A stretch of 58,684 nt of DNA, filler included, from Sphacelaria rigidula (Eukaryota): NCBI GenBank assembly GCA_964200075.2. It is 3 parts of 3 records of this genome, joined end to end, with 100 filler letters (N's around TTAATTAATTAA, not from the genome) between each part and the next. Parts side by side here need not be neighbours in the genome. Positions count along the whole stretch, not along the records: positions 39,194 to 58,684 come from CAXNAA020000657.1; 2 more parts are not named here. The stretch is one strand, 5' to 3'. Both the position numbers and the translations under genes were made by a program. Below are positions 1 through 58,684 of this stretch, in pieces; positions within the stretch are counted from its first letter, which is position 1, and each line of letters opens with the position of its first letter. The notes beneath the pieces are model-generated. The model worked only from the letters and a program-made list of their open reading frames with translations, was not told the DNA's origin and searched no databases.

Positions 1-345
1 CCCCCCCCCCCCCCTTGTCCCCCTCCGAAAGGGTGGCTTGGTCAATGTTCCACCTCCAAAGGCAGCCAAAAAAGGGGTCCCCCCCCCCCCCCCCCCCCAC
101 CTCCTTCCCTTCATCCCTCGAAAAGCCCCCCATCTATAGAAGAAGTTCCTGAATCACGCATGCCCTGACAGCTACAGCCCACCTTGACTTCTTCCCCGAC
201 TAGCAGCTCGGTCATTGGCGTACATTCAATTTCCTTCATGATGCACGACCACATACAGCGACGTGAGCAATTTCAAGCCAAAGAAAAACTACGCGATCTT
301 GGTGATTATGTTTTTGAGGCACACGCGGCAATGAAAGTCCCTCAC

Positions 346-573
346 CCGACCAGCAGCAGCGGGAAGCAGCATGGTCGGCAGCTGCCGCTGCTGCAGGATC
401 TCCACGACGTCGTCGATTCGGGGCCGACCCCGTGGATCAACTGTAGTGCAGCGATCGATGATCTCTTGCATGTTGCACACGTCCTCCACATTACCCAGCA
501 AAAGCCGAGTGACAGCGCCGTCCGACATCACTGCTCCGAGTGATTTGCGTGGGGGACTCTGTCGCGTCATGAC
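346..573 (-). CDS. Kinase gene exon 5 (subdomains X-XI)
   Basis: tacag|VMTRQSP...[23 protein letters not shown]...AAGR|gtgagg. It may instead run to the stop at 289. Confidence 0.8.
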
Positions 574-3500
574 CTGTACACGATGTGCACAGTTTGCCAA
601 CGTGGAAGACACGTCCCGGTGACCGTCGCGGCATATCCTGCGGCTTATCGAGGCAACACTGGTTTCAAGCGAGGAGTGCTAGAGTCCCACGGATCTATTG
701 GGGGCAAGATTACTGTGTCCTCGAAACGATACTCAACGATACCGCAAAGCACGATGGAGTGAGTCCAGAAAAGGGTGTACCTAGGTGGTCCGTAGATACG
801 GCTTTTGCAGAGTGTACAGGCGTTCAAACGAGTCAACCATTGCATCGCGCCGAAGACTATCCGCTTGGACCCGTCTGCATGCCCGCGGCGATATGTATGT
901 ATGAGAATAATGTACATGATCCACCGTCGCAATACCTCAAGGTATCGGATAAGTCGACACAGCTGGATTTCACAAGATCTCTTCCACATCCGCAACATAA
1001 TCGTTCCTTTCTACTCGAGTGGGGAAGCACCGTGTTTGGTTTACCTTTCGGTGATCATCCCTTTGCAATTTTCTGCCAACTTTAAATGCTGTTCGTCACC
1101 ATTCACCCACCTTGTCGCAAGACTCGGCGTGCTTCTACCACCGTGAATGCTGACCGTACGAACTTCAGCTACATGGCGTTACCTGCGCTATGACATGACT
1201 GCGATACCTTACATCTACACAGACTGTACACAGTTTGGCATGGGCGCTACTGTTGTATGTCACAGGGCGCACAGAAAAAAAAGTGGATGTGACACAAGAA
1301 GTATCATCGGGTAGGGCAGTGCTCTGACGTTGCAGTCCAACCCCAGAAAACGTGGAGCGACGTCGGCAGCACCACCACATTCAACGCGGTTGCCATGCGA
1401 AGGGAGAAATTTAAAAAGTTGCGTCGTCAAACAAACGTCCCCTCATGGGCTGCTCACCTCATGCATGACCACTCCATAGCTGAACACATCCGCTTCACGG
1501 CTGCGGCTACCGAAGCTGTACACCTCCGGTGCCATCCACTGGTATGAGCCAGCAATCTGTGCAGGGTTGTGTTGAACATACCACAGGTACTACGCGTCAC
1601 GTAGATGGAGGGGAGAGACGGGCTAAGCCAGCATGAGAAAATCCTGTTCGGTATTTTCGAGGCCGATCAACTAGTGTAACGTCGGCAGTTCACCAGATGG
1701 GCCGGTCCCTCTAAGGATTGAGCTCGAGACGGTGGTCCAAAAGTCATGGGAAAGACGTCAAGTATAATAACAATATTTCCAGCAGGAAGAAATAGAAAAA
1801 GGCTATGCCACAGTGCCTTCGGGTTCATTCCGTGCCGGCGACGAGGAAGCAAGCGCCCATGGCCTCCTATGCTGCTGCCGCTTATGTATTTCACTACACG
1901 TTACCATGCGATGGCTCCGCACGACCGCACGATAACCGCACTACGCCATGAGTATGCCCATCACTTGAAAAAACTACTGTTATATGCACATCCACTGATT
2001 ATTGGATCATAACTGGCAGGGATACGTGGGAACGGTGGGCAGCGGTGATTCCCATCAGACGGTCTTATCAAACACTCCGGATATTGCTGTACCATTAAGC
2101 CCTTCGTCCTGCCACTGTGTACTCCCTGGTTTGGCTCTTGTTTGGCACACTAAATGCCAAATTCATGAAGTCAGCTGTGCCCTCCTCCACTACTGTGGAA
2201 ATTCTAAGGTACCAGTAGTACGACACCGCATTACCACTTCGTGCCACAGGGCTGCATCACCCTTTGGTCAGCAGGGTGCGTGATAAAGACACGGTTGAAA
2301 AGACCCTGTATGCCAATTACTCAGCCTACACGAGTATCGGGTGGGCCAACACCCTCCTGAACGATGAACATCTCACGCGTCGCAAACGTGATGCGCGCAA
2401 CTCACCTTCTCGCCCGAAGAACCAGTGGTAGCGGCACGAACAGTGGACGCCACGTCAGCGAGCCCGAAGTCTGACAACTTCGGGTTCCTTTCCTGGTCCA
2501 GTAGAATGTTCGGGCTCTTGATATCCATATGGATGATGCCAAGCGAATGCAAGAACCGCAAGCCCTGTAGTACAAAGAAACAACCATGGGCTTTCTTGCA
2601 CAATTCATGTCGGGACTTCGTAGGTCATCCCCGAGGTTCCTAAGATTTCATCTCTCTGCTGACGCGTAACGTCAGGACTGACAGTTGTAGAAACGACAGC
2701 ACAATAAACGCATGGTGCAATTCTTGCGGATTCCACTCACCCAGCCAAGAAGCAGCATACTACCGTCTTCCGGCCTGGATATCACCAGTACGGCGAACCC
2801 GGATGCACTTGATTCGATTGTCATCGAGGTACCTACATTGGATGGTACAGTGTGAGCAGTATGCCAAGTCGGCGGAGTACGGGAAGAGTCGACGGTCCTA
2901 CGTAATATGCGCTGATCAGCGCGGACAATGGTCACACGGCAGTATAAGCAAGGCCTGCACTACGAGTATTTCTTATACATTTCAAACGCGAGGTTATCAG
3001 ACAAAGGATACGACCCCAACAGCCAAATAGCGCATTACCCTTTCCAACAGCTTTCATATCACTCGTATGATCGTTGCTACGTGAACGCTCAAATACCTTG
3101 ATCCTTGTCTCCCGCACACCCGCGTGTTACTCATACGAAAACCCCCAAATGCCGTACATCAGGCGTAAAACCAAGCATGTTTTCCCCGCTAGCGGAGACG
3201 CCAGGAGAACTCCCTGACCAGCGCGCGTGCGTCGTCGGGGTTGGGGTTATGACCAGGGAGGGATACGTGACACGTGACACAGCGTGACACGTGACGTGAA
3301 CGTGACGTTTTGGGCGTCACGTTTCGTTCACGTTAACTTTTTTCAACGTGATTAACGTCACGTTCACGTCACGCTAAATTTTCAGATGGCACGTTCACGT
3401 AACGTTACATTTTCCGAACGTGACACGCACACGTGTCACATCACGTTAAATTTTACGAACGTGATTCACGTCACGTTCACGTTTACGTGTCACGTATCCC

Positions 3501-4675
3501 TCCCTGGTTGTTTCCATCCAACGCCTTATTGCAGCTCATCATTTTTCTTCGGTACGGCTCTGCGTAAACGATAAACTTCGCAGTGAAATGTTCCACCGAA
3601 TGCACGGTTCTCGCAAGCTCACATTTGCTACTCCCATGAGCATGGTGATATTGTCCCCGAGAGTTAGCTCTATGTCCAAGTTGAGGAGATCCGACAGAGT
3701 GTGGTGCATGCGCTCCATGATGAGGCATACAGGACATGATGCACTGTATGCGAACACTTGAACGATATTGTCGTGGCGCACGGCAAAGTGTAGCTCGGCC
3801 TCCCTCCTGAACACAAGACCGAGAGCAAGCAGATTCACGGAGCGTTACGCGGGGCTCAAACATTTGCGTTTTGAAAGTATTGTCAACACAAAAAATCCAC
3901 GATCAAGTAACAAGAGAGAAACAGAGAAGAGCACTGTCAGCCGTTCGCAAGCCCATTGATGCGACACCTACCGGAAATCCAGCTTTTGTTTGAGTGGAAG
4001 GATGTCGAGTTTAGCCTTCTTGATGGCAACTCTCTTGCCGCAGTATGTGCCCCCGAACACGAAGCCGAACGTACCCTCCGCGAACGGTTCATCGTCCTGC
4101 ACAAGATCACTCTTCGAAACCCTTCCAAACGCCCTGCCTGTCATCCCTGTCGTACTTGTGGTCCACAAGCTGCTATGCCCCAGCTGTCGGTCCAGAGATG
4201 TTTCAATGATCTTCCGAACTTCATCTTCACGACAGGGAACCCGCCCATCTACCGCTAGCGACAATTGGGATATGCCCTCCACTGCTGTATTCACTTGAGC
4301 GCCAACGGAAAAAAGGATCGGCAGACTCAGGTCACTAATGCGGCGCTCCAGCTCTGCCTCTTTCTTCACCAGAGCCTCCGCTAGACGTTTCACATGCGTC
4401 ATGTGTCGGACTTTGTTCCATGCGCCCGACGGTTGTACACATTCGTTTAGAAGTGGGGGCACGGAGTCGAGAAACATCCGAAGCTCGACCAACATTGACT
4501 GGAGTCTCGCGTTATTGTGGAAGTTGTCTGCGGCACTGTTCAGGGTGGCCACGAGGTCCCTTGTACGATGTGTGATGCGCCATGCCTCCTCGGTGCATTC
4601 CGTAGCTAGTTCCGCTGTATCCAAGATGTTTACCGCTATTTTATAGATGAACGTGATGACGCTCGTCACATCCAT
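346..4675 (-). CDS. Spliced gene: MLKL-like N-terminal four-helix-bundle domain + TKL-type protein kinase (non-RD), about 458 aa or more
   Basis: Exons 4675-3972, 3806-3623, 2564-2406, 1556-1458 and 573-346 join in frame with GT-AG sites. Kinase motifs occur in order: [42 protein letters not shown]. The 3' end is uncertain: read-through to the stop at 289, or a further exon at 233-183. Confidence 0.9.
1458..1556 (-). CDS. Kinase gene exon 4 (APE motif, subdomain IX)
   Basis: Not in the ORF track. Manual translation gives cacag|[33 protein letters not shown]|gtgagc. Confidence 0.92.
2406..2564 (-). CDS. Kinase gene exon 3 (catalytic loop [11 protein letters not shown])
   Basis: ctacag|[36 protein letters not shown]...GEK|gtgag. 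Confidence 0.92.
3254..3506. mobile_element. hAT-like MITE in kinase intron 2
   Basis: Perfect TIR CAGGGAGGGATACGTGACACGT at both ends, ACGT-rich interior, degenerate 8-bp flanks GTTATGAC/GTTGTTTC. Confidence 0.75.
3623..3806 (-). CDS. Kinase gene exon 2 (alphaC to subdomain V)
   Basis: ttcag|G AGG GAG encoding [17 protein letters not shown]...GVAN, then donor gtgagc. Confidence 0.9.
3972..4675 (-). CDS. Kinase gene coding exon 1 (helical N-terminal domain, G-loop, VAIK)
   Basis: ATG in caacaccATGG context at 4675, open frame MDVTSVITF...KLDFR, donor CG|gtaggt, phase 2. Confidence 0.88.
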
Positions 4676-6760
4676 GGTGTTGGCTGACCCTGTGTGCATG
4701 AGGGGGGGGTGGGGGGGGGGGGGGCGTACTCATTTGTTGCTTGCCTCGGTCGTGTGACCTTTGACCACGCATTCCTTTCGAGACGGAGCACCATGAGGGC
4801 AGGGGGGCTTCCTGTAAACGATCTCTACCATGAAAAATGCACACCTCGATGTTGCAGCTCGGGATTGGATTCGTGAATCGTGTCCAATAAGTGTGCAGCA
4901 GGCGTCCCACTCCAAGAGGGGCCGTTTCAAGGCGGTTTTCCACTTTTAGGCGATCGAAATCGGCTCGCATTATGCTGTCCACACTGCCTCCAAGGCGGGG
5001 CATCTCAAAATTGCATCGCAAACTCTGAAATTGGAGCATACGCTTAGGTTGTTCCTTCGACAGTTACGGATGGCTGATGCTTTCTCTTCTCGCTGCGAGC
5101 TGCAATAGTAAGAGTACCCTCGCCGGAGTCAGCACGTCTGAGAGATCGGGGGTTGTATGTAGGGGACCACGAGCCTACAATACCGGATACAGACTCCACA
5201 AAAAAGGACCCGTGTTTGAGAAGCGAGTGTTTGTTAACGTGTTCAACTTCGAACTCTCATACGACAACAGCCGTCAGCTATCCGCACATGACATGTTCCT
5301 CACCTCACAGCGCAAAAGCAAAACGACGAGAGATCATCGATGGAAGCACACTGCTGAGCATTCCTACTGGGGTAAACGCGTGTATATTTCAATCATGCAC
5401 GCAATACACAACAACAGGACGTTTTGCTGCTATAGTGGACACAAGAGCTCATGCGCACATAATGGAATTGCACAACAAGAGGGTTCCAAGTGCTTGTAAT
5501 GAATTCATTGCATTTTGTCGCCCCGACGGTCACCAACCACCCACGACTGGTACCAAGGGTTTCGGAACAGGCAATTAACTGGCCTTGTTCTACTGCTGCC
5601 TCGCGTATTGCACGTCACTTTCTGTCTCTACAATGGAACGCACACTCGACGTCGACCCTCACACATGCAAGGAGTGAAACTGCAACGATCAGTCCCAGGT
5701 ACGGCGGTGTTGGTCTGACTTTCAGTGGCGCTCGCGTGTGCATGAGAAGCGCCACGTAGCGATTGGCATAAAGCGTGTTATGGCTGCAAGGGCAGGCAGG
5801 ATCCGCCAGGCTTTTCTGTTGGAGCCACATCTAGTCTGCACGCTTCGCTCTGTACATTTCCGTCCTTGGGCGCATGATATGTTTGTCCCCTACTCCCGCG
5901 TAGGCGTTTCCCCTGTACACTCACATATATGTGCAATTTTTCACTTTCGCGTCACATATTGCGCATGATGCGTGCAGCGAACGACAATCGTGGACGAAGG
6001 CGGTGGGGGATCGAGATCGTCGAATGCACACTGCGACGTATTTGCAACAAGAACAACTCTGCGTCACCAGGGGACACGAGCGTCACACTAGACGGTATCA
6101 TCTCGAGCCGATACCGCCCGCATTACTCTGCCAGCGGCTACTGAAGATTACCTGCTAGCCACGCGATGAGCTAGTCGACTTCGCTACAGTATCCTACCGC
6201 GGTCGATCGCGGCGGCTCATTTCGATGCCAATAATATATTTAATAATTATCAAAAGATATCGGGAAACCGTTTTTGCGCTCATGGATTTCATCGAATCGA
6301 AACAAAAGTGTAAAGCATTTTGCAATATTATAATGCGTGTTGGGACCGCGTGCTCTTTGGACCCCATCGGAATTTGAACACCCCAGGAACGACGTGTTGA
6401 GAGGACCGCACGGACATCATGATCGCAGGGACCTCGCCCCGAGCAAAAGTGGGCCGCGCATTTATTGAGCCGGGGGTGGCACAGGCAGGCGAGGTGACTG
6501 GAGCGACACGACGACGACGCAGTGTGCCTCGAAAGGGAAGAGAGCGAGGATTTCAAAACTATAAAATCCAAGCACCCGTAACTCGCGTGGGAATCACTCT
6601 CGCATGTAGATTATGTTAGGGAAGGGTTGGCAACGGTGTATTATAGGGACATGTCGGCGCCTGCCACATCGTCATGACCGCACTGACGAACCGACGCTTG
6701 GTGTAATGCGTGAGAGGACTGCGTGCTTAGAGGACCGTATCCGATTTTAAACACCCCTAT

Positions 6761-6805
6761 GGTTGGGGTTAGGGTTAGGGCTAGCGTTGGGTTTAGGGTC
6801 AGGGG
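6761..6805 (+). repeat. Degenerate interstitial TTAGGG-like repeat
   Basis: ggttggggttagggttagggctagcgttgggtttagggtcagggg. Confidence 0.6.
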
Positions 6806-9554
6806 CGTGGTCCCTGCAGGGACTGGCTCGACTGGTTTTGAAAAACGTCGATCCCGGGGTGTTTTGAACTACGGCGCGGTCGTCTACGAACGCACGCATT
6901 ACACTTGGCACTTCAGGGTACAACATGCCGATACGATCCATCCGCTCGGTACTCACAGGTACCACATGCCGAAACGACCCTTCTGCTCTGTATTTACAGG
7001 TACCAGGTACATGTGCTCGGTATTTACAGGTACTGGAATGTGGTTATGCATGCGGTCCACTTCGCCGTTCAAGGCAGCTTCAAGGTGAACACACGAATGA
7101 AGGCCGAGTCACCGCGATGTAGAGGGTTCCCAAAACAATGCGCATCACCCGCAACACCTGCAACACCCACTACATTCGTCCGGTGCACCCTTCAAACGAA
7201 TGGTTACCGTGATAAAATCGAAGCTGCCATTGCCGTCCACATCGTTACAGAGCAAGCGACATTTCTCTGCTGCCATCCAGATCCCTACCGAGCATATGCT
7301 ATTCTCCCTTTCTCGTCTAAACAATCACCGCGCGAACACTGGCATTGCGTGATGCTACGATAGGGGTTGCACTTCTTTAGCGAAAATATTTATCGGGGTG
7401 TCGGACGGAGCAATATTCTGAGAACCGGCATCGTTTTCACTTGAAAGAGAGTGAAAATGATTTCGATTCACGAAAAGGGTCCTGCGTGCATCTCCATGTT
7501 CGGTCCCCGGAGACTTGGGTTGCACAGTAAGCTCCATCTATTTGGGCTCCTACCAAAAAGAGACCCAGAAACAATAAGTGAAACCCGTATCGTAGCATTG
7601 GTTCTCATGATCACCCAAACTAACACCGCGCCAATATATTGCTCACGATTACTGTAGAGAAGAGCGAACTAAAAGCACACTTCAGTCAACATGCTACCTG
7701 AGTACAGTGGTAACCGTGTACAACGAACGGCGATCAGTCAGGCTAGCCATCAATCCTGGTGACGCCCGGGATTCATCCATACCCGCGCGGCAACGCCGAG
7801 CGACTACAAGACAGGAAACGGATTAAAGCGCCAACTCTGTCGAAATCAACACCCAATGAAATTTCGCGTGAACCTGTCACACGATACGAAGAAATGAATC
7901 TCGTGTGTGCACGGAGCAGCTGCAAAATTGCTACAGCAGTAATAAAAATCCGCCAATGTCGCCCATGAGGCACTTCGTGCTGTATGAAAACAGCTAGCGT
8001 GTGCCGCGTTTTTTTGCGTGGCAGTTTTGGGGGCTGATGTGGGGGTCGCCTGTCGCAGAATGACTCATGTAAGGCAAATGGTATGTCGAATCCAAATGGC
8101 TTCAACTACTTACGTTTGTTTTCCTCGTGAACGCCGGTCACTTCTTTCGCATCCATGGTGTGGTGTTTGAAAAAGAATTAGATCGTGAAATGCAGAAATT
8201 CCATGAGTGCAAAGCCGGTCGACTGAAAGAAAACGGCCATCAACCTGGCCGGGTCGTGCAGCAAGTCCAAGCGGGGCATGCAACGCACGTGGACCAAGGT
8301 CACCGATGATGTAGTAGACGTTGCCAAAAAATACCCACCATTATTCCTACAGTAGAACACACCCGTACGTCCGTGAAGCACATATCCTAACCGTACAAAA
8401 CATCCGGACACCAAATTGCAACGTACCAGCACAAATACGGTAGCATTGGCCCTTTCATGTGCAAACGTCGAGAAGCATCTTCTTGCATCTACAACAGGAG
8501 CTCCTAGCAAAAATGGTCATCTGTACGTCTTACAACAACACTAAGTCTTCGCTCAAATTATCAACGCATCTACCGAACCGGTCGAAAAAACGCAGAAGGG
8601 GAGTCCTACAAGAGCACCGCCCGCAGTCCCACATGTCCATTTTGCATCCCACGAGATTGCCTTTGGCATGCCCGACTACTCTGTCCAGGAGATGATCCGC
8701 CTTCCTGCTGTTGATTGCCTGGTTCTCGAGCACACTTTCCAGAGTAACCATGAAAGCAAAAAATCACCGCGCATCATGTTCAGAGAACGCAATTTGATTT
8801 TTTTCTTGGAATGATTTTGCTGATGGGAATTGAGATTGACGCCCACCAACTCGCCAGACGTCCTGAGCCCACCAAACAAAGCTCGACACTGCGGGCCGTG
8901 ATTTGTTTGGTGAGGTCCGCCGGAGGATAGGTACAATCCGGCGCACTTTCCGAGAACCGGATAAGGTTGTCGAACGCGGACGTTTGTAGGCGGTTTTAAT
9001 GTTGAAGGGAAGGCCGCAGTCTTCGAGTAATCCCTCCTCACTCGCACTTTCTCCAGGATTGACGCCGGATAGTGCAATTTGCAAGCACTTCACAGCGCGG
9101 AAAGGGGTCCCAAACCCTGCCCCACCACGTAGAATACGCACCGCGGGAGTAATGACGGCAACGAACAACAATCGTCAACAAGAGAGGATAAATCGAAGAT
9201 ATAACGGAGAGGGCGAATCTGAAACGGAGGATACTACCTCATGTACATCGTGACGAAACAGGAGTAGCACGCTTCCCGGGAAATAAGGGGGGGGGCGCGA
9301 ACAAATCTTCGCATCTTTGATAAAAAAAACCCGGCGACAACAGCATTGAATGTCCGCACCTGCTTTATCCGTCATGCGGTCATCGGCGGGTTGTAGTTCG
9401 GCAGCGATGAAGTCCACCTTGGCCTGCAGAAAAAATAAACACGACGGAGCTTATTGTAGATCGGCGACACACAGGACAAAAAACCCATCACAAATTCGTA
9501 AAATCCCATTTCAGGTCACGGTGGAGAGAATAAACAAACTGGCCTTTCTTCCCC

Positions 9555-9770
9555 TGATTTTTGAGTACCTGAGCACTTGCTACTGAAAATGCAATTTGGA
9601 TCAAGAAAAGAACTGCGACCATTGGTACCGGGAACGAACATATGCCCTGGAACGGCTTCAACCAGTAGAGAAAGTCATTGCAAGGTGTCAACATCAGTCT
9701 AGCCCTCTTTTCGAGCGTGAAGCGACGGAGAAGGGCGAAAAAAGCAGTTTTTAACAAGATTGTTTCTCGA
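9555..9770 (+). mobile_element. Diverged single arm of the MITE family at 14971-15455
   Basis: Shares tgccctggaacgg...agtagag...tagccctcttttcga...gacggagaagggc...gcagttt with 15300-15420. Confidence 0.65.
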
Positions 9771-10144
9771 GACAACGTAATTGTCCTTCGATCTTTTGTG
9801 AGCGTTCCGCCCTCGTGGAAGCCTCTTATACTAGGTAGACCACGGGGTGCACCGGTTACACGAAAAAAGTGGCATGTGCGGCCCAACGGGAAGAGCTTTG
9901 ACCTGCAATTCTATACGTCATCTCCCCACGTCAATGCGTTGAAGATGAATGCGGTGGTCGAACAAATCGATATACGTACGCCCAGTTGTGACATATTTCA
10001 AAATGTTGGTCACAATGTTGAACGGGTTCTGGTCTGTCGCTTTTTGTTTTTCTGTCGGATACCACTGCATGATTCGATGCTTGATGATCCCAAACACTTC
10101 CGAACCTTCATCTTTTCGCACTCTCGAAAACTTCCCACCTGTTC

Positions 10145-10560
10145 CTAGAGTATTCTAGCGCCTTTTCTATTTGTTTCTGCCATCCTTCTGATGTTCCTGA
10201 TACACCCACGAAAACTATTCGCGAACATCAACCGTGATACCGTATCTTCATCCATCTTGACTCGTTGCTTCGCTGCTTCTATTGCTATCATCTGTTCATC
10301 AATAAGTACCTTGAATAACGAGAGTGATAACGTATACCCTTGAGCAGCTCCTTGTAAAATATCAAAATATTTCGATGTCTCCTCGTCTAGCATCATTGCA
10401 ATTTTGGCACATGCTGTCATCTTCATTCTCCAAACCTTTCCTCTGATCCCAGTTCTCCACAACTTTTTCACAGCCCATTTCTCCATACTGTGTCATGAGT
10501 CTTTCTCACGTCCAGAAAAAAACAGCCCGGCGTCTTTCCTACCTTGAATGATCTCACCTA
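10145..10560 (-). pseudogene. Non-LTR (LINE) reverse transcriptase fragment
   Basis: FFLDV.K-like start, then KLWRTGIRGKVWR...YFDILQGAAQGYTLSLSLF...LMFANSF (QG and FADD motifs decayed), with frameshifts. Confidence 0.85.
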
Positions 10561-13500
10561 GTGTGTACTCATGGTCTACGCAACTACGGTTTGGGCCAAA
10601 ACCTGCTTGCCCCTCGCTGTTTTTTTCTTCTTTTTCTAGTATCGTTCCTACTCCATCGTTCGGAATCTTACGGAACGTTTTCCCTACCGTGCTCAGTAGC
10701 GTTATCCCTTAGAGGGATCTATAACTTGCTCGATTGGCCCTGTCTCCTTTTTCGAAAATTTTGACTACTATACCATGGGTGGGGTCATAATGAGAAGATT
10801 ACTTGCAGGTAATTGTTTCTTTGGAATCGCAGGCGTTACACAAACCCCTCACTTGTCTGCATGCTCGTGGATCGGTATTTCCCAAATTGTAGCGATTACA
10901 GCGCGAGAGGCAATGAAACGCGACTCACCAGCCAGTAGTTTACTATTTCCACAACATATTTTGCGACCTCCGCCCTCTGCCCTCCTCAAAAACATGTGCG
11001 CGATCTGACTCCCGTCCGACGTGTAAAACCCTTCCGCACCCGATGTCGCTGCAGACCCGCGTCCCAAGAAAGTTTTCGAACACTCTTCGCTGCCTCCTCC
11101 GATCCATGAGATTAAACGTGATTGGAGTTGCTTGAAGAGATCCACGAGCACCGCCCTCGTTGTGTAACTGGAAACAAGTACGCCAGGGCCGTGTGGTTCG
11201 GTTAGAGACAATGACAGGTACAAGCGGAGAGATCGAAGCATCGCAAAGGTATACTACATTCGAGCAAAGACGGTCATGTTGGAGCTTTCACTCGAAATGG
11301 AAAATTCGAGTCACAAGAGTCGGACTCCTTGGATCAACAAGTAACGACATGCCTGTGCCCCCCCAAATAAAACGGTCGGCGACACAGCATCGACTGACTG
11401 CCAAGGAGCATACAAAAAAACAAAGGACAAAACAAATGATGAAGACATGAATTCGAGGCGTTCCCGAGCCGAAATTTCACATGTAGCGTTTCACACGACG
11501 CTTCAGGGATTTCCGAGGTAAAAACAACAAAGCACTTCCATGAGGTTACTTTGTGGGCGGAGACTACGTATCCCGCACTCGTCTATCTTGTTTTCATTTC
11601 AGTTGTTGTGTTGTTGTTATACGTACGTCACCAAGACGGCATTTTTCGCAAGGAGAGGTCAGGTCAAACCTAGGCGGTCATGTTGAAGCTTTTATCGCAA
11701 AGAAATATTCAAGTCAAACCAAGCCGATTTCTTGTTCCAACAACGTCGTAAATGATACTGCACCCCCTTCCCCTGCCTCCCCAAATCGGCAAAACGGAGT
11801 CGAGTGCCGAGGAGCACAGAAAATACGAAACGTTTATAAGCACGATGAATAAATAAACTCGAGGCGATGCCGAAACGAGTTTTCACGTACAGCTTCTTGG
11901 ATGACGGTCTAGGGCTTGTCTGGGCAAACCAAAAAGCGACTTGTGCTATTTATTTTTCGGCTGGACAAGGCAAGCGGATCTTAACCGCGGATGGCGCCTT
12001 AAGCGTAGTACAAGCAGAGGGCACGCATAATTGTCAAGTGCTCTGGTAAACTCACGAGTTCAATTCAGCCTTGCCCCTGAAGCATCGAACGCAGAGATGA
12101 TAGCGTTATACACCTTCCAGCCGCTGCCGCCGCTGCCGCCGCCGCCGCCCTCGTTCCCGTGCCCACCTCCTCTACCGCCGCTGCCGCTGCGCCCGCCCCT
12201 GCTCCCGTATCCGTCCCCGCTCCCGTCTCCGCCCAAACCCCCGTCTAGCGGCCGCTCCCGCCGCCGCCGCCCCCCGTTCCTCCCTCCTACCCCCCATACC
12301 CCCACGGTCATGCACTTCTTTGGGTACTCTGGGACGGTTGCACACACGGCGCTTCGCAGGATGGAGTGATGCCTGGTTCAGCACCTTGCATCTTGCGCAT
12401 AACCATGACTCTACGCCATCGCCCCCCCCTCCGCCTCCGTTCCTATCGCGACCGCGCATGCCCCCACCTCCGCCGATGAACCGTCTGATCGACCGCACTC
12501 CCTCCATGCCCCCCCCCCGCGCGAGCCCGATATAAGAAGCGCTATGTCTGGTTTGGTGTTTTGCCCCATCCTACGATGCAGTAGTGCCGCGAGGAGTGCC
12601 CCGAACGATAAGTGTCGGCTCACAACAACCAAATCCAACTGCGACCAATAGGATAGCCTGGAAAAAGACGCAGGCTTGTATTGTACAGAGCGCACTGCCG
12701 GAGGATGAGCGTTATTGCCCCCGCGCTGAGTGTTGGCCGAAAAAAACGGGTCGAAGGCATCCCGTCCAGTTCCTCGGCAATAAGCTCCCCTCCTCCACGA
12801 AGGACGGAGTTTCCGATATCGCTGTCGTTTGCCGCCAGAATGATATGATTTCCCGTCAGTACAGCATGGAATGCACTCAACTACACACCACCGCTGCTAT
12901 CCATGCCCAACCTCTCTCGGGTACCAGCTCGCAATTTTGCTGTGGTGTGATGATGCAGCCTTGACATAGACACTCGAGTCGTGTCGGGCTGTGTCGCTCT
13001 GACCTCGGCGCTACATCGCCCGCATGGCAATTGCAGCAGCAGGAGGTGTGCTGCGCAACTACTACTGCTGTACTGTACTCGAAAGCGTGCACATGTAGGC
13101 AGACTACTGTATCAAGTGAGGTCGTCTCCTCCAAGCTGGTGTACTGCAGCAACTTGGCACGTCCAGGGGCAGCAGGAATGCTGCGCAGTGTCATTGTGTG
13201 TGCGTGTGTGTGTGCTTGAGGGTGCGTGTGTGTCATTGACTGAGCGTGTGTGCGTCGGGTGTATGTGCTCGCTCTTGCTGAAAAGCGGCGCAATTTTCCC
13301 GGGACTGTCACGAACGAGGTGACAGTTGGTGACGAACAGTGGTTGTCGCGAGAGGTGTTGTTCCATACATCAGGCTCATGTGCGAAAAGAGCAATTATGA
13401 TCATCAGCACCTGCACAAACCGTAATTTCCAAGAAATAGCTTCAATACCTACCGAGTGGTGAAGTGACGTCCCCTAGATGTAGACTACAGGTGAATACTT

Positions 13501-13589
13501 CGCTGTCTACTACTCGTAGCCTATTTCATTTTGGTCATGGCAATTCAACCGTAGCATGGGTACAAATGACTTGTTTCGTATTCTACTCC

Positions 13590-13745
13590 AGGTGTGGGCC
13601 GTCTGTCTGACGCCTCATGCGTCGCGAGCATAGCTTCACAGTCTGTAGTGTCGTTGTTGAAGACTAAGCAGAGGCATCAGCAGCATGCAGTAAATTGTGT
13701 TCAGTCGAGAGCGATGACGTACTTATACTGTCTCTTGCGGTCGTA
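13590..13745 (+). repeat. Dispersed repeat (other copies at about 40615-40765 + and 51675-51820 -)
   Basis: Shared core tgtctgacgcctca...agcatagcttc...aagcag...cagcatgcagt...cttatactgtctcttgc. Confidence 0.7.
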
Positions 13746-14042
13746 CGGACTGAGACTGCAAATGTCCGTACGATAGCTCCTGCAACTTGATGACGCAAAG
13801 GCTACCATGCAAGCGTGTTTCGCTTTCCTTGACCCAAACTCGTTCATCCAGGCCAGCTCGGCCTTACGAAGATAGTATAACACCTCGGCCATGTTTCACC
13901 GTTCGGCTGCGCAAAGCATCGTGCTGCAGCCAGTGAAGCTGTGGGCTGTTTATCAACCACTGTACTGCTGTACAGTCGACAGACTGCTGCGCCGGTTGTC
14001 AGCAGCGGATTAAAAGAGCGGGGGAATAACAGGTAGGTGCAT

Positions 14043-15672
14043 TAGTGTTGAATATCGTATCGAAATATCATTATCGTTTTCGTATCGAAAACATTTCGCC
14101 AAAACGATAAAACGTGCGGTGTGACTATCGGATTTTGCCGAATCTGAACACTTTTTCTCCTCGGCTAGGAGACCTTGAAGGCGCATTTTTTTTTCCGATC
14201 GAAAAAATGGGGCGGTGGAATCGATATGAGCGAAACTTTCTCGTTTTGATGCAGTTGGGTCCAGATAGATTTTCAAGATTTCAATCGAAAAAATACAGTG
14301 AAATCCGTGAAACGGCACATGGTCACTCGTGTATTGTACAGTACAGACAGTTTGTATTGTCTACTCTGCTTGCAAGTAGGGTGTCTTGGGTGCGTGTGTG
14401 CGTGTTTCGTTCAGGAGGGTACAAAAGAGATGCGGGCAACGTGCACTGCAGACAGTCCAGGACTATCAGTTCTCTCTGCTTACAATGCGACGTGAAGAGG
14501 ACTTCAGCAACATCCAGCTTTGTGCTGCCCGCACTGTCCATGAGCGTGCACGCAACTCGGTTGCCCACCGTACCACGCAGTTCCGTCGTTGATCCTTAAC
14601 ATGAGAGAAGATGCGCAAGTTTTCGCCAACAAAAATAAACAAAGCACACCCAACTACTGCGGTGTTCTTATCCCCGGTCTCAACTCGTGCTCTATGCTGC
14701 AGTAATGAGTTGGATGGGGCTTGCATGGTCCTGTGAACAGGTGTTATCTGGCGTGGTGGTTTGTAAGATGAGAGTCAAGTGCCGCTTCGTACCTTTCGAC
14801 CGAATGTTTACGATCGAAAACGATTGATTTTTACCTCGATGCATTCTTCTCCACGCGCCGCTAATTATAATTTTGAGTCGAAGCCTTCCGGGAACATAAA
14901 TGCGGTGGACCTATCGGCTCGGCGAAAAAAATCGACCGCACATATTCGATCGAAAAAAAAGTGCGAATAAGACCGACTCTAAATGGGAGCCGTTCAAAAT
15001 TCCTGTTCAAAACTGCCATTTTGATCCTTCTCCGTCGTTTTTCGCCCGAAAACAAGGCTAAGCGGTTGTTGACGCCCTGGAACAACTTGCTCTACTCATT
15101 GAGACCGTTCCAGGGCAACTTTGCATTTCCCGCTGGTCGCACTTTCATTTCTGACCGAACACGAATTTTCAATCAAAAACGGTCAAGCGATCAAAATACT
15201 GGGGAAAAAATTAAATTTTGATTACCTGACCGTTTTTGACTCAAAATTCGTGCTTGGGCTGATTTGGTCAAAAATAAAAGTGCGGCCAGCGGGAAATGCA
15301 GAGTTGCCCTGGAACGGTCTCGACGAGTAGAGCAAGCCATTCCAAGGCGTCAACACCCGCCCATAGCCCTCTTTTCGAACGTAAATCGACGGAGAAGGGC
15401 CCAAAAGGCAGTTTTCGACGGGAATTTTGAACGGCTCCCATTATTAGAGTTAGCCTAAGACATGCCGTGATTACCGTAGGCCAATTTCGATGGGAATATA
15501 CAATGAAGCCATGTATCCCAATTTTCTCGCCTCCAGCGGCGCCTCCAGTGGGGCTGCCTCACGAGCCGCGCGCGGGAAGGGGGAGGGGGGGGGGGGGGGG
15601 GGTTTGGGGCCCGCCCCGGGGGGGGGGGGTGGCCCCGCCGGGGGTGGGGTTCGCCCAACTTTNNNNNNNNNN

Positions 15673-15738
<66 letters not shown>

Positions 15739-16086
15739 TTTGGGGCTCGCACAGCGAGCAGGCGATGCGCTCGCCGAGGTTAGGCTTCGCCAATCTTTGA
15801 GAGTTTCGGAAAACGCTTCATCATTATAATTTCTGAGTGCAAATATCTCAAAATCAATTTGCAAAATGAAATTAAAAATTTCACCGAAAAAAAGTTCAGG
15901 GGATACCACTTTTGACGGAGGGGGAGATGTTTTCCCCCTACATTCTGATTCCGAGATATTTGCACCCAGTCAGAAATAACAAAACAGCGCTTCCCGAAAC
16001 TCTCGATTTATCGAAAATTATCGTGATCGAACGCTGAAAAATTCGATATCGTATCGAAGTGCCGAATGGTTCGCTATTCAACACTA
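14043..16086. mobile_element. Non-autonomous hAT element
   Basis: TIR TAGTGTTGAATA...TATTCAACACTA, 8-bp TSD AGGTGCAT/AGGTGCAC, TATCG/TCGA-rich subtermini, possible hAT dimerisation-domain remnant near 14450-14545. Spans a 10-N gap. Confidence 0.8.
14971..15455. mobile_element. PIF/Harbinger (Tourist-like) fold-back MITE nested in the hAT element
   Basis: About 230-bp inverted arms (ACTCTA..AATGGGAGCCGTTCAAAATTCC) and TAA TSD at 14968-14970 and 15456-15458. Confidence 0.8.
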
Positions 16087-16325
16087 AGGTGCACTTCAAG
16101 AGAAACGGGGTTCGGTTTTGGAGAGGGGTGTGCCACGCCATGTTGACCTCTCTTACATCGGCAATGATCTCGAACATACCTTGAACCGTGCCCCACACTA
16201 CTAACAACGCTTTCGTGAGATTGAGCAGAGGATATGATTGAGAGTGAAAAGCGGCCAAATAGTGAATGGATCGCTTCAGTTCCGAAATGCCCCTCCACGA
16301 GGCCCGATGTGCTTTATGTAGTAAC

Positions 16326-18191
16326 CAGGGCTCTTTACATTGCACGTTACACGTACGTTACACGTCACAAACGTACGTCACAACGGTGTGACGCAATGTA
16401 CCGTATGTTTTTCGAATACGTCGCAAACGTGACGTAACGTAACGTACCGGTGAAAAAATGTGACATGACGTAACACACGCGGCCATTCGGCTACCCCCAT
16501 AAACATCCTCTAACGCGATTTTCATCTTCTCGAGGGTAGAGTCACCCTCCGGAGGATAAAAATACCCTCTAGAGTGTACTTCATACTCAGTTCCGGTCAT
16601 AAAACGAATCCTCTGGAGGGCATCTGATGCTCCAGTGACTTCTGACGTCTGAATCCCTCGAGAGTAACACAAAAGATGGCGCACTGGAGGGCTGCGCATC
16701 CTGCAAGTTCCTCCAGAGGGTGCGCAGTCCTCCCAGAGGCAAAACAAGCCTCTAGAGGCGTTCGATCCCACCTCTCTGGAGGGCCGCGCACCCTCTATAG
16801 GCGTTTAATTCCTCTGGAGGCTCGAAAATTTGACCGGAACAGAGTATTTTGGGGGGTGGCCAAATGGCCGCGTGTGAACGTTCAATTTTCAATACGTCAC
16901 AAATGTGACGTGACGTGACATATATTTTTTAATACGGCACAGTAACGCATTTTTACGTTACACGTCGCAATTAACGTCACACGTCATAATTGACGTTACA
17001 TGTCACAATTAACGTCACATGTCACATGATTATACGTTTGTGACGTGTGAATGAACGTCACAACCGTCACACGCTCAACTTGTACCACAATTAGTGTGGG
17101 ATAAGCGTATGTGATACTCGCATGATATGATACATGGGTTTAAGAAGAGTGTGCATACGTCATCATAATACGCACGCGATGTAAGCGCAAGTTCAGCGCC
17201 ACGGCAGCATGCACTGCCACAACACACCCAACCATAGAACATAGAACAAGCGAATATGGGAATCCGAAAGCACGAGTTTCGAATTTCCGAATTTCAAATT
17301 TCCAACTTCGATAGCACAGACGGGGCGGGAGCGACGTGTAACGTAACAATGAGCGCGGCCCAGGATACCGAAACGATGAGCGCAGCTCAGGGTTCCCTTT
17401 CCACGGCAGAGAGAGAGGGTGCTGCAAGAGAGGTTCGTGCAGCAAGCGGGGCTTTGTACCTCCCTAGAATATAGATCTTCTGCATTCACGCCCTGCTGAG
17501 AGAGCAAATAATTATAACAACACAGAATCGGATTGCTATGTGTTGGGTGCCCTACGGAATGCCAACCGACTACCAGGTATCGCCAACGTATGATCTGTAC
17601 ATACTTGCGTTTGTATGTGCACATCATGGCCTGCGCGCATCTTGGTATCTCACTTTCTGATTATCGTGCATCAAAAACGTACTCATGTATTTCTTTGAAA
17701 TTGCAATGTGTGAGTCAGGGACGCATGAGCGATACACTAGCTGAAACGCGTTCTTACATGTCACCATAGCGAGCAGAACGCACCTCATGCTCCAACAAGG
17801 CAACCACCGTGAACCTCCAGTCCCAAGTTGCGGTACATGAAACCTTACAGCGTCTAACGTAGCGTTCATTTGCCCTCAACACGGTCGAAGTGTAACGTTT
17901 CATTTTACGTTACACGTCACAGACGTAACATATATTATTCATTATACGTCAAAAACGTATAATAATGTGACGTGTGGCGTTTACTGTTACGTGTAACGTA
18001 TACAATATGTTACACGTTACATGAAACGTTTCACAATACGTGACTGTGACGTAACGTAACGTATCACTTTTTTATTCGTCACAAGTGTGACGAAACGTAT
18101 CGTACCCGTACAAAAATATGACGTAACGTAACGTATAGTTTTCCATACGTCATATTTGTGACGTAACGTGTGTGTAACGTAAAGAGCCCTG
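16326..18191. mobile_element. Non-autonomous hAT element with ACGT-rich subterminal arrays
   Basis: TIR CAGGGCTCTTTAC...GTAAAGAGCCCTG, exact 8-bp TSD GTAGTAAC, minus-strand remnant LAARTSLAAPSLSAVER at about 17395-17447 resembling the hAT dimerisation motif. Confidence 0.9.
16474..16876. mobile_element. CAC...GTG (EnSpm/CACTA-like) MITE nested in the hAT element
   Basis: TIR CACACGCGGCCATT(C/T)GGC(T/C)ACCCCC, 2-bp AA flanks, about 10 internal CCTCNNGAGG palindromes. Confidence 0.8.
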
Positions 18192-19502
18192 GTAGTAACT
18201 TGCCACTGAGGCCCTTGATATCCCTGAGTAGGATATCGACGTATAGGTGCAAGCACACGCCAGTGATAGACGCAATGAAAGCACACACGGGATGAACAAT
18301 TGGATAAGTTAAAAGCGAATTATCAAAGCCATTCTCAATCCGCGCTCTATTCTCGATCTCACGAAAACGTCGTTTTACTACTATTGTCTGTACGCGAAAG
18401 CAACCATCGTTTGCTCAGGGCGAACCGCGAGCGATTTTGTATTTCTCCGCATTGTGAATCCTAGTTATTATGCAGTATTTTCGGTTGGTGTATCTCTCCC
18501 CATCTCGTGATTTGCGTAGAAATAGAAATTAAACTACTGCTTTGTGAACATCGTGACCCCAAAGTGGGGGATTGAGCACATTTCTATCAGCAAACAAACA
18601 TTATACATCTAGACATATGTACGTATGACTGTGGGCTCGTCTCAGTAAACCCGCAGGCTTCCCTGAGGAGCGTGATCCCACCGCAACACCGTTTCAAGCA
18701 AAACAGTGTGGCGCTAGGGCAACGGCGTCACGTACACCGTGTGATGGAATACATGTTCAGAGAGGTAGACAAGCGCCAGCAGCATTGCACACTTTCACAT
18801 CATCGCAACCATGACATACCTGGCTGGTGCTTTCCCAGACTTTCGTCGGGTATTATGCTCGGGACCGGATCGGCGGAACGACCGCAATGACGCTCCTGCG
18901 GGTGGTCGTTGATGGACGATATACGAACGATCTCTCTAAATCAAAACTAGTACAACTTCTATAGTCGTTCAGCAGTAGGGTCGCGTTGAAGCATGTTCCC
19001 AGTTCCCACACACAATCATAAAATACCAGATCGTCTGACTCTACCGATATTCGAACCCACGTCCCAACCGTCAGAGGGTTTCGAGATGACCAACTATTGC
19101 GTCGAGAGCCGCCAATCTGAGAACTGCCCACGCTAGCATAACAGCAGCAACACAGCTCGCAAGCAATCAAAGATGGCAATGACGGAGAGAATCGCCACCT
19201 TTCCATATCTGTTTTCTTTATCTTCGTTTTTGTTCTCGTCTTGAAACTCAGCCTATATACTCTCTGCTGTACGAGCTGGGCCAGCCTAGAAACGGATTTA
19301 AGCTCTCGAAGCAATATCTCATCGGCATAGACGACTTGGGCCATGATCCTCATATTGTATTGATCGTCAAATTAAGGGGAAGACGCCCATCTGCCCTGCT
19401 CATTATGATATCCGCCCGTTCGTTTCGAGTTGCTAATGATGGGGGTGAACCCTCCCGATGAGGGGTGTCGTTATGTCATGAGGTTCTTGTCTTAGTACAC
19501 CT

Positions 19503-19602
19503 NNNNNNNNNNNNNNNNNNNNNNNNNNNNNNNNNNNNNNNNNNNNTTAATTAATTAANNNNNNNNNNNNNNNNNNNNNNNNNNNNNNNNNNNNNNNNNN
19601 NN
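19503..19602. other. Assembly gap with artificial TTAATTAATTAA linker
   Basis: 44 N + TTAATTAATTAA + 44 N, identical at 39094-39193. Confidence 0.95.
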
Positions 19603-20657
19603 TTTCGAGATTGGCCGCTGAACAAAAAATCGTGCGCAAAAATCTGTGCTCGCAGACCCCCGCCAGTTTGGCTCTCTGTGGGGTGATGCAAATGTCCGAG
19701 ACGTGTGTTGGTGGTTTTCTTGGTTTGGGGGTCAAAAGGTGGGTCAAACGTCTCAAAAGTGAACAATCCGTGGGCCAAAAATCTGTTTGCCGTAACATTC
19801 GGCCTCAGTGTCCTGATCCGGGTCATGAGCTAGCTCATTTAGCTCATTTTGCCATATGTACTCCCTGCAGCACTGGACGCCGAGCACGCGGAGTAGCACA
19901 AAGGTAGCGCTTGGGCTTCTCGGATCCTACTGCCATGCGTTTCGCGTTTTTGGAAAGCGGATCTGAGAGTCATCTTCGATTCATTATTTCAGGTAGCTCA
20001 TGAGCTGTCCGACGTGAGAAAAATGCGGCGAGAGATAAAAATTCCGATCTGACACGTCCGTCTTTTATATTTCATGATGACTTCGATCCGTGTTGATTAA
20101 TAATTCTTCGCGCGCGACCGGAAGACAGAGAAACCATGGCTGTGAGCTGGCGTCTCTAGCCAGTTAGGTTTAACCTGGCTGCGCCAACGACAAGTTCATT
20201 GATGTTTCTCTTGTTAATCGGTTCACATCAACGGCGAGTGGCGAAGCCGCGAGCCTCGACGCTCCCCCGGCTAGTGGCGGGGCCCCGCAGGAGCGCCGCC
20301 GGACGCAAGAAAAAATGCGGTTTCTTGGGCTTTCTCCCATTCAAAAATCTTCGCCGCGGTGTTTGAACCCTGTGAAGAAAAACGGCATGCATCACTACTT
20401 GGGGTAGACTGGATGAACACGTTCTATTTGTTCCGGTCACGAGTGCAGATTTATTGTTGTCCTACCGCAAATGGCTCAAACGTCGGATACCACCCATACT
20501 TTTTCACTGAGATCGTTCAGGGAGGGGACGCGTTTGATTCATCGCCGGGAAAAGGGATGGAGGTAGAAGGGAGTCATAAGGGAACAGTATGTGGTGCATA
20601 CGTTCTGACGATGCCCCCGGCATGTTCGGGGGCACCGCTATTCGTGTGTGAATGCCT

Positions 20658-20792
20658 TACACCCTGGACAGTAGACTGTATTGTCAAAAGGGTACTGCAT
20701 ACGGTATCGACTATTGCGTCTATTGCAGTGGAAAATAGATCCCACTGTACGCAGTACACTTTTTGACAGTGTAATCTATTGTCCAGGGTGTG
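20658..20792. mobile_element. 135-bp MITE with (C)ACACCCTGGACA TIR
   Basis: tacaccctggacagtaga...tctattgtccagggtgtg, same terminus as 52449-54073, degenerate flanks GAATGCCT/AAATGCTC. Confidence 0.7.
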
Positions 20793-21539
20793 AAATGCTC
20801 ATGTAACTAGCGAAAACGGTAGATGACACCTCCATCGTATCTGAAGGGGGGATAGAGCGATTTCATCCTCGGGTGGGAAGAAATGGGGGGGCGGGGATAA
20901 ATACTTGATCGTTCACGCATTCTATCGATGTGTTCGTGTGATTAGGTGTGATTCGGTGTAATTAGGTGCATCGACATTCGTATGGAACAGGCCGAAACGG
21001 TGGAGACCACCCGGGTGACAATTGATTTGGGGAGGGGGTGCGCGCATTGAATCTATAGATAGGGAAAGAGTTGTTCGTGTTCTATTTCTTCACATACTTC
21101 AAAAATCCCGAAATGCTTTCAGATCATCCAAACGTTATGCCATTCGCACGGCATGGACCAAACCGGTGGATACCACCGCTAAATTCACGGTAGACAGCAC
21201 CTCCCAGGGACGGATACTTGTTGTCCCATGCGCTACCATTCACCCTCCGCCCAAGTCCAACTTCACCAATGTTGTTTATACGCTATTATGCGTCATCGGA
21301 CAAAATTTGAGCTCTCAGTGACTTTCCTGGTGTATTGAACTCGAATATCTCAGACACGTGGCCTGGAAAAGTGTGGAACTGCCCTGCACTAAAATTGGTC
21401 TAAACTATAGCCGGTAACGGCAGCTTCAAACAAACTGGATAACTTCGTCGCCAGTTCCACTTTGGCTCTAGTTCCAGTTTAATCGACAGTATTAGCTGGT
21501 CTATTATAGTTTACAGCCCTGCAAAAAGTGGAAATGCTT

Positions 21540-22142
21540 CACAGTTCGGACAGATGAGTTCCCGGTAGCTCGAGCTAGCTCTTGTTTAGCACAGCCCCCT
21601 ACGGAGCTATGGGAGCTCTATGACCGACACGTGTTCGCAAGGGCGTGTCGGGTAGGGTATACCCAATATTTTGGTATTTTGAAAAGTCGCGCATTACCTG
21701 TCTAAGTCAGTCACAGTAACTTGTCTAAGCTTTAAAGGGGGGAAAGACGGCGCTGGGCTGATACCGCGCCATGGCATGAGTCGGATCCCCACTTTCCAAA
21801 ATACCCACAACAATATTGGGTACACCCTACCCGACATACCCTTGGCCCTGGGTGTGAGCTGTGAGAGCTACGTGAGCTACGCATGGTAGCAACCACCCCG
21901 TAGCTCATCAGCACCTTTTTGCCTTGGATGAGCTATGAGAGCTACATGAGCTATGCGTGTCTGCCCTACGTGAGCTACCAACTCGTAGATCATCAGCGCA
22001 GTTTCGCCCTGGGTGATCTATGAGAGCTATGTGAGCTGCGCGTATTTGCCATGGGTCGGGCCACTATCCTGCAGCTCGTCAGCGCACATTCGCCATGTGT
22101 GAGCTACGAGAGCTACATGAGCTACGCATGTTGACCCTGGAT
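21540..22142. mobile_element. Truncated AGCT-array element (family of 26466-27543)
   Basis: Left end CACAGTTCGGACAGATGAG...AGCTCGAGCTAGCTCT matches the reverse complement of the 27543 end, followed by GAGCTA arrays. No right end found. Confidence 0.7.
21638..21844. mobile_element. Small inverted-repeat element nested in the AGCT element
   Basis: caagggcgtgtcgggtagggtatacccaatatt ... aatattgggtacaccctacccgacatacccttg, no clear TSD. Confidence 0.65.
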
Positions 22143-22587
22143 GATATATCGGGGTTATTTCATATGTACATGTTCGATTACAAGTGGGATAAACCCCGCA
22201 GATGAGGTACCTCACGAGCTGTTCGATGTGTGCAACGGCACTCAAGGGGTGTTAAATACCGTAAGTTCAACACAACATGAAAATGTGAACATACAAATTA
22301 CCTTTGGGTCTCCATCTGCATCAGTGAGGGAAAGCGAGAGCAGGCTTAGGCTGAGCAAATCGACCTTCGCAGTAGCACCCGCATCGGTAAACTCTGGCAC
22401 ATCCCCATCATCCATGCTTAACCATACTGGCACCGCTGGCACAGTTTTCTGCTGGATCGGATCTAAAAATGACCGTAGTGAGAGGTTTACCAAAAATAAC
22501 GACACATCTTTACGCGTGGCTAGTCGTCCCTGTTATACCAGAGCATCGAAAAAACCAAAGTGCTCTCACGGACACCTGACGCGCACG

Positions 22588-22942
22588 ATGCGAGCATGGC
22601 TAACCACCACTCTATTACTATCGACTGCCGCGGTCACCACTGCCGCCGCCGCAAGTGAATTCAGTCCGACACATGTGGCGTCAGCGCCGGCGGCGCGAAC
22701 GCGGCGTTTGAAGAATAATAGCGGCAATCACGAACGAAATGCGGTATTGGGCGGAGATGTAGAGGTGACGGTGAGACGAGCAAGGCCGCTGGCACGTGGC
22801 AGGGAGGAATGGGGTTGGGGTTGGGCAGGACCCAAGGCGGCTTCTGGTATCACCGATGGTGCCCGAAAAAAGGTGGCAAAAACATTGGGTGGGCGCACGC
22901 ACTCTTCCACCCTACGGACGACACCTACTGAACTCATTAGAG
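22588..22942 (+). CDS. TerC: TerC exon 1 (signal/targeting peptide)
   Basis: MRAWLTTTLLLSTAAVTTAAAASEF... hydrophobic start then a basic, Ser/Thr-rich stretch, donor G|gtgcga. Confidence 0.7.
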
Positions 22943-25900
22943 GTGCGAAGGTGTTGAGCATGATCGCGGTGTGGGGTGTAGAGAGGGTACTACTGTTATT
23001 CAGTTGTCACATGGTCCGTTTTCACATGATCCGTTTTCGCCGTACAGGCTGCTTGGATGGTGCGGCCCGAAATGTACGGGGCAAAGCTGGCAGTTCAATC
23101 GCTCGAAGGTATTCCATGATGCTAATACACGTGTGACGAAGATGGGGGTGCTGTAGAAGTGGGGTGACAAGGTCTGATTTCCTTCTCGTTCCTGATGTGT
23201 TTCTTCGTTTTCTTGTCTCCATTCTTGAGCCTGTGATGCGAAAAAAACTACCCGGACAGCAGACGTGCGTATGAGTACGTACCTGTGTCTGTACGGCCGA
23301 CTAATCGCGAGCTGCAACCAAAAAAATACATTAGCCCGTACTAAAGGAGAACGGTACGAGTATTTACAGCTCCCTCCCCCCCTCGCTCGAAATGCTTTAT
23401 TTTGCCGCCTACTCCATTCAGGTGGCGGATCAGCCGTAAAGCCAAAGAAGGATGATGCCTACAAGTCTGCGGTGCTCCGAACGTCCCTGCTTTGTATGTG
23501 CGGTGAGCGCTCCCTAAAATGTCTTCACACAACTTGACAAGTCCCATGCAATCAGCAGCTGTACGTATTGTACGGTAAACATGTGACATGTGTGACGTGG
23601 ATATGCGGGCTGGCTTTATTGGAGCATGAGCAGTATTGTACCTTTTCAGCCCTATGTTTGAGGTTAGGGTGCTGGTTCGAGTCTGCCAACGCACACATGG
23701 CCCAGGACAGAGGATATAAATATCTAAATATATCCATCTTGCTTGAGGGTTCGCGGTATTCCTTGATCGGGGGGGAGGGGGTTAGGTTGAGCGCTAGAGT
23801 TTTACAAAACGAAGCATGTTCCGCCATGGATTTTGGGAGCCGAGTTCGCGTGAACTCGCCTCGAAAAAGGTGAAAGATCGGAGCGTAGCGGGATCCGCGG
23901 TCCGTGTATCGGTACAAATCGTTACACAGTGCAACGGATCAAGCTGCCGGATAATAGCGAAGCAAGAATCGGATTCAGCGTAGTCAGGAAAATAATTGGT
24001 AGCAGTACAGTCCGATATTTATTCAGCAATATCCTCAAGGAACGCAGCAGGCGATTTCGTTTCCCATCCCCCCCACACAGCGGGGAAGTAGTATCGTGGT
24101 GATCATGTAGGATAGCCGAATGCGTTTCTTCCATTTATATGCGTACAAGTTTCAGATGTTTCATGGGCGTGCGGTGCACAAGGGGCACCAGAGTGAAGAA
24201 ATGCTACTCAAGGGGGCCGCGATATAACGCCTCAATCTTGAGTTCGGGATAAGTAGCATTTCGCACCATTTCCTTGCGTATGTTTGCCGAGGAAAATTTG
24301 ATAAAATTGTTCCAGATTCACAAGAGGAGCAAAGTATCATTTTCACTAAATTTTTCCGATTCCGATTCCGTTTCCAATTCCGACCACTTTCCATGACCAC
24401 CGTCCGTAAAAAAAATAATATGGGAAGTTGCAGTTTTCATCGGGATCATTCGATCCGAAAGTGGTTGCTCACCAAAATGAGAACTGCTGTTTGACGCCCA
24501 CCCCGCCCCGCACCAGACTGCCCTGCGCTATATATAATCTTCCTGTTCCCCGGCCTAATCGTGACGATGTTGAACGCTGTAGCGTTTTTGCGACACGTGG
24601 AGATGGGATGCTTCACATCCCAAAACGTTTGACGTGAAAGTGTCGTTTTATCCGTTTATCCGATCCGGTCGCCCCGGTGTCTCAGTTGGTAACCTCGCAT
24701 CCCTGGGACGGTTGGGTCGCGAGGTCGAATCTCTGTGCAGTCACACGATCGGGTGATTTCTTGTCACAAAATGCCCAGCAGTTGAGAGCGATCATGTCGT
24801 GGTACACAAGATTCGAATTCACGCCTGACGAGGGGAAGAGATTGCTGAACCCCTCTCGTGATATAAAAAATAAGGCAAGCACCGCAAAAGAAAGATGGAG
24901 TACTTAAACATATGAACTCTTGTGTTAGCCTTCCTCTGTGACCCCGGCTGATGCGCCCACATATACCCAAAGGTGTAGACTGGCGTCCACAATAGGCGGG
25001 ATGACAACACACACATGCGATCGGAAACTGGAACAGCCGACGAAAAGTGTCCGAAAGTATCTCACCGATCAGAACGGGTCTAATCACGTATTTTTCCCGT
25101 TCTCTACCAAGTAACATATTTGGTATTTTCACGACCCCTTCTGTTAATATCACACGTGCCTTGATCCGTAGACCGGGAGGGTAGTCCATCTGAATCATGC
25201 ATACTTTTTTCAAGTGAAATTAAAGCTGATTCAACAGCTGACCTACTCTCGCTGTGTAAGAGTTAATGCCCGTACGATCGCAACCCTCATTCCCCGGCAC
25301 AACGCAGCACAGTCATCATTGAATGTGGAACGCGCATCGCTTCTGGTGGTATTGTCCACAGTTGGTTAACCCCGGCTGCGACTGCCAAAAGTTGTCGAGA
25401 ACCTCGAAAGGAGCACCCAGCGTTCGTTTGCGGGATAGCATACGGAGGGGGATTTGGCGTCACGACCCTCCTCGCCGAGACGAGCGTTTGGCCTCTGTTT
25501 CCCTTCACTACTGTTATACCCTCGACCATTTGTCCATGCCGATCTACATCTTCTGTAGAATCCAGCTGAGTGCGCCGTTCTTCAGTGTGTATATGTTGTT
25601 GAGCTGCTGATATTACCACATAAAGGGGAAGATTCTCATAAGAGTCCGTTAGGAGCTCATGTTTTTGGCGTTGTAAACTGTGTACGTGGACCTAGATGAC
25701 AGTGAGCAGAAGCCCCCGGGTGCGAATCCCGGCTCCAACCAACGCGACGAGAGAAGTGGAAAAAAACGAAGTTAGGCGGGCAACACTGAATCGTAATATG
25801 GGTGGGAGACAAGAAGAGTGGTGGCTAGCTCGCAAACAGATTTCACACCCTCACGGGAAAGCCTTGTGCGGAGATCGTTGGGTTTGCGATCCAATATACG

Positions 25901-28900
25901 CAGAAGACATGTGAGGAACAGTGCCTGAAGACCCTCACCGTTAGCCCGCAGAAAAAATATATCCACGAATGTCCTCTCACCAAAGAATGAACGCGGTGGC
26001 TCATGAAAGGGCAGTGATGACGTCGATACCTCCACATGCATGGAGGAGGAAATTCCCACACGTGTCCGTCGAGGAAATCACGTTTTTCACAAAACCTCTC
26101 ATCATATTGTCGTGCATGTGTTTCGTCGCTGTTTGTAGCCGGCGCGTTCGGCTTGGGCACGATGGTCATCAAGGGACGGCAAGCGGGCCTCGAGTTTTTC
26201 GCTGGCTACATCGTGGAGCAATCGCTTTCGGTGGACAACCTTTTCATCTTCATCATGCTCTTTGACTACTTCAAAGTTCCCGCGGAATTCCAGGTACTGG
26301 AGGCGTCTCTGTTCTATGTTTTGGGCAGCTGTGGAGTATCTGAACAATCGTAGGTTTTCGGTGATGGTGATGTTGACGATGAGGAATGTAAATCAAACAT
26401 TTTCGTCGGTTGCAGGCCAAACGTAATGAAGATCTAGGGAGAGACAGAAGTGACACGCAATTTTCCACGCGTAGGACAGCTCATGAGCTAGCTCATCTGC
26501 GGGCGGTAGCCCACTTGTAGTCAAACTTGTACATGGGAGCTACGTCCGATAGCTCAACACAAGGCAAACGGGCGCTGATGAGAGCTCATGCATCTCTCAT
26601 AGCTCATCCAGGGCAAACATGTGTAGCTCATGTAGCTCTCACAGCTCACCCAGGGAAAACATATGCGGATGAGCTACGCTCGATAGCTCACCCAAGGCAA
26701 ATATGTGTAGCTCACGCAGCTCTTGTAGCTTACCCGGGGAAAACATGAGCGAATGAGCTACGCCCGGTAGCTCACCCCAGGGACACATGGTTGTGGCTCA
26801 TTCACGTCATATGCCTAGCTCGCCGCTGGCCAACCCCGTGTCGCTTATGATGCAACATTCTTGTTCGAACGGATGGTGCTACATATCATTAGGTTGTGAT
26901 GCTTCACCACACTCTTCGCGATAGGAAGAAAACGAAGCCAACACATCCTCGCCCGCTTGGTCGGATGGTTGAAAAAAATATTAGTATTCAGTGTCTACAG
27001 TAATCGACCGATTCATTTCTTTTGATCGGTTGGCCGCGAGGGTACGAGTCCATCTGGTTATGCATACGTTTTTCAAGTGAAATTGGGGCCGATTCAACAG
27101 ATGACCTATGCCCGCTGTCAAGGGATTAGCCCTTTGACCGCGAGGGTAGGCGATCTGATGAATCAGCATAATTCACTTGATTTTTACGGTGTGAATGATG
27201 CCGATTCAGAGACCTACCCTCGCGGTCGAAGGGATAGGCAATTGTAGCTCTCATAGCTTTCATAGCTCATCCAGGGCAAACATGTGTAGCTCATGCATCT
27301 CTTATAGCTCGTCCAGGGCAAATATGCGTAGCTCATGCATCTCTTATAGCTCGTCGAGAGCAAACATGTGTAGCTCATGCAGCTCTCATAGCTCACCCAG
27401 GGCGAATATGAGCTGATGAGCTACGGGTTGGTAGCTCGCCTATCGCAAACGTGCGTAGCTCATGTAGCTCTCATAGCTTACTAGGGAGCTACGCTCAAAA
27501 AGAGCTAGCTCGAGCTATAGCGAGCTAATCTGTGCGACATGTGCAATTTTCTGATTGACCAGAAGTTAACTCATGAAACGTGATTGGCTAAAGTTGCTTG
27601 GTCGAAGGTTGGCCTCAACCGTGAGCGCTTGTGGCAGAGGGCTTTTACACGTGAATGGCGTCACTCCCATCGTCTTCAATTTCGTGATCCAAGACGGCAT
27701 AATCACTCGATCCGTGAGTCTCGTACGTCGCGAGGTGACACCGCTTGTCTGGTCGGCAGTCTGCTGCTTGTTTGACGCTCTTGTGTGTGACAAGCAGCCC
27801 ACTGCTGGCCACGCAAAAGGTGCAACGGCATCGCGTCTTGTGCAAAAGGGGTAGGAAGACCACCTGTCCCTGACACGGGGCCAACTACCCCGCCACTTGA
27901 CAAGTTTCGCAGATCGATTATCGTATCGCCTTGGTCATAAAGTTGGAGACGGTGGACAGGAAGTACAAACGCGGCTCTGTGCTGAGAGACGCGAGCTTCG
28001 GGCTCACGTCTGGTTTTTAATACTTCAAACAGGCGTTCTTCGCCCCGTTTCATGCCAAAAAAGGAGATCGTGTAAGTTCCCGTTGCCAAAATGACAGTAT
28101 TGTACATCAACAAACCGCCGCGACGCCTCCTCATCTCCGAGAGATGAACCGGGGATATATAAAAAGAGACATGCTATTTTCTCCCGACCCAAGTTGAGCT
28201 CTGTGTTTAACGCGTGTTCGGCTTTTTTTCTTGCGTTTTGTGCGCGGATGGTTCCTGCGTATATAAATTTTTGCATATTCCGCCCCACCATCTCACGAAA
28301 GACATGTGCGATGATATGCAAACATGAAGAGGTGAAGAAATATTCCCCTCTGGAGTCGACGAAAATGTTGTTGTCCTCACATGAAAAGCCGTTCCCGTAT
28401 CTGCGCAGTACTTGCTTCCGTACTGGGCATCTAGTGCAGACGCCTTCCGTGATCACAAGGCTAATTACCGAAAGAAAATAAATTAAAATAGAAAATGACC
28501 CAAAAAATCAACGCAGACACGATGAAATGAAAGTAAGTGATGATAGCCCCATATGATCGGTGCCGCAAGGGACCATTTGGATTAATGATAGAACCCAACG
28601 CTCCCAATTGACACGTAAAGCGAAGCAGAAATAGAACCAGCATCAAGAACCAAGGATGGCTAACCATAGCAGTAGAAACCGCATAATTCTATCCTTGTAC
28701 CTTTACCAGGCCGGGATGTATTCCCCGGCGGGGTTACGCCGGTTATGCCCGCTCCCCATCCATATCTACACATGCGTGGGGGGTCTACAGCAACCAAGGC
28801 GCACATGTCATTGAATAGGTGATGAAGATGCCGTTTTTCGTTCAACATGATGTTTCATTTTTTTTTTCTTGTATTTTTGCCGGGTATAAATTACGTGGTG

Positions 28901-31900
28901 TTGTTTTTATCTTCTACTTGAAGTTCGACCTCGCTCACGGGTGGCAGCCGGGCTGTATTTTACAAATGTAAAGAAGAGTCCTGACAAGAGAGCGCACGTC
29001 TTGACAGACTAGATGCGTACCTAGCGTTGGCAGCTTTTTCTGTCAAGGATTGGAGGTTGCACAGAAAACGGTGCCCTCAACCGGGTACAGTATATCGTCA
29101 ATAACCTCCCCCCTCCCCCCCGCTATAGGGCTTTGTAGGGGCGAACCCCCCATGGGGCTGGCCTCGTTTGGCGATGACGCTATAAAACACCCCACTCACT
29201 GCGCACGCTAGGCAACGAGGTTACCGATCTTGTTTTGCGCACTTGCGTTTTGCTTTGCGGTAAACATGATGGTGGTCGAGCTAGATCATGTCGGTCGGCG
29301 TGGGAGAACCTCAAGTCCGCACAATTGGAATGATCTTATCACGTAGTGTTTCAATGGTGAGACACCCACTAGGCAGTGTAAAAGCCGTGGCTGTCTCAGA
29401 AAGTGGCGATACCAGATAATAAAGCAATTCATCGTAGGCTGTCATCCAAACGCAAGATAATCAGTAGGCTTCGGGCCGAATAATCTTTTAGCTGGATGCC
29501 GCTCACCCTGCATGCGACTCGCCGAACGCATCACGGCGCTTCGCGCTTGATGATTGAGTGCGAGCCTAGTCCGGCAAAAACCCGGCGTGCTCTGTCTGGG
29601 CTTTGTAGGGATGCGAGGTCAATGATCTTGCAACTATGGCATGCATGATCATGAGTACATATCCCCGGGTATACAGACAACCGTACCCTACAGAACACAA
29701 CTTCGCTATTTTTGTTCACCTGTATGCCCTTTTTTGTTCGATGGTGACCCTCCTGTGGGTTCCGCAGGACACCGAATAACCTCAAGTATGTCCTGTTTTG
29801 TCAATCTACCCCTTGCCGGAAAGGCCGAAAAGCCCAACTAGCAACAAATTGTGGTCTCCTGCCGGTTGTTCCGCAGACCCGAAATATGGAATGATTTCTG
29901 CAGGGCGTGCATTGCTCACGTGTGGAGGTCACAAATATCCAAAGATGTGTGAAATGAAAGTATTGCCGTCGCATGCCTGCACAACGACAAATGAAGTAGA
30001 ATGAGAGCGTAGCGGGATCTGAGAGTTGTCGCTCGGGATGAATCGCGTACCATATGCAGCTGTCGGATTGTTATCAAGTACAAGTCAGATTACGCATAAT
30101 CGGATGGACGGCTGAGAAAATGTAGAATATGTAATATGAAGAATATTTCAACTTTATGAGGGGAGCAAAGCACCAAACGCCGAAGTGTAGGGGAACAGTG
30201 TCGATGTCCGTCACAAAGTATGTTTGGCAGCAGCGCGGCGTCTTCGCTGGCCTTCAGTCAACCGCTAATTATTCACCAAGGTCAACCTCCCCATAAATAA
30301 GGTGGTGCATGGGTGGTCGCTGGTACACGTTATTATCCGAATTTTAGAGCTTCTCTAAGTTATGGTACAACACCGCGTTGGGTTCATAGACGTGCGTTCA
30401 GCGACAGCATCGAGTTGTGATCGCATGAGTTATTGCGTTGTGTAACCACTGTAAAATCGCCTATATCCTGGAACATGTGTTTGCTCAAAAATGCCACCGC
30501 CACCGACGGACGAAGCCAATGGTGCTCTTGTCTCGGTTACCCAGTTGTCCAGGGATGGTGGCTATCACCCCTTTTCCGATCCCAACGGTAACACGAGCGT
30601 GCGATGATCCTTTCCGATGCGTTGTCTGAAGAAAAGTTGCCAAGAGTGTGTGCATGCGTAAGACGAACGGTGTCACACGTTTTTTCATAAAATGAAAGAA
30701 TATCGCCGAAGAAAAAACGCAGAAGAATATCATTTTTCATCATCGCACCTGCTGTAGCACCTGACCTGAGGGTACAGGATTCTCACGAGTTTTTGCGAGT
30801 GACGTTGGCTCTCTTGACTCACTTGAGTTTGACTTGCTTGCCTGTATTGCTCGATTTGCTCGTTGTCTTATTTGAAACGTGATTTTTTACTCAGTCTCGA
30901 GTGCTAAACTGGGGCATCATCGGTGCTGTGTCTATGCGAGCTGTCATGATCGTTCTGGGCGTTGCGGCTATCCAACGCTTCCGGTAAGTTCCGTGTTTTT
31001 TCTATTATGAAAGGTTCATCCAGACTATCCTAGGGGAATGGTCGGGTTTACCCTTTGAACCTCTCAGATTAGCACAAAGTCGATGGGTCGGATCTTGTTC
31101 ATTGGGAGGACGGTTCCAAGTAGATGTCAAAATCAAATATTGCTCCGTGATTCGCAGAAAATAGAAGGTGGGGGAGACGCCCTCGTTGTCACTTTTGTTT
31201 TCAAGAGTGCAAGGTTTGTATTTGACGATATGGCGCAAATAATGAGCATGCAGCAGTCATCTCTTTTCTTTTCTTCTTTTTTACACGTAATTTTTACTCT
31301 CTACCTTATACTATCATTATGATTATTCATCAACCCCTCGCTTGGTCCGGCGAAAACCCAGCGTGCTCCGTCCCCGCTTTGTAGGCATGCGATGCCAATA
31401 GTCTCATGACTAAGGCATGCAAGATTATGAGTACTCCCCCCCCCACCCCCCCCCCCCCCCCCCCCCCCCCCACCAGCCACCAAACGGCTACGCNNNNNNN
31501 NNNCCCGCCCCGCTTTGTAGGCATGCCGTGCCAATAGTCTCACGAATAAGGGAGGAAAGATTTTGGGTTCCCCCCCCCCCCCCCCCCTCCCCCCCTCCCT
31601 CCCGGGTCGGCGTCGGTTGGCAATGACGCTGTAAAACACGCCACTCACTGCGTAAGCGAGGCAACCAACTTACCGTTTTATTGCGGTAACGATTATGGTG
31701 GTCGAGCTAGATCATATTGTGCGGGGTGGGAGAACCTCAATTATTCGCGAAGGGGATGGTCGTACTAGTGGTGCTCATATGGTCGGACACCCATGAGGCA
31801 GTCAGTGTAAAGGCCATGGCTGTCTCTAGCAGTGACGATGCCAGAAAATGAAGCAACTCATCGGAGGCTGTCATCCAAATGTAAGATAATCAGTAGGCTT

Positions 31901-32791
31901 CGGGCCGAAAAACATCAGTAGGATGTAGCTCACCCTTCATACGACTCGCCGAACAAGCAAATCCCGGCGCTTCGCGCTTGATGGTTGATTACGAGCCTGG
32001 TCCGGCGAAAACCCGGCGCGCTCCGTCGCGCCTTGTTCGGGATGCGAAGTCAAATGTGTTGAAACTGCGACATTGCAAGAGAATGGGTACATCCCGCTCC
32101 CCCCCCCCTCTCCCCCCTTCTTTTACAGGTGGGTGATGCTGTTCTTTGCCGGTATTCTAGTGGTGTCTTCAGCCAACCTCATCATGGAAAAAGAAGAGGA
32201 CCACGGCGACAGCAGCCATCTAGAAAATAATACAGTTCTCAAAGTCGCCAAATGGATGTGTGACTCCACAGACTACTACGACGGAGAAAAATTCTTCACA
32301 ATGGTGAGTGACACCGGGCGGGGGAAGGAGGGTTATCTTCCTCCACAGGGAGAATGTGCACTTCTGACAGATAGCTTGATGGGATGCATAGTATATCACT
32401 GCAGACAGGGATATGTATAGCTGAAGCGTAAAAGCCGTGCAGCATGTTGCTCGTATGAACTGCGTTATCGTACGTATCTTCAAGAGATTAACATTTCTTT
32501 TCTGCTTGATGTCAAATTTACACAATCCAGCCCACTCATATTGCGCTCAATTACCAGGGAAGGCAGCGGTGACCCCTGTAGTCACCTCGTCCTACAATAA
32601 ATAATATTTTTTCCTGTGAGGATAATCGCCAATTGACAACGTCGGCCACAGGAGGGCCACCCTAGTTGACTATGTGTATTACCAGTACGTGGTGCACCAC
32701 CCCCTACATTACACCCATTGGTGATACGTTTTCGACTGAATTCGGCTCCATGTCGATATCTACAGTACTGTACTGAGGTACGTGATATATC

Positions 32792-32825
<34 letters not shown>

Positions 32826-35800
32826 GGAAGCCCGCCCCCCCCGGGGCAGGATTCTTTCGGGTCGGAAGTATTATCCGGGATGGGGGGGCTAATCGCCGAA
32901 ACCCTCCCCCTAGGGAGTAAGCGCCACTCCCTGGTGAATAGTTCTCTGGCTCTAACAAGTCATCACTCGGTGTGTGTACACAATCTCAGCTACGGTAGAG
33001 CTTCACGGTCACAACAGCATAGAAGCCCGAAATCACATCGTGCTTGGAGAAAGGGAACATGCTTTTATGGGCACTGGGCGGATGTCTTACAAAAAGTCTT
33101 GTGTGTGGTTTTGTAACTGTGTGATCGTGTGTGTTGTTCCGTGTCGTGCTCCTCCTCCGGTCTCTTGTGGTCTCACCCCCGTGATGTAAATGTTTTGCAA
33201 AGCTGGCTGTTTGTACTAGGTTTTGGTTGTCGTTGTAAGCGCACGTGCAGTCATACCGTGTGGAAGAAAATGCAAAAGCGGTGATGAATGCGCATCCCAG
33301 TGGCGAGGAACGATATATACCGGTAAAATATAATAACAGCACGGTAGCCAAGGAAATATTTGGGGAACAAGAAAGAGTTGGACCGTATTTTACGGTTGGT
33401 GTTTCGTATTGTTGGGTTGGCGCATTTTCCACCCTTGGGACATCTATCACGGTCTTTGGACCCCAAGTAGGGAATACCGCCGTCACACATGTTGGACTCC
33501 TTGCATCACAACACCGAGAGGAGTCTACAGAAAATACCTGTAGGCACCGTTTTTTTTCGTCCAGCTGTATTTTCATTTACCGGCCATTCGATGTCTGATG
33601 ACGATATTCCCCATTCGTAGTTGAAAAGCCGTGTCGAACGACGGGAAGAGGAAAATGCATCCTCCCCAAAAAAACAACCGTAAGAAACGATCTTGAAGCT
33701 GCAATAACTCCCCCGAAACAAAGACACAAAACGTCTTTTTTGATGGGAAATCAAACGCCACACTGGTGCAACTTTCGCTAGGAAACTAAATAGCGATATT
33801 CATTCTGAACGCAGGTTGATCCACTGTATGCTCAATCTAAACCTCCCCACCCCCCAGATCCATCACGAAAAGCTCACTCGTTACATACGTCCACATACCA
33901 CTTGTCGCATATATTATCGGAGCCAGTCGCCCCGGTGGCTCGGGTGGTGAACTCGAAACCTTCTGATGGTTGGGTCGTGGGTTCAATTCTCGGAGCGATC
34001 TGGGTTTTTTTCTCACACCATGCCCATCAGTTGAGAGCGACAATCTCGTGGGTACATTAAAGTCAACTCAACGATCGACAAGGGAAAGGGATTACCGAAC
34101 CCCTCTCGCGATAAAAAAAAGGCAAGTACCGCAAAAGGACGGGTGGGTAACAAATGAAAAAAAAAGTTCCTGGGTTGACTTTCCTCCTGTGACCGCGGCT
34201 GGTGCGCCCACATGTACGGAAAGGTGTAGACCGGCGTCCAGAATAGATAGGACAACACACACACACACACACACACACACATTGTCGGCATCGCTGTGCG
34301 ATTGCGCAGCCCTGTGTCGACCCTCCAACACGCGTGTTTTTATGTATTTTCACTGCAGTGCGATGTTCGAGTCGTATTTCGTACCCATCGGGGACCAATG
34401 GGTGCTCTTCTTTTCATGAATTGATCTGACCAGGATATGCAAGCCCGTAATGATACCGAGGCTGAGCGTTTCATTTCCCATGGCCCCATCCCTCGTCTCT
34501 TCGTTTCACTTTAGGTTGATGGAGCCAAGAAAGCCACGCCTCTACTGCTGTGCCTGATCTGCATTGAGCTGACGGACTTTGTGTTCGCCGTGGATTCGAT
34601 CCCCGCGGTTCTGGGCGTCTCCCAAGACACGTTCATAGTCTACGCTTCTAATGTACGTGCTGCGTTCCGAAGCTCTTCAACGGTAGAGACAAACACTGTA
34701 AGGTTGTGCACTGGTCGAGCTACTTGGTGAACACATGGTGCTGCTGTGCTTGTCGCCATGTGCTTTTTTTTATTCATTTCATGTTGCTTCATTTCCGTCA
34801 CGTTTTTCGTACAGTCAGTCTCGTTTGACCTCTTGAAGGCTTGAATTTTCCTACAGGTGACTTGCAGTTCATGGTTCACATTACACGGAATTTCACCCTC
34901 AACCCTTCACAGCCACCGGGGGTCATTCGGGTCTCCTGATCGTTTTCGATTAAAATCGGTGCCGGACAGGACAGATCACGTACTTATTCTGGCGTTCAAA
35001 GGATTGGCCTTGATTTTTGACCCATGTGTTGACTGGACTCGACTGCATAGACACATTTTTCTTTTTTTTGGACGCATTTTGCTGAAATGAGACATACGAG
35101 TTCCGTACCTCCCTCTGGCTTTATTCAGGTGTTCGCCATCTGCGCTATGCGAAGCATCTATACCCTTGTCAGCCACGCCATATCAGACTTGCCCTATCTC
35201 AAGCCGGCGGTGGCGCTGGTTCTCGGGTTTGTGGGCATCAAGATGTTTGCGGAGTTCTTCCACTATAAAATTGGCATCGGGGCTTCCCTGGGAGTGGTGA
35301 GAGAGCATGCTGCATGCGGTTCAGGGGATCTTTTCGTGCAAGGAAACGTTGAACGTTCGGATATTGTACGTCGAAAAAAAATGTTTTTATTTCGCGTAGC
35401 GGTTTTGATTACTTCGCTTGATTCCTTTTGTTGGTGCCGTTGTTGTCGTCTGAACCAGTCGAGTTCTCCTCATCTTTGGTCCCCAAATCCGTGTTCAAAA
35501 ATACGTAAATTTATTGTAGACTACCATATTCGGACCTTTACAAGGCTCACAGTCCCGAGGAAAGGGGGTTGAAATTGTACAGAGAAGAGAAGTAAAAAAC
35601 GAGTGGACGAGCTCGGAGAAAAATTGTAGTCTTCCGAGCTACACAAACAACCCCATAAACATATTATATGTTCATGACTGACCAGGTATCAGGAATCTTG
35701 ACGGCGGGCGCTGTTGCCAGCATTATCTCCAACAAAAAACGCGATGCGGCTGAAGCGGCGGCGGCCATGAAAGGCGACAGCGGACTGACCTTCAAGCTCC

Positions 35801-36456
35801 ACGCCGCGGGCGGGGGAGAGGCGGGCGGGGCGGGAAACACCCCACTTACTGCCAGCCACGGACAAGTAGACACAGTAGACTCCTTTTCCCAGGTGGAAAC
35901 TCCGGAACCAACCGCCAATGACAGCGATAACAGCAGTAGTGATGCCCTCGAAGAATCGACGAGCCTCGCCATAGAGCAAGTAAAAGACGCAGCAGCCAGC
36001 GCAACTGGCGTCACGCAAGCGGTGGAGGCGGCGGCAGATGAGACTGTCATGGGCGACGGAAGGCTTGATTCCGTCGCAGATGAAATGGAAGGCGGCTTGG
36101 CTGCCGAAGGCATTACTGATGCGGTGGAGAAGGTTGACACGATGGTGTCGGTAGAGAGCCCGGAGGGCGCAGGGAAGAGCGATTTGTCGGCGGCGAGCGC
36201 GGCGGCGGTAGCGGAGGATGCGATACCGGCAGAAGGGGTCGCCGAGGGGAGGGAGGAGGGGGGGCAGGGGATGGTGGCGGGTGTTGGTGGGGCGGGGGAT
36301 AAAGCTCAGGAGTCGGTTGCGAGCGCTGTCGGCACCCTTGACAGGGGGGTTGAGGTAGGGGAGGGCCGGGTGCCGATAGAAAGTAGGGAGCAGTTTAAGG
36401 AGGCGGGGGATGGGCGAGAGGAGATGGAGTCTAAAGACGCGGGAGATGGGGCTTGA
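22588..36456 (+). CDS. TerC: Spliced gene: TerC-family integral membrane protein (plant/algal thylakoid TerC-like) with N-terminal signal peptide and acidic C-terminal tail
   Basis: Exons 22588-22942, 23422-23502, 26139-26293, 30895-30983, 32129-32303, 34515-34652, 35129-35296 and 35686-36456 join in frame. Motifs: EFFAGYIVEQSLSVDNLF, QSRVLNWGIIGAVSMR, YDGEKFF, TPLLLCLICIELTDFVFAVDSIPAV, ASNVFAI, FVGIKM. Confidence 0.92.
23422..23502 (+). CDS. TerC: TerC exon 2
   Basis: ttcag|GT GGC...KKDDAYKSAVLRTSLLCMC G|gtgagc, phase 1 on both sides. Confidence 0.75.
24663..25016 (+). mobile_element. tRNA-derived SINE
   Basis: Head GCCCCGGTGTCTCAGTTGG (A box) and GGTCGAATCT (B-box-like). Body matches 34050-34260 and ends in (CA)n. 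Confidence 0.7.
26139..26293 (+). CDS. TerC: TerC exon 3
   Basis: tgtag|(A)GAFGLG...EFFAGYIVEQSLSVDNLFIFIMLFDYFKVPAEFQ|gtactg. Confidence 0.93.
26466..27543. mobile_element. Non-autonomous CAC...GTG DNA transposon with 42-bp AGCT arrays, in TerC intron 3
   Basis: Imperfect TIR CACGCGTAGGACAG / CACATGTCGCACAG, exact 8-bp TSD CAATTTTC, tandem 42-mers TAGCTCATG TAGCTCTCA TAGCTCACCCAGGGCAAACATGTG. Confidence 0.85.
29150..29666 (+). mobile_element. About 500-bp dispersed repeat associated with C-runs
   Basis: Homologous to 31600-32095, 31340-31445, 36775-37290 (-) and 39194-39246, ends GAGTACA(T)CCCC. Confidence 0.75.
30895..30983 (+). CDS. TerC: TerC exon 4
   Basis: ctcag|SRVLNWGIIGAVSMRAVMIVLGVAAIQRF CG|gtaagt (manual translation). 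Confidence 0.93.
31340..32100 (+). mobile_element. Partial plus full copy of the C-run-associated repeat around a poly-C/N gap
   Basis: Same motifs as 29150-29666 (tggtggtcgagctagatcat, gataatcagtaggcttcgggccgaa, tccggcgaaaaccc). Confidence 0.75.
32129..32303 (+). CDS. TerC: TerC exon 5
   Basis: tacag|G WVMLFFAGILVVSS...YYDGEKFFTM|gtgagt. Confidence 0.93.
33921..34281 (+). mobile_element. tRNA-derived SINE
   Basis: GCCCCGGTGGCTCGGGTGG ... GGTTCAATTC head, (CA)n tail at 34255-34281. Confidence 0.75.
34515..34652 (+). CDS. TerC: TerC exon 6
   Basis: tttag|VDGAKKATPLLLCLICIELTDFVFAVDSIPAVLGVSQDTFIVYASN|gtacgt (manual translation). Confidence 0.94.
35129..35296 (+). CDS. TerC: TerC exon 7
   Basis: ttcag|VFAICAMRSIY...LGFVGIKMFAEFFHYKIGIGASLGV|gtgaga. 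Confidence 0.93.
35686..36456 (+). CDS. TerC: TerC exon 8 (last TM helix + acidic low-complexity tail, stop)
   Basis: accag|VSGILTAGAVASII...DAGDGA TGA. Confidence 0.85.
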   Translation, partial: VSGILTAGAVASIISNKKRDAAEAAAAMKGDSGLTFKLHAAGGGEAGGAGNTPLTASHGQVDTVDSFSQVETPEPTANDSDNSSSDALEESTSLAIEQVKDAAASATGVTQAVEAAADETVMGDGRLDSVADEMEGGLAAEGITDAVEKVDTMVSVESPEGAGKSDLSAASAAAVAEDAIPAEGVAEGREEGGQGMVAGVGGAGDKAQESVASAVGTLDRGVEVGEGRVPIESREQFKEAGDGREEMESKDAGDGA

Positions 36457-36774
36457 CTCTTCTTTTCTGTAGCTGGAGTGTTCCGATTGTGTTGGCTGAT
36501 TTCTGACAGTGGCTTCCGTGTGTTCGTGACGTGAAGGCTTTGCTGTTTTGTAGGGCTAGCATCAAGATCGCCACTCCCGCCTTTTTTTTCTTGTACAAGT
36601 TTTGTACCTGATTCACCTTTACGCGTTTGGGGCATTTGGTTCTCGGTCCGAATCCTCTTTTTGACTCTAATTCTCTGAGATGGTTTTTGGCAGCGAGATG
36701 TAACTGCTGCTGTTTTTGCAAGATAATGCTGGCACTATTCCCGCTGATTCGTCAAGTATGGTGGGGTTGGTGGG

Positions 36775-37292
36775 GAGGTGTAGTCATGATTTTGCATGCC
36801 ATAGTCACAACATTAGCCTCGCATCCCTACGAAGAAGCCGGGCTGGAGCACGCCGGGTTTTCGCCGTATCAGGCTCGCAATCACCAAGCGCGAGGCGCCG
36901 TGATATGTATCTGCGAGTCGCATGGGGAGGGTGAGCTGCAATCTGCTGAGATTTTCCGGCCCGAAGTGTACTAATTATCTTGCATATGGATGACAGCCTC
37001 CAATGAGTTGCTTCATTTTCTGGGATCGCCACTCTCAGAGACATCCATGTGTTGGAACACTGCCTCAAGGGTGTCCCACCATGCGAACACTACACGGTAC
37101 AATCACCCGCTTTGTACGAGTTCGGTTCCTCTATCCTTCACAATATGATCTAGCTCGACCACCATCACGGTTACCGCAAAAAACGTAAGCAACAAGAACG
37201 ATACCCTGGTTGCCTAGCGTAAGCAGTGAGTTGCGTGTCTTACAGCGTCGTTGCGAACCGATGCCGACCCTCACAGGGAGTTGGGGAGGGGG
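36775..37292 (-). mobile_element. Copy of the C-run-associated repeat
   Basis: Reverse complement of the 29150 and 31600 copies, G-rich flanks on the plus strand. Confidence 0.75.
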
Positions 37293-38389
37293 CGGTTGAC
37301 TTACAAGAATTTAGAAGGTGTCTGAGCTTTACTAGCGAAGAAGGCTCAATTCCTCACGTCATTCGGTACATGTCGGTGCATCAGCCGGAATCGCTACTAA
37401 CGGTGGTGTGTATGACGGGTGGATTAAATCATGACTAGTCGGCTCGTGTGCATGTGACGATCAGTCCCACCATTTCATGTTTGTATAGCCGATTTATGCT
37501 CTTGTATCCTGTAGACGTCCGAAAAGATTTGGAGGGACCACTCTAGGGGGGCAGATGATATCATTTTATTTCATGGGATCTGTTGGTATTTTTTTCATCA
37601 TTTTTCAAGTAGACGAAATCACAACACTAAATGTTGCGTATTTTGTGAGGATATCCACATCGTGTGTACACTTTGTTCCTTTTGCGGTGAATTATATCAT
37701 GCGTGAGTCATCTCGTACCTATCGAAGATGAGAGAGTACGATGTCGTGTATAGTTCCCTTCATATATTCCAATTTTGAAATTGATTTGTTGTCTCAGGCT
37801 ATTTCAGATTCGGCATACGATTTCTGTGACGGAAAACACTCTCGTTTTTTTCGGAGTACTTTTACAAAAACTAGGAGAACTTTTGAAAAAACGAGCAGAA
37901 CTTTTCGAAAAACTGCTCAAACCACCCCATTATATGTAGTACAGGGTAGTATACTCGACACAATATAATTCTGCAGTGGTGTATGGATTACAGAGTACTG
38001 CACTCAACACAAGACAACACAGCAGTTCTGCAGCATCACGAGAAATCGCGCGCCGTTCAAATCGAGTATTCTAGGGTGGGAAACAAGTGGTACCGAAACG
38101 GTAAAACAGCATGCGAACAGACCAGCGACTTCAAGGAGGGCGGCAATCACGCGCAAGGGGGTATTGATATTGCGCAGGTCGAAACGCGGACCGCGTTCCG
38201 AACGAGAAGAAGCAACAGCAGCAGTATCAGCAGCATCTTTACTGCCAACAGATGTAGGCGGCTGGGCGTGGGTCCAAATCAGCCGGTGCCGATATGTGTG
38301 TGTGTCAGTGCTGTCCAGCACGGTGGCTATCATTCGCAGGGTGCGTGGGTGTTGTCGCACGGTCGAAACGCGAACCGTCTACGACCAAG

Positions 38390-38467
38390 CGCAGCAGCAG
38401 CAGCAGCATCGGCGCCGGTTGATTCAGACCCACCCCTAGCCAGCCACGTACATTTACTGGCAATAAA

Positions 38468-38499
<32 letters not shown>
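38390..38499. repeat. (CAG)n and (CTG)n microsatellites in opposite orientation
   Basis: gcagcagcagcagcagca at about 38391-38408, (ctg)9 at about 38472-38498. Confidence 0.85.
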
Positions 38500-38501
<2 letters not shown>

Positions 38502-39093
38502 CTCGTGCGGACGGTCTACGGCACTCGACAGCCCCCCGCATACACACAAGATGTAGAGGACCTAGTTTGATATCCTGCTGGCGTCGCGTCAGCGGCCCGA
38601 AAATCCCCCCCCAGAGCGGAAAACACCCTTTTAGTACATTTGGGTTATTTGCGAGTCAGCATCACGCCCAAACGCGAAAACTAAACTAGTCGACGTAGCT
38701 TGGGTGCGTGGGAGACGCGCGCAAAAAACGGTTTTCAAAACTGTTTCAATTTTGTACGTGCAGATTATAAAAATCAAACTCTCAAGCTTTCACAGGTCTT
38801 GCGACTTCGATGCAGTTGGTTACCGTGACCCATGATCTCCTGATACGGGAATTTTATTATTATTATTATTATTTCCGCACATTAGTCCGATCTCGCGAAC
38901 CCGTGGTCACAGACGTGGGCTCGCCTGTCCAATACCGTCCCTTCTATTCCTTACCAGACACATTATCAAAATAAAGAAGAAAAAAAAAACTAATAATAAG
39001 AAGAGCGACGCCACGAAAACCGGAGAGAAGTAGCTCCCCCGAGTTCAACGGAGAGAGAAAAGAAAGAAAGACAAAACAAACAAACAAACAAAC

Positions 39094-39193
39094 NNNNNNN
39101 NNNNNNNNNNNNNNNNNNNNNNNNNNNNNNNNNNNNNTTAATTAATTAANNNNNNNNNNNNNNNNNNNNNNNNNNNNNNNNNNNNNNNNNNNN
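39094..39193. other. Assembly gap with artificial TTAATTAATTAA linker
   Basis: N-run with central linker, as at 19503-19602. Confidence 0.95.
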
Positions 39194-42100
39194 GCGAGGT
39201 CAATGGTCTTATGACTATGGCATGCATGATCATGAGTACACCCCCAACCCCCCCCCGAGAGCGCAAAACATCTCATTTTGGTACGTTTGGGTTTGTTGCG
39301 GCTCAGTATCATGCTCAAACGAAAAAAGTGAAATGACTTGACCTACCAGGGCGATTTTCTTTTTGGACTACGCACTGATGACGGTGAAAATGTCAGCAGA
39401 GCCACGATGTTTCAGCTCACTGCCTGTACATACTACAAAGAATTTATAAAGCACGCGATTGACACAAAGTTGCATGTTCGACCAAATGCAATGTTTTGGC
39501 CCTAATGTCACGACATTTGCTTGGGTGGAATCCGCCATGTGCTGCTCTGTCTTGTGGGGATGTGTACAAAGGACAACCTCACGTATCATGAGCGAATGCC
39601 CTTTCACTCCTTGGCTTGTAGAGGACGAGTTCACCGATGAAACACGGCCGTCTTGTTACAAACGTTGTCGAAACAGAGCCCAAGGCATGCGCGACGCGGC
39701 TGGTCATGGTATCCAAATTTCCGTACTTTCTCGTTCTAGGACGATGTCAGGCACGCCTTTCACTGCAGATGTGTTGGTTTTTGGCGGGCATAACTGCTGC
39801 TGTTCGTGTTCTTGTCTTGTCATCTTCACAATGGTGATAAACGTGGGGTGGCAGCTCGGGAGCGTGCGCTTCCCGAGTAGTACAGCAGCTACACTAGTGC
39901 ACCAAGAGGTTCCACCCTCTGACCTGGAGCGAGTTATCCGAAGAAACAATATCATATCAATACCGAGCACTCACAGGCTCAATTATATGTACCATGTTTA
40001 TAGTACATTTCATATGAGCCAGGTCGTTGTTTTTAGGTGACGCGTGTACTCTTGATTGATATGATTCAACTGATTGCGTTTAATTCTTACGCATAGAGCG
40101 TTCGCGATCCATTTTCCCGAAATATGGTGCTCAAAATCGGGCCCCGGTCCCATCGACAACAGTAGTATAATACGGTGTTTGCGCAGACCAATTTCAGGTC
40201 AGGACTTGAACTTTGTAATTCCCCTGAAGTCCGACGTCGGTCCAAAGTCCGATAGTTGCGTTTCGCTCGGTTTGGACCTTTAATAAGGGATGCTATTGGC
40301 CAACAGGCGTGACGTGTAAGGTGTAAACATCCTGCCGACAACACACACCACACCAGCCACCTCGCTGCTCGCGCAAACACCAGAGCACACGCCCAGAATA
40401 TGGCGAATCACCGAGTGATGGTGTGGCAGTAGTGTTCTTTTGAAGTCAGTACAGTAACATATGCCCAAAGAAATAGTATGTTGAGCACAACTTGACACCG
40501 ACAGCGATCGACGTGACGTGTATCCGGTTTGCACAGAAGTTGTTGCAGACGAGAAGAATCATTTTCATCACAAGTCATGAATCACAGGAACAAGCAACGT
40601 ACTTTTCACTCGTGGTCTGTCTTTGCCGCGTGCCTGACCCCTCTTGCGTTGCCAGCATAGCTTCACACTATAGTGTTCTTGTGGAACACGAAGCAGAGAC
40701 ACCAATAGCGTGCAGTAGACTATGATCAGTGCAGAACGACGCATGCTCACGGTTTCTTGCCGCTAAGTCCAATGAAGATATACAACATACAATAATCTGA
40801 TATATACCGACTTTGCCCGCACTTGAGTGCGGGTGGGTAAAAACTCGTGAGGGTTTCTCCTGAAGTATGTTTTCTATATTTGCGGAGCATGCGGGTAAAA
40901 TCTAGGTTACAGACAGTAGGTCTCAAGTAAATTGTATTATCCGTGTCCACTCCCAAACCACGCACAGTATGATTCCTCCACAGGGCGATAAATGCTTTGA
41001 TCCCACCCCACTTCGGTGCAGACCGAAACACAGCATGCAGCACTACAACTGTGTAGGCACTCTCCCGCACACATCACACCATCATCGTCGTGGAGTGTGT
41101 AGATGCACAACATCACAGCGACAACTACAGCATAGAAATTATAAGTGTGGGAAGCGCCTTCTTCGTTTGACTCAAGGCGAAATAGCAAACACACCATGAA
41201 GGTGTCAACAGTGTCTAGAGAGCACTGCGTGCCGACAGCATTATTTTTTGAAGCGAACGCCATGGTAGTATTAATGCAACTCAGGCAGTCAGTCCCAGCG
41301 GAAATCAAACCGTCTTCAAAATGGCCCGGAGACACCATAGCACAGTGACAGCTACAGCACAAGAGACAGCGCATGGGTGTGTTTGTGCTGCGGCACAGTG
41401 ATACAGGACATGTCCTATGTAATAGGTTTCCTCCTCCTTTCAGACGGGTCCTCAATTTTGGCCGGGTGCCGATGTTTGAACGCTCGGCCATGATTGCGCT
41501 TTGTGTGAAAATGTTTGAATTCACGTTGAGCTACCCTCATCTGTGGGATTTGAGCCAAAAAAACTTCTCCTGCTGTATTGCATGCTTGCTCTCTTCTCCT
41601 GCTCTGAACTTCCGTGCAGGCTGGATACACGTCACGTTTATGTTGTTCGCGCTGCTCGCTGTCTGTGCGTTGTGCTCAACACTCGTTCTTTATGCATGTG
41701 CTGCTATGCTGACTTCATAAAAGCTCCACTGTCACACGAACCACTCTCGGCGTGTGGTCTGGTGTGCGCCCTACGCGAGATATGGTATCCTCCGGGAGGA
41801 CGGAAATCCCTTCGGGCCTGTCGGCCAATAGCATGTACATGATCGAATGATCAGCGGTACGGTAGCTCCCTTGCGGGATCATCATTGTACTACAAGTTGT
41901 CTACTGTCTGATGTGCGGTATCTGCATGTACAGTAGGTTCTCAAAAGCACAACACTGTAGGGCTTCTGTATTTTAACAATAGCGATTAAAGTATGTGGGA
42001 GGGATCACGTGTTGGGCAGGTTCTTTAAAAGGTTTGATTGGTTCTTGAAAAGTTCTGATGGGTTCTGAAAATATGTTCTGAAACAAACGAAACACTCTCC

Positions 42101-42695
42101 TGTCACAGAAATCCAATGCCGAATCTGAAATGACCTGAGACAACAGCCAATGTGAAAATTGGAATTCCTGTGCCGTTTTTATTGCATTTTCCGATTTTGT
42201 GAAAACGATTGTGGGTTCCATCTTGCAAAGACGAAATCCTTCGTGGGGCTTTTCTTCAATCTGTGTTCCACAAACACAAACTCTTGCGTTGCGTGTTACA
42301 TGTGTATTCTTTTTGCGTTCTTCATACTGTTTTCCTTTCTTCCGAAATTAACCCCCAAACCCAACTTCAACATTATTTTCGATACATGATAATAATGGGG
42401 AAAGTTATGATAATCGAAAAAGTCATTTTAATTCGTTCATGAGAACGACAGGAATTGCTTTCATCGAGCAACTATACACACGTGGACGGATAGCATCTTG
42501 TAGGACGTGATGCACAGGGTTTTTCACAGTCTGTTGTGAGAAATCCTGCACTGCATTTACAAACCCTAGTACCTCTACCAGCATTGGGCATAGAGTTTTT
42601 TTCGAAACCCTGCAAGCAACCCTGTGGAGAGGCCCTCCCAATTTTGAAATTTCGAAAATATTTTGGTACAAAATCTGTAATCTTATTTCATTAAA

Positions 42696-42786
42696 ATAGC
42701 TTCCCCTGCTGTTTGAGATAAATCCTTTCTACCCAATTCAAATCGGGCAAAAAAGAATTTATCTCGAACAGCAGGAGAAGCTATTC
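42696..42786. repeat. Short imperfect palindrome
   Basis: aatagcttcccctgctgtttgagataaat ... atttatctcgaacagcaggagaagctatt. Confidence 0.7.
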
Positions 42787-43451
42787 AAAACAGATCCTTT
42801 TTTCGCCCAACTGGAAAAAAAAAAAATGTATTTCGAATTTCCTCTGCTGCACAAGTCCCATGCACACTGGCAGACTTGAAATTTGAACAGCAGAAGAAGC
42901 TCAAAATAAATCCTCACTTCGCCCGCCAATTCATCCGGGAATTCGGCGAAAAGATAATTATTGCGAACAGCCTCAGCTGTGCAGATCCCGCATATTGCAC
43001 GGTTATCAGCGGATGGGATCCGAGACGCAGAAAGAAATGATGAAAATAATTCATCCTCTTGGCCCCCAGATCATGTATCAATTGGGCTAAAAAGGATGAA
43101 TTCTCAACAACTTTTGCTGGACACAAACCCCACACACTGCTTACGAGGATATGTCCACACGCCTGTGCTTCGAAGCGACGCTTCCGCTGCAGGCGTGGTA
43201 AAGGTGCTGTATCCACGGAATATACCTCAAAGCTTATAAAAACCCCGTCGTCCAGTCTCTACCGAGACAAAGCAAATGGTGTTTAGCAAAAACGCGAAAA
43301 AGAATTGATCGCGTTGTATGTTTTTACTTTGATTGGGATGATTGATTGACTGACTGTCGCACTTTAACTGATCCCCCAGCAGGGGTCCAGCCGTGGTCTA
43401 TAAAATCACAACAATAAACTGTACAATACCATGCAGGACAGTGCACCAAAC

Positions 43452-43890
43452 ACGGGATCTTACAAATTGGGGATGGATCTTTTATTGGGGATGAGAAACC
43501 CGGAGGATTAAAATCTTCGTATCCACACCAAATCTTCGAAATATGGTTTCATTTTTTCACCTACTAATAGCTATTGACAACCGCTACACGCCGTTTAAAT
43601 TTGGATTTTGATCACCGAAATATTTGGGTCCTGGGTGAAAAACCAATTTTGGAGAATTCCGGGTGTCCGAACGGACGCCAAAATGGTTCCGAATTTGTTT
43701 TTCACCTAGGACCCCAACATTTCGGTTATAGAAATCCCAATTTCTATGGCGTGTAGCAGTTGTCAATAGCTATTAGTAGGTGAAGAAATGGAACCATATT
43801 CCGAGCATTTGGTGTGGATACGAGGATTTTAATACCCCGGGGTTCTCATCCCCAATAAAAGATCCATCCCCAAAATTTGTAGGGTTCCGT
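43452..43890. mobile_element. Fold-back (near-complete palindromic) MITE-like element
   Basis: About 215-bp arms pair to a centre at about 43670 (tgtccg aa cggacg), and mirrored ORFs appear in the track. No TSD seen. Confidence 0.8.
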
Positions 43891-44986
43891 CTTCATACTG
43901 CGTGCTCATACGTCAGGTGCTATAAACTGCAGAGTGAGCACGGCATATGCGCTACGTATGGCGATGCAATGTGTATATATGCTGCAGCTTATATTTGGAT
44001 ATACGCGGGTGTTATATACCGTAGGAGTAACTACAAAGTTCGCACAGCACGCGCACGTACATACATATATATGCGCATTCAAGTGCAGCACGCAGTGAGG
44101 AGGGAGTGGAAAGGAAGCCGGGGAAGTACAGTACAGACAGCGCAGGGCTATACCTGTTCCCTGCCTACACTGCGACGTGAAAAGGACTTGAACAACGTGC
44201 AGCTTTGTGCTGACGATGCCTGCGCTCATACATCAACTATACGGTGAGTACATGCTATATATACCTCGCGTGCATGTGGAGGTTCGATCCGTCGCCATGC
44301 GATGCCGCGCGACCATGGAAGAAGATGCTCAAGTTTCCATGTATCGATAAGAAATACCTCATACCCAACCACGGCAGGGTGTATCTGTTTCCCTGTGCCC
44401 AAATCGTGCTCTTTGCTCCAGACAGTATATAGAGCTGTGCGGTATAGCTGGGAACAAAAGAGTAATTGTTATGGGTGATTTGCATAGATCTCTGGTCATG
44501 GTATATACAATATAATATACAAGTAACTTGAAGTACAAAATTCCTGGGGTCCCAAAGGTCAAACTCCAGAAGTAAATTGCACCCGGGAGAGCACTTTCCC
44601 CCCAAAGTTGCCAACAGACATCCATTTTAAAATTACAAAATAAGGGTGCTCATGTTTTCGTTTCTCAAGTTATATTAACAGCGTGGAATCGTTTTTGAGG
44701 TTCAACATTTTCATGGGGTTCAGTGGACCATCGAAATTTCATTTGCTTTGTTCAAAAGGCTCTGGAGTGGCAAGCGGTTTCGACCATGTGCCCATAACCC
44801 AGAGGTTTCTGCACTGGAGCGAAAGCATGATGGTATGCAGTCTAACCGAGAAGCCGCCCTTGTTCATTGTGCCGCATCTATCGGGCAACCCTTGCGTCTA
44901 AGCGCTACTGAACACGTACCAAAGCATGCTGACAACATACTTCTTTGGACTAGACATCGAGTTTTCCAGCGCCTCTTGTTGTGCAT

Positions 44987-45234
44987 TATAGCCTCTGCCA
45001 GACGATCTGGACAAGAGGACTATCCACGAGGGACTCCTCCAGTAGCACTAGCCTCGTGCTCAACAAGTCTTTCCTTCTCACTATTTCTCATCATGGAGTA
45101 AACGGCTGCGGCCCAGTACCATCAGGCATGGGCTACATAGCAAGGGTCATCATCGACAGGATGCCATTGTCCCCTGGTCATCACCCAGGATCCTCCATGC
45201 TACATTCACTACGCCTTGGTACATTTTGGCTACA
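44987..45234 (-). repeat. 3' LTR
   Basis: About 15 mismatches versus 48901-49148 by manual count, termini TGTAGCC...GGCTATA. Confidence 0.88.
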
Positions 45235-48200
45235 GCACCCCCAAAGCGAGTTCAACACAAACGAACGAGCTTGACAACCAACAAAATACCATGGCGAATT
45301 CGCATGCTCCAAATCACAACGAAACGCCATACTCCGACGCTGATTCACATGTCAGCGCCCGAGTCAGCCTAACTTTACGCAATTCCTGCGCAACAAATGC
45401 AGACGCAGAAAACGTTATCTCCCAAAGCGACTTTTACGTACTTTCTTTAGCACTGGACCCATCTCAATGGACCAAAACAATAATATGACCATTGCTTCAG
45501 AACCATTCGACCAATGGGTATTGTGGTGAGCCGATCTCTTGGTGAAAAAGGAGCTCAAGCTTATCTCCTGACAGCATACGCAACATCAAATGGGTGTTGC
45601 ACCTCCAGCGCGTCGCTCTGCTGCGCGATTCCTGTTCTTGGTTCTTGAAGTGCGTGGCGGTATCACTAACCCACACACGCCGCACCCCTAAAGTCTTGCA
45701 TCATTGCAACAAATACTTAGCCGTAACCTCGGCAGTGCAAGTCTCGGTTGGTTCCAACCAAACGAAATTCGAAAAATCATTCGGGATAAAAAACATACAG
45801 CAAACCATCAGGCAGTTAGTACCGTCAAGTTCGCTACTTCCGACGTACAAAAATCAAGTTGAACAATCTCACCTGGCGCAATACCTTGAACAGTATCGCC
45901 AAAAACGTGCCACGGGCAAGGATCAGTTTTCATACGTGCATAAGTTCTTTGATCCTCAAACACACGAAAACTGGTGTGATGACGAAACCTCGTGTGATTT
46001 CTGCTCACAGACAACGAGCGTACGCATCTCGTAGTTTCAGCTCATTTTCACGTCATCAGCAGTAGTCACCGTCTCCTACAGTCAGTACGAGCTTCATTTC
46101 ATTCATCATTCTGCAGTATTTTGTTAACTGCCTCACCCTGACGGTCATCAGACGCCATGCACATCAGTAGCATTCGAGCGAAAAGTGCACACATGCATGC
46201 CAAGATCCCACTCAGCGTACAAAAATTCGTACATGCATGCCAATATTTGACTCAGGACCTGCAATGCAACCCGTGTTGCACAAACCATGCATCATGCATG
46301 CTATTCAGAGCAGCACAACACAAGCACACCAAATTCCACGCGTACACCGGCCTTTTCCAGCGAACGCAACATGAGCATACCCGCTCTACTGTCATGCTTC
46401 ATGCGCGAAGAGCTACACAAATATGACCCAAAAGCACACCACAACAACGTTTAATTGTCAGAAAACGATTCGGAAATATCCGTCATCATGTGCGTCCTCA
46501 TGCTCAACAAGCACCCTCACGAGTACTTGCTCCTCGACAATATTCAATCCGGAGCTCACCACAATATCACTCATCTCAGGTGATCCCCGCTTTGTAGGAT
46601 TCCAGTCTGCTCCTGCGAAGTAGCAGCACTGGAACCACTACCTTCTGCACACCATAGAGCAACAATTTCTCTCGTACGGTAGCTCCTAGCAGCCACATCT
46701 AGCACCCCCATGGTGAATCTCAACATGCCACCAAACAGCATATCCTTACTGCCGAACCAATGCGACATATGCTCTGCCTCCACAGAAGCTTGCGCGTCGA
46801 CGATTTCTCCTGTTTCAGTCGCTTTTTAAGGCGAAACGAGAGATGGAACGGTAACAACCATACAGTCCCGCATAGCAGCAGCTCTCGAGGGCGCCACACC
46901 ATCCTCATTAAGAGTCTGACCTGACATCATGTGAGCAATATCACGCATTATTCGCTTACATTTACGATGGGACAACGGCAAATTGACCATCCGAAATCTA
47001 CGATCCATCAACGCCTTATAAAACGCTCTCACCGCACAATTCTTCACACGCCATCCCGTATCGCCGACCCACACCTCCGGCGACCCCATCGCTTTTGCTT
47101 TAACCATGTCAGAAATTGCTCCACTTTCTTCGCCTCCACATTAGACTGTGCGGGCTCCAACCACACAAAGTTGCTCACGTCGTCTTTGATTACCAAATTA
47201 TCTTGGATAGGATCTCCGTCGTCCAACCCACCATATTCCAGCTGACCACTCGCTGCATCGCTGAGGAAATAGAATTTCATGGCCTCCTCCGGGCGAGTAC
47301 CCTACACACTTTCCCCACCATGCACCATATCCTCGTGGGGAGAGGGAATGTGCGCCCCCACCTTGGATTCGCTCACCCGTCGCGAGCAGAATTTTCCGGC
47401 ATTTCCATCGCCGCTCTCTCCAAGCTTGACTGCAAACTGCAGTACAGTAACCCAAACGCCACCAAAACTGCAACGCACGAAGCTAGCCACCCGGCCTTCA
47501 CCGAATTGTTGCAATTGGGCTGGGCCTTCGCAGCCGTCGCCTGTGACTGTGGCTGCACCCTCATAGGCGGTACGGCTCCACGCTGAGGAGCTTCCTCTTC
47601 ATTTCGATTGTATCCTTCTTGCTCTCACTTTGGAACGACCACTCAGGGAAGATCACCCGCCTAGCCGGAAGATAGTTGTGGTTGTTCACCCCGGTCTGCA
47701 CCGGCACAGCACGAGGGCGTAACTTTTCCAAAGCCAGCGGATAAATATCTACCCCGAGTTCCTTCATAGTCGCCATGCCAAACAACACCACGTTGTCGTT
47801 GCCAGGCATGACCGCGAAATTGATTGGTGACATCTCCACAGCACCCCATGGCGTTCGCACGCTTACAGCAATAGGCACCGTTTTACGAGAAATAGTCACG
47901 GGCGCACCCGTGGCGCTCTGTGCCATTTGCGGTCCATTTTCGAATGGTAGCTGTAGCTGGGCGCATCCAAACTGTGAAGACATCTGTTGTAGCAACCGCA
48001 CACTTGTTGATGTGAGTGCTGATCCAGAGTCAAGAAAAAACGCAAGCCATAAATGAACCAATAGAACCGGGTTTAGAGAGATCAGCGCGCAAGCATTCTG
48101 CGCTACGGTCAACCGGTACCACACCTGTCGAAGAAAAACTCTGGTTAGTACCTAGAGTCACTTGACGCCAAGGCAGCGCTCCAGCACTTGACATCGATGC

Positions 48201-48900
48201 TTTTGCATTTGTCGCAACAGTGGAAGATACACCCGACACAAATCCTGTTGGGCCTATGGGTTGCGAGCCTTCCGCTCTAGCACTCCTCACAAAAGTATTA
48301 CCTCCTCCCACAGATATATGTCAGCCGCCCCGACACAGACGAACCTGGAGACCCAGCGTCATCACTTAAAAGCGCATTTAGGGATACAATAGCGGCGGAA
48401 TTACACATCTCCGTCGCTTGATTTCGTTTTTGGCCCCTGCACTGCACCCGTACCTCTGGTTGCTCCGACCTTGTCCGTCATAACGACCGCCTCGAGATCT
48501 TGACCCATCTCGCGCATTTCCTTGCGCAGCGCCTTTAGCGCAAGGCTTGGGGCAGTTTCCTCAAATATGCCCATGGTCTCCACGATTGTAACACGAGCGA
48601 GTGAAAAACGCTTGCGAAGTCGGCAGCTCTTCCTGTTGCTTGTGCTCGCCATACTTTGACGTTTCTAACGGTTTATCCCAAACCAGCGGCATCGTCGCCG
48701 CTTGAGCCATGTTCTCTATGACTCAAAATCACGGATAGACTCTTGCCTTACTTGAGCGTCCCTCCAGCGGAGTGTGTTCCTCCAAACGCTGTGCGCTGTA
48801 AGCTGTCTTCCGTCTGCGGGCTTAACTGGCTCTATGCTGCATCCTAATCTCTCCTCAGCTAAAACTCCTCTAACAGAGTGCCGGGAAAATATCTAGATAT

Positions 48901-49148
48901 TATAGCCTCTGCCAGACGATCTGGACAAGAGGACTATCCACGAGGGACTCCTCCAGTAGCGCTGGCCTCGTGCTCAACAAGTCATTTCTTCTCACTTGTT
49001 CGTATCATGGAGTAAACAGCTGCAGCTCAGTACCATCAGGCATGGGCTACACAGCAAGGGTCATCGTCCACAGGATGCCATTGTCCCCTGGTCATCATCC
49101 AGGATCCTCCATGCTACATTCACTACGCCTTGGTACATTTTGGCTACA
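48901..49148 (-). repeat. 5' LTR
   Basis: Direct repeat of 44987-45234, upstream of gag-like and protease remnants. Confidence 0.88.
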
Positions 49149-49302
49149 GTATCTGAGAGAAACTTCATACTGTTGCGTCGGCGACGGCCGCCTTCAGCGA
49201 ACCGATCCAATGCGGCGGCAGACGCCAACGATCTTCGAAACGCTGCGTCATTCAGCAGTCTGCTGAGATAAACCATCACCACAGCACAGCATCACCACAG
49301 TA

Positions 49303-50260
49303 CAGTGGTCAGTTGGATCAAATGGGTGCTCCACGATAAAGCTGCAGACACACACAACGGGAGTAAGGGTTAGTCCGACGCCTGGGCTTGTTTCGCCAGT
49401 CGTGCCCATGCGAGGCGCTTCATCTAGTCTGAACCAGTTATCACGCCTTGTATGGCCATCCCGCCGTGGCTGTGTTGAGAACCGGTTTCGCGGTGGAGCT
49501 GTTGAACAATCATACTAGTGCAACGCGCTTAAAAATTTCGAGCCGCCTCTTTTTAATTTCAAAGCCGCGGCAGCTCTATGTCGAATATCCCTTCTGACGA
49601 TCCTAAACGGGTGCTGACAAAGCGACGAAAAGCGCTGGCACCGTCACCCTGAGATGCGATTTGAGAGAACTGTGGGGGTATTTGGTGAACATCGCTTGGA
49701 ATGGAATATGTAGAACAGTATCCAGGAGTATATCGTAAGTACATGTTCCCTTGTTCAAAACCGAAATTCCCTTGCTCGAACACTTTACACATGTTCAACA
49801 ATGAACGACTGCTTTCCAAGAAAACAACTCGTTATTTCCAGACTTCCCTAGGGGTTCAATTCTAACGTTGAGGTTGTCTCAAATCCCATCTCAGGATGAC
49901 GGTGCCAGCACTTTTCGTCGCTTTGTCAGCACCCGTTTAGGACCATCAGAAGGGATATTCGACATAGAGCTGCCGCGGCTTTTAATTTGAAAAGAAGAAG
50001 CTCGAAATGTTTAAGCGCGTTGCACTACAAAAGTAGTATTGTTCAACAGCTCTACCGCGAAACCGGTTCTCAACACAGCCACGGCGGAGGTGGCCATACA
50101 AGGCGTGATAGCTGGTTCAGACTAGATTATTCAGACTAGATTAAGCGCCTCGCATGGGCACGACTGGCGAAACAAGCCCAGGCGTCGGACTAACCCTTAC
50201 CCCCGTTGTGTGTGTCTGCAGCTTTATCGTGGAGCACCCATTTGATCCAACTGACCACTG
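49303..50260. mobile_element. Tc1/mariner-type non-autonomous element with about 370-bp TIRs
   Basis: TA|CAGTGGTCAGTTGGATCAAATGG...CCATTTGATCCAACTGACCACTG|TA, arms about 49303-49670 and 49873-50260. Confidence 0.9.
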
Positions 50261-50330
50261 TAGTCTAGTTGGTTGTCTCTTCAACCGTCCCAAAAGTTAG
50301 TCGCTGGTTCGATTCCCGTCGGAAGCACTT
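50261..50330 (+). mobile_element. tRNA-like (Pol III) SINE head
   Basis: A box TAGTCTAGTTGG and B box GGTTCGATTCC. Confidence 0.55.
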
Positions 50331-50484
50331 TCTTTGAAGAAAAAAGAGGAGAGAAAACCTCTGTAAAAAAATTGACCCCAAGGAGAAAAAAACTCTCTGA
50401 AAAATTGGCCCAAAATAAAAAGGGTGGGGTATGGCCTGGTGGCTATGTTTGGAGTGTACTGCTGAGGATTCCAGTGCACACACT

Positions 50485-51183
50485 CTACGTCGCCTTGCTG
50501 ATGATCGACTCCTTGACCACCAGCCCAATCCCATGTTGATCAGCCCGTCCCTTGCCTCCCTTTGCCCCGCAGCAAAAGACGCGGTATCCCGCCGCACAAA
50601 ATTCGGATCGACCTGGTGTCCTCGTTTCCTGTAGCCCGATGACGTCACATCTGACTAAGCCTGACATTTTCGCAGGACCACCTCAACATGGCCAGCTCCG
50701 TTCTTTCCCGTGAGGGACAGTGTACTGTACTGACCTTATAGGTAGCCACTTTGAGCTCCCCACTACTTGTTCTAGCCTTAGCCTTCTCTATACCCACACG
50801 TATTTCTCTTTTTTCTGCTCTCCTTTCTGCTCTCCTTTCTGCTCTCCTTTCTGCTCTCCTTTCTCGCCTGTTGGGCCTTTACATTTTACGTGCGAGCTGT
50901 TGTTTCAGTTCCAATTTTTCTTCGCCACGATTATCACTGTACTTGCCTTGCTGGTTGGTCTCGCGGAAAGAGTGCAGCCTTCCCATCCCGAGTCGGTCGC
51001 TCTCTCCAGTCCGCCGAATCTGATATACTTACTCACACGTGCCTCACCTCCATCAACGTGCTTTCCGTGACAGTGTCTCAATGCCGGGTAAAACGCTACA
51101 GCTGCGGGATTCAGTTTGGTTCCCATTCTAGGGTAGAACTCCGGAGTTGAAGGGTTGAGCCTGGACGTTGGCACCGTCGACAT
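50485..51183 (-). pseudogene. 5' part of a LINE ORF: N-terminal region with tandem PAM2-like motifs + APE endonuclease fragment
   Basis: ELKVATYKV, CDVIGLQETR and HGIGLVVKES are APE motifs. Upstream lie (RRAE)n from a 12-bp tandem at 50812-50864 and SRLNPSTPEFYP / TKLNPAAVAFYP. Frameshifted. Confidence 0.8.
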
Positions 51184-52448
51184 GACCCACTACCTAGACT
51201 GTATGTTGCGTTGCCACTGACACGGCACGCAGAGAAGCCAGTAGGTCAACTCACGCTCCCTTACTTACTGGTTGTGTTGTAGACGGGGTTAGCCTACACT
51301 GACACAACAAACCCCAAGTCTGAGAACTTTTCTGAATCAATATTCCTCTGATAGTAATGGGCCTCAACCTGTGAATCAACCATATCTTGTTCAAGACTGT
51401 CAATTGCAAATAATCAGTAGTCCATAATGAGTTTAAAGAGGCTGAAGCCTCAGACATCGACCCCCGCAGGTGGACTGAGTTAGACCACGCCACATTTGAG
51501 GTCCACAACATCTCTTTCCTCGCTGCAAAAAACGCCTTTTTATCAGCATGTGGACATTTGGCATCCATGTGCTTCATAGAAAGTAGTCCCGGAAAACCAC
51601 TGAACAGTTTCGACCCTGCAGTCAATTGCGTGCAGAGTCTGTATGTATTTGTGCTATGTTTCTTTGCTGGATACACCGGCAAGAGACAGTATAAGTGCGC
51701 CATCTCTCTCCACTGAGCACAATTCACTGCATGCTGCTGATGCCCCTGCTTATTCGACAACACTACAGACAGTGCGAAGCTATGCTGGCAACACGTGAGG
51801 CGTCAGACAGGCGGCACAGACCTCGAGCAGAGTAACAGAGTATACAATAAGTAGTTCGTATTCATGTAATACATGGTTGAACTACCATGACCAAAATGAA
51901 ATATTGCAGAAAACAGCGGAGAAATCGACCTGTAGTCGACCTGTAGGGGAACTACGCGCTCATTTTGACTACCGTGATCGGTCACAATGGTCATTCCGCA
52001 CCTCTCGGGCCCCATTCTCAGCTTATCATCTTTCGCGGGAAACTTCCACAGACGCGTGGTTGACTTGGTGAGCTCTTCGGCTGTTCTGCGGACAGATACC
52101 CCGTCCATCAAAAACGACCCCTCCGGCCACTGGAAACCCCCGAGTGCCTCCGGACTGCCAGCCTGTAAAACTGTTCCGAGGTGACGCTTGCTGTCTAAGG
52201 CTTAGCCCTTTTGGAATCGTTGATAGAAATTTGACTATTGAACATTGACGTCTTTTTGGGCAAGAAATGGTTGATTTTCGACAGCGTTTGAGCGAACGAT
52301 TCGCCCAAAGCGTGTTTTTCAGATCCGTGCGAATGGAACGTGAAAGAAAAGAAGGTTCGCTTTCTTACGGTTATGACGAATTGTTCGACCCGTCAGTGTT
52401 TTCCAACCCTGGCCAGAGTACATGGCAGGTCTCCATGAAGCAATCTTC

Positions 52449-54073
52449 CACAGCCTGGACAATACAATATGTAATATATATTGCCCGGTCAATATACCGA
52501 CGCGTCGGGTGGTCAATATATATTGGGCGAACAATATGATGGCACGAGAGAGGGTCAATATATATTATGCCATCAATATGGCAAGGCTCACGACATGCAA
52601 TATATATCGAGCGAACAATATGACACGCACCGCCTCGATATATACTGGCCGAGTAATATGTTGGAGCGAGAAGGCACTGATATACATTTTTCGAGTAATA
52701 TACTAGCTGCTACACGAGGTCAGTATATATTGATGATTCAATATACTCAAAACCCGAAGCGCCAATATATATTGCCGCCCCAGTACGTCGTGCATCAATG
52801 CATCCATTATTATATATTGGGCGGACAATACACAAGAGACCTGACGGTCCCAATGCATGAGGGTATAGCAATATATTATGATTTTCCACATGTAGGTTGT
52901 AAACTGTATTGGAATTAGTATGGTGGGCAGTCCTATGTTCGCGGGCGCCATTCAAAGATGTATCACCACATGCCGAAAACACCCAATATATTCCTCCGCA
53001 AGTGTGTTCAATATAAATTGGCTGCACAATATCTATGCGATGAGCGTGCGCAATATATATTGGAAACATAACACTTTTGCATGGTTTGCCTTCAATACAT
53101 ATTATGGTAACAATATGCGTAGCATTGCTTCGACTCAAAATATTTTGACACTTCAATACATACACGGCCAGCATGCACAATATATATTGACTGTTTCATT
53201 CCCGGAGCATATGCATGCCCAATATATTGTAATACCTCACTTCATGATCACGACACAAGCAATATATATATATATATATGTTTTCTTTAATGTCTCCGAG
53301 GACATCTCAACACAATACGTATTGAAAGGACAATATTTGCGCTGGCTCTAATACAAACTATTGGTATCATATTGGAACATATTGTATTGTTCAGGGTATA
53401 AGCAACACAGCCCCGGTGACCAACCACAGGGGTACCAAAAGGCGCATATCGATCCGCGTTTTCTGTCATCGTGATGTTTAGCCAAGATTTTTTCATTACA
53501 TGCTGGGAAGGGGATGAGCGGCCCCGCACCGGTGGCAAGATGGGTATCAGGAGGCATGTACACCGGGTCGCCTCTTCTGTCACCATATTCTCTGACCAGT
53601 ATATATGTGTGTGTGTGTCAAACGCATTCGATATCTCTCCGTAGTAATGCACGCGAACTTCTGCGGCTCCCTTTGAAGATTTTCCAAATCTGCGCGGGCT
53701 CCGGCATCCATCGCGTCTCTGGATCTCTCTTGAACCGTACACCATACTTATAATATCCAATATATATTGACCGGCCAATACACTGTGACCCACGTAGGCC
53801 CGATATATATTGACCAGTCAATATGTTCTCACCAATGCGACCCTAATATATTGTGGTAGTGCAATATGCTGTCGCCCACGCTTCCCCAATATATATACTG
53901 ATGGGACAATATGTGTTCAACCCCATAGTACCAACATATATTGGGCGAGCAATATGTATGCGGTCCCACGACATCAATATATATCGGGCGCGCAATACGT
54001 GTGCAGTCCAAGGGTACCAATATATATTACGCCGGCAATATATCGCAAAACATATTGGTGTGTCCAGGGTGTG
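52449..54073. mobile_element. Non-autonomous CAC...GTG DNA transposon filled with a 42-43-bp repeat-spacer array
   Basis: TIR CACAGCCTGGACA / CACACCCTGGACA, exact 8-bp TSD CAATCTTC, about 23 units of CAATATATATTG-N6-CAATAT-N18/19. Confidence 0.88.
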
Positions 54074-57000
54074 CAATCTTCACGCCCCTCCCCTTGCAGC
54101 TGATGCTTTGTGCCGCATCATAACAAGGCTGCGCCTAAGTTGCAAGGACAAAGACGACGCCGACGGCACATTCACCTCAGTTATGCCCCCGTCTACTGTC
54201 TGTATTCGGAGGCACTCATCGTCAGACCCTGTGGGGATGTGTCCACCCACTCCTCTGTACTGCGTGTGATCATTATGCTATTTTCGGCTTCTTCCAAGTG
54301 AAAGCTCACGTCATGCACGCTACTGTTATGGGCGCGCCTGACCTCCCAAAATGGGCAAAAAGAGTGTCACCGACCAAAATTACGGAACGACACGAACAGA
54401 CCGACTTTTGGAGCTTATCTAGGCTCGTCGAGTAAAACATGCCCAACGTCATCGGAAGAGAACGACATGGATCCAGAATTCATGTAGAGAACCCTACCGT
54501 TACTTCCGTTGTTGTTCCTCATATATTGCATGCCACTGCGTAGGTTTTCGTCCGCGCTTGCGATACGCTGGAATGCCAGGAGGCTAGTTGGGTTGACCCA
54601 ACCCAACGCACACCGAGAACCCTCGGGCAAGGGCGGTACATACATTCTCTGAACAAAGTAAGGCCTTGGTAGACCCCAAATCGGCGCCACAGGCGCAGAT
54701 TTCAACGAAAACACGTTTTGCTCACACGAGGAGCCCACGGGACTGTCAGTGCGACTTCAATTCCGACTCTCGTTGTACACACACTCAAATCAAGTAATAT
54801 CAACCACGAACATTTGTAGCCCAACACCTGGAACGGGAACTCTGAACCATTTATTTTTGCAAAATCATATGCTCAATAGGCGACAAAACCATATGTACCG
54901 ATGAACTTCGACAAGGACGGCCCTTGCACAGACGAGTGGAGTACAGTCGCCGGGTGTGTCATGTAGGCTGCGCGGATATTGGTCGACTTCCTCGTCATGT
55001 TTTGAGGAGTTTGATTTATCGGATCCCATCGTTCTACAATTTTAGCGGATGAATGGCTCGTCTTGTGCAAGTGTATTTGTTGTTCCGTGGGTACGCTTTT
55101 ATTTCATGCATATGTATGATTTTCATCGGACTCCTAGGGTATCGTGTTCCAAGAGGGAATGAAAACAAACCGCCGGCCGTCATCCACCACTGCCGATACA
55201 ACGGACGCGTGTCTTAGGACGGGTTGGTGTACTGAAAGACATGAATGGGGCTTCGGTGCCATGTGGATTCAGCGAAATTGGGCCGACGACTTTATGCTGT
55301 CTTTTGTGTCGTCTTGACGCAGTATAGTTGACCATTCGGGAGGGTAGCTTGGTCCATCTTGATTTTATTTTGAACATCGATATCCGGATCTTTTCATGGG
55401 AGCTGTGCTCCTAGCATGCTCCTAGCGTGCCCACAACGCGTTTTTGTCTGTCTATAACGGCTGTTGGAGTGTGTTGCCATTGCAGATACTGCTCTCTCTT
55501 CTTGAACGCCTGCTTGCTCTGTGGCTTTCTTTTCTCCTTCAGTTCAGAGTTTGTCCATACTTGCCGCCAGGTGAGAGTAGATACAAAGCTAGGCTATCGA
55601 TGGTGGCGTGGTGATGGCACCGGGTGCAGGAGAACGAGCGCTACTCTTGCCACTATCACAAGCGATGCACAGATGGGGGTAATTATCCGCAGACATGGAA
55701 GCCTCCAGGGGTTGGGTCAAAGGTTCAAATTCTACACCTCTCGAAGATTCCACACATGCGATGTGTATCGACCATCTGCAGTATCAAGACTCATTCATGG
55801 GTGTAATCTATTCTGAGGCCCTTGGACAGGGGTGACGTTTCCGCATGTCGTGAAAACCGGCGAGGGTTTGAGGTTGTTGGTTTGTGCCCGTAGCCCAAAT
55901 GGTTGCCCCAATTACTCATCGTCAAGGCCATCGATTGGGATGCGATTTTTTGCATCATCTGCGCCAAGACGGCAGCTAAAAACTCGGTGATCGAAGTTTT
56001 TTTTATCTCATCGGGATTTGAGTTTTGTAACAAATTAAGTGGAAAAAACATGTTTTCTTTTGCGATTTTCTCGATCACCATAATTCATTTGGTTCCACAA
56101 TCTTCCCAGATTGTAGCTTGGACAAATACACGCCGGTGAGTAGCCTAGGTACGCCGTAGTTCGTAGCCCGGGACAATGAAAATGGAAAATCGTCAAGTAG
56201 AAACCCCACTCATACCACAAGTACTTTGGAGGATTTTACGGCGTGCATAATCAGGGGATGAACGAGATCTCCGGTCTGTTCGTGCTTTTGGTCGGTGCTA
56301 CTTTTTTGGCTCATTTTGGGCGGTCAGGCGCGCCCATAACTGTACTCTATCGCGCGCGTTTGTACGACACCATACTGTGGTTTGATCATTCCACAACTGC
56401 GACGCGGATGCCATGTACCCTGCCGCTATACACACCCCTGTTGCACCGTAGGCGGGAGTCGTCAATTTGGCGGATCCGGTCCAGGCTGTCATTTTGTAGG
56501 CTTCGATCTTACGGCAGATCTCATCCTGCGCTTTGTGCTGTACGTTTGCACAACGCCACCTCCGTCCTGCGGGTTGATCATGCTGAACGTTACACAGCCG
56601 TACTTTGTGCTGCGTGAAGTTCATGACTCCTGCTGGCGCTATCGCGTTCGGACAGTCTGTCCTCGTGGGCGGCGTAGGAATTTGATGCAGTGATACTACA
56701 CACGTGCTGTCTTCTCGCATGGGAGATCGTAACATCGCCATTCAGTTATTATGGACAGCAGTGAAGTAATGTTCACTTAGTTTAGTTGTAGTTTGGTTAG
56801 GCTGGTTGCGGTAGGCTGTCCCGGTCGGTTGTCGACCGTTCGTTAGTATGTCGCCTGTCTCGACGCTTGCAATCACGTCCGCCTCGTGCCTCCTACATAA
56901 TCCTGAATGCCTCGCAGCGTTTTCTCTTTCCGCGGCTACTACTTTATTTACGTTTGGTAGGCGAGTGGGAGGGGGCGGTGTGCGCCGGGGGGCAATGGGC

Positions 57001-58610
57001 TGCCTCAACCGCTCTTGCAGCTTCTTCGGCGAGACGTCTAGCAGCGTCCTGGCCGTGCTTCTCAGCCACCTCTTCCAGCTAAAAGTTATTGCATGTAGGT
57101 CGCTCTTCAGCGCTTCTACATATGTTGACGAGATTTCCACTTGCTCGGCCATATGATTGTCGCCGTATAGTGTGGCTTCCTACGCTCGTCAAGTCTTGAT
57201 GATGCAGCCCACCGATACGGTGCACCAGTCTAGTTTCAAGTATACTGGTGCACTACTCTTAGTTCAAGTAACCTGATGTGGCATATTCGTGCACCGAACT
57301 CAATTTGACATTTTCCCCACTGACGAAGATCACATATGAGAGCTTATACTGTTTTGCGAGAGTTCCGTCGATGCATGCAATTGGACACACTTCGCCCATT
57401 ACGTGCTATCATTGGACAAACCCAACCCGATCGCTCCGGGGCTTCATTTTCGTTGCATCCATGACGCATGCTTCTGGAGTATGCTTGACTCTTTCACAGT
57501 TTAAACGGTTGTCGACGGTCTTTTCTGTTTCCACCTTCATTTTGTCGTCAGAGCTTGAAATAACGAGGCGTCTGGCCCGGGTACGGGAGGGGAGGGTCCC
57601 AAAAGGGTTACGACACGGCCTCATGGCCTCATAACAGTAATACCTACTGGCAGAGTGATGTTGTGGTATAAGCCTACGGAAAGGCCAGCCAGCGCGATGC
57701 ATCGCTCACGCACGACACGCGAATAATGGGCGAATAAAAATATGACACTGCACAGCACGTACCAACCTCGCATATTGCTGCATAGCACGTGCTAACCTCG
57801 CATATTGACCAACATATCACCCAGAGTGCCCTCGTGTGCGCAGTACATACGCTTGACTGCGGAACACGAACGGTATGAGGCCTAGACTCACGTTCAGGGA
57901 ATGCGCAGTTGTAGCACAAGAAGAACACCTCAAAATCAAAGGCTGACGACGCTTTGTGTCAGGTGTCGAAGAGACCTTTGCCGTGATACTCCGTTGTTCC
58001 GGGACGACCTCGAAACCATTATTCGTTATTTTCGCAAAAGTTGGGACATAATCTACTTCACCGACTTTTCCCCGTCATTATCCATGATCTCTAGTCTAGC
58101 CGCATGGGGTCCATGTGGGGCAGTTTCGAGTTCGACCCAGAACAACCGTGTAGCATCAGAGATATTTCGACAAGTGGTGCAAAAAGCTTTCAGCCTGCTA
58201 TCTTCAGGGCTTCTTCTTGAGCTACAACAGCTTATTCATTGTACGTCAGTGTAGGCCTCGTGCTGCACGTGCCTCGGGGTCAAAGGTATGAGCATGGCTG
58301 CGCCCACAGTCAGCCTCAGGTGTTGACGCACACAAGGCACCCTAACGTGACATGTTGATCGATATGCAGGGTAAACACGTGCTGCGCATGTTCCTATCCA
58401 GATTTGCTAGTCGTCGCGTTTCGCACGTGGATGATACAGTATGTCAGCTGGTATTCCGTTGTTTACTGTACCGTAGTATCACGTTGCCGGTAGGTATAAG
58501 GGCGTGCCTTGGCACTTTGTTTTTTGATCGACAAAATGCGGTCGAATATTTTTTTGCCGATCTTATGAGTGTGTGTGTGTTGTCGTCCCTTTTATTCTGG
58601 GCACCAGTTT

Positions 58611-58684
58611 AGCCGGTCGCCCCGGTGGCTCAGTTGATAACCTCGTAACCTTCTGATGGTTGAGTTGTGGGGTTCGATTCCCGG
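58611..58684 (+). mobile_element. tRNA-derived SINE head (cut by window edge)
   Basis: AGCCGGTCGCCCCGGTGGCTCAGTTGA...GGTTCGATTCC, same family as 24663 and 33921. Confidence 0.7.

Follow-up and report, generated by a model that had tools for sequence, protein, structure and literature searches.

The element occupies positions 52449-54073 of the analyzed DNA from Sphacelaria rigidula, a 58.7-kb stretch of joined records (hereafter the window), and its 1625 bases account for 2.8% of this window within the part derived from CAXNAA020000657.1. Directly outside both termini the same 8-mer, CAATCTTC, was found (52441-52448 on the left and 54074-54081 on the right, identical in 8/8 positions), being the target site duplication (TSD) of one insertion. 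The ends form a terminal inverted repeat (TIR) of 23 nt, the left one (52449-52471, plus strand) matching the reverse complement of the right one (54051-54073, minus strand) in 19 of 23 positions. At fixed positions, chance accounts for the TIR match with a probability of ~1e-8 and for the 8-bp TSD with one of ~1.5e-5. A G precedes both copies of CAATCTTC, so that a TSD of 9 bp is a possible reading, but the TIR then becomes less symmetric. Both ends show the tip CACAG, and both TIRs carry the hexamer CAATAT at positions 17-22, counted inward from either tip and in mirrored orientation. As this hexamer is the half-site of the array enclosed by the ends, the array half-site belongs to both TIRs. 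Inverted similarity within the element is limited to 23-27 nt. The packaging of the array inside a TIR transposon, which an earlier note on this DNA had claimed, is borne out by the matching termini (19/23) and the perfect TSD (8/8).

Most of the element is built from one repeated unit, which consists of the 12-nt AT-only palindrome CAATATATATTG, 6 variable nt, a CAATAT half-site and ~18 variable GC-rich nt. There are 23 such units of ~42-43 bp in three blocks, covering 966 of the 1625 bases (59%). Block 1 (52472-52850, plus strand) hosts nine units with steps of 42, 42, 42, 38, 42, 43, 42, and 45 bp and is followed by a segment (52851-53008) containing stray motif copies only (52869 and 52984). 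Block 2 (53009-53355, plus strand) comprises seven more decayed units, among which an (AT)9 microsatellite (53262-53279) has grown from a palindrome unit and breaks the array. A second microsatellite of the element is a short GT run at ~53603-53618. The non-array internal segment (53401-53757) is non-coding and high-copy in the family, the ORFs across it being without a Pfam match. Block 3 (53758-54050, plus strand) contains seven units with steps of 43, 43, 43, 45, 43, and 43 bp and shares the polarity of blocks 1 and 2. Considering all 19 within-block steps, 42 bp occurred nine times, 43 bp seven times, 45 bp twice, and 38 bp once. The order of the half-sites is identical in all three blocks, i.e., forward, reverse at +6, and forward at +18, with the next unit at +42. 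Much of what the earlier note had said about the array could be reproduced: each of the 23 unit starts that it listed carries the motif, the claimed common direction of all units, including those at the right end, is seen as a single polarity in the half-site map of the three blocks, and the units indeed fill most of the element, namely 59% of its bases (966/1625). A derivation of block 3 from block 1 by direct duplication was considered and dropped, as the blast matches between blocks (60-76%) are driven by the motif lattice and lack a one-to-one correspondence of units.

The motif itself has been retained to varying degrees. The 12-mer CAATATATATTG is exact in five of the 23 units and has at most two mismatches in 20, while the units at 52678, 53220, and 53844 represent more degenerate or 2-nt-deleted variants of the palindrome. 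The downstream half-site is an exact CAATAT in 13/23 units (for the one at 53887 if its register is shifted by 2 nt), CAATAC in four, TAATAT in two, and degenerate in the remaining four. Within the window, 29 of 48 CAATAT copies, all five exact copies of CAATATATATTG, and 23 of the 24 palindrome matches with up to two mismatches lie inside the element, an enrichment far beyond chance. Pairwise identity between units amounts to 0.788 in the 18 motif columns vs 0.286 in the 24 other columns, and the GC content is 0.20 in the motif vs 0.57 elsewhere in the units. Within-unit shuffling of the non-motif columns yielded an identity of 0.255 (sd 0.005), and none of 1000 shuffles reached 0.286. Between adjacent units, the non-motif identity is 0.344, which suggests that a faint trace of common descent of the units is left in the spacers. 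The claim of unique spacers was nearly right: their near-random identity (0.286 vs 0.255 after shuffling) agrees with it, whereas the slight excess, reaching 0.344 in adjacent units, does not. Tandem Repeats Finder reported one short 43-bp array only (53928-54028, 2.3 copies, 74% matches). Judged by these sequence features, the structure looks like an old tandem array that has kept only its motif and its unit length, and not like an ordinary decaying tandem repeat.

The description given in the earlier note did not include a degenerate right-type terminus inside the element (53378-53400, minus strand). This terminus agrees with the left TIR in 19/23 positions overall and shows one mismatch to its inner 18 nt, a match expected 0.04 times by chance. 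Its tip is TATA instead of CACA, and the next 8 nt, AGCAACAC, have no matching duplication. A separate 952-bp element at 52449-53400 was rejected for this reason, since the 8 nt past the internal terminus do not repeat the left flank. Given this extra terminus, the copy at 52449-54073 is rearranged or composite. An array of the same polarity precedes either right-type end; thus, the transposon family as a whole seems to have this asymmetric array layout.

With regard to coding capacity, none of the six ORFs overlapping the element gave a Pfam match better than E 0.1. In the whole window, 106 stop-to-stop ORFs of at least 110 aa contained no transposase domain, two TerC pieces being the only Pfam matches. 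These ORFs (26021-26350 and 35051-35569, plus strand, E 3.3e-4 and 4.4e-7), ~9 kb apart, correspond to the beginning and the end, respectively, of the profile of the TerC membrane protein and look like one eukaryotic TerC gene with long introns. The two TerC pieces, the N gaps, and the shortness of the ORFs give the window a eukaryotic look. A further 112 ORFs of 55-109 aa, located between 44 kb and the window end, yielded four weak Pfam matches (DUF3330, DUF4210, Exo_endo_phos, and PAM2) and neither a transposase nor an RNA-guided nuclease. The statement that no cas-like or transposase gene is visible nearby thus stands for all 218 window ORFs scanned as well as for the six overlapping the element. 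Searches outside the window gave a similar picture. In viral contigs, the unit pattern was encountered at 36 loci, always as a single match in DNA of 18-46% GC and never as an array. The 18-nt terminus was found at 18 loci in metagenome contigs, where blast similarity to the element extends over no more than 26 nt and does so in two loci only, at four loci in viral contigs and at nine bacterial loci in genome contigs, with no family member among them. Each of these outside loci (36, 18, 4, and 9) is a single match due to chance. An autonomous copy was found neither in the window nor in viral, metagenome, or prokaryotic genome contigs, and the window itself yielded no second copy of the element.

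Portions of the stretch are present in five public sequencing runs (shares of 0.13-0.28), some of them labelled as algae metagenome. Contigs of four public runs (X1, X3, X4, and X9) were aligned at a likeness of at least 80% to the 3.5 kb between 51500 and 55000, resulting in 13411, 14109, 5218, and 815 contig pieces, respectively, most of them 80-95% alike. In X1, 637 pieces fell into the class of at least 99% likeness, 2215 into 95-99%, 5350 into 90-95%, and 5209 below 90%. Summed contig depth is not a copy number, the depth of 29 of an exact single-copy X1 contig (record 2) serving as a rough guide; it rises at the left end (52436) from 23776 to 71601 in X1, from 25939 to 73737 in X3, and from 405 to 5399 in X4, and drops at the right end (54074) from 40147 to 5655, from 49251 to 4268, and from 2798 to 207, respectively. 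A depth step at the predicted ends was hence present in three of the four runs, with X9 showing none. The contig pieces also cover the spacers; one of them (record 25) extends over 52450-52677 and includes five units together with their spacers at 33 differences. Similarity of the motif only would fall far below the 80% threshold, so that the spacers, in the same order, belong to the family. Since thousands of contig pieces are 80-99% similar across the element including its spacers, the spacers are fixed components inherited within a high-copy repeat family.

The family data further reveal differences between copies. In the bin 52787-52903, the summed depth in X1 is 6767 vs 32776 and 36272 in the adjoining bins, and the dip recurs in X3 and X4, suggesting that part of the segment 52851-53008 is common to far fewer family copies. 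A 4-nt deletion at 53419 is carried by about half of the summed family depth (23624/50697 in X1) and probably marks a subfamily. Among the rows listed, beyond which another 739 fall on the aligned 3.5 kb including the flanks, the family majority differs from the element at 19 positions, of which 11 are in spacers, five outside the units, and three in the motif. In all three listed motif-column differences, the family majority corresponds to the motif consensus and the element copy deviates from it, which indicates that the family ancestor probably had cleaner motifs and that the copy studied here has decayed since its insertion.

The element is embedded in repeat-rich DNA, as its flanks are repeats themselves: both of them attract thousands of contig pieces from the public runs, the left flank contains at 50000-50263 an 89% inverted copy of 49301-49543 just upstream, and 51680-51950 is a 76% copy of 13470-13738. 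At ~54597, telomere-like CCCTAA repeats precede many of the contigs matching from there rightwards, which holds for all four runs, and in other copies the repeat family starting there would thus abut interstitial or terminal telomeric repeats. In the left flank, a weak Exo_endo_phos match (50488-50682, minus strand, E 4.5e-4, below the Pfam cut-off) may be what remains of the endonuclease of a decayed LINE-like retroelement, and a perfect 12-mer tandem repeat, TTTCTGCTCTCC, is present in 4.4 copies at 50812-50864. The window also contains two identical-looking gap structures, in each of which 12 bases separate two runs of 44 N, at 19503-19602 and 39094-39193, ~19.6 kb apart, which are the coordinates of the filler joins, and 10-N gaps at 15663 and 31494, perhaps scaffold gaps or masked sequence.

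TIRs, a flanking TSD of one insertion, a multi-copy state with similarity ending at the termini, and the lack of an internal transposase all characterize the element as a class II TIR cut-and-paste transposon of the non-autonomous type. We consider it likely that it is a copy of a high-copy non-autonomous TIR transposon whose arms are predicted to act as multivalent, helically phased transposase-binding lattices. A phased protein-binding lattice within a TIR transposon had been the simplest reading offered in the earlier note, and it is the one we favor on the grounds of the TIR with its 8-bp TSD, the half-site in both TIRs, and the column-specific conservation. The predicted binding site is tripartite, with two inverted CAATAT half-sites fused as CAATATATATTG and a third CAATAT following 6 nt on. 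Its repetition every 42-43 bp corresponds to four helical turns and would place all sites on the same side of the DNA. We infer that a transposase encoded elsewhere binds CAATAT through a sequence-specific DNA-binding domain, presumably as a dimer on the palindrome with a further protomer on the single CAATAT site. CAATAT at the termini, lying 17-22 nt away from either tip, would position the catalytic core for cleavage, and the many subterminal sites would provide the avidity by which a multimeric transposase finds and synapses the ends. The GC-rich spacers would then be filler, of which the length (the phase) matters and the sequence does not. The arrays probably arose from tandem duplication of a 42-bp unit, after which selection on the transposing lineage would have kept the motif columns only. 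Several findings do not fit this reading easily. All three arrays have one polarity and are not mirrored, so that the two ends are not equivalent; the arrays extend ~400 bp inward, beyond most described subterminal regions; and the missing transposase in the window, the internal terminus at 53378-53400, and the tip CACAG also speak against it.

Subterminal repeats of transposase-binding sites as such are textbook knowledge. In the consulted parts of the report on Hermes, BED domains of the transposase are described to bind a short motif present in 17 and 14 copies in the two ends, two motif copies forming a quasi-palindrome that is bound cooperatively, with a site layout differing between the ends (PMC10368747). 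The transposase of Herves binds a repeated subterminal 8-mer in both ends, as stated in the corresponding excerpt (PMC3143072). Short TIRs and an 8-bp TSD are given as hAT characters in the portions of two articles at hand (PMC12730594, PMC10368747), the first of which also assigns a TSD of 8 bp to Zisupton (PMC12730594). The element resembles hAT transposons (Hermes, Herves, Ac/Ds, Tol2, and Tag1) in its short TIRs, its 8-bp TSD, and its short motifs repeated over several hundred bp per end. In hAT elements such motifs are bound by the N-terminal transposase domain, and the sites described here are candidates only. The quasi-palindromic motif pair of Hermes with its unequal left and right layouts furthermore has a counterpart in the palindrome and the unequal ends of the element, as far as the consulted part of the Hermes report goes. 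Described hAT elements, however, show irregularly spaced motifs of 4-8 nt, whereas the tripartite units of the element, 23 in number, are set in a strict lattice of 42-43 bp and cover 59% of its length. The classical hAT tip is CAG(A/G)G-like with the consensus YARNG. With C instead of a purine as its third base, the tip CACAG departs from this consensus. The 8-bp TSD agrees with hAT and is not exclusive to it. A hAT transposase, characterized by a BED finger, an RNase-H-like DDE core, and a hAT dimerization domain, was not among the window ORFs.

Other superfamilies were compared in the same way. Galileo carries THAP sites within tandem repeats that belong to its long TIRs, and multiple sites have been proposed to give binding specificity, according to the pertinent passages of one study (PMC3688188). 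The element is similar to Galileo and further Foldback-like elements (of the P superfamily and others) with respect to tandem units near the ends, which there contain secondary THAP transposase sites, as described in the same passages (PMC3688188). The arrays of those elements are situated inside long mirrored inverted repeats, whereas the element has a TIR of 23 nt and arrays of one direction. An assignment as a Foldback-like element was rejected in view of the lack of mirrored long arms, all blocks having one polarity and the inverted similarity being restricted to 23-27 nt. Mutator-like elements have TSDs of 8-9 bp. Together with Zisupton/KDZ they share the TSD range of 8-9 bp with the 8-bp TSD of the element, but neither a MULE nor a KDZ transposase was found among the window ORFs. 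CACTA/EnSpm and Transib, considered for the tips of the element, which start CAC...GTG, were rejected likewise, there being no 3-bp or 5-bp flank duplication beside a perfect 8-bp one. We thus assign the element no further than to the TIR DNA transposons, its 8-bp TSD fitting hAT, but also Zisupton/KDZ and possibly others. The string CAATATATATTG was not found in the literature searched, although Repbase or the supplements of papers on transposable elements, e.g., on Ectocarpus (PMC12477816, consulted in part), may hold a relative. Keyword searches of the literature likewise retrieved no description of such a transposon family. The less usual traits of the element are that its 23 units keep a strict lattice of four turns, that the site is tripartite, that both arms share a single polarity, and that 59% of the length is devoted to the lattice.

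These features lead to a variant of the transposase reading which we hold as a tentative and rather doubtful possibility, namely an extreme and hitherto undescribed way of recognizing transposon ends, in which a transposase, possibly a lineage-specific or unclassified one, polymerizes on seven to nine phased tripartite sites per arm and the polarity of the lattice, not the near-identical TIRs, distinguishes left from right. In a bolder and much less likely version, the 42-nt lattice (2 x 21) with its TATA-like cores may also give rise to phased small RNAs with a silencing or regulatory effect on the family.

Binding by a host factor is an unlikely explanation of the lattice, which in that case would be a regulatory, insulator-like, nucleosome-excluding, or heterochromatin-nucleating module carried by the element. 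Such a role would suit TATA-like, AT-only 12-mers (GC 0.20) set into GC-rich DNA (0.57) at a fixed phase of 42-43 bp, and also the single polarity across both arms, which end recognition alone does not require. Both TIRs nevertheless contain the half-site at positions 17-22, in an orientation that is mirrored along with the tips, which ties the motif to end recognition, and with 23 of the 24 near-palindromes of the window the motif is nearly confined to the element. Quite improbable, too, is a functionless, decayed internal minisatellite, of which the motif would be the slowest-decaying or latest-homogenized part. The faint excess similarity of the spacers (0.286 vs 0.255, adjacent units 0.344) and the short stretch still detected as a 43-bp tandem repeat are compatible with this explanation, and internal tandem repeats are common in transposons, as the accessible part of one study indicates (PMC3688188). 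Neutral decay, however, would affect all columns equally, yet 18 of them have kept an identity of 0.79 and 24 are almost random; the AT-only motif contains no CpG that could account for a slower decay; the unit length is 42-43 bp in 16 of 19 steps; and the motif is also present in the TIRs. A classification as minisatellite or satellite DNA was rejected, as the units are not alike over their whole length (non-motif identity 0.286; 2.3 copies at 74% in Tandem Repeats Finder).

The headline of the earlier note, a CRISPR-like guide array, did not withstand the comparison of family copies, and it fails the refutation that the note itself had set as regards spacer conservation and targets in the window. 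According to this idea, transcription of the array and processing of the transcript would yield one small RNA or guide for every unit, or phased siRNAs (42 = 2 x 21), which we regard as very unlikely. The architecture does resemble repeat-spacer arrays, TATA-like motifs could start transcription, contigs of X9 (the RNA nature of which is only guessed) lie on family members at low depth, and the arms, folded as RNA, slightly exceed shuffled sequences in stability (z -2.91, -1.78, and -3.05). This stability was not accepted as a sign of an RNA: the helices pair interchangeable palindromes, as expected of any palindrome array, and do not form unit-wise hairpins. Individually acquired guides are contradicted by the spacers, which are fixed in a very-high-copy family; contigs align through them at a likeness of at least 80% and in the same order, and thousands of contig pieces keep them in order at 80-99% likeness. 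The search for spacer targets with shuffled controls, as suggested in that note, was performed against the rest of the window and gave nothing above the shuffled level, the 23 spacers reaching a mean best match of 13.39/18 vs 13.13-13.48 in five shuffled sets. Rfam returned no family, the sole match being sub-threshold (E 0.65, 14 bits vs a gathering score of 44), and no cas-, TnpB/Fanzor-, or nuclease-like ORF was seen in or near the element. The likeness to CRISPR arrays is superficial, consisting of conserved short repeats alternating with dissimilar spacers of fixed length, whereas the element is eukaryotic, lies inside TIR and TSD bounds, and has spacers that were evidently inherited across many family copies. 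A CRISPR array was also rejected as a class, the conserved part being split into 12 + 6 nt around 6 variable nt at an identity of 0.79 instead of forming near-identical repeats of ~23-55 nt, and none of the 218 ORFs scanned being a cas or other RNA-guided nuclease gene. Short repeats of the same polarity in helical phase, with variable spacers between them, are the classic layout of iterons, and the array resembles it, but that the phased direct repeats serve an origin of replication or a partition site, with the element as what is left of an episome or virus, is highly improbable in view of the TIR, the 8-bp TSD, and the high-copy dispersed state as marks of transposition, the lack of a Rep-like or other ORF match in the element, and the absence of any viral contig with an array (36 viral loci with single matches in AT-rich DNA).

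Read as a non-autonomous transposon with transposase-binding arms, the element is of an ordinary kind with an unusually regular architecture. For annotation it teaches that, where eukaryotic DNA shows a repeat-spacer architecture, TIRs, TSDs, and copy number should be examined first and an analogy to CRISPR drawn only then. With its clear-cut bounds, it exemplifies a high-copy DNA transposon in a eukaryotic genome that is little studied, rich in repeats, and apparently algal. The predicted binding site of its partner transposase is precise, comprising CAATAT half-sites arranged as a palindrome plus one in a 42-bp phase. The regular lattice would therewith be a good natural substrate for learning what part the many weak sites and the helical phase play when multimeric transposases locate the ends of their elements.
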